The notes under the pieces: generated by a model
The model's database searches: none
Seen by the model: the letters and a program-made list of their open reading frames with translations, nothing else
What the model was told of the DNA's origin: nothing
Source of the DNA: an uncultured Bacteroidia bacterium
GTDB taxonomy: Bacteria; Bacteroidota; Bacteroidia; Bacteroidales; CAJPTX01
NCBI GenBank assembly: GCA_938040915.1
Contig: CALHZE010000252.1
Coordinates: 1-44,099, forward strand
Reading direction: 5' to 3'
Length of the DNA stretch: 44,099 nt
In this document: positions 1-44,099 of the stretch, one piece after another
How the letters are laid out: each line of letters opens with the position of its first letter
Position numbering within the stretch: the first letter of the stretch is position 1
Made by a program: the position numbers and the translations under genes

Positions 1-285
1 AAGGGGGTTACCGAGGCTGGGGTGCAGCTGGCTACGATGAATAAAAATTTGGCAGCCCTTAATGCGGCACATGATGTGCAGTTGCAGAACATTCAGGCTC
101 GTCTGAAAGCAAATGACGAGGTTAACAAAAAAGTCGAGGATATGTTGCGCCAGATGCTCGAAAAGGCAACGGAGGACACCACGCGTTATAGCAAGTCTGT
201 GAGTCAATTAGCAGATAACGTATCTCGTCTAAACTCTGTTTATGGCAACATGCTCTCTGCTATGGGGACGTTAGCCAACCGTTAA
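1..285 (+). CDS. gldL: Gliding motility / T9SS protein GldL (PorL), C-terminal fragment; the 5' end is off-window
   Basis: The frame is open from nt 1 to TAA at 283-285. The tail is coiled-coil-like and ends ...VYGNMLSAMG. It sits directly upstream of gldM-gldN in the conserved gldL-M-N order. Confidence 0.75.
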   Translation, partial: KGVTEAGVQLATMNKNLAALNAAHDVQLQNIQARLKANDEVNKKVEDMLRQMLEKATEDTTRYSKSVSQLADNVSRLNSVYGNMLSAMGTLANR

Positions 286-379
286 TCTTTTTTCTTCGCA
301 AACAGGTGAGGCGCGTCTGTCACATCTCACCGAGGGAAGCTTAGTTTGAACTACACAGAGACAACGAAATTAGTCAGTT

Positions 380-2005
380 ATGGGTCACGGAAAAGAAACG
401 CCTCGCCAAAAGATGATCGGTATGATGTACCTCATGCTTACGGCGATGTTGGCTATGAATGTATCTGCCGAACTGTTGAATGCGTTTGCGCTTGTGGACG
501 GGGGGCTTTCTTTTACCACAAAGAATTACGCCGACAAGAATGCCAAGACGATGAACAAGTTCGTCGAAGCAGAGCTTTTGAACCCTCAGAAGGTGACGCC
601 TTGGCGCGAAAAGGCCGAGCAGGTGCACAAGGGGGCGCAGGAGTTGTTCGAGTTTGTGCGCTCTTTGAAGTATAAGATTGTGGAAACCGCAGAGGGGAAA
701 GACAGTCCTGCCTTATTGCCCGATGGTGAGGTCGATAGTCAACAATTGGAGGTGTCGTCTGACACCAATATCCCTGCCCAAATCATGATCTTGGATGGGA
801 ACGGTAAGGCGCTCAAAGAAAAACTTATTGCTTATCGCGAACTCTTGTTGAGTTTCCTAGATAAGACGCGTGACGCTGCGCTTATCTCTAATATAGAGCA
901 GATGTTGGCGACCAATAATCCGCCGCCTACTAAAGATGGTATCGAGCACTCGTGGGAGAGTTATCGTTTCGAGCACATCCCGTTGATCGCTACCCTCCCT
1001 CAGTTGACAAAGGTGCAGGTCGATGTCTTGAACGCCGAGGCTGATGTCATGTCGTTTTTGCTAAACCGAGTGGATGCGGGCGACTTTAAGTTCAATAAGA
1101 TTAGCTCGGTGGTGATCCCCAATTCTGACTTCGTATTGCGAGGAGGTGAGTTTAAGGCTGAGATCTTCCTCGCCGCAAGCGATACGACACAGCGCCCGAA
1201 AATTTATGTAGGTCCGTATGACTCCGTGCGTAGTGAAGCGGGTGACGAGTGGATTTACACCATGCGCCCCGGACGGGAAAATGATACGATCCCCGTGGCT
1301 AGCAACGGGCGTGGTATTTATCGAGCGCCCGCCTCTTCTAATGGGGTTATCTCCTTCGGAGGTCTGATTGAGATTATCGGTCCTGACGGTGTTCCGACGC
1401 GTAAACCCTTCCGGCATCGTTATACAGTGGCAGAGCCTTCGGTGGCAGTGAGTGCAAAAAAAATGAATGTGTTCTACCTTGGGGTGGACAACCCCGTTGA
1501 TGTCTCTGCCGCTGGAGTTAATCCTGACAAGGTGCAGGTCACGATGACAGGAGGGACTATTGTGAAGAAGGGAAATGAATATGTCGCTCGTCCTGCGAAG
1601 GAGGGAGTCCCTTGTAAAGTAACGATCTCCGCAGAAGGGAAAGTCCTCAGTACGAAGGAGTTCCGTACCAAAACAGTGCCTGCGCCAAAATCAACAATCT
1701 TTGGGATAGACCCCAAGATTACAGAGATTCAGAAAGGGCTGTTGATGGCATCGCAGGGTATGGACGCGAGTCTCGAAGATTTCGATTTCGATATGAAGTT
1801 CCAAGTGATCGGTTTCAAAGTGGGGGTTACTGTCGCCGGCTTTTTCTCTGAAAAACCGTCTAATGGCGCTGAGTTCTCGACTGAGCAGAAACAGTTGATG
1901 CAGTCCCTTGCTTCTGGTTCACGCCTTACGATTACTGATATTAAGGTTCGTGGGGCGGATGGCAAAGTGCGTACACTCGAACCGAAAGTGTATAAGATTC
2001 GCTAG
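380..2005 (+). CDS. gldM: Gliding motility / T9SS protein GldM (PorM)
   Basis: 541 aa. The N-terminus MGHGKETPRQKMIGMMYLMLTAMLAMNV matches the characteristic GldM signature (..PRQKMI..MYLV..AMLA(L/M)NV) with a single N-terminal TM helix. It lies between gldL and gldN. Confidence 0.9.
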   Translation: MGHGKETPRQKMIGMMYLMLTAMLAMNVSAELLNAFALVDGGLSFTTKNYADKNAKTMNKFVEAELLNPQKVTPWREKAEQVHKGAQELFEFVRSLKYKIVETAEGKDSPALLPDGEVDSQQLEVSSDTNIPAQIMILDGNGKALKEKLIAYRELLLSFLDKTRDAALISNIEQMLATNNPPPTKDGIEHSWESYRFEHIPLIATLPQLTKVQVDVLNAEADVMSFLLNRVDAGDFKFNKISSVVIPNSDFVLRGGEFKAEIFLAASDTTQRPKIYVGPYDSVRSEAGDEWIYTMRPGRENDTIPVASNGRGIYRAPASSNGVISFGGLIEIIGPDGVPTRKPFRHRYTVAEPSVAVSAKKMNVFYLGVDNPVDVSAAGVNPDKVQVTMTGGTIVKKGNEYVARPAKEGVPCKVTISAEGKVLSTKEFRTKTVPAPKSTIFGIDPKITEIQKGLLMASQGMDASLEDFDFDMKFQVIGFKVGVTVAGFFSEKPSNGAEFSTEQKQLMQSLASGSRLTITDIKVRGADGKVRTLEPKVYKIR

Positions 2006-2048
2006 TTTTGATTGGAGTTGTTGACTTTCATGGTTAATTAAGGATTGA

Positions 2049-2984
2049 ATGCAGGTTCGCTTGTTATCTTTATGGGTCTTATTGATTTTACCGTTTGTAG
2101 CAGCTGCCCAAAGAGCTGGGGAGCAGGCGACGCTTAAGGTCGAGACCGGCAATTCGGATACGGTTAAGCCCGATACGACGAATATGCCCCCTATCGGCTT
2201 CTATGAGCGGACGACGATCCCCGAAAAGATCCGCCCCGTACCCTATACTTTTGTGCGTGAAGCGGATGTCTTATGGTCGAAGATTATTTGGCGTGTGATT
2301 GATTTGCGTCAGAAGATAAACTTCCCGCTCTATTACCCGACTAAGGAGATGCGCGATCGTAAGAGCCTTACGCAAGCGCTTTATTACGCGATTCTTAATA
2401 AAGAAATTTACGCGTATGACCCCCTCCCAGGGCTAACATCCCCAGGGGATGAGTTTATCAAACGTATGACACTAGAAGAAGTGAAAAACAATGTCTGTAC
2501 CCCAGCACAAGATATCCAGCAGACGGATATGAGGACGGGGCAAGTCAGGACAGTCCATATCGACGGCGAACCGCGGTGGCGCGAAGTAAAGCAAATGATC
2601 GTCAAGGAGGAGTGGTTCTTTGACTCAAAGCGCTCCCTGCTGGAGGTGCGTGTGTTGGGGTTATGTCCCGTAGTAGAATATTTTGAGTTGATGGGAGAAG
2701 GGGGAGCCTTGAAACGAGTACCTGCCTTTTGGGTATATTACCCCGAGGCGCGCACTGTGCTGACCCATGTCGCGGTCTTTAACAACAAGAATGACGCGCA
2801 AGCGACCTCGTTTGACGACTTGATATTTAAGCGCCGGTTTGATTCTTATATCATCCGTGAAACGAATGAGTATAACAACCGGTCGATTTCTGATTATAAG
2901 AAGGGGGGGATTCCTAATATGTTGGAGTCAGAACGTATACATTACGATATCTTCAACACCGAACATGACTTGTGGGAATTCTAG
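2049..2984 (+). CDS. gldN: Gliding motility / T9SS protein GldN (PorN)
   Basis: 311 aa with a signal peptide (MQVRLLSLWVLLILPFVAAAQ). The size and the position after gldM fit GldN/PorN. Confidence 0.85.
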   Translation: MQVRLLSLWVLLILPFVAAAQRAGEQATLKVETGNSDTVKPDTTNMPPIGFYERTTIPEKIRPVPYTFVREADVLWSKIIWRVIDLRQKINFPLYYPTKEMRDRKSLTQALYYAILNKEIYAYDPLPGLTSPGDEFIKRMTLEEVKNNVCTPAQDIQQTDMRTGQVRTVHIDGEPRWREVKQMIVKEEWFFDSKRSLLEVRVLGLCPVVEYFELMGEGGALKRVPAFWVYYPEARTVLTHVAVFNNKNDAQATSFDDLIFKRRFDSYIIRETNEYNNRSISDYKKGGIPNMLESERIHYDIFNTEHDLWEF

Positions 2985-3008
2985 CCTTGGGGGTGAATGA
3001 TGTAACAG

Positions 3009-3036
3009 GGGAGGGCTTCGAGGCTCTCCCTTTTTT
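3009..3036 (+). terminator. Rho-independent terminator after gldN
   Basis: 8-bp stem (GGGAGGGC / GCTCTCCC with one G:U pair), 6-nt loop, then TTTTTT at 3031-3036. It lies 25 nt after the gldN stop. Confidence 0.6.
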
Positions 3037-3069
3037 GTCAGAGGAGTGTCAGAAATATAGAGTTTTTCT

Positions 3070-3077
3070 TACCTTTG
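3070..3077 (+). promoter_or_regulatory. Candidate Bacteroidota -7 promoter box (TAccTTTG) for the A1-B1-A2-B2 block
   Basis: Matches the TAnnTTTG consensus. The same octamer occurs upstream of tRNA-Cys and of rpsL. No well-spaced -33 TTTG was found, so support is weak. Confidence 0.3.
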
Positions 3078-3171
3078 AGTTGGTGGAGTCGATCCGCGCG
3101 ATCGGCTCGGGGGAAGTGGGGGCGGAATTGCTCGTGTGTGTTATTGTGCTTATGTCAGAAAAAGAAATCTC

Positions 3172-4416
3172 ATGAAAACGTTCCCGTATGTAGAGAGACT
3201 CTACCCAAATACACCACCAACAACAGATCCCAGAAAGTTTGACGATGCATGTGAACTCTTTGTGGAAGGAAAAGTGAAAGAGAGCATTCATGCGCAGCTC
3301 GATTACTACAACCCGTGGCTTCGTCTCAAGTGTGATGATGATCAGAAGGGGACGGGGCAACCTGTTTGGACAAACCAACCGAAAGGGGGCTGGGCAAATC
3401 TCCGTAGGAAGCTCGAGAAACCCGTTTATGGACCAGGACGCCGCTTTACGATCCCTCACGGCTCTTTGATACTCTATTTGGAGATTACGGAGTCAGAATT
3501 CCGCCTCCGTATCCCTTTTGTGCGACTCCCGAAAGACTCTTCGCGTGTCATTGCTTTTTTGAGAGAGGTCAATGAGGTCAATTACCTTCTTGACTGGTTT
3601 CAACTTGTCTTGCGAGAGGAGGAATTGATCTGCGAGTATTCGTGTCCCCTCCCTGTTGCGAACCCAGACAAAATCTCGCGTATCCTCTCTGAGGCTTGTC
3701 TTGAGTTGTGTTATAAGGCCGAAGAGCTTGTGTATCACTTTGGAGGCGAGTGGGTCGAGAAACCTCGTTATCTTCCCTGTCCAGCGTCTGACGTAGAGCG
3801 AGTGATAAAGAGTTACCGAGCGCTTTGTGCGTGGTTGGAAGAACGCTTGCTGCAACCCTATGCACACCTGCTTGAGGATTATATTGAGGAGCTCTTTGAG
3901 CTCTCGTTTGTCTTATTGCTCTTTTTCACTCGCACGGGTGGTTATCTAGAGCAACGCATCTCGGAAATTTTTGGTAGCTCTCCTGAGCTCTATGAGGAGG
4001 GTGAGTCGCGTGGTATTGAGCATTTGAGAAAGATTGTTACTAAGCTACACGCGATTACAGATGATGAATTGCGTAGCTATTTGCATAGGAAACCGCATTT
4101 TATCCTACTCTATCAAATATTTTCTTTAGGTGAATTCCAGAACAACGTGAGCCGATATCTGTCGCCTCTCGTGAGCCCATCCTCTTATGAGTCTGAATGC
4201 GCTTTTTTGAGTGTGGTTCGTTTGATGTTGCTTCAGAGTGCGCGGCAAGACCTGCCCTCTAAGGTCAATCGTATCATTGATAAGGCGTTGCGTGCTGTCA
4301 TGGGGGTCGACAGCAGAAAGGCGATCCCCGTCTTATTAAAGGCCTGTAACGACCTATTAGACTTACCTGTGATAGGGAAAGGGGCGTTGCAGGAACGGGT
4401 AAAATGGGAGGCATAG
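3172..4416 (+). CDS. Hypothetical protein A1: chaperone-like (YbjN-like?) N-terminal domain plus all-helical C-terminal half; paralog of 5631-6809
   Basis: I start it at the internal ATG (MKTFPYVERLYPN...), which aligns with the A2 N-terminus (MKRTYTYDERLFAN...). Shared blocks with A2 include YGPGRxFTIPHG and CPxxDVxRVI. No signal peptide or TM helix. I recognise no known family. Confidence 0.7.
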   Translation: MKTFPYVERLYPNTPPTTDPRKFDDACELFVEGKVKESIHAQLDYYNPWLRLKCDDDQKGTGQPVWTNQPKGGWANLRRKLEKPVYGPGRRFTIPHGSLILYLEITESEFRLRIPFVRLPKDSSRVIAFLREVNEVNYLLDWFQLVLREEELICEYSCPLPVANPDKISRILSEACLELCYKAEELVYHFGGEWVEKPRYLPCPASDVERVIKSYRALCAWLEERLLQPYAHLLEDYIEELFELSFVLLLFFTRTGGYLEQRISEIFGSSPELYEEGESRGIEHLRKIVTKLHAITDDELRSYLHRKPHFILLYQIFSLGEFQNNVSRYLSPLVSPSSYESECAFLSVVRLMLLQSARQDLPSKVNRIIDKALRAVMGVDSRKAIPVLLKACNDLLDLPVIGKGALQERVKWEA

Positions 4417-4418
4417 TC

Positions 4419-5588
4419 ATGAAGATAAAATTAGATACACTCCCCATTGTCAAGGTGTTGACGGAGGAGGGCTCTGGAACGGGGTTCTATTTTCGCCGTC
4501 CCAATTATTTTTTGACCAATCAGCACGTGGTTGATAATGAGAAGGAGATTGCCATAGAAACCCAGCAGAAGCAACGAATGCAGGGGCGCGTAATCCTCGT
4601 AAATCAAAACCTAGACTTGGCCCTTTTTACGGTCGCTGGTGACTTGAGTGACTGGACTCCTATGGAGTTTGCCCCGAGTGATTCGTTGGATGTCGGCGAC
4701 GTAATCTATTCGGTGGGCTTCTCATTAGGAATCCCATTGACGGTCACCGAGGGGATTATTTCAGCCGTCCGTCAGGAGCTTGGGGATAGATATATGATTC
4801 AGACGGATGCTGCGATCAATCCGGGGAATTCGGGAGGCCCCCTGCTTAATGATGTGGGGCAGGTGTGTGGGGTCACGTGCAGGAAGATGTTTTTGATGGA
4901 CAATATGGGGTTCGGTATTATGCTTTCGGACATCCGTAATTTTCTAGAAAGCGCTTCTCTTTTGGAGGACGACGAGCGTTACCACTATCAGTGTCCGTCT
5001 TGTGGGCGTGTCATTTCCGACTCTTTGCTCAAATACTGTCCAGAGTGTGGCTTGGTCGTGCCAGAAGACGCCTTCCTTATCGAGGAGAAGACGGACTTTC
5101 AGAAGTTCCTTTTAGAAATTCTGAGTCTGGTGGGCTTAAACTCAGAAGAACTGCAGGGAAGCGACGTTTTTGAGTTCCATTATAAGCACCTCAAATGTAG
5201 AGGGCGGAGCGGGGAGCGAGGCGTCTTCTTTAAGTCGGTGATTAACAAATTACCGAAACAGGGACACGACGCGCTCTTTAAGTATCTTTTGAGTGCGCCC
5301 GTTGCACCTTATCGCCTTGCGGTCAACGATTCTGACATTTCTATGTCATATTTGGTACATTTGCGAGACTTGTTAGACCCAGAATTTCGGACTTTGCGCG
5401 TAAAGGAGTTTGCAGAGTTCTTAGATAAGGCCTTCTATATGAGTCAGTTGCTCGCCGATCGGTTCGCTTGTCCTTATCCCAAAATGCACGATGAGGGGAC
5501 GATGGACGACGAAGAGGAGGATACAGACGCGATGCTCCCCCAGCGATCTTCGATGGCAGAATGCTCGGTGAGCGCAAGCTCGGAATAA
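4419..5588 (+). CDS. Protease B1: leaderless trypsin-fold (S1/Trypsin_2-like) serine protease + CPxC-X11-CPxC zinc ribbon + C-terminal chaperone-like domain + acidic tail
   Basis: Triad motifs are present: TNQHVV (His), NLDLALF (Asp) and NPGNSGGPL (Ser). Zinc ribbon: YQCPSCGRVISDSLLKYCPECG. The start could be ATG 4419 (2 nt after the A1 stop) or ATG 4404 (overlapping A1). Paralog of 6837-7943. Confidence 0.8.
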   Translation: MKIKLDTLPIVKVLTEEGSGTGFYFRRPNYFLTNQHVVDNEKEIAIETQQKQRMQGRVILVNQNLDLALFTVAGDLSDWTPMEFAPSDSLDVGDVIYSVGFSLGIPLTVTEGIISAVRQELGDRYMIQTDAAINPGNSGGPLLNDVGQVCGVTCRKMFLMDNMGFGIMLSDIRNFLESASLLEDDERYHYQCPSCGRVISDSLLKYCPECGLVVPEDAFLIEEKTDFQKFLLEILSLVGLNSEELQGSDVFEFHYKHLKCRGRSGERGVFFKSVINKLPKQGHDALFKYLLSAPVAPYRLAVNDSDISMSYLVHLRDLLDPEFRTLRVKEFAEFLDKAFYMSQLLADRFACPYPKMHDEGTMDDEEEDTDAMLPQRSSMAECSVSASSE

Positions 5589-5630
5589 CCCGTATTACAC
5601 AGTGATAAGACCGCGTATTTATAGACAATA

Positions 5631-6809
5631 ATGAAAAGGACATACACATACGATGAACGTCTTTTCGCCAACGTGCCGCCATATGACAGCCCGAAGGCGT
5701 ATGAGAAGAGTCGAGATAAATTTGACCAAGGGGCGTATCTAGAAAGCGTCCATTACCTGTTGGATTCTTTTAACCCGAATGCCCGACTCGAGTATGATAA
5801 TGAGTTGGAAAGACGACCAGAAAAAAAGTCGTTCTTCAGTCGACTTTTCTCTAGATCGGGAGAAAAAAGCTACGGTCCAGGGCGAAGCTTTACGATTCCC
5901 CACGGCGCCTTGAAACTCCATATTTCAATATCCGACGAGCGCTTTGATGTCCATGTACCCTTCCTCGAGTTACCCGATGATGGGCGCGCAATCCCGATGA
6001 TGCGAACCGCGTGTGAGCTGAACTTGGGGCAGCTCGATACGGTCTTTGTAACCCTGAAGGAAAAGCAATTGCATTTTGACTTCTCGTGCCCTCTCGAATT
6101 GGCGCATCCGCGAAAGTTGCGCTATATGTTTCAAGAGCTTTGCGCAGTAGCCAATCGGCATTACTATGAGTTTATTGAGAAGTTTGGCGCAAAGCCCATC
6201 GAAGCGCCGCAAATCATCGAGTGCCCGCCGGAAGATGTGACTCGGGTGATCGGGGTGATCCGCCGTACCTCTAAAGAGATCCGAACCGCTGTGCAGGAGT
6301 GTGTGGACGAACGGAAGATTGACTCTGCATGGCACGTCTTCTTGGCCGGCTTTCTCAAGTTGAATTATGTCATCCAATCTCAAAGCTCGCTTTATTACAC
6401 GTTCCGCCGGACACTCCACGAGCTCTCTGACGACGATTTAGATCTACCTCAGACGGTCACGGCTGGCTTGCGATTCCTTGACGAACTCGACGCTAAGTCT
6501 GACGACGAGTATCGGGCATTGCTGCACAAGATGCCGATCTTTTGCTCGCTGAAGGGGGGAATCGATCTGGGGGATGTCCGTTCGGACGTCTCTCAAAGCT
6601 TAGAATCTGCAATTAAAGACTTTGAGAGCAATGCAGAGGAAGCTTGTTTGAAGTGCCTTTTCCGCATTTATAACATTTACTTCTTTAACGATGTCCCCGA
6701 GGAGTGGGATCGGGTACTTGTGCAAACACTACGTCTTTCACAAGACAAACCGTTTGATACGGCGGCTCCCATCTTGTTTAAGGGGCTGAGTGAACTGTCT
6801 AAGCGATAA
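5631..6809 (+). CDS. Hypothetical protein A2, paralog of A1
   Basis: 392 aa and alignable with A1 along its length (YGPGRSFTIPHG, FSCPL, CPPEDVTRVI, DDEYRALLHKMP). No signal peptide. Confidence 0.7.
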   Translation: MKRTYTYDERLFANVPPYDSPKAYEKSRDKFDQGAYLESVHYLLDSFNPNARLEYDNELERRPEKKSFFSRLFSRSGEKSYGPGRSFTIPHGALKLHISISDERFDVHVPFLELPDDGRAIPMMRTACELNLGQLDTVFVTLKEKQLHFDFSCPLELAHPRKLRYMFQELCAVANRHYYEFIEKFGAKPIEAPQIIECPPEDVTRVIGVIRRTSKEIRTAVQECVDERKIDSAWHVFLAGFLKLNYVIQSQSSLYYTFRRTLHELSDDDLDLPQTVTAGLRFLDELDAKSDDEYRALLHKMPIFCSLKGGIDLGDVRSDVSQSLESAIKDFESNAEEACLKCLFRIYNIYFFNDVPEEWDRVLVQTLRLSQDKPFDTAAPILFKGLSELSKR

Positions 6810-6836
6810 CGGGTATCTCAAAAAGGAAGGAACAAT

Positions 6837-7943
6837 ATGGCCAATCATATAGATTATACCTCCGTGGTAAAGATTATCACGAGTGACGGCTCCGGATCGG
6901 GATTCTTTTTCCGGCGTCCGAATTATTTTATTACCAATTTCCACGTCGTCGAAGGATACCGAGATGTTACCGTCGAACTGCAGGATGAAGAGCGTCTCCG
7001 CGCTTCGGTGTTGCTCGTGAGTCAACACTTAGACCTCGCGATTATTCGTGTGGAGGGGGACTTTGAAAAATGGACTCCGTTAGAATTTTGCGAAGAAGAC
7101 GCATTGCAACTCTCTGACAAGATCGTGGTCGGGGGGTTTGCCTTGGGAAAACCGTTTTCCATAACCGAGGGAGTGGTCTCTTCGCCGCGTCAGAAGGCCG
7201 ATGGTCGTTATTTGATTCAAACCGATGCGGCTGTAAACCCAGGGAATTCGGGAGGACCGATGTTTAACTCGGAAGGGAAAGTCAGTGCCGTTGTCGTGAG
7301 CAAAATTAAGGGTGCCGAGAATGTCGGTTTCGGGATTCCCATTGCCGATGTTAAAAAGGTCTTTAAGGCGTTAGGAGAAATATCAGACGAGGCGCGTTAT
7401 TACTATCAGTGCCCTGGTTGTGATAAACCACTAATGGATGAAACAGCAAAGTTTTGCCCATCGTGTGGCGCAGATATCCCGCGAGAAGCCTTTAATGAAA
7501 AGACCAAGTCAGACTTCACTAAATTGGGCGAAGAAATCATCCGCGCAATAGGCATCGACCCACTTCTTGCGAATAATGGTGATGAGGATTGGAAGTTTTA
7601 CTACAAGGGGGCTTTAATCCGTGCTTATGATTACGGGCGAAGCTTTATTATCTTCTTGAGCAATATCAATTTGCTACCAAAGCAAGAGCTCCAACCTCTC
7701 TTTGAGTATATGCTTTCGAATCCGGTGGCCCCCTACCAGCTGGGGATTCGTGAAAACGATGTGGTACTCTACTCCTGTATCCACTTGACCGATTTGCAGA
7801 ATGAGAAGCATCGTGACCGGATTATTAAGGAGTTGGCGGCTTTGCCTGAAAAGGCAGCAGAGTTGGACGATTTCTTGAATACGAAGTTCGGGTGTCGTTT
7901 CCCGGAACGGAAAGATTCGGTCGAGCAGTCCGCTGAGGCTTAG
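6837..7943 (+). CDS. Protease B2: trypsin-fold serine protease + zinc ribbon + chaperone-like C-terminal domain; paralog of B1
   Basis: Triad motifs ITNFHVV, HLDLAII and NPGNSGGPM. Zinc ribbon YQCPGCDKPLMDETAKFCPSCG. Shared blocks with B1: FRRPNYF, GRYxIQTDAA, NPVAPY. Confidence 0.8.
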   Translation: MANHIDYTSVVKIITSDGSGSGFFFRRPNYFITNFHVVEGYRDVTVELQDEERLRASVLLVSQHLDLAIIRVEGDFEKWTPLEFCEEDALQLSDKIVVGGFALGKPFSITEGVVSSPRQKADGRYLIQTDAAVNPGNSGGPMFNSEGKVSAVVVSKIKGAENVGFGIPIADVKKVFKALGEISDEARYYYQCPGCDKPLMDETAKFCPSCGADIPREAFNEKTKSDFTKLGEEIIRAIGIDPLLANNGDEDWKFYYKGALIRAYDYGRSFIIFLSNINLLPKQELQPLFEYMLSNPVAPYQLGIRENDVVLYSCIHLTDLQNEKHRDRIIKELAALPEKAAELDDFLNTKFGCRFPERKDSVEQSAEA

Positions 7944-7972
7944 GCTCGGCTTGTAGACTTGACTGCATTTTA

Positions 7973-8007
7973 GGGGGAGGGGGTCTTGCTAATGAGAGCC
8001 CTCCCCC
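7973..8007 (+). terminator. GC-rich hairpin after B2; terminator-like but without a clear U-tract
   Basis: 9-bp stem GGGGGAGGG / CCCTCCCCC with a 17-nt loop, 30 nt after the B2 stop. The following sequence (TGCTTGTG) is only weakly T-rich. Confidence 0.35.
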
Positions 8008-8065
8008 TGCTTGTGATGAACGGGTAAGCCGGTCGTCAGATAACGACGCATACAGAAAAGCTTTG

Positions 8066-8073
8066 TAAATTTG
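8066..8073 (+). promoter_or_regulatory. Candidate -7 box (TAaaTTTG) upstream of typA
   Basis: TAnnTTTG match ending 23 nt before the typA ATG. No clear -33 element. Confidence 0.3.
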
Positions 8074-8096
8074 CCGCCTAAACTACAAGAGTAGAT

Positions 8097-9887
8097 ATGG
8101 ATATCCGGAATGTGGCGATTATTGCACACGTAGACCATGGGAAGACGACCTTGGTCGATAAGCTTATTTCTTACACGAAAGCTCTCGGACGAGACACACA
8201 GTCCGGAAATTTGGATACTAATGAGCTTGAGCGAGAACGCGGGATTACGATCCTGAGTAAGAACGTCTCTATGCACTATGCAGGGTGTAAGATAAACATC
8301 ATCGACACGCCAGGGCACGCTGATTTCGGGGGAGAGGTCGAGCGTGTGCTCAATATGGCCGATGGGGTGCTCTTGGTTGTGGATGCTTTTGAGGGCACTA
8401 TGCCACAGACACGTTTTGTCTTGCAAAAGGCGTTAGAGCTCGGCTTGAAACCGATTGTGGTCATAAATAAGGTAGACAAACCCAATTGTCGCCCAGAACA
8501 AGTGCAAGAACAAGTCTTCGACTTAATGTTTAGTCTCGGGGCGACGGAGGAGCAGTTAAATTTCCCAACCCTGTATGGGAGTGCTAAGCAAGAGTGGATG
8601 TCTACTTCGGCTTCGGAGAAAACGGAAAATATTGAGCCACTGCTCAAAGCGATCGTGCAGTATATACCAGCGCCGGAGGTCGAGGAAGGGTCGTTGCAGT
8701 TGCTCATCACCTCTATCGAATATTCCAAGTATGTCGGGCGTATTGCTGTGGGGAAGCTCCGTCGCGGGGTTTTGAAAAAAGATATGCCCATTATGCTCTC
8801 CATGCGCGACGGCTCGTTGCGGAGGATGCAGCTGAAAGATCTTTATGTCTTTGAGGGGTTGACTAAGACCCCTGTCGAAGAGGTGCAGCCTGGAGATATT
8901 TGTGCGCTTGTCGGACTGGAAGGCTTCGAAATTGGGGGCACCGTTTGTGATGTCAATAACCCAGAACCGCTGCCGGTGTTGAAGGTCGATGAGCCCACGA
9001 TGAGTATGCTCTTTACTATCAACAATTCGCCGTTCTTTGGCAAAGATGGGAAGTTTGTCACATCGCGTCACTTACGCGAACGTCTCGAGCGAGAGTTAGA
9101 GTGGAATCTTGCGCTGCGGGTAGAACCGGGACCGAGTGCCGATTCGTTTATCGTTTATGGGCGAGGGATACTTCATCTTTCTATCCTTATCGAAACGATG
9201 CGGCGCGAGGGCTATGAGCTTCAGGTCGGGCAACCTCAGGTGGTGATTAAGGAAATTGACGGGAAGAAGTGCGAACCGATTGAGGTGATGAGGGTGGATC
9301 TCCCTACCGAGATGTCTGGCAAAGCGATAGAGCTCGCCACACAGCGCAAGGGTACGTTGATCTCGATGCAAGAGGTTGAAGATCGTACACACATCGAGTT
9401 TGAGATCCCGTCGCGTGGTCTTATCGGGCTTCGGAGTCAGCTCCTTACCGCCACAAACGGAGAGGCTATTATGACGCACCTTTTGAAAGGCTTTGAGCCG
9501 TATCGCGGCGAAATAGAGGCGCGAACGAATGGGTCGCTGATTGCGTTAGAATCGGGAAAGGCGATCCCGTATGCCGTTGGGAAGTTGCAAGACCGTGGTG
9601 TCTTTTTTATCGATCCGCCGGAAGATGTCTATGCCGGAGAAATTGTCGGCGAAAATACTCGCGGTAATGATATTACGGTGAATGTGTGTAAGGAGAAGAA
9701 ACTCTCGAATATGCGAGCCTCAGGGAGTGACGAAAAAATAATCTTAGCCCCTCCCGTGAAATTCTCTCTTGAAGAAGCTTTAGAGTACATCAGAGAAGAT
9801 GAGTATGTGGAGATTACGCCTAACGCAATGCGACTTCGGAAGATCGAGCTTGACGAAACCGCGCGCAAACGTCAACAACGAAGCTAG
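8097..9887 (+). CDS. typA: Translational GTPase TypA/BipA
   Basis: 596 aa. [23 protein letters not shown] (G1), [14 protein letters not shown] (G3), NKVD (G4); the length and C-terminal domain are typical of BipA. Confidence 0.95.
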
Positions 9888-9919
9888 AATCACGCCACAA
9901 CCGAATACTGACAGAGATT

Positions 9920-12529
9920 ATGCTATCTACTCGCTATGAGCCTACAGAAATAGAGCGTAAGTGGTACGCTTGGTGGTTAGAGAAGAATTTATTCCACTCC
10001 GAACCAGATGACCGAAAACCCTACACCGTGGTGATCCCGCCGCCTAATGTGACGGGGATTCTTCACATGGGGCACATGCTGAATAACACCATCCAAGATG
10101 TACTGGTGCGTCGGGCTCGTATGCGAGGCCTTAATGCGTGTTGGGTACCAGGGACAGATCACGCCTCAATTGCAACAGAAGCGAAAGTGGTCGAGAAGCT
10201 CCGTAAGGAGGGGATTGATAAGCATTCTCTATCTCGCGAAGATTTCCTAAAACATGCTTGGGAGTGGACGCATAAGCACGGAGGTATCATCCTTGAGCAA
10301 TTGAAACGATTGGGAGCATCGTGTGATTGGCAACGGACCGCCTTCACGATGGACGAGGTGAGGAGTGAGAGTGTGATTCATGTCTTTGTCGATCTTTACC
10401 GTAAGGGGTTGATTTATCAAGGCGTCCGTATGGTAAACTGGGATCCGCAAGCTCAGACGGCGCTCAGTGACGAAGAGGTGCTCCATGTGGAAGAGCAGTC
10501 TAAGCTCTATTATCTGCGTTACCAGATCGTCGGTAGCCAACGCGCGCTTATTGTGGCAACGACGCGTCCAGAAACGATAATGGGCGATGTGGCGGTATGT
10601 GTGAATCCGAATGACGAACGTTATAAGGAACTTTTATCTTGCCGCGTAATTGTCCCGTTGGTGAATCGCGAAGTCCCGATCGTTGCCGATGAGCATGTAG
10701 ACCCAGCCTTTGGTACAGGGATTCTCAAGATTACGCCGGCGCACGCCATTGACGACTACGAGATCGGCTTGAAGTATAATCTCGAGGTTATTGATACCTT
10801 CACCGAACAGGGGACAATCCGAGAAGGGGTTGGGCTCTATGAGGGTATGGATCGTTTCGATGTCCGCAAGCAAATCGTAAAGGATCTTGCTGCGGCAGGG
10901 CTATTAGAAAAAGAAGAAGATTATACCCATACCATTGGGATTAGTGAGCGAACGAAGGCGGTCATAGAGCCAAAGTTGTCTACTCAGTGGTTTTTGAAAG
11001 TTGAGTCACTTGCCAAGCGAGCTCTCCAAGCCGTGGAAAATGGGGAAATTGAGCTTATGCCATCTCGCTTTGTCGGCGTTTATCGGCATTGGTTAGAGAA
11101 TTCGCGTGATTGGTGTATTTCGCGTCAGCTTTGGTGGGGGCATCGCATCCCAGCGTGGTATTTGCCGGATGGCAGAGTCGTTATTGCGCATAATGCTGAG
11201 GAAGCGCTTGTTGAGGCGCAAAAGCTGCAATCCACGATTCGTCCGGAAGACTTGAAGCAGGACTAGGATGTCTTAGACACGTGGTATAGTTCGTGGTTAT
11301 GGCCGATGTCGGTGTTTGATGGTATCCTGCATCCCGACAACCCAGACTTCCGGTACTATTACCCCACGACCGATCTTGTGACAGCCCCAGACATCATCTT
11401 CTTTTGGGTGGCGCGAATGGTTATGGCTGGGTATGAGTATGTAGGGAAGCGCCCATTCGAACGGGTCTATTTCACAGGAACCGTGAGAGATATGCTACAT
11501 CGGAAAATGAGCAAATCTCTTGGGAATAGTCCTGATGCGCTGGAACTCATTGATAAGTTCGGCGCGGATGGGGTTCGTTGCGGTATGCTTTTTTGCTCTG
11601 CGGCGGGAAATGACTTGATGTTTGAGGAAAAACTCACTGAGCAGGGACGTAACTTTAGTAACAAGATTTGGAATGCCTTTCGTCTCGTCCAAGGGTGGAA
11701 GGAAGATTTGGTCGATGCCCCTAATCCGGAACGAGGGCATGCGATAGCGATGTTTGAGGCGCGTATGAACGAAGTGCTCTTGCTCGTCGAAGAGGATATG
11801 AAAGATTATCGCCTCTCTGAGGCGTTACTTGAACTCTATCGCCTCTTCTGGGATGACTTCTCTTCGTGGCTTCTCGAGTTGGTAAAACCTCGGGGGGCGC
11901 AAAAGATGGATAGAGACTCGCTCAATGCGATAGAGCAGATATTTGATCGTCTCTTGCAGCACCTACATCCTTTTATGCCATTCATTACAGAGGAGCTTTG
12001 GCACAATTTGGGCGATGTGACGGCACGAGCTGAGCGGAGCATTATGCAGGAACTCCTCTCTGAACCAATTGCACCCGATTCTTCTTTGCTGGAAGAATTC
12101 CAACTTTTGAAGGATCTGGTCAGTGGTGTGAGGGCGTTGCGACAATCGAAGGGACTCTCTTTGAAAGAGCGCCTCCCGTTGTATTATCGTGGTCGTTTTG
12201 CTATGACATCTTCTGGAGTGCAGCTTTTAGAGATGCTCGCTTCGGTTGACGTGAAGGGAGATGTGACGGAAATACCTGCCAAGTCTGCCTCCTTTATGGT
12301 CGGGCTCTTGGAATGTTTTATTCCGCTTGGTGACAAGCTAGATAACGAGACAGAGAGAGAGAAGACGGAAAAAGAGATCGCGTATTACGAGGGGTTGCGT
12401 GCCTTGATTCTTAAGAAGTTAGAGAACCCGAAATTTGTGAATAAAGCGCCTGCTGCGGTGATCGAGGCCGAAAGGAAAAAGTTGGCAGATACGGAGTCTA
12501 AGCTCATGGCTCTTCGTGAACAGATTTAA
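9920..12529 (+). pseudogene. valS: Valine--tRNA ligase (ValS) reading frame interrupted by one in-frame TAG (11264-11266); otherwise intact
   Basis: The ORFs 9920-11266 and 11306-12529 are in the same frame. The HIGH motif ([13 protein letters not shown]) is in the first part and KMSKS (RKMSKSLGN) is in the second. Sequence across the stop reads LKQD*DVLDTWYSSWLWP, and the equivalent E. coli segment is RDEDVLDTWFSS. The stop therefore replaces a conserved Glu (GAG to TAG). Confidence 0.9.
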
Positions 12530-12546
12530 GAAAGCCGCTTCGTATA

Positions 12547-13278
12547 ATGTTTCACCGCATAGTCCTCTCTTCTGTCGACTCTACGAATAAGTATGTCGAA
12601 GAGCATATCGAGGAGCTACACCCACCGACGCTCGTCTTTGCCGCACAACAAAAGCGCGGAAAGGGACAGGGGACGAATCGTTGGGATTCGCAGTTAGGCG
12701 ATGTCACATTTACGCTTTTTTCGGGCTTGGGGGCAATCCAAGTAACATCCTTCTTCTTGATATCGCAAATGGTCTCTTTGGAGATTGTGGAACTATTGGA
12801 TGAGTTCGGTATTGCGGCACGGATTAAATGGCCTAATGACATCTTGGTCGGCTTGGAAAAAATCTGTGGGATTCTTATTCGTACGCAGGTAGAGGGATCT
12901 CTTTTTAAGAGTGCAACAATCGGGATTGGCTTGAATCTCGAAAAGCGCTTTCAGAGCCCGAAACATTATAACCCGCCCGCGACGGCTGTTAAGAACTTCG
13001 TGCCTGAGTTCTCGCTGTCGCCTATGCAGGTCAGTGATCGTCTCGCGGAGCGCATCCTGTCGGCAATTGAAGGGTATACCGCAGATAAATCTCAGTCTAT
13101 CAGGGCTGCCTATTGGGAAAAAATGTTTCGGAATCAAGGGATGCATCCTTTTCTTGTGCGGGGAACGCGCATTTATGCACGCATCACCTCGGTCTGTGAC
13201 AACGGAGAATTGCATCTCCAAGATGCGCAAGGGAAGGCATATCATTGTTCTTTCAAAGATGTCGGCTTCCTCTTTTGA
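12547..13278 (+). CDS. birA: Biotin--[acetyl-CoA-carboxylase] ligase (BirA-type, no N-terminal HTH)
   Basis: 243 aa. QQKRGKGQGTNRWDS matches the GRGRxGRxW biotin-loop motif, followed by KWPNDI. Confidence 0.8.
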   Translation: MFHRIVLSSVDSTNKYVEEHIEELHPPTLVFAAQQKRGKGQGTNRWDSQLGDVTFTLFSGLGAIQVTSFFLISQMVSLEIVELLDEFGIAARIKWPNDILVGLEKICGILIRTQVEGSLFKSATIGIGLNLEKRFQSPKHYNPPATAVKNFVPEFSLSPMQVSDRLAERILSAIEGYTADKSQSIRAAYWEKMFRNQGMHPFLVRGTRIYARITSVCDNGELHLQDAQGKAYHCSFKDVGFLF

Positions 13279-13317
13279 GAAGTGGTGTTGAAAAGAGTCA
13301 GGAGTTGTGTGGGCATA

Positions 13318-13349
13318 TTTGTTTATTCCAATATAATACTATACCTTTG
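13318..13349 (+). promoter_or_regulatory. Candidate Bacteroidota promoter (-33 TTTG, 20-nt spacer, -7 TAccTTTG) upstream of tRNA-Cys
   Basis: TTTG at 13318-13321 and TACCTTTG at 13342-13349. This fits the TTTG-N19-21-TAnnTTTG architecture. Confidence 0.45.
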
Positions 13350-13410
13350 TATGCGTTCTGAGAGCGTTGTCTTGTTTCCTTTCTTGTAGCTCTTAGCGTT
13401 TGTTGTTGCT

Positions 13411-13481
13411 GGTATCATGGCCGAGTGGTTAGGCAGAGGTCTGCAAAACCTCGTACAGCGGTTCGAATCCGCTTGATACCT
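13411..13481 (+). tRNA. tRNA-Cys (anticodon GCA)
   Basis: It folds by hand into a cloverleaf. Acceptor stem GGTATCA/TGATACC; anticodon stem GAGGT/ACCTC with loop CTGCAAA; T arm AGCGG-TTCGAAT-CCGCT; 71 nt; no encoded CCA. Confidence 0.9.
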
Positions 13482-13516
13482 CTTGCATGAAAGCATGCGG
13501 TTTTCTTCTGACGGGA

Positions 13517-13541
13517 GGGCGGGGGTTACCTGCCCTTTTTT
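13517..13541 (+). terminator. Rho-independent terminator after tRNA-Cys
   Basis: 7-bp stem GGGCGGG / CCTGCCC (one G:U pair), 5-nt loop, then TTTTTT. Confidence 0.55.
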
Positions 13542-13670
13542 ATTAGAAGCCTGTCTATTTTTGAATGGAGCTGTGAGACTAAAAGGGGAGGCTCTTGCTT
13601 CATCTTTTTTATCTACCCGACGCCTTGCGTGTGTGCCATTCGTAGCCTTACACCTTTTTAGAATACCAAG

Positions 13671-14978
13671 ATGGATATCGTTATCGTCGGAGTCGGATAT
13701 GTAGGGCTCGTTACCGGAACGTGTTTTGCTGAATTAGGGAACACGGTTTACTGTGTAGATAAAGATTCAGAGAAAGTCGAACTCCTTTTGCGAGGGGGAA
13801 TTCCTATTTATGAGCCTCACTTAGCACAACTTGTGGCGCGAAATATGGAGGCGCATCGTCTTTATTTCTCTTCGAGTCTCTCAGAGGTGCTCTTGCATGC
13901 GGATGTGCTTTTTATTGCCGTAGGGACGCCAATGTCGCCCGATGGAAGTGCAGATTTGACCGCAGTCTTTGATGTCGCAGCAGAGATTGGCGAACATCTT
14001 AGCAAGTATCTTTTGATTGTGAATAAAAGTACCGTCCCTGTGGGGACGGCTGACAAGGTAAGGCAACTTGTTGCCGCAAAACTGGCTCAGCGGGGGGCTT
14101 TAGGAGTCACGTTTGACGTTGCCTCTAACCCAGAGTTCTTAAAAGAGGGGGCGGCGATAGATGACTTCATGAAGCCCGATCGTGTCGTCGTCGGTGTCGA
14201 ATCAGTAAAGGCGCGCGATATTATGACTCGGCTTTATAAGCCTATGTTGTTGAACAATTTCCGTGTCCTTTTTATGGACGTCCGTTCGGCAGAGATGACA
14301 AAGTATGCAGCTAACGCTATGCTCGCCACTCGTATTAGTTTTATGAACGAGTTGGCAAATCTTTGTGAACGCGTCGGAGCGGATATCTCTTTTGTCCGAA
14401 ATGGTATAGGCTCAGATTCGCGGATAGGGAATCGATTCCTTTATGCAGGGTGTGGCTACGGAGGCTCGTGTCTACCCAAAGATGTGCGGGCGCTTGAGAG
14501 TACCGCAAAGGAGAATGGACTTCGTTTTCGTCTTTTAGAGGCAGTGCAACAGGTTAACGACCATCAAAAGACCAGACTCTTCGCTAAATTTGAAGACTAT
14601 TTTGCGGGTAACATCTCGGGACGTCGTGTCGCTGTTTGGGGGTTGGCTTTTAAGCCGGGGACAGATGATATGAGAGAAGCCCCCTCGCTTACGCTGATTC
14701 AGCAACTCGTAACGGCTGGATGTCAGGTGCAGGTGTATGACCCAGTCGCGATGCCCGTGGCGCGTAAAATTTTAGGTGATTCGGTGGTTTATGGGCATGA
14801 TATCTATGATACGGCGACGGGCGTTAGTGCTATTTTTCACGTTACGGAGTGGAAGGAATACCGGATGCCAGATTGGCAACGTCTAGCCTCATCGGTCACA
14901 GTACCGTTGCTGATCGATGGACGAAATGTGTTTGAGGCTGGTGATGTCGCGCCATTCCACTATTTGCATATCGGTTAA
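13671..14978 (+). CDS. ugd: UDP-glucose 6-dehydrogenase
   Basis: 435 aa. The N-terminal Rossmann motif is MDIVIVGVGYVGLVTGTCFAELG. GGSCLPKD carries the catalytic Cys. The length is typical of the UDP-glucose/GDP-mannose dehydrogenase family. Confidence 0.9.
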   Translation: MDIVIVGVGYVGLVTGTCFAELGNTVYCVDKDSEKVELLLRGGIPIYEPHLAQLVARNMEAHRLYFSSSLSEVLLHADVLFIAVGTPMSPDGSADLTAVFDVAAEIGEHLSKYLLIVNKSTVPVGTADKVRQLVAAKLAQRGALGVTFDVASNPEFLKEGAAIDDFMKPDRVVVGVESVKARDIMTRLYKPMLLNNFRVLFMDVRSAEMTKYAANAMLATRISFMNELANLCERVGADISFVRNGIGSDSRIGNRFLYAGCGYGGSCLPKDVRALESTAKENGLRFRLLEAVQQVNDHQKTRLFAKFEDYFAGNISGRRVAVWGLAFKPGTDDMREAPSLTLIQQLVTAGCQVQVYDPVAMPVARKILGDSVVYGHDIYDTATGVSAIFHVTEWKEYRMPDWQRLASSVTVPLLIDGRNVFEAGDVAPFHYLHIG

Positions 14979-15134
14979 CGCCACTTATGGTCGCATTTAA
15001 CCATACACGTTTCTCTCTCTAGGGCATGCGCATGTTTTTGTCGAATAACATGCACCGCGAAGGATGACTCATTGATTCGACTCCTAGTTAAGGAGAACAA
15101 ACGTTCTTTAGAACGCACTCTTTTTCTAGACTGT

Positions 15135-15142
15135 TAATTTTG
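15135..15142 (+). promoter_or_regulatory. Candidate -7 box (TAatTTTG) upstream of the MCP gene
   Basis: TAnnTTTG match about 130 nt before ATG 15271. No clear -33 element. Confidence 0.25.
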
Positions 15143-15270
15143 CCGCCCCCTGTTGGGTGCGTCCGGAGCGTTTTATATCTTTGCTTTACAAAGTCGGTAC
15201 GTCTCTTGTTTATGCAATAGATACACAACACTTTAGTCGTTTGTGTGTGACAGTAAAAAGAAAATGTGTC

Positions 15271-17169
15271 ATGTTGCTGAAGAATGTCTCTCTTGCGACT
15301 AAGGTCGTCGGTCTAACAACCCTAGCCGCTACGTTTGTGGCGGGGTTACTCTTGGTTATTCTCTATGTGACCTCTATGGACGCTGGTAATAAGGCAGCAA
15401 AGGCTCGCATAGAGTATTTGGGACAGGATGTCTCTTTTGAACTGGGGCTTAAAGTAAGTCGAGGAGTGAATCTTGCGTATGTCATTTCGCGTATGCTCTC
15501 GACAGAGCAGCAGAAGGGGCATCAGCGCGAGGATCTGATTAACTATTGCGAGAGTGCGTTACACTTCTATCCAGATATTTTGGGGGTCGTGCTTGCTTTT
15601 GAACCTGATGGCTTTGATGGGGAGGATGCGGCGCATATCGGTGAAAGAGGCTCTAATTTTCAGGGACGTTTTGTCCCCCTTATCTCTCGCTCGGCAGATG
15701 GTAAATCTATCCATGTAGATACGGCTCAAAATTACCGGTTAGACACTCCAGACTCGTGGTATTTCAATCCGAAGCGGGATCAACGGACCTATGTTACTGA
15801 GCCTTATAGCGCCGTGATTGACGGGCGAATGCGTACCATGTTTACTGCGAGTGTCCCAGTGATTTACCAAGGGAATTTCCGTGGTGTGGTGGAAGTCGAT
15901 ATTGAGTTAGACAAAGTAACGCAGTGGATTTCGAATCTTGAACTCTTGGGAGGAAAGGTGCGCACTACGATTTTTACTCCTCAACGGAAGTTACTCACGT
16001 CTTCTAAACCAATAAATGAGGAGATCGAGCTCCCAGAGGTAGAGTCTACGCCCGATCTTTCGGAGGAGGAAGAGGTGGAGATACGAGAAAGTAAAGCGGT
16101 TTATCATGAGAAGAATGGCGTGATGACGCTTTATACGCCGCTCTATTTCGGATCGAGTCGTTACCCCGTAATCTTGTCAGTGTCGGTACTTCGGAAAGAG
16201 ATTCTTAAGTCTCTATATAATGCCGTGGCGTTTTCAATACTCATCACACTAGTATTGGCGATATTCTTTACAACATTTTTCGCCGTACTCGTCTCGCGCC
16301 TGATTCGACCGTTAACGGTTATTACAAGGGAAATTATGCGTATCTCGCAAGGCGATCTTACGGTAGAGTCGATTCGTGTCGGTTCGCGTATGGATGAGGT
16401 TGGGCGTATCGCGCTTTACTTTAACGATATGGCGGCGAAGTTGCGCTCTATGATAGCCGAAATCCAATCTTCGACAGAACGGATGACAAGTACGAGCACA
16501 CAGATACAGAGCTCTTCGGAGGCTGTCGCAAATTCTGCGGCGAATGAGGCCGCATCGACTCAGGAAATACAAGCGCAGTGCTCTAGTATTTTGGATATCT
16601 ATAATTCGGATCGTAACGAATTAAACGAGGCGTATTCGCTTGTAGATCAAATTACAGCGAGTATCGTGGGCTTGACAAATGGCGTCAATGAGACGCACGA
16701 TCGTCTCAACGACATTGTTAAGTATGAGAAAAAACTTATCGGCATTGCACAACAGACGAATATCTTAGCGTTGAATGCAGCTGTCGAAGCAGCTCGAGCT
16801 GGCGAGCATGGTCGCGGTTTTGCCGTAGTCGCAGGTGAGGTGCGGACCTTGGCGGAACAAAGTGCAGAAATAGTGAAGAATGTTACGGATTTAGGACAGA
16901 GTTCGATGCAGGCTTCGCAGGAGACGATCGCATCGATGGGAGAGCTTCAGCGGATGATGGGGGGGATTCTCGTGAGTGTTACTGCCTTGAATGATAACGG
17001 AGAGCGCATCCTTGATTTCTTGCAGCAGATTACGACGGCGGTTACTTCGTTAAGTGATACCGCTCAAGAAAATGCTGCTGTCGCCGAAGAGTTGGCGGCG
17101 GGAGGACAGACGCTAACCGATCATGCGGAGTTACTCCTCGCAGAGGTGGAAAAGTTTAAGGTGCAGTAG
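15271..17169 (+). CDS. Methyl-accepting chemotaxis protein (two TM helices, periplasmic Cache-like sensor, HAMP, MCP signalling domain)
   Basis: I start it at ATG 15271 (MLLKNVSLATKVVGLTTLAATFVAGLLLVILY = TM1). A Cache-like block (YFNPKRDQRTYVTEPY...VVEVDIELD) is followed by TM2 and HAMP (RLIRPLTVITREIMRISQGDLT). The highly conserved MCP hairpin QQTNILALNAAVEAARAGEHGRGFAVVAGEVRTLAEQS is present. Confidence 0.88.
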   Translation: MLLKNVSLATKVVGLTTLAATFVAGLLLVILYVTSMDAGNKAAKARIEYLGQDVSFELGLKVSRGVNLAYVISRMLSTEQQKGHQREDLINYCESALHFYPDILGVVLAFEPDGFDGEDAAHIGERGSNFQGRFVPLISRSADGKSIHVDTAQNYRLDTPDSWYFNPKRDQRTYVTEPYSAVIDGRMRTMFTASVPVIYQGNFRGVVEVDIELDKVTQWISNLELLGGKVRTTIFTPQRKLLTSSKPINEEIELPEVESTPDLSEEEEVEIRESKAVYHEKNGVMTLYTPLYFGSSRYPVILSVSVLRKEILKSLYNAVAFSILITLVLAIFFTTFFAVLVSRLIRPLTVITREIMRISQGDLTVESIRVGSRMDEVGRIALYFNDMAAKLRSMIAEIQSSTERMTSTSTQIQSSSEAVANSAANEAASTQEIQAQCSSILDIYNSDRNELNEAYSLVDQITASIVGLTNGVNETHDRLNDIVKYEKKLIGIAQQTNILALNAAVEAARAGEHGRGFAVVAGEVRTLAEQSAEIVKNVTDLGQSSMQASQETIASMGELQRMMGGILVSVTALNDNGERILDFLQQITTAVTSLSDTAQENAAVAEELAAGGQTLTDHAELLLAEVEKFKVQ

Positions 17170-17191
17170 GCGCTTGGTCTTTTGGCTTTTC

Positions 17192-17229
17192 AGAGCGCTC
17201 CCCTTAATGTTTTGGGGAGCGCTCTTTTT
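17192..17229 (+). terminator. Rho-independent terminator between the convergent MCP and GT90 genes
   Basis: Perfect 12-bp stem AGAGCGCTCCCC / GGGGAGCGCTCT, 10-nt loop, then TTTT. It lies between the MCP stop (17169) and the reverse-strand stop (17231). Confidence 0.75.
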
Positions 17230-17230
17230 C

Positions 17231-18169
17231 TTACCGTTGGTAAAAACGCTCTAAGACACGTAGGCTACAGAAATCTTCCAATAGTGGATTGAAGAATTGA
17301 GCGCAATATGTATTGGCGTTTTCTATGATCGTATTTGCCTCTGCTGGGTGCGCTAGGTAATAGCGCAGCTGTTCTTCGAGGTCTGCATAGTCGGCACGGA
17401 TCTCGATGTAGTGTTCGCCACCTCTCAGCCGTCCCTCCATAAACCATGTCTCTATGGTCGGGCGCGGCATTACGGCTATGGAGTGAGACGACATAATCCA
17501 TTTGAGATTGGTTGCTACGTCGTTCCCTTGCAAACTTAAGATGAATTTGTAGTCGAGGTGTTGAGGTATTGTCTTTTTAGGACGATGCCATTCGGGGCGT
17601 CCTATCCCGTTTTTTCCGACATCGCCTAATTCGCATAGGGGATGCCCGAAATACCTGTCAAAGAACGCGTAACGGTGTTGTTGATAGATCGCCCCCATCC
17701 CGATAAGCCGGTCTTGTTTCTCTTCCCACCTCTTCTTGTCGCGAACCCATACAAAATGTCGCGCTTTATCCATATTCAGCAAGACACTGTTCTTATTGTC
17801 TGAGGTGATTGGACGGCTTTTGACAAGGGAAGGAATGGATGGGATAGCGGTTACATCCCCAAAAAGGAAGTCTATCGGGAGCGTCGCAGCACAAAAGCGA
17901 GCATACTCGTAGGTATCAAAGTAATAAGCCTTGGGGGACTTCGGGTGACGGAGGTCGCCTATGACGTGAGTTTTTGAAAAGGGGAGACCGACTAAGGAGG
18001 CGCAATAGTACCTAGCTCGCTCCTCGGCAAGAGCGAGTTGTGTCGTAGAGAGCTGAGATGCTAAGTCGCGAAGTTGAGATGAAAGCGTCTTTTTCGTCGG
18101 AAAGACGCTGTACCAGTACCCGCGGAGATAGTAAGGGAGTTTGCTCCTTTTGAGAATTCGTTTTTGCAT
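17231..18169 (-). CDS. Glycosyltransferase family 90 / CAP10-like (lipopolysaccharide-modifying, LpsA-like) protein
   Basis: 312 aa. The C-terminal half (YKFILSLQGNDVATNLKWIMSSHSIAVMPRPTIETWFMEGRLRGGEHYIEIRADYADLEEQLRYYLAHP) matches the pattern I associate with the CAP10/GT90 domain. No signal peptide is evident. Confidence 0.6.
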   Translation of the reverse strand: MQKRILKRSKLPYYLRGYWYSVFPTKKTLSSQLRDLASQLSTTQLALAEERARYYCASLVGLPFSKTHVIGDLRHPKSPKAYYFDTYEYARFCAATLPIDFLFGDVTAIPSIPSLVKSRPITSDNKNSVLLNMDKARHFVWVRDKKRWEEKQDRLIGMGAIYQQHRYAFFDRYFGHPLCELGDVGKNGIGRPEWHRPKKTIPQHLDYKFILSLQGNDVATNLKWIMSSHSIAVMPRPTIETWFMEGRLRGGEHYIEIRADYADLEEQLRYYLAHPAEANTIIENANTYCAQFFNPLLEDFCSLRVLERFYQR

Positions 18170-18275
18170 GTCGTAGTTCCTTGTCTAAACAAAAGTAGAA
18201 CAAACTCGGGTAAGTAGATCTTGAGTTGCCTCTCCTTGTGGAAAAATGCTGAACCGATACTCTTTTAGCTAAACA

Positions 18276-18307
18276 TTTGGTAGTGTGGATTATTGTGTTT
18301 ACCTTTG
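18276..18307 (+). promoter_or_regulatory. Candidate promoter of the ribosomal superoperon (-33 TTTG, 20-nt spacer, -7 TAccTTTG)
   Basis: TTTG at 18276-18279 and TACCTTTG at 18300-18307, ending 34 nt before the rpsL ATG. Confidence 0.5.
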
Positions 18308-18341
18308 TGATTGTTTATTATAGCCAAGTGTACAGTTTACG

Positions 18342-18716
18342 ATGCCGACAATACAACAGTTAGTGAGAAAAGGTCGTACGGTTTTAGAGACGACAAGTAA
18401 AGCACCTGCGTTAGATGCTTGCCCCCAGCGTCATGGGGTTTGTGTACGTGTATATACGACGACACCCAAGAAGCCGAATTCTGCGATGCGTAAGGTCGCT
18501 CGTGTGAAATTGTGTAACGGTAAGGAAGTGAATGCGTATATCCCAGGAGAAGGACATAATTTGCAGGAACACTCGATTGTATTAGTTCGTGGTGGTCGTG
18601 TGAAGGATTTGCCAGGGGTACGTTATCACTTGGTGCGAGGCACGCGTGATGCGTCGGGTGTAGAAGCTCGTCGTCAACGTCGTTCGAAGTATGGCGCTAA
18701 GCGTCCGAAGAAATAA
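18342..18716 (+). CDS. rpsL: 30S ribosomal protein S12
   Basis: [12 protein letters not shown]...[15 protein letters not shown]... Confidence 0.97.
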
Positions 18717-18743
18717 GTCTGTTGAGAGGAAAGTTTTTTTACA

Positions 18744-19220
18744 ATGAGAAAGAGTAAGCCAAAAAAGCGAGTATTGTTACCAGATCCTACCTATTCAGAC
18801 GTAGAGGTAACTCGTTTTGTCAATCATTTGATGTATGATGGCAAGAAGAGTATTGCGTTCGGGATTTTCTACGAAGCAATCGATCTGGTTAATGAGAAGA
18901 TGACTGTTGAAGGCAAGTCTGCGTTGGATATTTGGCGGGAGGCGCTTTTGCGCGTAACTCCTCAGCTGGAGGTTCGTAGTCGCCGTGTTGGGGGGACGAA
19001 CTTGCAGGTACCGCAGGAAGTTCGCCCAGAGCGTAAGGTTAGCTTGGCTATGAAAAATTTGATCGCGGCTGCACGCAAACGCTCGGGGCACAGTATGAGT
19101 GAAAAGCTCGCAGCCGAAATTATGGCGGCATATAATGGTGAAGGACAGGCGTATCGTCGTATGGAGGAACTCCATAGAATGGCGGAAGCTAATAAGGCCT
19201 TCGCGCATTTTAGACGATAG
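18744..19220 (+). CDS. rpsG: 30S ribosomal protein S7
   Basis: 158 aa; position after rpsL; the ending ...[10 protein letters not shown] is typical of S7. Confidence 0.95.
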
Positions 19221-19258
19221 TTTTGTTTTTAGGTAGGCTTGTTTAGTGTGAAGGTCAG

Positions 19259-21376
19259 ATGGCTAGGGATTTATCTTTGACTCGTAACGTGGGGGTTATG
19301 GCGCATATTGATGCGGGTAAAACCACCGTTTCTGAGCGTATGTTGTTCCTCTCTGGTAAAATTCATAAGATAGGGGAGACGCATGACGGAAACTCCACGA
19401 TGGACTCTGATAAGCAGGAGCGGGAACGTGGGATTACGATTGCTTCTGCCGCAACAACGTTTTATTGGAACTGTGCGGGGAAGCAGTTTCAGTATAATTT
19501 GATTGATACGCCAGGGCACGTAGACTTCGCGGTCGAGGTCGAACGTTGTCTGCGTGTGCTTGATGGCGCTATTGCTGTCTTCTGCGCTGTTGGTGGGGTG
19601 CAGCCTCAAAGTGAGTCTGTGTGGCGTCAGTCGGAACGTTATGGGGTGCCCAAGATCGCATTTGTTAACAAAATGGATCGTAATGGGGCTAACTTCCAGA
19701 ACGTGGTCTCTCAGATGGCGGATCGCTTACATGTCGTTCCTTGCCCTATCTTCCTTCCTATTGGTCATGAGTCCTCGTTTCGTGGCGTGATTAACGTGAT
19801 TACGGGGAAGGCTTTTGAGTGGACTCCGAATCCCGATCCTAAGGGGTATCCGATTATGCAGAGTTGTGACATTCCTCAGGATATGTTAGAGGAAGTGAAG
19901 GCAGCGCGTTATCATCTCATGGAGTCTATTGCCGTGGCAGACGATGAGTTCATGATGAAGTTCCTCGATGCTACCGATTCGATTACGGAAGAGGAGATTA
20001 TTCGTGTGACGCGCAAGGCGACGCTCGAACGCAAGATCATCCCTGTCTTGTGTGGTTCTGCAAAGCAGGATATCGGGGTTGAGTGTCTGATGGATGCTGT
20101 GAGTCTTTATCTTCCTAGTCCGTTGGATCGCGGTGTCCTAGAGGCGATGAATGCCGATAACCCTGAGGAAAAGGAAACACGCGAGATCTCTCCCAACGAA
20201 GCCTTTAGTGGTCTTGTCTTTAAGATCATACAAGGGGATCACGGATCTTTGGTCTTTGTGCGAGTATATAGTGGACAGTTGCATCCGGGGGACACGATTT
20301 ATAATATGCGTTCCCGTCAGAAAGTCCGTGTGAGTCGTCTTGCTCAGCTGAATGCGGCAAAACAGATTAGCATAGATTTCTGTGACGCGGGTGATATCTG
20401 TGCGTTGATTGGTGTTAAGGATTTGAAGACGGGCGATACGCTTTGTGATGAAAAGCGGAAGCTTCTGCTCTCTGCAATAAACTTCCCTGAGCCGGTTATT
20501 AAGCAGGCGGTTGAGGCAAAGTCACAATCGGATGTCGCTCTGTTGGAAAAGGGGTTGCAGATTATTGCAGAAGAGGATCCTTCCTTCAAGTTCTATACCG
20601 ATGAAGAGAGTGGGCAGACAATTATCGCCGGTATGGGTGAGTTGCATCTTGAGGTGCGTATGACGGAATTAGACGAGCGCTTTGGTCTAAAGGTGAATCT
20701 CGGTGCGCCTCAAGTTTCTTACCGTGAAGCGATTACCACTACGGTAAATCACCGTTCTGTTTATAAGAAGCAAACGGGGGGGCGTGGTAAGTTTGCCGAT
20801 ATCATCTTCGACATGTCGCCGGCTGACGACGGAGTTGAGGGATTGCAGTTTATTAACGAAGTTACTGGAGGGAATATTCCGAAGGAATTTATACCATCAG
20901 TACAGAAGGGTTTTGAGTCTGCTCTGAAGAATGGTCCTCTTGCTGGCTATGAGATGTCAAGTCTTAAGGTCGTTTTGAAGGATGGTTCGTTCCACCCAGT
21001 AGACTCTGACCAAATCTCGTTTGAGTTGTGTGCACGTCAGGCTTTCCGTGAGGCTTGTGAAAAAGCAAACCCTGTTTTGCTTGAGCCTATGATGAAGTTG
21101 ACTGTCACGACTCCGGATGAGTATGTGGGGGATATTCAGGGAGATATCAACAAGCGGCGTGGGATGATTGTGAATGTTGCGGGCGAGATGAATGCGCAAG
21201 ACATTACGAGTATGGTGCCGCTAGCCAATCTCTTTGGTTACATCACCGTGTTACGTACTCTTAGTCAAGGTCGTGCTTACTCTACTATGGAGTTTGACCA
21301 TTTTGAGCCTTTGCCTGAGGGGTTAGCTAAGGAAGTGATAGAGAAAAGAAATGCTGCGAAGAGCGGCAAGAAGTAA
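19259..21376 (+). CDS. fusA: Elongation factor G
   Basis: 705 aa; [22 protein letters not shown]; str operon context. Confidence 0.97.
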
Positions 21377-21390
21377 ATAGGTGTTTTTCG

Positions 21391-21702
21391 ATGAGTAACG
21401 AAAAGATTCGTATCAAATTAAGTTCGTACGATCATAACCTGTTAGACAGCGCAGTGGAACGTATTGTGAAAACTGTGAAGTTGTCAGGCGCTGTGGTTTG
21501 CGGACCGATACCGTTGCCGACACATCGTCGGATCTTTACGGTAAATCGTTCGACGTTTGTAAACAAGAAGTCGCGGGAGCAGTTCCGTCTTGACTCTTAC
21601 AAGCGTTTGTTGGATGTTTACAACCATGGGACACAGACCGTTAGTGCGCTCATGAAGTTGGAACTTCCTAGTGGTGTTTCTGTCAAGATTGAGGTAAAGT
21701 AA
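21391..21702 (+). CDS. rpsJ: 30S ribosomal protein S10
   Basis: 103 aa; [14 protein letters not shown]...; first gene of the S10 block. Confidence 0.95.
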
Positions 21703-21711
21703 GGGGGGAAG

Positions 21712-22332
21712 ATGGCAGGAATTATTGGTAGAAAGGTGGGTATGACTTCGGTTTTCGATGCCGAGGGGCATAATATCCCATGTACGGTCATTGAGGCGGG
21801 ACCGTGTGTTGTGACACAGGTTCGGACTCTCGAGAATGATGGATATGTTGCTTTGCAGCTAGGCTTTGCAGAAAAGAAAGAGAAGAACACAACGAAGGCT
21901 CTCTTGGGGCATTTTGCTAAGGCGAATACAACTCCGAAGCGTTGTCTTGTCGAATTCAAGGATTGGGACAAAGACTATCAGTTAGGAGATGTGATTAGCT
22001 TGGGAGAGCTTTTCGAAGGCGTCGAGTGGGTCGATATCCAAGGAGTGTCTAAGGGTAAAGGTTTTCAAGGCGTGGTAAAGCGTCATGGTTTTGCCGGCGT
22101 CGGAGAAATTACTCACGGTCAGCATAACCGTCAACGTGCTCCGGGTTCTGTAGGAGCGTCTTCTTATCCGAGTCGAGTTTTCCCAGGCTTGCGTATGGCG
22201 GGACAAACAGGAGGCAATAAGGTAACGGTATCGAATTTGCGCGTCATTCGTATTATTCCAGAATCGAATCTTTTGTTGGTAAAAGGGTCGATCCCCGGTG
22301 CAAAGGGCTCGTATGTTATCATCAATAAGTAG
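21712..22332 (+). CDS. rplC: 50S ribosomal protein L3
   Basis: [16 protein letters not shown]...; 206 aa. Confidence 0.95.
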
Positions 22333-22348
22333 TTAGGGGGTGCTGTCA

Positions 22349-23002
22349 ATGGATTTGAAAGTTTTGAATAAGGCAGGGCAGCCCACTAGCAACGTGGTGA
22401 CATTGCCAGATTCTATATTCGGCGTGGCGGAGAATAACCATATCCTTTATATGGCTGTCCGTCAATTCCTTGCGAACCAACGTCAGGGTACGCATAAGTC
22501 TAAGGAGCGTAGTGAGCTTTCAGGTAGTACTCGGAAGTTGAAGCGTCAGAAGGGGACAGGGGGCGCGCGAGCAGGGGATATCAATTCTCCTTTGTTCAAG
22601 GGAGGAGCGCGGGTTTTTGGTCCTCGTCCTCGTGATTATCGTTTTAAGTTGAATAAGCAGGAAAAGGATCTTGCGCGTCGTTGTGCTTTGAGTAACCGTG
22701 CGCAGAACAATGCGGTTCTTGTGGTAGAAGATCTCTCCTTCGAGAAACCAAGTACTAAGGAATTTGTGCAGTTGTGTAAAAATCTGGGTATCTCGACAAA
22801 GCGCTCGCTTTTCTTGCTCCCAGAAGCTGATTCTTTTGTATCTTTGTCGGCAAGAAATTTGGGTCTCGTGCGGGTGATGCCGGTTGATTTGCTTAATGCT
22901 TACCGTGTTTTGGAAGCTCAGGTAGTTGTTATGACGGTGAGTGCTTTGGGAGAGTTGTCATCTTGTTTTGCTAAAGAGGAGTCGGTAGAGGGAAATGAGT
23001 AA
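22349..23002 (+). CDS. rplD: 50S ribosomal protein L4
   Basis: I use ATG 22349 (MDLKVLNK...). The ORF track starts 9 nt earlier at a GTG. Operon order supports the call. Confidence 0.9.
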
Positions 23003-23297
23003 GTTGGGTAGTATTTTGATACGTCCTGTCATTTCAGAGAAGATGACAAAGCAGGCAGAGCGTCTGCATCAGTATGCGTTTATCGTATCGATGAAGGCGA
23101 ATCGTATCGAGATTGCTAAGGCGATAGAGGATTTTTATGGCGTACGTGTTGAGTCTGTGAATACGCTGCGTTATGCAGGTAAGTTGCGCGCTCGTAGTGC
23201 ACGTCAAGTGCCGGTCATCGGTCGTACCGCGAATTTCAAGAAAGCGATCGTGACGATTCACAAGGACGATACAATTGATTTCTTTAGTAACATTTAG
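22995..23297 (+). CDS. rplW: 50S ribosomal protein L23
   Basis: 100 aa; [12 protein letters not shown]...; overlaps the rplD end by 8 nt. Confidence 0.92.
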
Positions 23298-23299
23298 GG

Positions 23300-24142
23300 A
23301 TGGCTGTTCGTAAGTTAAAACCGGTTACGCCCGGTCAACGTCACCGCAGTGTAAGTAGCTTTGCAGAGATTACGACGAGTCGTCCGGAAAAGTCTTTGCT
23401 TGCTCCCATTAAGAGCTCTGGGGGACGTAATAATACAGGGAAGATGACTATGCGCCATATTGGCGGAGGTCATAAGAGACGTTATCGTATCATCGATTTT
23501 TGCCGTGAACGGGATGGGGTGAATGCGACGGTGAAAACGATTGAATATGACCCGAATCGTTCGGCACGTATTGCGCTCGTATGTTACCCTGATGGTGAGA
23601 AGCGTTATATCGTTGCACCTAATGGGTTGCAGGTTGGGCAGAAAATCTTGTCGGGACGAGGGGTAGATCCTGAGGTTGGGAATACTCTTTACTTGTCTGA
23701 TATTCCGCTCGGGACATCTATCCATAATGTAGAATTGCGACCTGGGGCAGGGGCAGCACTTGTGCGTAGTGCAGGAACTGTGGCTGTCTTGTTGGCAAGG
23801 GAAGGGAAGTATGCAACGTTGCGTATGCCGAGTGGTGAGATCCGGAGGATCTTGTTGACTTGTAAGGCTACTATTGGGCAGGTTTCGAACGTTGAACATA
23901 ACTTGGAAAAGGCTGGTAAGGCAGGTCGTAGTCGTTGGTTGGGGATACGTCCGCATACTCGAGGTGTCGCGATGAACCCAGTAGATCACCCCATGGGTGG
24001 TGGTGAAGGAAAGGCGTCGGGGGGACATCCTCGTTCGAGAAAGGGTCTTTTGGCTAAGGGTTATAAGACTCGTAAGATGAAGAAACCGTCGTCTCGTTTC
24101 ATTGTCGAGCGTCGTAAGAGTGGTAATGGCAAGAAGGCTTAA
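23300..24142 (+). CDS. rplB: 50S ribosomal protein L2
   Basis: [15 protein letters not shown]...GGGHKRRYR...[12 protein letters not shown]. Confidence 0.97.
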
Positions 24143-24154
24143 TTAGTTTAGAAA

Positions 24155-24427
24155 ATGAGTCGTTCGATAAAGAAAGGGGCTTTTATTGCTTACAAGCTGG
24201 AGCGTCGCATCTTGGCGATGAATGAGAAGAATGTTAAGCAGGCAATAAAGACTTGGTCTCGAGCATCTATGATCTCTCCGGATTTTGTGGGACATACGAT
24301 TAGTGTGCACAACGGGAATAAGTTTATCCCTGTCTACATTACAGAGAATATGGTAGGACACAAGCTCGGAGAGTTTGCTCCTACACGTACGTTCCGCGGA
24401 CATGCCGGAAATAAGAAGGGCAAATAA
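24155..24427 (+). CDS. rpsS: 30S ribosomal protein S19
   Basis: [10 protein letters not shown]...[28 protein letters not shown]. Confidence 0.96.
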
Positions 24428-24449
24428 GTCGAGGGGAAGGGGTTTATAA

Positions 24450-24899
24450 ATGGGAAATAGAAAAGCGTTATCTGCTCAACGCAGAGCTGAGGCTAATAAG
24501 GAGCGGAGTTTTGCTATTTTGCGTAATTGTCCTTTGTCGCCTCGGAAGGTGCGTCTTGTAGCTGATATGATTCGGGGTGTCGAGGTGAACCGAGCGTTAG
24601 GTTTGCTTCGTTATTCGACGATGGGGAGTGCGCCACGTGTAGAGAAACTTCTTGTTTCTGCTCTGGCGAATTGGGGCGTGAAGAACCCAGGTAAGGATGT
24701 TGATAGTGAAGAACTCGTGGTGCGGACGATCATGGTTGACGAAGGGCGTACGCTCAAGAGGATTCGTCCTCGTGCCCAAGGGCGTGCTAACAGGATCTTG
24801 AAGCGTTCCTGCCACGTTACGTTAGAGGTCGGAGCGCCTATTAACGAATCTAAGAATACGCGTGTGTCCGTAGAGGCTAATGTAGAAACAGGGAAGTAG
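24450..24899 (+). CDS. rplV: 50S ribosomal protein L22
   Basis: 149 aa; SPRKVRLVADMIRG; operon order. Confidence 0.93.
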   Translation: MGNRKALSAQRRAEANKERSFAILRNCPLSPRKVRLVADMIRGVEVNRALGLLRYSTMGSAPRVEKLLVSALANWGVKNPGKDVDSEELVVRTIMVDEGRTLKRIRPRAQGRANRILKRSCHVTLEVGAPINESKNTRVSVEANVETGK

Positions 24900-24902
24900 G
24901 AG

Positions 24903-25661
24903 ATGGGACAAAAGGTAAATCCGATCGGTAATCGTTTAGGGATTATTAAGGGTTGGGATTCTAGTTGGTACGGGGGGAATGATTATGCGGCCAACTTGGC
25001 TCAAGATGCCAAGATTCGTCATTATCTCCGTGAGCGTTTCGACAAGTCTGGTGTTTCAAAGATTGTGATAGAGCGTACTCTTAAGCTTGTGACTGTCACG
25101 ATTCATACGGCGCGCCCAGGCTCTATCATTGGTCGTGGTGGGCAGGAAGTAGATTCGTTGCGAGGCGAGTTGAGTAAGCTTACCAAAAAAGCACTGAATG
25201 ATGTGCAGGTTAATATCTTCGAGGTGAAACGTCCGGAGTTGGATGCTTATCTCGTAGCGAAAAATATTGCTCATCAGTTGGAAGGTCGCGCTTCGTTCCG
25301 TCGTGCGATGAAGATGGCAGTGGCGGCAACTATGCGTGCAGGAGCTGAGGGGATTAAGGTACAGATCGCTGGTCGTGTCGGTGGAGCAGAAATGGCGCGT
25401 ACTGAAACGGTAAAGGAGGGGCGTATTCCTCTTCATACATTCCGAGCAGATATTGATTATGCGCTCGCGGAAGCAGCAACAAAGGTTGGTATCATCGGGG
25501 TGAAGGTTTGGATTTTCCGTGGTGAAGTGTATGGACGTCGCGATTTGTCTCCTAATTTTGGAGTGAATTCACAGGCAGGATCTCAGAATCGTGGTTCTCG
25601 TGGAGGACGTTCGGATAATAATCGCAGGTCAGGGAATCGATCTGGACGTGGTGAACGTTAA
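24903..25661 (+). CDS. rpsC: 30S ribosomal protein S3
   Basis: [20 protein letters not shown]...; Arg/Gly-rich C-terminal tail. Confidence 0.96.
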
Positions 25662-25678
25662 TACTTGGAGCGAGAAAA

Positions 25679-26119
25679 ATGTTACAACCGAAGAAAACGA
25701 AGTTTAGGAAGCAGCAAAAGGGGCGTATGAAGGGACTCGCGCATCGCGGTCATCAGCTCGCTTTTGGCTCTTTCGGGATTAAGACATTACAACAAGCCTG
25801 GTTGACAGGACGTCAAATAGAAGCAGCTCGTCAAGCAGTTACGCGTTATATGAAGCGTGAAGGGCAAATTTGGATTCGTGTGTTTCCTGATAAGCCTATT
25901 ACGAGTAAGCCGGCGGAAGTCCGAATGGGGAAAGGGAAGGGGGCGCCGGAAGGTTTTGTAGCCCCTGTGACTCCAGGTCGTATCATTATCGAAGCGGATG
26001 GAGTGCCCTTAGAAGTAGCAAGAGAAGCACTACGCTTAGCAGCTCAGAAGTTACCCGTGGTAACTAAGTTTGTGGTTCGTAGAGATTTTACAGAGAACAG
26101 TGAGGTGTTTGTACGATGA
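25679..26119 (+). CDS. rplP: 50S ribosomal protein L16
   Basis: [19 protein letters not shown]... Confidence 0.96.
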
Positions 26120-26322
26120 AGTCTAAAGAAATTTTGGAGATCCCCTTAAACGAGTTAGCCGAGCGGATCGAGAGTGAGCGGGCTCGCTTAGATCGTTTAC
26201 GGATGACGCATGCGGTGACGCCGTTGGAGAATCCTATGGAGTTACGGGCTTGTCGTCGTACGATAGCTCGCATGCTCACGATTCAGGCAGAGCGTCAGCG
26301 TCTTGAAAAGACAGAGAAGTAG
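26116..26322 (+). CDS. rpmC: 50S ribosomal protein L29
   Basis: 68 aa; ATGA start/stop overlap with rplP; operon order. Confidence 0.9.
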
Positions 26323-26335
26323 AGGGAGTTTAGTA

Positions 26336-26602
26336 ATGGCAGTAGAGTTAGTACGTAATCTGCGCAAGGAACGTCAGGGAGTCGTTGTGAGCAACAAAAT
26401 GGAGAAAACCATCGTCGTTGCTATCGAACGGCGAGTACGTCATCCGAAGTATGGTAAATTCGTAAAACGAACCACAAAGTTGTATGCTCATGATCCTGAG
26501 AATACTTGCAATGTGGGAGATGTTGTACGGATTATGGAGACGCGTCCATTGAGTAAGACGAAATGTTGGCGTCTTGTGGAAATAATAGAAAGAGCTAAAT
26601 AG
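26336..26602 (+). CDS. rpsQ: 30S ribosomal protein S17
   Basis: I use ATG 26336 ([28 protein letters not shown]...). The ORF track begins at an upstream TTG that overlaps rpmC. Confidence 0.92.
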
Positions 26603-26604
26603 CG

Positions 26605-26973
26605 ATGATTCAACAGGAAACGCGGCTGGCGGTCGCCGATAATAGTGGGGCTAAGGAGGTGTTGTGTATTCGCGTATTGGGGGGTACAAAGCGTCGTTAT
26701 GCTTCTTTGGGGGATAAGATCGTTGTCAGTGTAAAGAGTGCAATCCCGAAAGGGAATGTTAAGAAGGGGGATGTCTTTAAGGCTGTCGTGGTTCGTGTTA
26801 CGAAAGAGGTAAGACGTCAGGATGGTTCTTACATCCGTTTTGATGAGAATGCGTGTGTCCTTTTGAACAAGTCAAAGGAAGAAATGATTGGCACGCGTAT
26901 CTTTGGACCTGTTGCTCGCGAATTGCGCGAGAATTACGCAAAGTTAGTATCTTTAGCTCCTGAAGTTTTGTAG
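26605..26973 (+). CDS. rplN: 50S ribosomal protein L14
   Basis: [27 protein letters not shown]... Confidence 0.97.
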
Positions 26974-26990
26974 TAAATTTGTGAGAGTGA

Positions 26991-27335
26991 ATGAAGAGCC
27001 TTTTGAATGAGAAAAAACGCAAAACACGCATCCGTAAGGGAGACGTCGTGTGCGTGATTTCTGGGAGCTATAGGAATCGGAGAGGGCGTGTTTTGCAGGT
27101 TTTTCCGAATGAGGAGCGTGCCATTGTTGAAGGAGTTAATATGGTAACGCATCATGACAAACCATCTGCTCAAAACACGCAAGGAGGAATTGTGAAGCGC
27201 GAGGCGTCGATCCATATCTCAAATCTATCTCTGATAGACCCAGACAGTGGTAAGCCGACACGTATTGGACGTCGTCGTGATGATAGCGGCAAGTTGATTC
27301 GTTATTCTAAGAAGTCCAATAAGGAGATCCGTTAA
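26991..27335 (+). CDS. rplX: 50S ribosomal protein L24
   Basis: 114 aa; KOW-like IRKGDVVCVISGSYRNRRGRV; operon order. Confidence 0.92.
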   Translation: MKSLLNEKKRKTRIRKGDVVCVISGSYRNRRGRVLQVFPNEERAIVEGVNMVTHHDKPSAQNTQGGIVKREASIHISNLSLIDPDSGKPTRIGRRRDDSGKLIRYSKKSNKEIR

Positions 27336-27889
27336 TGAGGTATATTCCTACATTGAGTCGTCGTTACTCAGAGGAGATCGTGCCTAAAATGATGAAGGAT
27401 TTTGGGTACAAGAGTGTGATGCAGGTTCCGCGCTTGGTTAAGATTGTCTTGAATCAAGGTGTAAAAGGTGCTACTGATGACAAGAAGCTTGTCGAGCAAG
27501 CTCAAGGGGATTTGAGTAACATCGCTGGACAACACGCAGTTATTACAAGAGCAAAGAAGGATATCAATGCATTCAAGGTTCGTCGTAATATGCCTATCGG
27601 GACGATGGTCACGTTGCGGCGGGAGCGGATGTATGAGTTCTTAGACAGGTTGATTAACGTCTCCTTACCGCGTATTCGCGATTTTCAAGGTGTGCCGGAA
27701 CGTATGGATGGACGTGGTAACTATACACTTGGAATTGCAGAGCAGATTCTTTTCCCCGAGATCGATATTGACAAGATCGCTAAACTCATGGGGATTGAGA
27801 TTACATTTGTGACTAGTGCGAACAGTGATGAGGAAGGGTTAGCTCTTTTACGGGAGTTTGGTATTCCTTTTAAAACGAAGAAAAGTTAA
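27335..27889 (+). CDS. rplE: 50S ribosomal protein L5
   Basis: 184 aa; [13 protein letters not shown]; TAATG overlap with rplX. Confidence 0.95.
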
Positions 27890-27890
27890 T

Positions 27891-28160
27891 ATGGCAAAGG
27901 AGTCTATGAAGGCGCGTGAAGTGAAACGCGCGCGTTTGGTTGCTCGATATGCAGAGAAGCGCAAGCGACTAGTGGAAGCGAACGATAGTGTTGGACTTCA
28001 GAAGTTGCCGAGAAATTCGAGTGCAACTCGATTGCACAATCGTTGTAGCATGAGTGGGCGACCGCGCGGTTACATGCGTCAATTTGGTATTAGCCGTATT
28101 ACATTTCGTGAGATGGCTTCGCAGGGGTTGATTCCGGGTGTAAAGAAAGCAAGTTGGTAG
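27891..28160 (+). CDS. rpsN: 30S ribosomal protein S14 (long form, no zinc-binding Cys cluster)
   Basis: I use ATG 27891 ([24 protein letters not shown]...). The protein ends ...[11 protein letters not shown] and is 89 aa. Confidence 0.93.
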
Positions 28161-28178
28161 ATATTAAGAGGGATAATA

Positions 28179-28577
28179 ATGGTTACAGATTCCATCGCAG
28201 ACTACTTGACTCGCATTCGTAACGCGGTGCGGGCAGGTCATCGGGTTGTAGAGATTCCATCTTCTAAGATAAAACTGAGTATTACTCATATATTGTATAC
28301 TCAGGGTTTTATTTTGAATTACAAGTATGAGGAAGATGGGCGACAGGGGATGATTAAGATCGCTCTAAAAATAGACCCTCGGTCGCGAGTTAATGCAATA
28401 AAGAATTTGCATCGTGTGAGTCGTTCAGGGTTGCGTCATTATGCGGGGGTAGAAAAGTTGCCTCGCGTTTTGAATAATATGGGGATTGCTATAATCTCTA
28501 CCTCGCAAGGTGTAATGACAGATAAGGAGGCGCGTAAGCGTGGTATTGGAGGGGAAGTCCTCTGTATTGTGTATTAG
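28179..28577 (+). CDS. rpsH: 30S ribosomal protein S8
   Basis: MVTDSIADYLTRIRNA... Confidence 0.96.
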   Translation: MVTDSIADYLTRIRNAVRAGHRVVEIPSSKIKLSITHILYTQGFILNYKYEEDGRQGMIKIALKIDPRSRVNAIKNLHRVSRSGLRHYAGVEKLPRVLNNMGIAIISTSQGVMTDKEARKRGIGGEVLCIVY

Positions 28578-28607
28578 TTTTTCGACAGTTTAGAGAAGGT
28601 TATATAG

Positions 28608-29165
28608 ATGTCTCGTATCGGAAATAAGCCTGTAAACTTGCCCAGCGGCGTTACCGTGACGGTTGGTAAAGACAATGTGGTAAGCGTGAAAGGTCCTTTA
28701 GGAGAGTTGAAGCAGCCAGTAGATCCAGATATTACAGTGCACGTAGAGGGATCGCAGATTCTTCTTACGCGTCCTTCTGAACAGAAGCGGCATCGTTCGT
28801 TGCATGGCTTGTATCGCGCCCTCATATACAACATGGTGTATGGGGTTTCTAAAGGGTGGGAAACTCAACAAGAACTTATTGGCGTCGGTTTTAAGGCGGA
28901 GGTACAGGGGAATGTACTTCAGATGAGTTTGGGTTTCTCTCATGACATTCATTTTATGATGCCTCCACAAGTAACGGTGGAAGCCAAGCAAGAAAAGCGT
29001 GGTAACCCGATTGTTACCTTCCGTTCGCCGGACAAACAGCTGCTTGGTATGGTTGCCGCCAAGTTGCGTTCTATTCGTCCGCCAGAGCCTTATAAGGGCA
29101 AGGGGATTCGTTTCATCGGTGAAGAGATTCGTCGCAAGGCAGGTAAGAAGGCTCAGTCGAAATAG
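28608..29165 (+). CDS. rplF: 50S ribosomal protein L6
   Basis: MSRIGNKPVNLPSGVTV... Confidence 0.96.
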   Translation: MSRIGNKPVNLPSGVTVTVGKDNVVSVKGPLGELKQPVDPDITVHVEGSQILLTRPSEQKRHRSLHGLYRALIYNMVYGVSKGWETQQELIGVGFKAEVQGNVLQMSLGFSHDIHFMMPPQVTVEAKQEKRGNPIVTFRSPDKQLLGMVAAKLRSIRPPEPYKGKGIRFIGEEIRRKAGKKAQSK

Positions 29166-29181
29166 TAAACTTTGATTCGGA

Positions 29182-29541
29182 ATGTCATCGTTAAAGACCG
29201 CGCGTAGATTGCGCATCAAGCATAGAGCTCGTTTGAAGATTTCGGGAACGGGAAGTGTTCCGCGTATGAGTGTCTTCCGTAGCAATAGCCAAATATATGT
29301 ACAGTTCATCGACGATGTGAAAGGGGTTACTTTGGCAGCAGCCTCTTCTCGTTGTAAAGAAGTTGTGGAGCGTGGACGACTTTCTGGGATAGAACAGGCC
29401 TCGGCTGTTGGAGCTCTTGCGGCTAAAGTCGCGATAGCTAAGGGGATTAAGTCCGTTGTTTTTGATCGTAATGGTTATTTATACCATGGTCGCGTTAAAG
29501 CTCTTGCAGAGTCGGCACGTGAATCAGGTTTAGATTTTTAA
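29182..29541 (+). CDS. rplR: 50S ribosomal protein L18
   Basis: 119 aa; [18 protein letters not shown]; operon order. Confidence 0.94.
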
Positions 29542-29552
29542 TGTGGATATAG

Positions 29553-30071
29553 ATGTCTGTCGAGAGTAATGTAAGAATCCGAGCTACAGATCTAGATTTG
29601 AAGGATCGTGTGGTTTCTATTAGCCGTGTGACAAAGGTTACTAAGGGGGGGCGTACGGCGAGTTTCTCTGCTGTTGTTGTTGTCGGAGATGAGAACGGAG
29701 TTGTCGGTTATGGTCTTGGTAAGGCTAATGAAGTCTCTGTTGCGATAGCAAAAGCGATAGAGAGTGCTAAGAAGAATCTGTTTAGAATTCCGATTCTTAA
29801 TGGCACAATCCCACATGAACAGACGGCTCGTTATGGCGGATCGCGTGTTATGATACGTCCTGCTTCTCCTGGTACCGGAGTTACCGCAGGGGGAGCAATG
29901 CGAGCTGTTTTGGAGAGTGTCGGCATTCATAATGTCTTGGCTAAAAGCCGCGGTTCTTCTAACCCACATAACTTAGTGAAGGCAACTATGGCAGCTTTGC
30001 TGGAGTTACGTGATGCTTATCAGATAAGTCGTCAGCGGGGTGTTGAGTTGACGAAAGTCTTTAATGGTTAA
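29553..30071 (+). CDS. rpsE: 30S ribosomal protein S5
   Basis: 172 aa; [21 protein letters not shown]. Confidence 0.96.
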
Positions 30072-30090
30072 TAGGGGGGAGGAGAGTCAG

Positions 30091-30270
30091 ATGTCGAAAA
30101 TTCGTATTACACAAGTTCGTAGCGTTGTTGGGGCTACTAAGCGTCAACGTATGACATTGCGAACGCTAGGGCTTCGTCGTATTCATCAGACTGTCGAATT
30201 AGATTCTTCTGAGAGTGTCTCTGGGGCTATTCGTAAGGTGAACCATTTGGTAGAGATTGAGACGTTGTAA
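30091..30270 (+). CDS. rpmD: 50S ribosomal protein L30
   Basis: I use ATG 30091 (MSKIRITQVRSVVGATKRQRMTLRTLGL...). The ORF track start at 30064 overlaps rpsE. Confidence 0.92.
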   Translation: MSKIRITQVRSVVGATKRQRMTLRTLGLRRIHQTVELDSSESVSGAIRKVNHLVEIETL

Positions 30271-30284
30271 TTGGAAAGGTAGAG

Positions 30285-30740
30285 ATGACAATTTTACGGA
30301 TAGATAGTTTGCACCCCAATGAGGGAGCTGTACGTTCTAACAAACGTAAGGGGCGTGGACAAGGATCGGGATATGGAGGAACCTCTACGCGTGGTCATAA
30401 GGGGGCTAAGTCAAGGTCTGGTTACGCAAGTAAGCAGGGTTTTGAGGGTGGTCAAATGCCTCTCCAACGTCGGTTACCAAAGTTCGGTTTTACGAACCCG
30501 TTTCGTGTGGTGTATCGGATCTTTAATCTCTCGGATCTGCAGTCCTTGGCAGAGTCGTTTGCGGTAACGGAGATTACGCCGGAGTTCTTGCGTTCTGTGG
30601 GGTATCTTGGTCAGAATGAGAGTGTTAAGATTCTTGCTGGAGGGGAGTTGAATTTAAGTCTCAATGTTACGGCTCATGCCTTTTCTAAGAAGGCTGAGGA
30701 AATTATTAAGTCCCGAAGTGGGATTGTTAATAAAGAATAG
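30285..30740 (+). CDS. rplO: 50S ribosomal protein L15
   Basis: 151 aa; GRGQGSGYGGTSTRGHKGAKSRSG. Confidence 0.95.
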   Translation: MTILRIDSLHPNEGAVRSNKRKGRGQGSGYGGTSTRGHKGAKSRSGYASKQGFEGGQMPLQRRLPKFGFTNPFRVVYRIFNLSDLQSLAESFAVTEITPEFLRSVGYLGQNESVKILAGGELNLSLNVTAHAFSKKAEEIIKSRSGIVNKE

Positions 30741-30746
30741 ATTGTA

Positions 30747-32057
30747 ATGAGACGTTTTATAGAGACGCTCAAAAATATCTATCGTATAGAGGATTTGCGT
30801 AAGCGCATCCTCTATACGTTGGGTATTTTGCTTGTATATCGTTTGGGTAGTTTTGTCGTACTGCCAGGGATAGATCCGTCACAATTGGGGGCACTCCGTC
30901 GTCAAACGGAAGACGGTGTGCTCGGTCTATTGGATATGTTCTCTGGTGGTGCTTTTAGTCACGCCTCTATTTTTGCATTGGGGATTATGCCCTACATCTC
31001 AGCATCGATTGTGGTGCAGTTGTTGGGGATGGCGATCCCTTATTTTCAGAGATTGCAGAAAGAGGGGGAAAGTGGTCATCGGAAGATAAATCAGATTACG
31101 CGTTATCTTACGGTTGCTATTTTGATTTTGCAAGCTCCAGGTTACCTCGCCAATTTACATTTCCAGTTGCCTGATACTGCTTTTGCTCTTAAGGGGATAT
31201 ATTTCACTGTGACTTCTACGATCATCCTGATTGCGGGAACTATGTTTGTTATGTGGTTAGGAGAACGCATTACGGAAAAAGGGATTGGGAATGGTATCTC
31301 TCTCATTATTATGATCGGGATTATTGCTCGGCTTCCTTTTGCTTTTACGGCAGAGTTCTTCAATAGAGCAGAAGAAATGGCTGGAGGCTTGGTGATGTTC
31401 TTGGTGGAAATGATTGTCCTATTTATCGTTTTCATGTTCTCTATTTTGCTGGTGCAGGGAACACGTCGGATTCCAGTACAATATGCAAAGCGTTTGGTCG
31501 GTAATCGGCAGTTTGGGGGGGCGCGTCAGTATATACCTCTCAAGGTAAATGCCGCTGGGGTTATGCCCATTATTTTCGCACAGGCGTTGATGATTCTTCC
31601 TGCTATGTTTTTCCGAGGAGAAAATACTACGGGTATCGCGGCTGTCTTTTCTGATATTACGGGGTTCTGGTACAATTTCGTCTTAGCTATTTTGATTATT
31701 GTGTTCACATATCTCTATACGGCGATCACAATTAATCCTAATCAGATGGCGGAAGATATGAAGCGTAATGGTGGTTTTATTCCTGGGATTAAGCCAGGGC
31801 GGGCTACTATAAATTTCTTGTATGAGATTACTTCAAGAATTACGTTGCCAGGTTCTGTATTTTTGGCAATAATTGCGATCCTTCCTTCTTTTGCTGTGAT
31901 GTTTAGTGTTGATACCCAATTTGCCCAGTTTTATGGAGGTACTTCTCTATTGATTCTTGTCGGTGTGGTGCTTGATACATTACAACAGATAGAGAGCCAT
32001 CTTTTGATGCGCCATTATGATGGGCTTATGAAGCATGGACGGGTCAGTGGACGATAG
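30747..32057 (+). CDS. secY: Preprotein translocase subunit SecY
   Basis: 436 aa, polytopic membrane protein. The N-terminus ...LRKRILYTLGILLVYRLGSFVVLPGID and its position after rplO support the call. Confidence 0.96.
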   Translation: MRRFIETLKNIYRIEDLRKRILYTLGILLVYRLGSFVVLPGIDPSQLGALRRQTEDGVLGLLDMFSGGAFSHASIFALGIMPYISASIVVQLLGMAIPYFQRLQKEGESGHRKINQITRYLTVAILILQAPGYLANLHFQLPDTAFALKGIYFTVTSTIILIAGTMFVMWLGERITEKGIGNGISLIIMIGIIARLPFAFTAEFFNRAEEMAGGLVMFLVEMIVLFIVFMFSILLVQGTRRIPVQYAKRLVGNRQFGGARQYIPLKVNAAGVMPIIFAQALMILPAMFFRGENTTGIAAVFSDITGFWYNFVLAILIIVFTYLYTAITINPNQMAEDMKRNGGFIPGIKPGRATINFLYEITSRITLPGSVFLAIIAILPSFAVMFSVDTQFAQFYGGTSLLILVGVVLDTLQQIESHLLMRHYDGLMKHGRVSGR

Positions 32058-32140
32058 GGGATAATCTCTTTTCTTGTCTTGTAAAAAGTTATTATCTTTG
32101 CCTTCAATTGGAGAGTTGCTCTTCGAGCAATGGTTCGATT

Positions 32141-32941
32141 ATGCGATCTGTATACACCAAAACTGTTCAAGAAATAGGTTTTCTTCGGGAAAATAATCAG
32201 TTGGTTGCTGATACGCTTGCGTATATGGCAACACTAGTAGAACCTGGAGTGCGAACGGATATGTTAGATGCAAAGGCAGAAGAGTATATTCGTGATCATG
32301 GAGCGTTACCTGGTTTTAAAGGGTATGACGGTTTCCCGTTTACGTTATGTATTTCTGTCAATGACGTTGTTGTTCATGGCTTTCCTGGGGATTATGTCTT
32401 AAAGGAGGGAGATATCGTTTCTATTGATTGTGGAACGTTGATGCATGGATTCTATGGAGATTCTGCTTATACGTTTGCGGTAGGGGAAATTTCTCAGGAG
32501 AACAAGGCGCTCTTGCGTACGACTCGAGAAAGTTTGGATTTAGCGATTCAAAAGATAGAAACGGGGTGGAGAATCGGGGATATCGGGGCAACCATACAAG
32601 ACTATGCAGAGTCTCGAGGTTATGGGATAGTCCGAGAAATGGTAGGGCATGGCTTGGGGCGTGATATGCATGAAGAGCCTGAAGTCCCTAATTATGGGCG
32701 TCGTGGTCATGGTAAACTCATCATTCCTAACTTGGTTTTGTGTATAGAGCCGATGGTAACGATGGGGCGGAGAAATATCTTCGTAGATAGAGATGGTTGG
32801 ACTGTGCGTACTGTTGATCGGAAGAATGCCGCTCATTTTGAGAAGGCTATTTTTATCCGACAGGATGGAAAGGCAGAGGAATTGACTTCTTATGTAGGCA
32901 TAGAAGCTAAGCTGAAGGAGAAGGGTTTTTGGATTAGTTAG
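32141..32941 (+). CDS. map: Type I methionine aminopeptidase
   Basis: I use ATG 32141 ([17 protein letters not shown]...). Metal-ligand context [10 protein letters not shown]..., GHGLG and EPM is present. Confidence 0.93.
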
Positions 32942-32949
32942 GGAACGGT

Positions 32950-33180
32950 ATGGTAAAACAAGCTACGATCGTAAAGGAAGGAGAGGTCATCGAATCGCTC
33001 TCAAATGCGCGTTTCCGAGTGCGTTTGGATAACGGTCTGATTGTTATGGCGCAGGTCTCTGGAAAAATGAGAATCCGTTATATCAAGATCGTAACAGGTG
33101 ATTTGGTAAAGGTTGAGTTTTCTCCCTACAATCTTACGTTGGGTAGAATAATAGTTCGAGAAAAAAGGAGTGAGGCATGA
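32950..33180 (+). CDS. infA: Translation initiation factor IF-1
   Basis: 76 aa; S1-like; ...[39 protein letters not shown]. Confidence 0.95.
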
Positions 33181-33296
33181 AAGTACGTACATCTGTGAAG
33201 AAACGTAGTAGCGATTGCAAGTTAGTTCGTCGTAAAGGGCGTTTGTATGTGATTTGTAAGAAGAATCCAAAGTACAAACAGCGTCAGGGTAAATAG
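33177..33296 (+). CDS. rpmJ: 50S ribosomal protein L36 (C-minus, zinc-independent form)
   Basis: Hand translation gives [39 protein letters not shown] (39 aa). The ATG shares an ATGA overlap with the infA stop. It is below the ORF-track size cut-off. Confidence 0.9.
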
Positions 33297-33320
33297 GGAG
33301 TTGAGTAATTTAGAAGTAGA

Positions 33321-33698
33321 ATGGCGCGTATAGTGGGTGTGGATTTACCTAGAAATAAGCGAGGGGAATTTGCTCTAACTTATATTTATGGTATTGGTCG
33401 GAGTCGAGCTCGACAGATTTTGCAACAGGCGTCTATAGATCCTAGTATTAAGGTGCAGGATTGGACGGATGAGAATGTGGCAGATATCCGTAGTGTTATC
33501 GGAGAAAAGTTCACTGTAGAAGGGGAATTGCGGGCAGAAGTTCAGATGAACATTAAGAGATTGATGGACATCGGGTGTTACCGAGGAATTCGGCATCGTC
33601 TGGGGCTTCCTGTGAGAGGTCAGGGGACGAAGAATAATGCTCGTACTCGTAAGGGGAAACGGAAAACCGTTTCGAATAAGAAGAATGCACCTAAATAG
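33321..33698 (+). CDS. rpsM: 30S ribosomal protein S13
   Basis: [14 protein letters not shown]... Confidence 0.96.
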
Positions 33699-33704
33699 TA
33701 AGTG

Positions 33705-34094
33705 ATGGTAAAAAAGGGAGGAGTTACGCGTCGTCGTCGCGTACACGTAGAAGCGGAAGGGCAAGCTCATATCCATTCTTCGTTTAACAACATTATCGTA
33801 ACGTTGGCTAACACGAATGGTGATGTGATTTCTTGGTCTTCTTCTGGAAAAAGTAAGTTCCGCGGTTCTAAAAAGAATACACCTTATGCAGCGCAAGTCT
33901 CTGCTGCGGATTGTGCTAAAGTCGCTTACGATCTAGGACTTCGCCGTGTTACGGTTTATGTTAAGGGACCTGGGAATGGGCGTGAAGCGGCGATAAGGAC
34001 TATACATCAAGCTGGGATCGCTATTCAAGAGATTCGTGATGTAACGCCATTACCTCACAATGGGTGTCGTCCGCCTAAGCGTCGTCGCGCTTAA
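33705..34094 (+). CDS. rpsK: 30S ribosomal protein S11
   Basis: I use ATG 33705; a GTG at 33702 is also possible. [27 protein letters not shown]. Confidence 0.95.
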
Positions 34095-34126
34095 TTTTAT
34101 AAACTAGCGAATCTATTTGAACGATA

Positions 34127-34735
34127 ATGGCACGATATACAGGACCTACAACGAAGATTGCTCGTCGTTTTGGAGAACCTATTTTTGGCTCGGATAAGTC
34201 TTATGAAAAGAAGTCTTATCCTCCGGGAATGCATGGAAAGAATAAGAAACGGCGCAAAGTTTCTGAGTATGGAACTCAGTTGGCTGAGAAACAGAAGGCT
34301 AAGTTTACGTATGGCTTACTAGAGCGTCAGTTTGCGAATCTTTTTGAAAGAGCATCGCGTCGCAAGGGTGTTACGGGCGAAATCTTGCTCCAGTTATTGG
34401 AGTCGCGTTTGGATAACGTTGTATACCGTCTCGGTATAGCTCCCACAAGAGCGGCGGCGCGCCAGCTTGTAACACATTGTCATATTGTTGTGAATGGGAG
34501 TGTGGTTAATATCCCCTCTTATACTCTTTGCCCATCAGATTTGATTGGAGTGCGAGAAAAATCAAAATCTCTTCAGGTGATTGTGGACTCGTTGGCTTCT
34601 GGTCGTCGTAATGCTTATTCTTGGCTTGAGTGGGATGAGCGGGCAATGGTTGGGAAGTTTTTGAATGTTCCGGCGCGGGAGGATATTCCAGAAAATATCA
34701 AGGAACAGTTGATTGTGGAATTGTATTCTAAGTAG
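34127..34735 (+). CDS. rpsD: 30S ribosomal protein S4
   Basis: [20 protein letters not shown]...; 202 aa. Confidence 0.96.
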
Positions 34736-34745
34736 AATTGCAATA

Positions 34746-35732
34746 ATGGCGATATTGGATTTTCAACGACCAGATCGGGTTATTATGTTGGATGGGGGAG
34801 ACGCTCATTTAGGGCGTTTCGAGTTCCGTCCATTAGAGCCCACGTATGGTATCACTATTGGGAATGCCCTGCGTCGCATATTGCTTAATTCGCTTGAGGG
34901 ATATGCTATATCCTGGGTTAGAATAGAAGGGGTTGATCATGAGTTCTCTACCATCAGCGGTGTCGTAGAAGATGTCACGCAGATAATATTGAATCTGAAG
35001 AAAGTCCGCTTTGGGGTTGTTGATAGTGGGTATACTGGCGGGAGTGTTACTATTCCTGTTTCTGGACAGACGGAGTTTTTGGCGGGGGTTATGAATGATT
35101 ATTTGACAGGGGTGCAGGTATTGAATCCTGAGCTTGTTATTTGTCATATGACTCCTCAAACGTCTCTTGTCTTGCAGGTAAATATTCAGAAGGGGAGAGG
35201 TTATGTGCCTGCTGACGAAAATTATCAAGGTAAACCTCCGTTTGGGGTAATACCGATTGATGGTATCTATACTCCTATTCGGAATGTTAAGTATATGGTG
35301 GAGAATTATCGTGTCGAGCAAAAAACAGACTACGAGAAACTTTCTTTGGAGATTGAGACTGATGGGAGTATTGCACCTAAAGATGCTCTTAAAGAGGCAG
35401 CTGTTATCTTGATAGAGCATTTTCAACTCTTTTCAGATGAGAAGATTGAGCGAACAACGTCTGATGTCTCTAACACGGATGTCTTGTCTGATGAACAGTT
35501 GAAGCAACAGGAGTTATTGAATACTCAGTTGTCTGATTTAGGGCTTTCTGTGAGAGCGCTTAACTGTTTAAAGGCGGCGGAAGTGTATACTTTAGGTGAG
35601 TTGGCGGGGTTTAGTAAGACTGAGTTGTTGAAATTTAGGAACTTTGGACGTAAGTCATTGTCTGAATTGGAGGATCTTTTGAAAGCGCATAACTTGAGTT
35701 TCGCTGAAGATGAAGAGAAAATAAAGGAGTAA
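34746..35732 (+). CDS. rpoA: DNA-directed RNA polymerase subunit alpha
   Basis: I use ATG 34746 ([12 protein letters not shown]...). The alpha-CTD motif [20 protein letters not shown] is present. Confidence 0.95.
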
Positions 35733-35735
35733 GAG

Positions 35736-36197
35736 ATGAGACATAGTAGGAGGTTTAATCATTTGGGGCGGACTAGTGCGCATCGCGAGCTTATGTTGTC
35801 TAATATGGCTGTTTCGTTGATTTTGCATAAACGGATCGAGACAACGGTGGCTAAAGCTAAGGCGTTGAGAGTATATGTTGAGCCGATTTTAACTCGTGCC
35901 AAATTGGATTCGACGCATGCGCGCAGAGTGGCTTTTGCGGATTTACGGGATAAGTATGCGGTAAAGGAACTATTCTCGAACATCTCCCAGAAAATCGCAA
36001 ATCGTCCGGGAGGATATACGCGTATTGTTCGTATTGGGCAACGACTCGGTGATGGAGCTGAAATTTGTTTGATGGAGCTGGTTGATTTCAATGAGCTTTA
36101 TACACAGAAAAAAGGTACAAAAAAACAGACTTCGCGCCGTACGCGTCGTTCATCAAAGGTTCAGAAAGTCGATGAGGCAAACAATGTGGAGGCATAG
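35736..36197 (+). CDS. rplQ: 50S ribosomal protein L17
   Basis: MRHSRRFNHLGRTSAHRELMLSNM... Confidence 0.95.
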   Translation: MRHSRRFNHLGRTSAHRELMLSNMAVSLILHKRIETTVAKAKALRVYVEPILTRAKLDSTHARRVAFADLRDKYAVKELFSNISQKIANRPGGYTRIVRIGQRLGDGAEICLMELVDFNELYTQKKGTKKQTSRRTRRSSKVQKVDEANNVEA

Positions 36198-36222
36198 TCT
36201 TGTTAACTTCTAGTTTTATAGG

Positions 36223-36251
36223 CGGAGAAATTTTGGTTTCTCCGTTTTTTT
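36223..36251 (+). terminator. Rho-independent terminator of the ribosomal superoperon
   Basis: Perfect 8-bp stem CGGAGAAA / TTTCTCCG, 6-nt loop, then TTTTTTT. It lies 26 nt after the rplQ stop. Confidence 0.75.
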
Positions 36252-36319
36252 GTAAAGAAGCTGTGGATTGTCGCCATCATTCTTTTTACTGTCTATTGAG
36301 ATTGAAGCGATCATATGCC

Positions 36320-36350
36320 TTTGTGATTTAAGTAAAAAAAGTTAGTTTTG
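36320..36350 (+). promoter_or_regulatory. Candidate promoter of the LRR gene (-33 TTTG, 19-nt spacer, -7 TAgtTTTG)
   Basis: TTTG at 36320-36323 and TAGTTTTG at 36343-36350, ending 22 nt before ATG 36373. Confidence 0.45.
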
Positions 36351-36372
36351 TGAAGAATTTACGCTTTATACG

Positions 36373-39300
36373 ATGAAAAACCTTTTTCTCTTTCTCCTCT
36401 TTTTCTATTCTCTGTCGTTTTTATATGCAGAGGATGATTGGCATAACGAAAATGGAGTGTATTATCATTTGGATAAAGAAAAGAAAGAAGCTTCATTTAG
36501 TTTGGGAAGTGACTATTTACCGCAGGAGGTTATGATAGTCCCAGAAAGAATATCCCATGATGGCGTCGAATATAAAGTGGTGCGTATGGACGAAATCTCT
36601 TCTATACGTAATGTTCGGGAAATTAGGATTCCTTCCTCCGTTCGCGAGATAAAGAGAATTCATAAGATGCCGCTCCTCAAAAAAGTTGTGCTTGCTCATG
36701 ACGCGCCAGTGAGTATATTTGAGAACTGTCCTTTTGAGGATTTAGAGGAGCTCGTCTTCGAGGGAGGAGAATTAGATAATTTTACCCGAATCGGTAATAT
36801 ACTCTATAGTAAGGATCTTAAAACGATATATGATATTACTCCATTTAATGTGCAGTGTTTTTTTATTCCCCGTCAAGTGGAACAGTTATACCTTAACATA
36901 GGGGAGGAGAAGTGTAAGAAATTGGAGCTTGTTTTACACAAAAATGTCCGTAATGTATATGTCAATGATGAATTGAATAAACACTTTGGACGTTTTTATT
37001 TCATTACTCCTTTGGATGACGCCGGTGATGAATCGAATTTCTTTTGGAGTTTGTATAAATCAGAGTACCGCGCACGTTTAGTCTACAATCTTGGGCTAGA
37101 ACGACTAGAAGGATTACCTTTCAATCAAAAGAAGTTTTTGAGGAATTCTCTTTCGCTTGAGCCTTTCCCATATTATCTAAATCCAGCCTTTTCCTCTGAT
37201 GTAAAGCAATTAGAACTTTGTTTTATAGAAAAGAAGGGGGGAGCAGATGCGCATTTTGAAACGATTACGGAAAGTGGGAAACAATATCTCCTTAAGTGGT
37301 CATTGCTCCCTGTGAATGTGCGAGCTATTCCTAAGGAAGGGAAGCGTATTGTGGGGTATATCTCTTTTAATGACACGATCGTCGGCGATACATGCACAAT
37401 TCTTAATTGTTTTTCGAACCAATCCTTAAAAGTGCTTTCTGCAGAAGAGGGCGAACTCATTAATGGGATTGATTATCGTTTATCGCAGGATCAGAAGACG
37501 CTGATCTCTTGGCGTTCTTCTGCATTATTTGAGGACTTACGAAAGAGTCTTTTACTACAAGATGTCGAAAAGATCTCTCGTAATGCTATTGTGTTAAATG
37601 AGCGTTGTGAAGAACTATTCTTGCCTAATAAAACACTCTCTTTAGAGTCGTTCTTTGTGAAAAAGGACGCCGCTGTGAAAAAGCTTGCTCTTTCTCCGTT
37701 GATGACATCGTTATCACAAGATGCGCTCTTGACACTACCACTTCTGAAATCTCTTTACATACCAGGTACAGCGCGCATGGAGAGTGATATGCTTGATCGA
37801 GCGCTGGTTCGACAACGTGCTCATCTAAAGCATATTTATGTAGATGAGGAGAATCTTGTTGCTTGGAAAGATAAGTTTTTAGATCATCCCCTTTCTTCTT
37901 ATTTGACGCCCGTACCCAAAGAGGTAAATCTTACTAATATCGCGACGGATAAAGTGGAGATTGTTGTAAAAGATCTTACGCGGGATAGGGAATTCATTCT
38001 AAATCAAGAGCATCCTTCGTTGTCTCTTCCGAGAACAACTCATACTAGATTGCAATGGAAATCCCTTCCTAGTTACGCCATTCAGCAACCGATCGTGAAT
38101 GAGACTGCGTTGGATACGGATGCATATGAGTCGTTTCTTTTAGAAAACTTAGATTTATCGAGTCGTGGAGAAGTTATAAAGCACTCTATAGAGATTGCCA
38201 AATCTAGTGGAGGAAGGATAAGTTTGTTCACGGAGCAGGGAGCTGAATTAGAAGCAAAGTCTGTAATTAATGTATTGCGAGGAACTAGAATTCGAGTACA
38301 TGTAGAACCATATGATGGGTATATTTTCCGGACGTGTTCGATAAACGGGACTGTTTATCAAGAGAATGAGATGGATATAACCGTTGGTTCTAATGTAAGT
38401 ATAGTGGCAACATTCTATCGACCGAAAACATTAGTCCAACTTTCACTCCCATCACGGAGCTCGATCTCGTTTACTGATGTTCATGGAACTCTCCTGTTAC
38501 CAGAGCACATTTATAGGAATGATGTCATTTATGTCCAACGTCCCCTCCTTCCAGATGGTATGAAAATTGACCGTCTGGAAGTCAATGGGGTAACTGTAAC
38601 AACGTTTCCATATCAAGTCCGAGTGCAGGAAGAATTAAAGGTCGCATTAACTATAATGCCCCTCCTGCATACGATAACACTAACTCCTAAGGCTAGTAAG
38701 TATCTTAGAATTACCTCGGAGGATGGGGTTGTACTTTCGACTGAAGATAAGATTGTCGATCAGACGAAATGTCAGGTCTCGTATGCAGGTTTGCCGTTTG
38801 AACGATTAGAAAAATGCATCATAAATACTCTGGAATATCCAGCGACTGTATTACCTCTTGCTTTTACAGTAGATAGAGATTTGAGTATCGATGTCGTGGT
38901 AAGAGAAGTAACTTGTCGCGTCTTCTTGACATTTCCTCAACAATGTTCTGTCTTTATCGGAGAACAAGAAATTACCTCTTCTCCCTACGAGTATGTTGGA
39001 AAATATATGGACGAGTTGAAGATTCGCGCCGTACCTAAGGATAGATATTGTGTAAAAGAGTACAATCTGAATGGAAGTCGATATTTAGGTAACGAATTGA
39101 CGTATCGCTTAACGGAAGATGCCAATCTTATGTTCTATGCTTCCCCGAATTTTGTCTCGCTTTCTACATTGGTTGATGGCAATGGACAAATTTTAATAGA
39201 GAGGAAGGAGAAGCTAGGAGACGCTGCCGTAAGGCTTGTCGCTAGTGGAACGTCCGTGAAAGTCACGCCAGTTCCAGCTAAGAACTATTATTGTGAGAGC

Positions 39301-40473
39301 CTCATTATAAATGGCGTATTGCAGGACTCCGTCGTAGTGGAGTTTCAGCCTCTTGTAGATTCGGAGATCCGAGCGGTCTTCAAACCATACATTTGGGAAT
39401 ATCGTGACGGCTATGCTGTTTGTGAGAAGATTAACCAAATTTCTAAGGGACTTAACTCTGTTCAGAAACTCACGATTGTAGAGGATGGTCGTTTTGACAT
39501 TGTGCCTTGCGCTTTTGCAACGGATGGTGTTTTAGAGGAGTTGCGCTTAGAAAAGGGAGTTTACAGTGTTGGAGATTCTGCTTTTTATCATTCTACATTA
39601 AGAGCAGTTTACCTAGGTAAGGATGTTAATAGTGTTGGGACAAGAGCGTTTTCATCCTGTTCTAACTTGTCTTTAGTAGAGATCGAGCAGAGAGATCCTA
39701 CACTTTTGCATTTCTCAAAAGACGCTTTCAGTAGTGTGAAAAGGAAACCATTTTTGAGAGTTCCCAATGGGACATCAGAAGCGTTTGAGAAAAGTGGAAA
39801 CTATAAAAAGTTTATTATCGTCGAACGTACTATTCAATGTACAATAGAAGGTTCATTCTTTACAGCGAATGACGTGTTGCCGATTGAGTTCTCAGAATGC
39901 GGGGAAAGTGCTAAACAGGATACTTTACTAAATAAGGGAACGTGTACCTTTTTAGGAGGTACATGTCTATATTTTACCAAGAAAAAGCTAAAAACTAAAG
40001 GGGTGGAGTTGCTTGTTAATGGTCAGAAAAGGAATTTCCCAAGCTCGATTGACCTTACCCAACCGGTCACCATTACGCTCAATTTGACGGATGACAAGTC
40101 AGATGGAAATAATGATGGTGACGAAGGTGAACAATCGGGAGAAGGGGAGGGAGATAAGAACAATAATAATAATAACAATAATAACAACAATAAGAATAAT
40201 AAGGACGATACCACTACAGGTATCTTTGAACAATTAGGCGATCCGAAGTCGTTGTGGGTTCATCCAAATCCGACAACTGGTTTTTTGGTATTGCCAGACT
40301 TCCTCCCCTCTGGGACAATATATCAGCTGGTAAATCTTACAGGGCAAGTGCTACAACGTGATTTCTTGCCGCCTTCGAAGGTACTTGATGTGCAGATGTT
40401 ACGTCCTGGTTTGTATATTGTGTGCGTATTCTTGGATGAGCACAACTATACCGCAAAGTTCGTAAAGCTCTAG
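36373..40473 (+). CDS. Large secreted BspA-type leucine-rich-repeat surface protein with tandem beta-rich modules and a T9SS C-terminal sorting domain
   Basis: 1366 aa with a signal peptide (MKNLFLFLLFFYSLSFLYA). BspA-like LRR blocks occur, for example IVPCAFATDGVLEELRLEKGVYSVGDSAFYHSTLRAVYLGKDVNSVGTRAFSSCSNLSLVEI. The C-terminus LWVHPNPTTGFLVL...LVNLTGQVL...LRPGLYIVCVF...KFVKL is a typical Por_Secre_tail / T9SS type A CTD. Confidence 0.85.
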   Translation: MKNLFLFLLFFYSLSFLYAEDDWHNENGVYYHLDKEKKEASFSLGSDYLPQEVMIVPERISHDGVEYKVVRMDEISSIRNVREIRIPSSVREIKRIHKMPLLKKVVLAHDAPVSIFENCPFEDLEELVFEGGELDNFTRIGNILYSKDLKTIYDITPFNVQCFFIPRQVEQLYLNIGEEKCKKLELVLHKNVRNVYVNDELNKHFGRFYFITPLDDAGDESNFFWSLYKSEYRARLVYNLGLERLEGLPFNQKKFLRNSLSLEPFPYYLNPAFSSDVKQLELCFIEKKGGADAHFETITESGKQYLLKWSLLPVNVRAIPKEGKRIVGYISFNDTIVGDTCTILNCFSNQSLKVLSAEEGELINGIDYRLSQDQKTLISWRSSALFEDLRKSLLLQDVEKISRNAIVLNERCEELFLPNKTLSLESFFVKKDAAVKKLALSPLMTSLSQDALLTLPLLKSLYIPGTARMESDMLDRALVRQRAHLKHIYVDEENLVAWKDKFLDHPLSSYLTPVPKEVNLTNIATDKVEIVVKDLTRDREFILNQEHPSLSLPRTTHTRLQWKSLPSYAIQQPIVNETALDTDAYESFLLENLDLSSRGEVIKHSIEIAKSSGGRISLFTEQGAELEAKSVINVLRGTRIRVHVEPYDGYIFRTCSINGTVYQENEMDITVGSNVSIVATFYRPKTLVQLSLPSRSSISFTDVHGTLLLPEHIYRNDVIYVQRPLLPDGMKIDRLEVNGVTVTTFPYQVRVQEELKVALTIMPLLHTITLTPKASKYLRITSEDGVVLSTEDKIVDQTKCQVSYAGLPFERLEKCIINTLEYPATVLPLAFTVDRDLSIDVVVREVTCRVFLTFPQQCSVFIGEQEITSSPYEYVGKYMDELKIRAVPKDRYCVKEYNLNGSRYLGNELTYRLTEDANLMFYASPNFVSLSTLVDGNGQILIERKEKLGDAAVRLVASGTSVKVTPVPAKNYYCESLIINGVLQDSVVVEFQPLVDSEIRAVFKPYIWEYRDGYAVCEKINQISKGLNSVQKLTIVEDGRFDIVPCAFATDGVLEELRLEKGVYSVGDSAFYHSTLRAVYLGKDVNSVGTRAFSSCSNLSLVEIEQRDPTLLHFSKDAFSSVKRKPFLRVPNGTSEAFEKSGNYKKFIIVERTIQCTIEGSFFTANDVLPIEFSECGESAKQDTLLNKGTCTFLGGTCLYFTKKKLKTKGVELLVNGQKRNFPSSIDLTQPVTITLNLTDDKSDGNNDGDEGEQSGEGEGDKNNNNNNNNNNNKNNKDDTTTGIFEQLGDPKSLWVHPNPTTGFLVLPDFLPSGTIYQLVNLTGQVLQRDFLPPSKVLDVQMLRPGLYIVCVFLDEHNYTAKFVKL
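37930..39387 (+). repeat. Protein-level tandem array: about six ~80-aa beta-rich modules (divergent InlB-B-repeat / Ig-like style) inside the LRR protein
   Basis: A hydrophobic-x-(I/V/L)N(G/E/T) landmark recurs at residues about 575, 657, 738, 817, 899 and 979, with spacings of 82, 81, 79, 82 and 80 aa. Each is preceded by a V.V.P..(G)Y-like strand pattern. A seventh, more distant copy lies near residue 1216. The repeat is not visible at the DNA level. Confidence 0.55.
40159..40200 (+). repeat. AAT/AAC codon run encoding N11-K-N-N (poly-Asn linker) just before the T9SS CTD
   Basis: aacaataataataataacaataataacaacaat aag aat aat, in frame. It follows an acidic/Gly-rich stretch (DGNNDGDEGEQSGEGEGDK). 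Confidence 0.9.
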
Positions 40474-40506
40474 TAGACTAGCTTTTTGTAACGATTTCTC
40501 TTTTAA

Positions 40507-40535
40507 CCCTCTCCGTCACAGGAGGGGGATTTTTT
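40507..40535 (+). terminator. Rho-independent terminator after the LRR gene
   Basis: 8-bp stem CCCTCTCC / GGAGGGGG (one G:U pair), 6-nt loop, then ATTTTTT. Confidence 0.65.
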
Positions 40536-41042
40536 ATCTCCTTATGCGATCTTCGCGTCTCAATTCTTCTATGCTTTTCTTCTTAGCGCTACAACGAGTC
40601 TCTAAAGCCAAAAGAACGGATTCCACAAGAACGATTTGAGGAAATAGACAACCTTTAACGACGCGTAACCCGCAGGGCATCTCTTCTTGAAGTCAATCGA
40701 CATCTTAACTGGGATGACGGACGAAGGGGGCTCGTTCGGAGGTACTCAAAAGATAAGAATGCGACTCCCGCTCATGATAATATGCCTTTGTTCAAAAGCT
40801 TACGCCAATTACTTACTTCTATTGCTATAGCTTGCTACTTACCAATCCTGAAGTCCGATTATATTCGCTCATCATGCGCTTTTTCGTGCTGCGCGCTCCT
40901 TTTTTTCTTTCTCCTATCCCTGCATAGCCAGAATAGCCGTTTCAATACTCTACGAGGCTGAAAACTACCATGACGTTGAAAACCCCCTATTCGACTCGTT
41001 TTCTCGCGTTGCTAATACCTAGCTTGTGTAATTTGGGGAGTT

Positions 41043-41083
41043 AAAAAGAAGTGAGACGCACCCTTTCGGTGCGTCTCACTTTT
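41043..41083. terminator. Bidirectional rho-independent terminator (serves the reverse-strand ABC operon; also faces the + strand)
   Basis: Perfect 12-bp stem GTGAGACGCACC / GGTGCGTCTCAC with a 5-nt loop. It is flanked by AAAAAGAA on the left and TTTT on the right. It lies 97 nt beyond the stop of the 41180-42985 gene. Confidence 0.8.
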
Positions 41084-41179
41084 ACTACAGTTTTCTGTTT
41101 TCCACAATCCCTCTCAACCTAGTGGGAGGGGGGAAACTCCGTCATTAGCCACCGGACTAAATAGAGACGTTGTATCGCG

Positions 41180-42985
41180 TTAAGCATTTGTCGTTACGTT
41201 AGCCGAGCGCCGAATCCCCCAATGAAGTGTCTGTTCATACTGTCGCCACATCGCCGCATAACGTCCTCCTTGCGCTACAAGCGATTCGTGTGTACCCCGC
41301 TCGCAGATTTCACCGCCATCCACATAGAAGATCTGATCTGCATTGACTATCGTGCTTAGCCGGTGGGCGATCACCATCACCGTTTTCCCTTTTATCAAGT
41401 GGGAAAAAGCTTCTAAGATTTTCCCCTCATTCTCTGGGTCTGAAAAAGCGGTTGCTTCGTCCAAAAGGATTATGGGTGCATCCTTCAGTATCGCGCGAGC
41501 TAAGGCTAACCGTTGCTGTTCACCCCCCGAAAGGTAAGTTCCCCCCTCGCCGACAAGGGTCTGATAGCCTTGCGGAAGCGCCGTGATGAATTCGTGACAC
41601 TGAGCCGCTTTTGCCGCCGCCTCAACTTGAGCGAAGCTTGCCGTTTTGTTTCCCATACGGATGTTTTCCTCTATCGTATCAAAGAAGAGCGGGTTGTCTT
41701 GAAAGACAAACGAAATGCGCTTCATGAGTTCTGCCATTGGGATGTTGCGAATCGGCACGCCGCCTATCTTAATTTGCCCCTCAAGTACATCCCAAAAACG
41801 TGCAGTAAGCATCGCAATAGTCGATTTTCCTGCCCCAGACGGTCCCACAAAAGCTGAAATCGTTGCCGGCTTGGCGTTAAAAGATACGTTATTCAGGACT
41901 TTCTTTGCCTCGTAGGCGAAAGATACTCCTTCGAAGGAAATCGTCGAATCTGACGGCGTTTGCGGTGTTTCTGTCTCCTCCAACTCAGGCTCGTCTAAGA
42001 TGGCGTCTATTTCTGCCACCCCAAGGCTATTTTGGTTAAATAAAGAGCCGACCCACATAATCTTCAATAGCGGGAAAAGAACACCCACCGAAAAAACTAA
42101 AAAGAGTAAGACCTCGGGCAATAGCGACGTGTAGGCGTCTGTGTGCATTAACAGATATGCTCCCACGGGCATGACAAAAAGCAGAGGCGAGAGAAGAATC
42201 GCATGAAAGCCTACGTAGGTGCTCCGGTATTCGTGGTTCATTTGTGTGGCGAACTTCCGAAACTCTGTTACGTTGTCGTTGAGTTGGTGGTAGGCTTTGG
42301 TCGAGCGAGTGAATATCTTCACGACTTGGATACCGCGGATGTATTCGACTAGCGAGGCATTGACTTCCCCATTTACGCGAAGCCAGCCATCCATATAGCG
42401 TTTTACACGTCCGCTGCCATACATCTTTGCCATGAAAAGGAGGGAAACTAATACCACCCCGAGGATAATGAGCGCCAACAACCAGTTGACAAAGAACATA
42501 TAGGCGAAAAGCAGAAAGGGAAAAATGAGCGCCGTTACCGTATCAGGTAAGTTGTGAGCAATAAAGAGCTCGATGCGCTCCACGTCCTCGGTCATAATCT
42601 TCTTTATCTTACCCGTCGCGTGCTTGGTGAAGAACCCCATCGGGAGGCGCGCTAGTTTCTGGGCGAGTTGGATGCGAATTTGGTACAAGATGTTAAACGC
42701 CGCCAAGTGAGATAACATCAGTGAGAGAAACCCCGTAATTACGCTCAGCACAAACGATCCCAACATTACCCAACACCAATACCAAATCTCGCCAGCATTG
42801 GCCTCTGCGGGAGCAGCAGCGTGCGCGACCAACTCGGCTAAGATTTTATAGATCGCCACAAAGGGGACAAACTGTGCTACGGTGGTGAGCGTCCCTAAAG
42901 CAATAGCGCCTATGAGGTACAATTTCTTGCGTCCCGCGATTTCTAGCAAGCGCGGCAACCCTGTTTTACGTTGTCCTGTCTTCAT
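41180..42985 (-). CDS. ABC exporter, fused permease/ATP-binding protein (MdlB/MsbA-like half transporter)
   Basis: 601 aa with an N-terminal six-TM-type domain. Walker A GPSGAGKST, signature LSGGEQQR, Walker B IILLDEAT, H-loop VIAHRLST. Confidence 0.9.
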   Translation of the reverse strand: MKTGQRKTGLPRLLEIAGRKKLYLIGAIALGTLTTVAQFVPFVAIYKILAELVAHAAAPAEANAGEIWYWCWVMLGSFVLSVITGFLSLMLSHLAAFNILYQIRIQLAQKLARLPMGFFTKHATGKIKKIMTEDVERIELFIAHNLPDTVTALIFPFLLFAYMFFVNWLLALIILGVVLVSLLFMAKMYGSGRVKRYMDGWLRVNGEVNASLVEYIRGIQVVKIFTRSTKAYHQLNDNVTEFRKFATQMNHEYRSTYVGFHAILLSPLLFVMPVGAYLLMHTDAYTSLLPEVLLFLVFSVGVLFPLLKIMWVGSLFNQNSLGVAEIDAILDEPELEETETPQTPSDSTISFEGVSFAYEAKKVLNNVSFNAKPATISAFVGPSGAGKSTIAMLTARFWDVLEGQIKIGGVPIRNIPMAELMKRISFVFQDNPLFFDTIEENIRMGNKTASFAQVEAAAKAAQCHEFITALPQGYQTLVGEGGTYLSGGEQQRLALARAILKDAPIILLDEATAFSDPENEGKILEAFSHLIKGKTVMVIAHRLSTIVNADQIFYVDGGEICERGTHESLVAQGGRYAAMWRQYEQTLHWGIRRSANVTTNA

Positions 42986-42989
42986 CTCT

Positions 42990-44099
42990 CTAATCCGCTA
43001 ATAACCCGCTATTTCCTCCCTCAAATTTCCAGCCCTTCGTGCGCTGTTGCTCATCCCAAAGGTGACGATAAACCCCTTCCGTTTCTGCCAAGAGCGCTTC
43101 GTGTGTCCCCTGTTGCGCTAAACGACCGTGGTCTAACACATAGATACAGTCTGCTTCGCGTACGGTCCAGAGCCGATGCGCAATGACCACCACTGTCTTT
43201 TCCTGCACGAGTTGTGATATGGCGTCCTGAATATGTACCTCGTTCTCAGGATCTAACGATGCCGTAGCTTCGTCAAGCAACACTATTGGTGCATTCTTGA
43301 GTATTGCCCGCGCGATCGAGATACGTTGCTTTTCGCCGCCAGAAAGCGTATTTCCTCCCTCGCCGACCTCCGTCTCATAGCCGTTGGGCAACCCCATGAT
43401 GAAGTCGTGACACTGTGCCAACCGAGCTGCTCGCTCGACCTCGGCATCCGTCGCATCCTCTCGCCCCATCAATATGTTGTTTTTCACCGTGTCCTTAAAC
43501 AAGTAAACATCTTGGAAAACAACCGCTACCTGCGAAAGGAGGGCATCCAGCGTATAGTCTCGTAAGTCGCGCCCCCCGAGAAATATCGCCCCCGACGTCG
43601 GATCCCAAAAACGCGCTAGAAGGCGCGTTAAAGTCGTCTTGCCAGACCCAGACGGTCCTACTAACGCAACAAAACTTTTGGAGGGAATATGAAGCGAAAT
43701 ATCCTCCAATACGGGCTTTTCATTGTAACTGAAAGAAACGTTGCGAAACTCAATCTCGGTCGAGGTCACTTCCCGCACCTCGCCCTCTGCTTGTGGAGAC
43801 ACTTGCATCAGGTTATATATACGGTCAGAGCTCAAGGAAAGGAACTGCACCAGTGCATTAAACTCAAAAGCCTCAATGAGCGGCGCATAGATCCCTAACC
43901 CTCCCAGTAGAAAGATGACATAGTAGAGTAATGACAATTCCCCCTGTTGCAAGAACCAAAATCCCGCGAGCGCAAGGAGAATCGAGCCGCCGTGTAAAAG
44001 CAACTTCGCGAGCGAAAGAACGGGCGCTGGGAGGAGCTCCACGCCGCCATGATGAGCGACAAGAAGGTCCGCTCCAGGCGCCTGCGCCTGGTCCTGCTC
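42990..44099 (-). CDS. ABC exporter, fused permease/ATP-binding protein, partner half transporter; the N-terminus is off-window
   Basis: The frame stays open to nt 44099, and the ORF-track GTG start at 44042 is internal. Walker A GPSGSGKTT, signature LSGGEKQR, Walker B IVLLDEAT. Its stop lies 4 nt before the start of the downstream gene, which suggests a heterodimeric pair. Confidence 0.88.
   Translation of the reverse strand, partial: EQDQAQAPGADLLVAHHGGVELLPAPVLSLAKLLLHGGSILLALAGFWFLQQGELSLLYYVIFLLGGLGIYAPLIEAFEFNALVQFLSLSSDRIYNLMQVSPQAEGEVREVTSTEIEFRNVSFSYNEKPVLEDISLHIPSKSFVALVGPSGSGKTTLTRLLARFWDPTSGAIFLGGRDLRDYTLDALLSQVAVVFQDVYLFKDTVKNNILMGREDATDAEVERAARLAQCHDFIMGLPNGYETEVGEGGNTLSGGEKQRISIARAILKNAPIVLLDEATASLDPENEVHIQDAISQLVQEKTVVVIAHRLWTVREADCIYVLDHGRLAQQGTHEALLAETEGVYRHLWDEQQRTKGWKFEGGNSGLLAD

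Follow-up and report, generated by a model that had tools for sequence, protein, structure and literature searches.

An undescribed two-gene operon of Bacteroidota that pairs a chaperone-fold protein with an HtrA-type protease

We asked what is encoded by four genes that lie between gldM/gldN (upstream) and typA/valS (downstream) in a contig of an uncultured Bacteroidia bacterium, analysed over a stretch of 44,099 nucleotides (the window). A first-pass annotation had read the four as two diverged copies of one module, A1-B1-A2-B2, in which A is chaperone-like and B is a leaderless trypsin-fold protease:

3172-4416, + strand: A1, open reading frame of 414 aa, fast-evolving A-family paralogue
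4419-5588, + strand: B1, 389 aa, HtrA-type protease with C4 zinc ribbon, TY-chaperone-like C-terminal domain and acidic tail
5631-6809, + strand: A2, 392 aa, slowly evolving, counterpart of the single A gene in related genomes
6837-7943, + strand: B2, 368 aa, slowly evolving protease copy

The start of A1 was set at the ATG at 3172 (gene callers take an alternative GTG at 3136), and only 2 nt separate its stop codon from the start of B1. The duplication proved to be real: all four reading frames are present on the + strand, A1 and A2 share 29% identity over ~400 residues (E=5e-49), B1 and B2 share 41% over 360 residues (E=2e-109), and every motif block quoted for the copies was found in the two alignments. 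Judged by these alignments, A1/A2 and B1/B2 are intact same-strand paralogues whose likeness is far above chance. The statement that the copies are too diverged for the duplication to show at the DNA level was essentially right, as A1-B1 and A2-B2 gave no megablast-level match and sensitive blastn returned only four short collinear patches (37-68 nt, ~78% identity), which fall on the most conserved motifs. Independent assemblies of at least four other samples (L012-L015) also contain the intact array.

What kind of protease is B? The B proteins matched Trypsin_2 (E=1e-28 to 1e-31), which bears out the trypsin fold. Their best NCBIfam matches were DegP/HtrA models, in the protease region only (TIGR02037, E=1e-37), and HtrA, DegQ, DegS and MucD were closest in the PDB by both sequence and fold (1l1j, E=7e-24; Foldseek to DegQ/DegP/DegS, E=1e-15). 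The parts of B2 are:

6837-7376, + strand: HtrA-type protease domain, residues 1-180
6942-6944, + strand: catalytic His36
7032-7034, + strand: catalytic Asp66
7248-7250, + strand: catalytic Ser138
7392-7481, + strand: C4 zinc ribbon (Cys192, Cys195, Cys207, Cys210)
7500-7892, + strand: C-terminal TY-chaperone-like domain, residues ~222-352, alpha-beta-beta-beta-alpha-beta-beta-alpha in the secondary structure of the model

Each of the three catalytic residues was invariant in 37/37 aligned family members, and the four cysteines were likewise invariant in 37/37 sequences. Its sequence makes B a serine protease of the HtrA type whose His-Asp-Ser triad is intact; with HtrA/DegP/DegQ/DegS (MEROPS S1C) it shares the chymotrypsin-fold domain, the triad, the GNSGGP motif and the placement of a peptide-binding regulatory domain after the protease domain. 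It differs from them in having an obligate partner gene, A, and in scoring far under the cut-offs of the full-length HtrA families (128 bits versus 416). Moreover, no PDZ domain was matched in any of the 37 B family members; the C4 zinc ribbon and a domain of the T3SS-chaperone/YbjN fold stand where PDZ usually is. B also has no signal peptide or membrane anchor and is therefore predicted to be cytoplasmic. A simple Kyte-Doolittle check agreed with the earlier claim that none of the four proteins has a signal peptide or TM helix: in A1, B1, A2 and B2 it found neither a hydrophobic N-terminal region nor a 19-residue window with mean hydropathy >=1.6.

Is A related to the C-terminal part of B? 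The domains of A are:

3442-3750, + strand: A1 TY-chaperone domain (T3SS chaperone/YbjN fold), residues ~91-193, Pfam TY-Chap1 E=0.021
5877-6188, + strand: A2 TY-chaperone domain, residues ~83-186, beta-beta-beta-alpha-beta-beta-alpha
6216-6806, + strand: A2 C-terminal all-helical domain, residues ~196-392

The match of A1 to TY-Chap1 (14.9 bits) is under the gathering threshold and A2 gave no match to this model in the profile search. At the level of the family, 28 of the 34 A members gave a TY-Chap1 (PF22551) match (best E=9e-8), and Foldseek with the AF2 model of A2 (mean pLDDT 89.7) returned CesT, VecA, SchA, SycN/YscB and YbjN at probability 1.0, so that the label "chaperone-like" could be refined to the T3SS-chaperone/YbjN fold. 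The C-terminal domain of B matched the YbjN-like structure 2plg (E=0.006, profile search), and when deep alignments were compared by hhalign it matched the chaperone domain of A with 97.3% probability (E=2e-11, 104 columns). On this profile evidence the two domains are homologous. The fold common to A and the B C-terminus is that of the TY-chaperone superfamily, i.e. T3SS class I chaperones and YbjN (CesT, SycE, SycN-YscB, YbjN, AmyR, Tll0839/2plg); it dimerises, also as heterodimers, and binds extended peptides. In contrast to these proteins, A and B carry the fold inside chains of ~400 and ~370 residues, B as a fusion to a protease, the sequence similarity of A1 and A2 is marginal, and the organisms have no known T3SS. 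The ARG-centric systems of Iyer et al. 2022 (PMC9503650), predicted to counter ADP-ribosylation, contain TY-Chap1 proteins of the same Pfam family. Both groups are predicted peptide-binding chaperones, but near A-B there is no gene for an ADP-ribosylglycohydrolase, a Nudix/WYL regulator, a phosphatase or a nuclease, the partner of A is a protease, and the pair is stably chromosomal and was not found in variable islands. The helical domain of A (~200 residues) makes up half of the protein, with an N-terminal helical hairpin on the other side of the chaperone domain; that of A2 gave no confident match by sequence or structure search. A fusion to a SUKH-1 domain occurs in one A homologue.

We then considered how constant the pairing is. 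Going from A, the next gene was B in 79/79 testable genome loci, which came from four orders (Bacteroidales, Flavobacteriales, Chitinophagales and Sphingobacteriales), and going from B, the preceding gene was A in 14/14 testable metagenome loci, with spacers that are short or overlapping; the adjacency seen in the window is thus strictly conserved. A single pair was present in 79 of 80 species-representative loci (±4 kb), no conserved third gene accompanies it, and the flanks vary. No relatives were found on 72,556 plasmids, 50,697 phages or 2.9 million viral contigs (including IMG/VR). The pairing had not been recognised as part of any described system, and the searches agree: none of the models of PADLOC, NCBIfam or Pfam fits at full length, and full-text literature searches found no published description. 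A-B is an undescribed, self-contained two-gene operon of Bacteroidota.

Which of the two copies in the window is the original one? The duplication was seen only in the window's species, in the species of locus L016 and on a short metagenome contig (L011); the next relative (L017/L009) is without it. Between the window and L016, A1 is 57% identical at the amino acid level (dN/dS ~0.20), A2 84% (~0.04) and B2 92% (~0.02), and dN/dS values of 0.02-0.20 across A1, B1, A2 and B2 indicate purifying selection on all four. The evolutionary rate of pair 1 is two to five times that of pair 2, and A changes more quickly than B. The ancestral copy is A2-B2, A1-B1 being a lineage-restricted tandem duplicate. 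The proposed "old duplication kept as a unit" has to be read with this narrow range, the absence from L017/L009 and the faster evolution of pair 1 in mind. That A1 and B1 co-diverged faster while under purifying selection suggests a second, insulated specificity. The chaperone domain of A covaried with the chaperone domain of B (partial r 0.45) more than with its protease domain (0.23), a partial Mantel result with phylogeny uncontrolled that is suggestive only. Could A and B nevertheless act independently, the operon being kept by co-regulation alone? Operon linkage by itself does not establish physical contact, but we regard independent action as improbable given that the genes are paired in every testable locus, across orders and with short or overlapping junctions, that both have a homologous domain whose fold works as a dimer, that they accelerated jointly after the duplication and, as weak evidence, that their domains covary specifically.

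The first-pass annotation had offered a defence, conflict or toxin-antitoxin-like role. In such a reading B would be a latent toxic protease and A an inhibitor or sensor that frees B upon phage infection or stress. Some defence systems use trypsin-like proteases as effectors, and the SUKH-1 domain is typical of immunity proteins, so the SUKH-1 fusion fits such a role, as do the definition of TY-Chap1 from predicted conflict systems, the partial matches of the B protease domain to the RT-Protease_XI and LmuA models, and the faster evolution of A relative to B and of pair 1 relative to pair 2. However, PADLOC matches were limited to the generic protease domain of B and A had none, and nearly all loci hold one pair (within ±4 kb) with no conserved third gene. 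The neighbours in five annotated contexts are ordinary genes of the chromosome, namely typA, valS, ribosomal proteins, peroxiredoxin, PBP1 and nutrient-uptake genes, with no restriction, integrase, nuclease or recognisable defence genes among them. Together with the absence of plasmid, phage and viral copies and the strong purifying selection on pair 2 (dN/dS 0.02-0.04), this makes a defence role distinctly unlikely. The sole nearby methyltransferase signal (P0099) is a truncated trypsin/N6-DNA-methylase hybrid, probably an assembly chimera.

Does the position next to gldN mean that A-B is an accessory or proteolytic regulator of T9SS or gliding components, co-expressed with gldKLMN? The pair is near gldN in the window, in L009, in L012-L016 and, with rearranged neighbours, in L001-L003, i.e. 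only in the window's close relatives; Capnocytophaga, Alistipes, Butyricimonas, Aquimarina and Chitinophagales have it in unrelated neighbourhoods. In the window itself two elements part gldN from A1:

3007-3032, + strand: intrinsic-terminator-like hairpin, 11-bp stem with 6 G-C pairs, then a T run
3070-3077, + strand: TACCTTTG, matches the Bacteroidetes -7 promoter consensus TAnnTTTG

The hairpin, just 3' of the gldN stop codon (2984), suggests that gldKLMN transcription would end before the A-B module. TACCTTTG, which precedes the A1 ATG by ~95 nt, is a putative promoter by consensus match only, TAnnTTTG being enriched in the window (49 matches versus 25 expected). Furthermore, T9SS-negative Bacteroides thetaiotaomicron, which has no porT and was the negative comparator when T9SS genes were identified (PMC5445135), encodes an A-B pair (L051), and this contradicts the idea that A-B presence tracks T9SS presence. 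A T9SS or gliding role is therefore very improbable, and neither this nor the defence role is supported.

Where in the cell might A act? C-terminal tails resembling [KR][KR]GFFxKLFG were found in 40 of 126 non-redundant A representatives (control: 6% of interior windows fit the tail pattern) and hydrophobic tail anchors in 8 of 126, while 78 of 126 have no tail motif as defined, and neither do the C-termini of A1 and A2. The tails are closely similar to the membrane-targeting sequence of E. coli MinD, KGFLKRLFGG (PMC5471200); one homologue (P0164) ends in GGGFLKRLFS. Members of the window's clade have it inside the protein or in degenerate form, in contrast to MinD/FtsA:

3385-3414, + strand: A1 GGWANLRRKL, residues 72-81, degenerate amphipathic motif at the position of the A2 loop
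5823-5852, + strand: A2 internal MinD-like motif KKSFFSRLFS, residues 65-74, in the loop before the chaperone domain

The A2 motif lies in a low-confidence loop of the model and its hydrophobic moment is unremarkable. Tail-less clade members with an internal motif are A2, L001, L009/L017, L018-L022 and P0123-P0127; a loose regex found none in the L016 orthologue of A2, the near-identical P0154 or L067/P0130. We consider the tail or loop motif a putative MinD-like amphipathic membrane-targeting sequence of A, in place of which some homologues bear a hydrophobic anchor. It differs from the MinD/FtsA type also in that there is no ATPase.

How, then, might A and B work together? We propose, with a probability of about 0.5, that A is a membrane-proximal adaptor docked to B for regulated or quality-control proteolysis. 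Since T3SS chaperones are obligate dimers, heterodimers such as SycN-YscB included, A and B may dock through their paralogous chaperone domains. Once docked, the two would offer a platform for peptide binding on the cytoplasmic side of the inner membrane. Here an extended client polypeptide could be captured and then handed to the B protease, or the platform could gate the protease; A-B would therefore be an adaptor-plus-protease unit. Alternatively, A might bring no clients and be a dedicated escort, stoichiometric inhibitor or substrate of B, keeping it inactive or unfolded until delivery (e.g. to the membrane, vesicles or an export route). A T3SS class I chaperone typically has its gene beside that of the one effector it binds and keeps secretion-competent; this precedent, the CesT-Tir, SicP-SptP and SpcU-ExoU complexes among the Foldseek matches of A2 and the strict A-B adjacency are consistent with an escort, and the flexible loop and tail motifs could serve to bind the protease and not to anchor A in the membrane. 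Yet B has no signal peptide or T9SS C-terminal domain, Bacteroidota are not known to have a T3SS, and the model of B is compact, with high confidence along its whole length (pLDDT 90.5, pTM 0.87). In addition, B's own A-homologous domain favours domain-domain dimerisation over the wrapping of an unfolded effector segment, and the hydrophobic anchors of some A proteins point to a real location of A at the membrane; we thus consider an escort or inhibitor unlikely. The proposed adaptor would share its logic with ClpXP-SspB and with DegS and OMP peptides, in which clients are selected, or the protease activated, by a partner or domain that binds peptides, a likeness that would be functional only, as the folds are unrelated and A-B has no AAA+ unfoldase. 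The helical domain of A could hold an activity outside the adaptor model.

Four genes on the + strand between gldN and typA follow one another in the order A1-B1-A2-B2, A being a chaperone-fold protein with a helical domain and B an HtrA-type protease.

Features of the array and of the gap after gldN
3007-3032, terminator-like hairpin with an 11-bp stem, after gldN
3070-3077, TAnnTTTG promoter motif (consensus match), ahead of A1
3172-4416, + strand, ORF of A1 (start moved to a GTG at 3136 by gene callers)
4419-5588, + strand, ORF of B1
5631-6809, + strand, ORF of A2
6837-7943, + strand, ORF of B2

The first-pass annotation had described this array as an A-B-A-B duplication whose copies are too diverged to be seen at the DNA level and whose four products lack signal peptides and transmembrane helices, and each of these points was confirmed. 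Both A1 with A2 (29% identity, E=5e-49) and B1 with B2 (41% identity, E=2e-109) can be aligned from end to end. At the DNA level, megablast of copy against copy returned no match, and sensitive blastn recovered just four short collinear patches of ~78% identity. A simple hydropathy scan detected neither a hydrophobic N-terminal region nor a transmembrane-grade segment in A1, B1, A2 or B2. The spacers measure 2 nt (A1-B1), 42 nt (B1-A2) and 27 nt (A2-B2), and the intact four-gene array recurs, in at least four further samples, on independently assembled contigs (L012-L015).

Related genomes have a single pair, and A2 and B2 are its orthologues. In L009/L017 the order is gldN-A-B-typA-valS, with B 86-87% identical to B2 and A 72% identical to A2. 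A1 and B1 are each nearest to the A2/B2 clade and not to other Bacteroidales, which indicates that the duplication took place within this lineage. Beyond the species of the window the array was found only at locus L016, and on a short contig (L011) an A1-type gene precedes the beginning of a B gene.

Divergence between the window and L016 (dN/dS ratios are rough because dS is saturated)
A1, 57% amino acid identity, dN/dS about 0.20
B1, 76% amino acid identity, dN/dS about 0.08
A2, 84% amino acid identity, dN/dS about 0.04
B2, 92% amino acid identity, dN/dS about 0.02

Purifying selection clearly acts on all four genes, and evolution is faster in pair 1 than in pair 2. When the paralogues are compared, conservation is highest in the protease and zinc-ribbon parts (46-47%) and lowest in the chaperone domain of B (34%) and the helical domain of A (24%).

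The earlier description of B as a leaderless trypsin-fold protease with a zinc ribbon was upheld. Trypsin_2 matched B1 with E=8e-31 to 1e-31 and B2 with E=5e-28 to 1e-28. His36, Asp66 and Ser138 are invariant in 37 of 37 full-length relatives aligned, as are the four Cys of a C4 zinc ribbon, and the catalytic triad is intact. The protease fold begins ~15 residues from the N-terminus, and a hydropathy check found no hydrophobic segment. The best NCBIfam and PDB relatives of B1 and B2 are HtrA, DegP, DegQ, DegS and MucD, over the protease domain alone; against the full-length HtrA NCBIfam model B scored 128 bits (cut-off 416). The AF2 model of B2 (pLDDT 90.5, pTM 0.87) has three parts:

B2 residues 1-180, HtrA-like barrel pair
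B2 residues about 186-215, zinc ribbon
B2 residues 226-351, C-terminal alpha-beta-beta-beta-alpha-beta-beta-alpha domain

Foldseek assigned B2 to the HtrA fold, with an rmsd of ~2 Å to DegQ, DegP and DegS over ~190 residues. No PDZ domain was detected in B1, B2 or any of 37 homologues. A profile of the C-terminal domain matched the YbjN-like structure 2plg across almost the entire domain (E=0.006) and, weakly, the T3SS chaperone 1s28. One B gene (2968-4071 on contig L111) is split into three reading frames; that contig has ~2x coverage, and the break is probably an assembly error and not decay.

A is 392-414 residues long and has three regions. The AF2 model of A2 (pLDDT 89.7) consists of an N-terminal helical hairpin followed by a TY-chaperone domain (the T3SS-chaperone/YbjN fold) and an all-helical domain:

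A2 residues 83-186, beta-beta-beta-alpha-beta-beta-alpha domain (strands 86-113 and 139-154, helices 120-133 and 160-185)
A2 residues 196-392, all-helical domain

In Foldseek the middle domain of A2 matched CesT, VecA, SchA, SicP, SpcU, SycN/YscB and YbjN/AmyR with probability 1.0 and target-normalised TM-scores of 0.45-0.65; the matches included the structure of the SycN-YscB heterodimer (1xkp). The Pfam family TY-Chap1 (PF22551) reached A1 with 14.9 bits (E=0.021, cut-off 27) and did not match A2, and it matched 28 of 34 A-family members at E<0.1 (best E=9e-8). The proposal that A is chaperone-like is supported. Moreover, the chaperone-fold domains of A and B are homologous. Their profiles (193 and 248 distinct sequences) aligned in hhalign over 104 columns with 97.3% probability and E=2e-11, and the first strand (H-G-S) and the end of the last helix (D-x-(F/L)-x3-FG) are among the places where both domains have a motif in common.

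For the helical domain of A, the only hits of a profile search against PDB sequences were coiled-coil noise (spike and haemagglutinin proteins), a Pfam scan of each member gave nothing significant, and Foldseek found no confident counterpart in PDB or BFVD. Hypoth_Ymh (7 of 34 members) and HEPN (1 of 34), both at E 0.0015 or worse, were rejected because the conserved Rx4-6H motif is absent and only the window's clade has the DDExRxxLH block. Rare fusions occur in both families: one A-family protein (P0273) has an extra C-terminal SUKH-1/SMI1-KNR4 domain, and some B-family proteins (P0107, P0120) have a SHOCT domain at the C-terminus. Such fusions might point to partners or to oligomerisation.

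We then asked how widely A occurs and whether it is always next to B. A word-based homologue search with A1 alone gave only 2 proteins, and a family profile was therefore needed. The profile gave 33 matches in one search and 233 representatives (E≤1e-3) among 1.84 billion proteins in another. In a scan of one genome per species, relatives of A were found at 80 loci in four orders: Bacteroidales (Alistipes, Butyricimonas, Odoribacter, Dysgonomonas, Tannerella, Prevotellaceae, Muribaculaceae and B. thetaiotaomicron), Flavobacteriales (Aquimarina and Spongiivirga in the scan, and Capnocytophaga too), Chitinophagales and Sphingobacteriales. At 79 of the 80 loci A is directly followed by a same-strand B with a chaperone-like C-terminal domain, and the exception ends at a contig edge. 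In the reverse direction, a full-length B alignment searched against metagenomes yielded 80 loci, 16 of them true B-family and the other 64 ordinary HtrA without the C-terminal domain; A lay directly upstream in 14 of 14 testable loci. The pairing is therefore strict (79/79 testable genome loci and 14/14 metagenome loci). That A and B are merely co-regulated and do not interact is, in our estimate, improbable. Bacteroidales-type A-B pairs were also seen in MAG bins labelled Treponema, Endomicrobium and Cellulomonadaceae (L046, L070, L082), contigs that are most likely mis-binned and not evidence of the pair outside Bacteroidota.

An earlier suggestion was that the array regulates T9SS or gliding components, and this link is not supported. 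Adjacency to gldN is limited to close relatives of the window (L009 and L012-L016, plus L001-L003 with rearranged neighbours), and linkage to gldKLMN/porKLMN is not conserved elsewhere, where the pair lies in unrelated contexts. Even among these relatives the neighbourhood has been rearranged, since in L001-L003 the typA-valS-lipoate ligase block (8097-13278 in the window) is inverted and lies upstream of a single A-B pair. Within the window, the hairpin and the TAnnTTTG motif lie between gldN and A1; this motif was used in place of a sigma-70 promoter scan, which is not informative for Bacteroidota and was dropped. Furthermore, the pair is encoded by B. thetaiotaomicron (L051), the porT-negative comparator used in defining T9SS genes (PMC5445135); a cluster look-up gave no annotation for the two proteins of this species. 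The clade-limited adjacency, the hairpin and promoter motif and the presence of the pair in this T9SS-negative species together do not support a functional link. We therefore regard a T9SS accessory role as very improbable and conclude that the pair does not bear on T9SS.

The flanking genes vary from clade to clade. When the flanking ORFs of the 80 loci were clustered, no conserved third gene emerged; the clusters were only antisense artefacts within B and neighbours specific to a clade. Searches of plasmids and phages (tblastn of A2 and of a typical member, P0128) and a scan of IMG/VR were negative, and the pair is inherited chromosomally under purifying selection. These searches bear on the other earlier suggestion, a conflict, latent-toxin or defence module. 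PADLOC 2.0 did return matches (RT-Protease_XI, LmuA), but on the protease domain only, and A had no match. ARG-centric predicted conflict systems (PMC9503650) were the basis on which TY-Chap1 itself was defined. Those systems carry an ADP-ribosylglycohydrolase, a Nudix/WYL regulator and phosphatases, whereas none of these is among the called neighbours of A-B, and no recurrent flanking family was found in the 80 loci. We saw no sign that the pair is a defence system, and such a role has little likelihood.

Compared with known systems, B resembles HtrA/DegP (S1C) in its chymotrypsin-fold domain with a His-Asp-Ser triad. It differs in having a zinc ribbon and a chaperone-fold domain where HtrA has its C-terminal PDZ, and in lacking, by the hydropathy check, a signal peptide or N-terminal anchor, in contrast to periplasmic HtrA. 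The models of A2 and B2 share with T3SS class I chaperones and YbjN the alpha-beta-beta-beta-alpha-beta-beta-alpha fold of ~110-140 residues. However, T3SS chaperones proper are small, stand-alone proteins encoded beside their effector, whereas A is large and T3SS genes were not seen nearby; the phylum Bacteroidota is not known to have a T3SS. A and the C-terminal domain of B are therefore members of the T3SS-chaperone/YbjN fold superfamily, not T3SS chaperones. Full-text literature searches found no description of the A-B pairing, and we rate the pair as a protease with a proposed peptide-binding adaptor, that is, known folds in an undescribed architecture.

The T3SS-chaperone fold is an obligate dimer, and heterodimers occur in SycN-YscB. 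A and B may associate via their chaperone-fold domains and would together form a peptide-binding platform, which the tail of A would tether to the inner face of the membrane in many lineages. The platform would pick clients for the protease or gate it, taking over the function that PDZ domains have in classical HtrA proteases. We put the probability of this adaptor-protease model at about 0.5. In a partial-Mantel analysis of 101 A-B pairs, the chaperone domain of A co-varied more strongly with that of B (partial r 0.45) than with the protease domain of B (0.23), and the helical domain of A tracked the protease domain (0.56); the analysis has no phylogeny control, so this co-variation, which is in line with the adaptor-protease model, is counted as suggestive only. 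That A is instead a dedicated chaperone, inhibitor or substrate of B seems unlikely. A fuller version of the adaptor-protease model, which we offer tentatively, is that A-B could constitute an undescribed class of cytoplasmic HtrA-type proteases, in which a T3SS-chaperone-fold heterodimer, and not PDZ, selects or activates, one domain being on the protease and the other on a membrane-tethered partner with a new helical domain; the tandem duplicate would then comprise two insulated pairs with different clients.

The predicted tether comes from the C-terminus of A. In many A homologues the C-terminus is a short basic-amphipathic tail (e.g. KKGFFSKLFG; P0164 ends GGGFLKRLFS), and the membrane-targeting sequence of E. 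coli MinD is KGFLKRLFGG (PMC5471200). Among 126 non-redundant, full-length A representatives (≤50% identity to each other), 40 have a MinD-like tail and another 8 a hydrophobic tail anchor; as a control, the loose tail pattern was found in 6% of random interior windows. The hydrophobic moment of the 10-residue motifs did not discriminate between motifs and was dropped as a criterion, so the argument rests on the similarity to MinD and on the tail anchors of homologues. In A1, A2 and the window's clade the motif is absent from the C-terminus. In A2 it is internal (residues 65-74, KKSFFSRLFS), in a loop ahead of the chaperone domain that has low confidence in the AF2 model. The internal motif is also present in most clade members (L001, L009/L017, L018-L022, P0123-P0127); a motif search did not detect it in the L016 A2 orthologue, the near-identical P0154 or L067/P0130, and A1-type proteins have a degenerate version (GGWANLRRKL). 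Membrane association of A is thus a prediction that is stronger for the whole family than for A1 and A2.

If the adaptor-protease model is true, a conserved and so far unstudied cytoplasmic protease system is present in many Bacteroidota, among them the gut model B. thetaiotaomicron, and in this system the T3SS-chaperone/YbjN fold replaces PDZ as a new substrate-recognition device for an HtrA-type protease. The poorly understood YbjN/TY-chaperone fold would gain a concrete partner and, outside secretion, a role that can be tested, and a phylum that builds its envelope differently from Proteobacteria would gain a membrane-proximal proteolysis module. For mapping specificity-setting residues, paired paralogues are available in the duplicated array.

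Further features were observed elsewhere in the window. In valS (9920-12529) an in-frame TAG at 11264-11266 interrupts the essential valyl-tRNA synthetase gene; two contigs of the same species from other samples (L012, L013) have GAG at that position and an intact 869-aa ORF, and the TAG probably reflects an error in sequencing or assembly, or else a minor variant. A gene for a methyl-accepting chemotaxis-type receptor (15157-17169; PDC sensor, HAMP and MCP signalling domains) is present here and in L009, which is unusual, as the phylum is generally without flagellar chemotaxis. A 1366-aa protein with BspA-type leucine-rich repeats is encoded at 36373-40473, where the G+C content is 0.38-0.41 compared to about 0.48 elsewhere, and this stretch may have been acquired horizontally. 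Finally, from 18000 to 36000 the GC skew is strongly positive (0.2-0.3) over a ribosomal-protein/SecY cluster whose genes lie almost all on the + strand, a pattern that fits a highly expressed leading-strand operon block.

Follow-up and report, generated by a model that had tools for sequence, protein, structure and literature searches.

HtrA proteases (MEROPS family S1C, including DegP, DegQ, DegS, T. maritima HtrA and human HtrA1/2) are the textbook example of PDZ-regulated quality control outside the cytoplasm. They carry a signal peptide or a membrane anchor, have non-catalytic, peptide-binding PDZ domains after the protease, have the trimer as their basic unit, assemble via their non-catalytic domains and have no known obligate partner. 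DegP acts both as a chaperone and as a protease. In the MamE/MamO group, which has the HtrA fold, active proteases occur beside repurposed, degenerate members; these proteins are membrane-associated, with PDZ, heme or transporter-like (TauE) domains.

YbjN proteins, small and stand-alone at about 150 residues, and the chaperones of type III secretion systems (T3SS) are dimers that grip extended polypeptide segments. In the SycN-YscB complex (1XKP) the two chaperone subunits are paralogous and grip the extended client segment as a heterodimer. YbjN-family proteins are widespread but, to our knowledge, still lack a well-defined mechanism of action. The fold that they have in common with the T3SS chaperones and its dimeric state have been described, and DR1245, a member of the YbjN family, is a dimer that works via protein-protein contacts (PMC3575483).

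The window, meaning the entire stretch of 44,099 nt that was analysed, is from contig CALHZE010000252.1 (GCA_938040915.1) of an uncultured Bacteroidia bacterium (Bacteroidales, CAJPTX01). It contains two tandem gene pairs in the order A1-B1-A2-B2, all on the forward strand (Table 1). The B1 and B2 reading frames are both present as described in an earlier reading made from the sequence only, and their products are 41% identical across 360 residues. The one uncertain point is the start of B1, either ATG 4419 or ATG 4404; a start at the latter would overlap the A1 stop codon. Ahead of A1 lies TACCTTTG, a candidate promoter of this gene named on the strength of TAnnTTTG, which we take to be the Bacteroidota -7 promoter consensus.

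Table 1. Positions of the A1-B1-A2-B2 features in the window
Feature	Position (nt)	Strand	Remarks
Terminator-like hairpin after gldN	3007..3032	+	11-bp stem and T-run; between the gld operon and A1-B1-A2-B2
Candidate promoter TACCTTTG	3071..3078	+	About 95 nt 5' of the A1 start; matches the presumed Bacteroidota -7 consensus
A1, partner protein	3172..4416	+	414 aa from ATG 3172; ORF open from GTG 3136
A1 TY-chaperone (YbjN / TY-Chap1)-like domain	3439..3774	+	Homologous to the B C-terminal domain
B1	4419..5588	+	Protease, zinc ribbon, TY-chaperone-like domain, acidic tail
B1 HtrA-clade trypsin-fold protease domain	4446..4958	+	Pfam, NCBIfam, Foldseek
B1 catalytic codons	H36 4524-4526; D66 4614-4616; S138 4830-4832	+	Numbered from the Met at 4419
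B1 zinc ribbon CPSC-X11-CPEC (predicted)	4980..5057	+	C192, C195, C207, C210
B1 TY-chaperone (YbjN / class I T3SS chaperone)-like domain	5082..5474	+	alpha-beta3-alpha-beta2-alpha
B1 acidic Ser-rich tail	5481..5585	+	Predicted disordered
A2, partner protein of the probable canonical pair	5631..6809	+	392 aa; TY-chaperone-like domain roughly 5868-6200
B2, probable canonical copy	6837..7943	+	Protease about 6864-7376
B2 zinc ribbon (predicted)	about 7398-7475	+	Within ORF 6837..7943
B2 TY-chaperone-like domain	about 7500-7892	+	Within ORF 6837..7943

The B proteins consist of an HtrA-clade catalytic domain, a four-cysteine zinc ribbon and a domain with the YbjN / T3SS-chaperone fold, in this order. 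The protease domain of B1 matches Pfam Trypsin_2 (8e-31) and, at the domain level only, TIGR02037 (3e-37), whereas against the full-length HtrA model B reaches 128 bits, far short of the cut-off of 416. Foldseek relates the B1 domain to DegQ, DegP and DegS at E of about 1e-16, and its match to T. maritima HtrA (1L1J) has an E of 2.6e-24. The catalytic domain is 25-32% identical to those of solved HtrA proteases, with an rmsd of 2.3-2.9 Å over about 190 aligned columns. It has the chymotrypsin fold, and it shares with the HtrA family the TDAAINPGNSGGPL signature, the His-Asp-Ser triad and the GNSGG oxyanion loop. The triad motifs are intact in both copies (TNQHVV, LDLA and NPGNSGGP in B1; TNFHVV, LDLA and NPGNSGGP in B2). 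H36, D66 and S138 of B1, which had been proposed as the catalytic residues, occupy invariant columns of a 54-sequence family alignment and line up with the catalytic motifs in HtrA proteases of known structure. The AlphaFold2 model of full-length B1 has a pLDDT of 86.9 and a pTM of 0.74. No PDZ domain is detected in B by Pfam at E<=1. As in the HtrA family, the protease is followed by a non-catalytic, putatively peptide-binding module, but this is formed by the zinc ribbon and the chaperone-fold domain. B gives weak NCBIfam matches to the MamE and MamO models; MamE and MamO lack a chaperone-fold domain, a zinc ribbon and an A-type partner, all three of which are found in A-B.

The B proteins also differ from the HtrA family in their probable location. 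Neither B1 nor B2 has a signal peptide, a lipobox or a membrane helix, as judged by hydropathy and lipobox rules rather than by a trained predictor, in accord with the cytoplasmic location suggested earlier. Within the first 35 residues of B1 the highest 10-residue hydropathy is 1.46, whereas the signal peptide of E. coli DegP reaches 2.32, and hydropathy reveals no 19-residue segments resembling a membrane helix. Each of the 54 homologues has its catalytic histidine between residues 31 and 45, and none contains a lipobox; by these same rules the 54 lack the signal peptide or anchor that marks HtrA proteases as extracytoplasmic. A single outlier (P0170) carries an N-terminal membrane anchor, so that some members of the family need not be cytoplasmic.

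Directly after the protease, both proteins contain the four-cysteine motif that had been noted, YHYQCPSC-X11-CPECG in B1 and YYYQCPGC-X11-CPSCG in B2, with equal spacing. C192, C195, C207 and C210 are invariant in the 54 homologues and also in all 79 aligned full-length representatives. The X11 spacer is specific to this lineage; the family norm is X10 (45/54), and X13 is found in 6/54. Pfam zinc-ribbon matches to B are below threshold. The B1 ribbon is modelled at a pLDDT of about 96, with short strands at residues 189-191 and after. The CxxC-X10-13-CxxC arrangement, with two CxxC knuckles apparently placed on short beta hairpins, is that of a zinc ribbon, and metal binding is predicted from it. 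The acidic, serine-rich tail of B1 is likewise present (residues 360-389; predicted to be disordered, pLDDT <50). It is also lineage-specific, being shared with a 77% identical homologue (P0002) and not found elsewhere.

The C-terminal domain of B, about 135 residues long, has the alpha-beta3-alpha-beta2-alpha fold in AlphaFold2, which is also that of the class I T3SS chaperones. It was modelled on its own (pLDDT 89.9) because the protease domain swamped the full-length Foldseek result. The sequence-only reading had compared this region with YbjN and T3SS chaperones, and the comparison is borne out: the top 44 PDB matches in Foldseek, with TM of 0.38-0.63, all belong to the YbjN proteins or to the class I T3SS chaperones, and the family profile matches the YbjN homologue 2PLG over the entire domain (E=3.4e-6). 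The LPKQ...PVAPY block and the terminal RFACPYP (B1) and KFGCRFP (B2) were all found as well. Weak but convergent Pfam matches to CesT, CesT_Tir_1, TY-Chap1 and YbjN (E=0.018-0.15) leave the domain of B below the gathering thresholds for YbjN, TY-Chap1 and CesT. Isolated searches of Pfam and NCBIfam with the C-terminal domain of either B protein or with either half of A gave nothing significant; the signal for this domain and for A comes from family-wide scans and profiles only.

By Foldseek the fold of the B domain is that of E. coli YbjN (6VU7), Tll0839 (2PLG), AmyR (5FR7), DR1245 and BacA (8Q8O). These proteins stand alone, whereas in B the domain is joined to a protease and a ribbon, and in A to a region of about 210 residues. 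Together the A and B domains form a clade of their own, with HGS and ADxxDD-LVxxFG motifs. T3SS chaperones are encoded with T3SS apparatus or effector genes; such genes were found neither in the examined parts of the window nor in the regions flanking related loci, and we know of no T3SS in the phyla that host A-B. The B domain, moreover, is covalently joined to the protease. Chaperone-like domain positions with at least 90% conservation (E232, R246, W251, G256, D339, D342) are replaced in B1, and partly in B2, so that the copies in the window may behave atypically.

The partner protein A bears a chaperone-like domain that is paralogous to that of B and has the same fold. In A1 this domain follows an N-terminal helix and precedes a C-terminal half of about 210 residues. 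The C-terminal domain of B and the N-terminal domain of A are related by hhalign at 96.7% (E=4e-10), and the HGS and ADxxDD-LVxxFG motifs occur in both. The best Pfam match of the N-terminal domain of A is TY-Chap1 (PF22551), which is found in 5/8 A members (best 8e-6) and as a precomputed match in P0122; YbjN is matched by 1/8 (7.7e-6). A1 itself stays below the Pfam gathering score, at 14.9 bits where 27 are required. The A profile matches 2PLG with E=0.0022. The C-terminal half of A belongs to no recognised family, with just weak matches to designed helical repeats and HA2 coiled coils, and has no similarity to TPR arrays. Some B proteins bear fused TPR arrays. Identity among A proteins is 13-28%, compared with 30-41% in B. 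A diverges too fast for word-indexed homologue searches, which returned only 2 and 13 matches. An ORF overlapping the end of B at one locus (L081, 6046-7344) was considered as a member of A and rejected, as it aligns poorly and is 9% identical to A1. The paralogous domain of A had been missed in the sequence-only reading.

A and B constitute a conserved two-gene module. An A gene lies directly 5' of B at 16/17 B loci from at least six phyla (among them the window, twice, and L001-L005, L081-L083, L085-L088 and L091). The order is always A to B at these loci, with a spacing between a 4-nt overlap, which is frequent, and 28 nt. With loci held out of the model, the A HMM gave E of 1e-15 to 1e-97. 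At the remaining locus (L092) the B protein is catalytically dead and no A is present within 4.6 kb. The complete A1-B1-A2-B2 array recurs in a relative (77% identity) in the arrangement gld-AB-AB-typA-valS. Two natural fusions (P0182 and P0194) join a complete A to a B-type chaperone-like domain without the protease and without the ribbon. These could be decayed loci, since one (L089) has no protease gene nearby. Co-variation of ADxxDD between A and B was discarded as an argument, because L001 keeps the motif in A and not in B. The sequence-only reading had not recognised the pairing of the two genes.

The linkage and the fusions favour direct contact between A and B, alongside which B-B contacts could also occur. 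The chaperone-like domain of B might instead serve mainly for homo-oligomerisation: dimers of B would join HtrA trimers into cages, as PDZ domains do in the DegP 12- and 24-mers, and A would either compete for the interface, so controlling assembly, or act separately. The assembly of HtrA proteases through their non-catalytic domains, the DegP cage structures at the head of the Foldseek list and the B locus without A all agree with such an arrangement, as does the homodimeric state of YbjN proteins and T3SS chaperones (PMC3575483). We nevertheless consider it unlikely, given the position of A at nearly every locus, the frequent overlap of its stop codon with the start codon of B, and the existence of A fused to the chaperone-like domain of B.

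The family comprises 516 clusters at 50% identity. The pattern DAA[IV]NPGNS, taken from the full B alignment, is generic to HtrA, and only 5 of the 80 loci retrieved with it were true family members. About a fifth of the aligned full-length representatives (18/79) carry triad substitutions while retaining all four cysteines, and in one triad-substituted case (L091) the A gene still overlaps by 4 nt. Partner, ribbon and chaperone-like domain all persist in the catalytically dead members, which makes binding or holding probably a core activity and proteolysis an addition to it. The coexistence of active and inactive members parallels the dual activity of DegP. These dead members and the X10 norm of the ribbon spacer had both escaped the sequence-only reading.

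The same proteins bear on whether A is a dedicated substrate or pro-protein, docked through the chaperone-like domains and cleaved by B to release its C-terminal half as an active fragment. The strict linkage, the fixed gene order and the two-part architecture of A with its variable junction would suit a substrate. However, A is kept by catalytically dead B proteins, A-B fusions exist without any protease, and the A alignments contain no conserved candidate cleavage motif, which makes a dedicated substrate distinctly improbable.

Within the window, A1 and B1 score below A2 and B2 against every other family member. Pair 2 is probably the canonical one and pair 1 a co-diverged, sub-functionalised copy.

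The genes surrounding A-B are housekeeping genes. The module is flanked by gldLMN, typA and valS in the window, by fabD and fabG in L004 and L086, both of them Ignavibacteria-type loci, and by leuS, recQ and gdhA at other loci. Beyond the A-B pair itself, no conserved neighbourhood points to a pathway. The hosts include Bacteroidota, Ignavibacteria, Leptospiraceae, Gracilibacteria, WOR-3 and Ahniella, with Aquimarina, Maribacter and Flavobacterium sp. among the cultured ones.

The module lies just 3' of gldK/L/M/N both here and in a relative, and a Por_Secre_tail gene is found upstream in L086. By analogy with T3SS chaperones, A-B might then act in the cytoplasm on cargo of type IX secretion. 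Such a role is very unlikely: a strong terminator-like hairpin separates gldN from A1, the neighbours differ in other Bacteroidota, and A-B is present as well in Leptospiraceae, Gracilibacteria, WOR-3 and Ahniella, in which we know of no type IX secretion.

The context is also informative about a possible role in conflict, in which a toxic protease B would be held inactive by A, a chaperone-like immunity protein or sensor, and be freed on phage infection or stress. The faster evolution of A and the tandem duplication into divergent copies would be expected of a toxin-antitoxin-like module. TY-Chap1 was defined in predicted anti-viral, ARG-centred anti-ADP-ribosylation systems (Iyer et al. 2022, PMC9503650), and PADLOC likens the B protease to the trypsin domains found in the effectors of retron type XI and of Lamassu (LmuA). 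The PADLOC matches are, however, to the generic trypsin domain only, neither A protein matches any model, and no full-length defence system with partner genes is recovered. The neighbours of TY-Chap1 systems (ARG, phosphatase, Nudix or WYL regulator, REase) are absent from the examined loci, where the partner is a protease. Housekeeping neighbours with synteny at the level of lineages surround the module, there was no sign of integrases or of other defence genes, and pseudoprotease members keep the partner. Searches with the zinc ribbon and chaperone-like domain of B2 found no phage or plasmid copies and no significant fold match among viral structures. A conflict module is therefore improbable.

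The reading that we prefer, at roughly even confidence, is that A1-B1 and A2-B2 are diverged copies of a conserved module encoding a cytoplasmic, PDZ-less HtrA-type protease complex in which an A-B chaperone-like pair replaces PDZ. Because YbjN proteins and T3SS chaperones are dimeric, the A and B domains may be expected to pair as a heterodimer, for which SycN-YscB is a precedent; homology, gene adjacency and the two fusions point the same way. The pair would do the job of the PDZ domains in DegP and DegS. It would capture a segment, extended or unfolded, of a client or of A itself, and either present it to the catalytic domain or gate the catalytic activity. The fast-evolving C-terminal half of A would set specificity or regulation. 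Delivery of substrate, or inhibition relieved by a partner, had been proposed from the B sequences, and either would be in line with the new evidence. A bolder and more doubtful proposal is that A-B is an unrecognised cytoplasmic chaperone-protease machine, in which a heterodimeric T3SS-chaperone/YbjN platform takes the place of PDZ and feeds or gates the HtrA domain, the pseudoproteases being pure holdases.

Searches of the literature on YbjN or T3SS chaperones with trypsin-like, HtrA or serine proteases or with zinc ribbons, including work from the Aravind laboratory, found no description of this architecture or of the module. A cytoplasmic, PDZ-less branch of HtrA carrying a secretion-chaperone fold would widen the known regulation of this protease. 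The YbjN fold is here joined to an assayable enzyme and an obligate partner, which makes its binding function directly testable. If the heterodimer reading is true, this fold would acquire a defined biochemical role outside secretion. A-B is embedded among housekeeping genes in many Bacteroidota, Ignavibacteria, Leptospiraceae and candidate phyla, and may thus supply these groups with a hitherto missing component of regulated proteolysis or of proteostasis in the cytoplasm.

Between gldN and typA the window carries four co-directional genes in the order A1-B1-A2-B2. B1 and B2 are HtrA-type proteases with a zinc ribbon and a chaperone-like domain; A1 and A2 are the partner proteins encoded directly upstream. 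The two B proteins are 41% identical over 360 residues and the two A proteins 28% identical. Source annotations describe B as a "trypsin-like peptidase domain-containing protein", "serine protease" or "serine protease Do", and A as a "hypothetical protein"; a literature search found no paper on this B/A architecture.

Coordinates of the features discussed
Feature	Sequence	Coordinates	Strand	Remark
Strong terminator after gldN	window	3007-3032	+	
TAnnTTTG-type box	window	3071-3078	+	
A1	window	3172-4416	+	ORF open from 3136
B1	window	4419-5588	+	ORF
A2	window	5631-6809	+	ORF
B2	window	6837-7943	+	ORF
valS	window	9920-12529		
In-frame TAG in valS	window	11264-11266		
tRNA-Cys(GCA)	window	13411-13482		between birA and a ugd-like gene
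Series of short ORFs	window	18300-36200	+	including 705, 436 and 339 aa
1366-aa ORF	window	36373-40473		
Helices, B1 C-terminal domain	B1 residues	226-237; 283-292; 315-349		AlphaFold2 model
Strands, B1 C-terminal domain	B1 residues	250-255; 258-264; 268-277; 299-303; 306-314		AlphaFold2 model
P0182 fusion	L089	1818-3383		
P0194 fusion	L090	147-1760		
B with lost catalytic residues	L091	5001-6071		
B with lost catalytic residues	L092	2536-3630		
Secreted CarbopepD_reg_2-type protein	L089	239-1519		upstream of module; Pfam entry, gene table
ORF with signal-like N-terminus	L001	1390-3942		upstream
ORF with signal-like N-terminus	L003	2579-3910		upstream
432-aa ORF	L081	6046-7344		38-nt overlap with B 3' end

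Elsewhere in the window, the tRNA is the sole Rfam/ARAGORN match. The valS gene is broken by a single in-frame TAG, its halves sharing one frame. TAG ends 13 of the 25 long ORFs (TAA 11, TGA 1), and in a close relative valS is intact, with an 869-aa product that extends past the end of the locus sequence; recoding is therefore less likely than a nonsense SNP or an assembly error in this essential gene. The series of short ORFs, with a strongly positive GC skew of 0.2-0.3, looks like a putative ribosomal-protein / fusA / secY / rpoA superoperon. The GC content falls from about 0.48 to 0.38-0.43 at the 1366-aa ORF, which may be foreign or otherwise unusual.

The domain architecture of B is established. 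Residues ~10-180 belong to the HtrA clade by Pfam and NCBIfam (Trypsin_2, 8e-31; TIGR02037, 3e-37), the TIGR02037 score being 128 bits against a cut-off of 416 because the PDZ is absent. The closest solved relative by sequence is T. maritima HtrA (E=2.6e-24). A full-length AlphaFold2 model of B1, computed from an alignment of B1, B2 and 52 homologues, has a pLDDT of 86.9 and a pTM of 0.74; its protease domain matches DegQ, DegP, MucD and DegS in Foldseek (E about 1e-16, rmsd 2.3-2.9 Å over ~190 aligned columns). Every motif listed in the sequence-only reading was found. The triad H36, D66 and S138 and the ribbon cysteines C192, C195, C207 and C210 are invariant among the 54 sequences. The ribbon (residues ~188-213) is modelled at a pLDDT of ~96. 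An X11 spacer between its CxxC knuckles is confined to B1, B2 and the relative at 77% identity; X10 is usual (45/54) and X13 occurs in 6/54. Across the homologues the catalytic His falls within residues 31-45, and the protease domain therefore begins essentially at the N-terminus. The proposed lack of a signal peptide holds across the set, which has no lipobox, signal-peptide-like hydrophobic stretch or membrane helix. The acidic tail of B1 is present and predicted to be disordered.

The C-terminal domain of B1 (residues ~222-352 in the AlphaFold2 model) has an alpha-beta3-alpha-beta2-alpha topology, which is that of YbjN proteins and T3SS chaperones (PMC3575483). Modelled by itself, it has a pLDDT of 89.9. 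The top 44 PDB matches of the isolated domain in Foldseek all belong either to the YbjN family (2PLG, 6VU7, 8Q8O) or to the class I T3SS chaperones (SycT, SycH, ExsC, STM2138, SpcU, SycE, InvB, SigE, SicP, CesT, VecA, SycN/YscB, SpcS, Spa15); AmyR (5FR7), of the YbjN family, ranks 50th. A profile of 26 such domains matches 2PLG, the YbjN homologue Tll0839, over its full length (E=3.4e-6), and individual members give weak, convergent Pfam matches to CesT, CesT_Tir_1, TY-Chap1 and YbjN. Together these results show the fold and support the guess of the sequence-only reading; no Pfam family covers the domain. Each domain falls in a known superfamily, so the architecture is a variant and not a new category.

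A chaperone-fold domain is also found in A. A1 by itself matches TY-Chap1 below threshold only; TY-Chap1 matches appear in five of eight A-family proteins (best 8e-6) and a YbjN match in one (7.7e-6), and the A-family profile picks up 2PLG (E=0.0022). In profile-profile comparison, A residues ~91-202 align with the B C-terminal domain (96.7% probability, E=4e-10); an HGS turn and an ADxxDD-LVxxFG helix motif are common to both. The domains of A and B are therefore paralogous. They would pair like those of the heterodimeric chaperone SycN-YscB; that the fold serves homo-oligomerisation only is less well supported. The C-terminal half of A (~210 aa) has no recognisable relative and is covered by no Pfam family.

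The gene pairing is near-obligate. An A-family ORF (368-444 aa) immediately precedes B in the two copies of the window and at 14 further loci: a Muribaculaceae-type MAG (L001), Aquimarina (L002), Maribacter (L003), Ignavibacteriaceae (L004), Chitinophaga (L005), Leptospiraceae (L081), Ahniella (L082), Gracilibacteria (L083), WOR-3 (L085), L086, where the gene order around the module is that of L004, Cytophagales (L087), L088, L091, and L093, a relative with 77% identity to B1 and the identical A1-B1-A2-B2 array, whose upstream ORFs (415 and 393 aa) were called from the gene table and not from the A model. At loci outside the training of that model, A matches at E=1e-15 to 1e-97. A and B overlap by 4 nt at the closest and lie 28 nt apart at most. 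Only L092 departs from the pairing: its contig is 4.6 kb long and encodes a catalytically dead B, with no A gene. The 432-aa ORF that overlaps B in the Leptospiraceae locus is a poor match to the A family (9% identity to A1), and no Pfam family matches it.

The genomic setting is non-mobile. The flanks of A-B loci are housekeeping genes that vary by lineage, and neither mobile-element nor defence genes appeared there. The zinc-ribbon and chaperone-like module of B2 gave no tblastn match in 50,697 phage and 72,556 plasmid records, and no significant fold match among viral structures. A conflict or toxin-antitoxin-type module is less well supported than a client-handling one, as is T9SS-linked handling. 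The upstream ORFs of L001 and L003 resemble that of L089 by eye, and may represent residual synteny within the phylum.

An HMM of the B C-terminal domain, run exhaustively against 1.84 billion 50%-identity clusters, retrieved 516 representatives at E<=1e-3, 259 of them at E<=1e-10; full-length matches are mostly 340-380 aa, with the domain at ~210-360. Three (P0147, P0149, P0164) carry a C-terminal TPR array, and an A gene still precedes B in at least P0149. P0170 (480 aa), in which an HtrA-classical membrane anchor and N-terminal region are joined to the B-type ribbon and chaperone-fold domain, is the sole exception to the cytoplasmic pattern, and is either recombinant or a chimeric assembly. 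Among 79 full-length representatives, placed in one alignment together with B1 and B2, 18 have a substituted triad (QNI, QGV, FGL, HDN and YDE among others); the four Cys are kept in all. Members of this pseudoprotease subset, at L091, L092 and in representatives P0207-P0281, lack one to three catalytic residues; their His-region motif, VT.E(H/Q).VR as against TN.HVV, suggests a distinct subfamily. L091 keeps an overlapping A gene. Two independent fusions, P0182 and P0194, consist of a full A protein (E=3.5e-85 and 5.6e-61 to the A model) and, after it, a B-type chaperone-fold domain (E about 1e-28). They have neither protease nor ribbon, and the neighbourhood of P0182 contains no protease gene. 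That A is a substrate of B is less well supported than joint action of the two.

Against every other family member, B2 and A2 outscore B1 and A1 (B at most loci, 240-270 versus 170-210 bits; A, 100-157 versus 57-75 bits). Of the positions that are at least 90% conserved in the chaperone-fold domain, six are replaced in B1 and three in B2; triad and ribbon are retained in both. This marks pair 2 as the canonical copy; in pair 1, a duplicate, A and B have diverged together. The duplication is older than the split from the L093 relative.

The paired chaperone-fold domains would form a client-binding or gating module, taking the role of PDZ in DegP and DegS, and the variable C-terminal half of A would set specificity. 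Holding is probably a core activity of the family, with proteolysis added on top.
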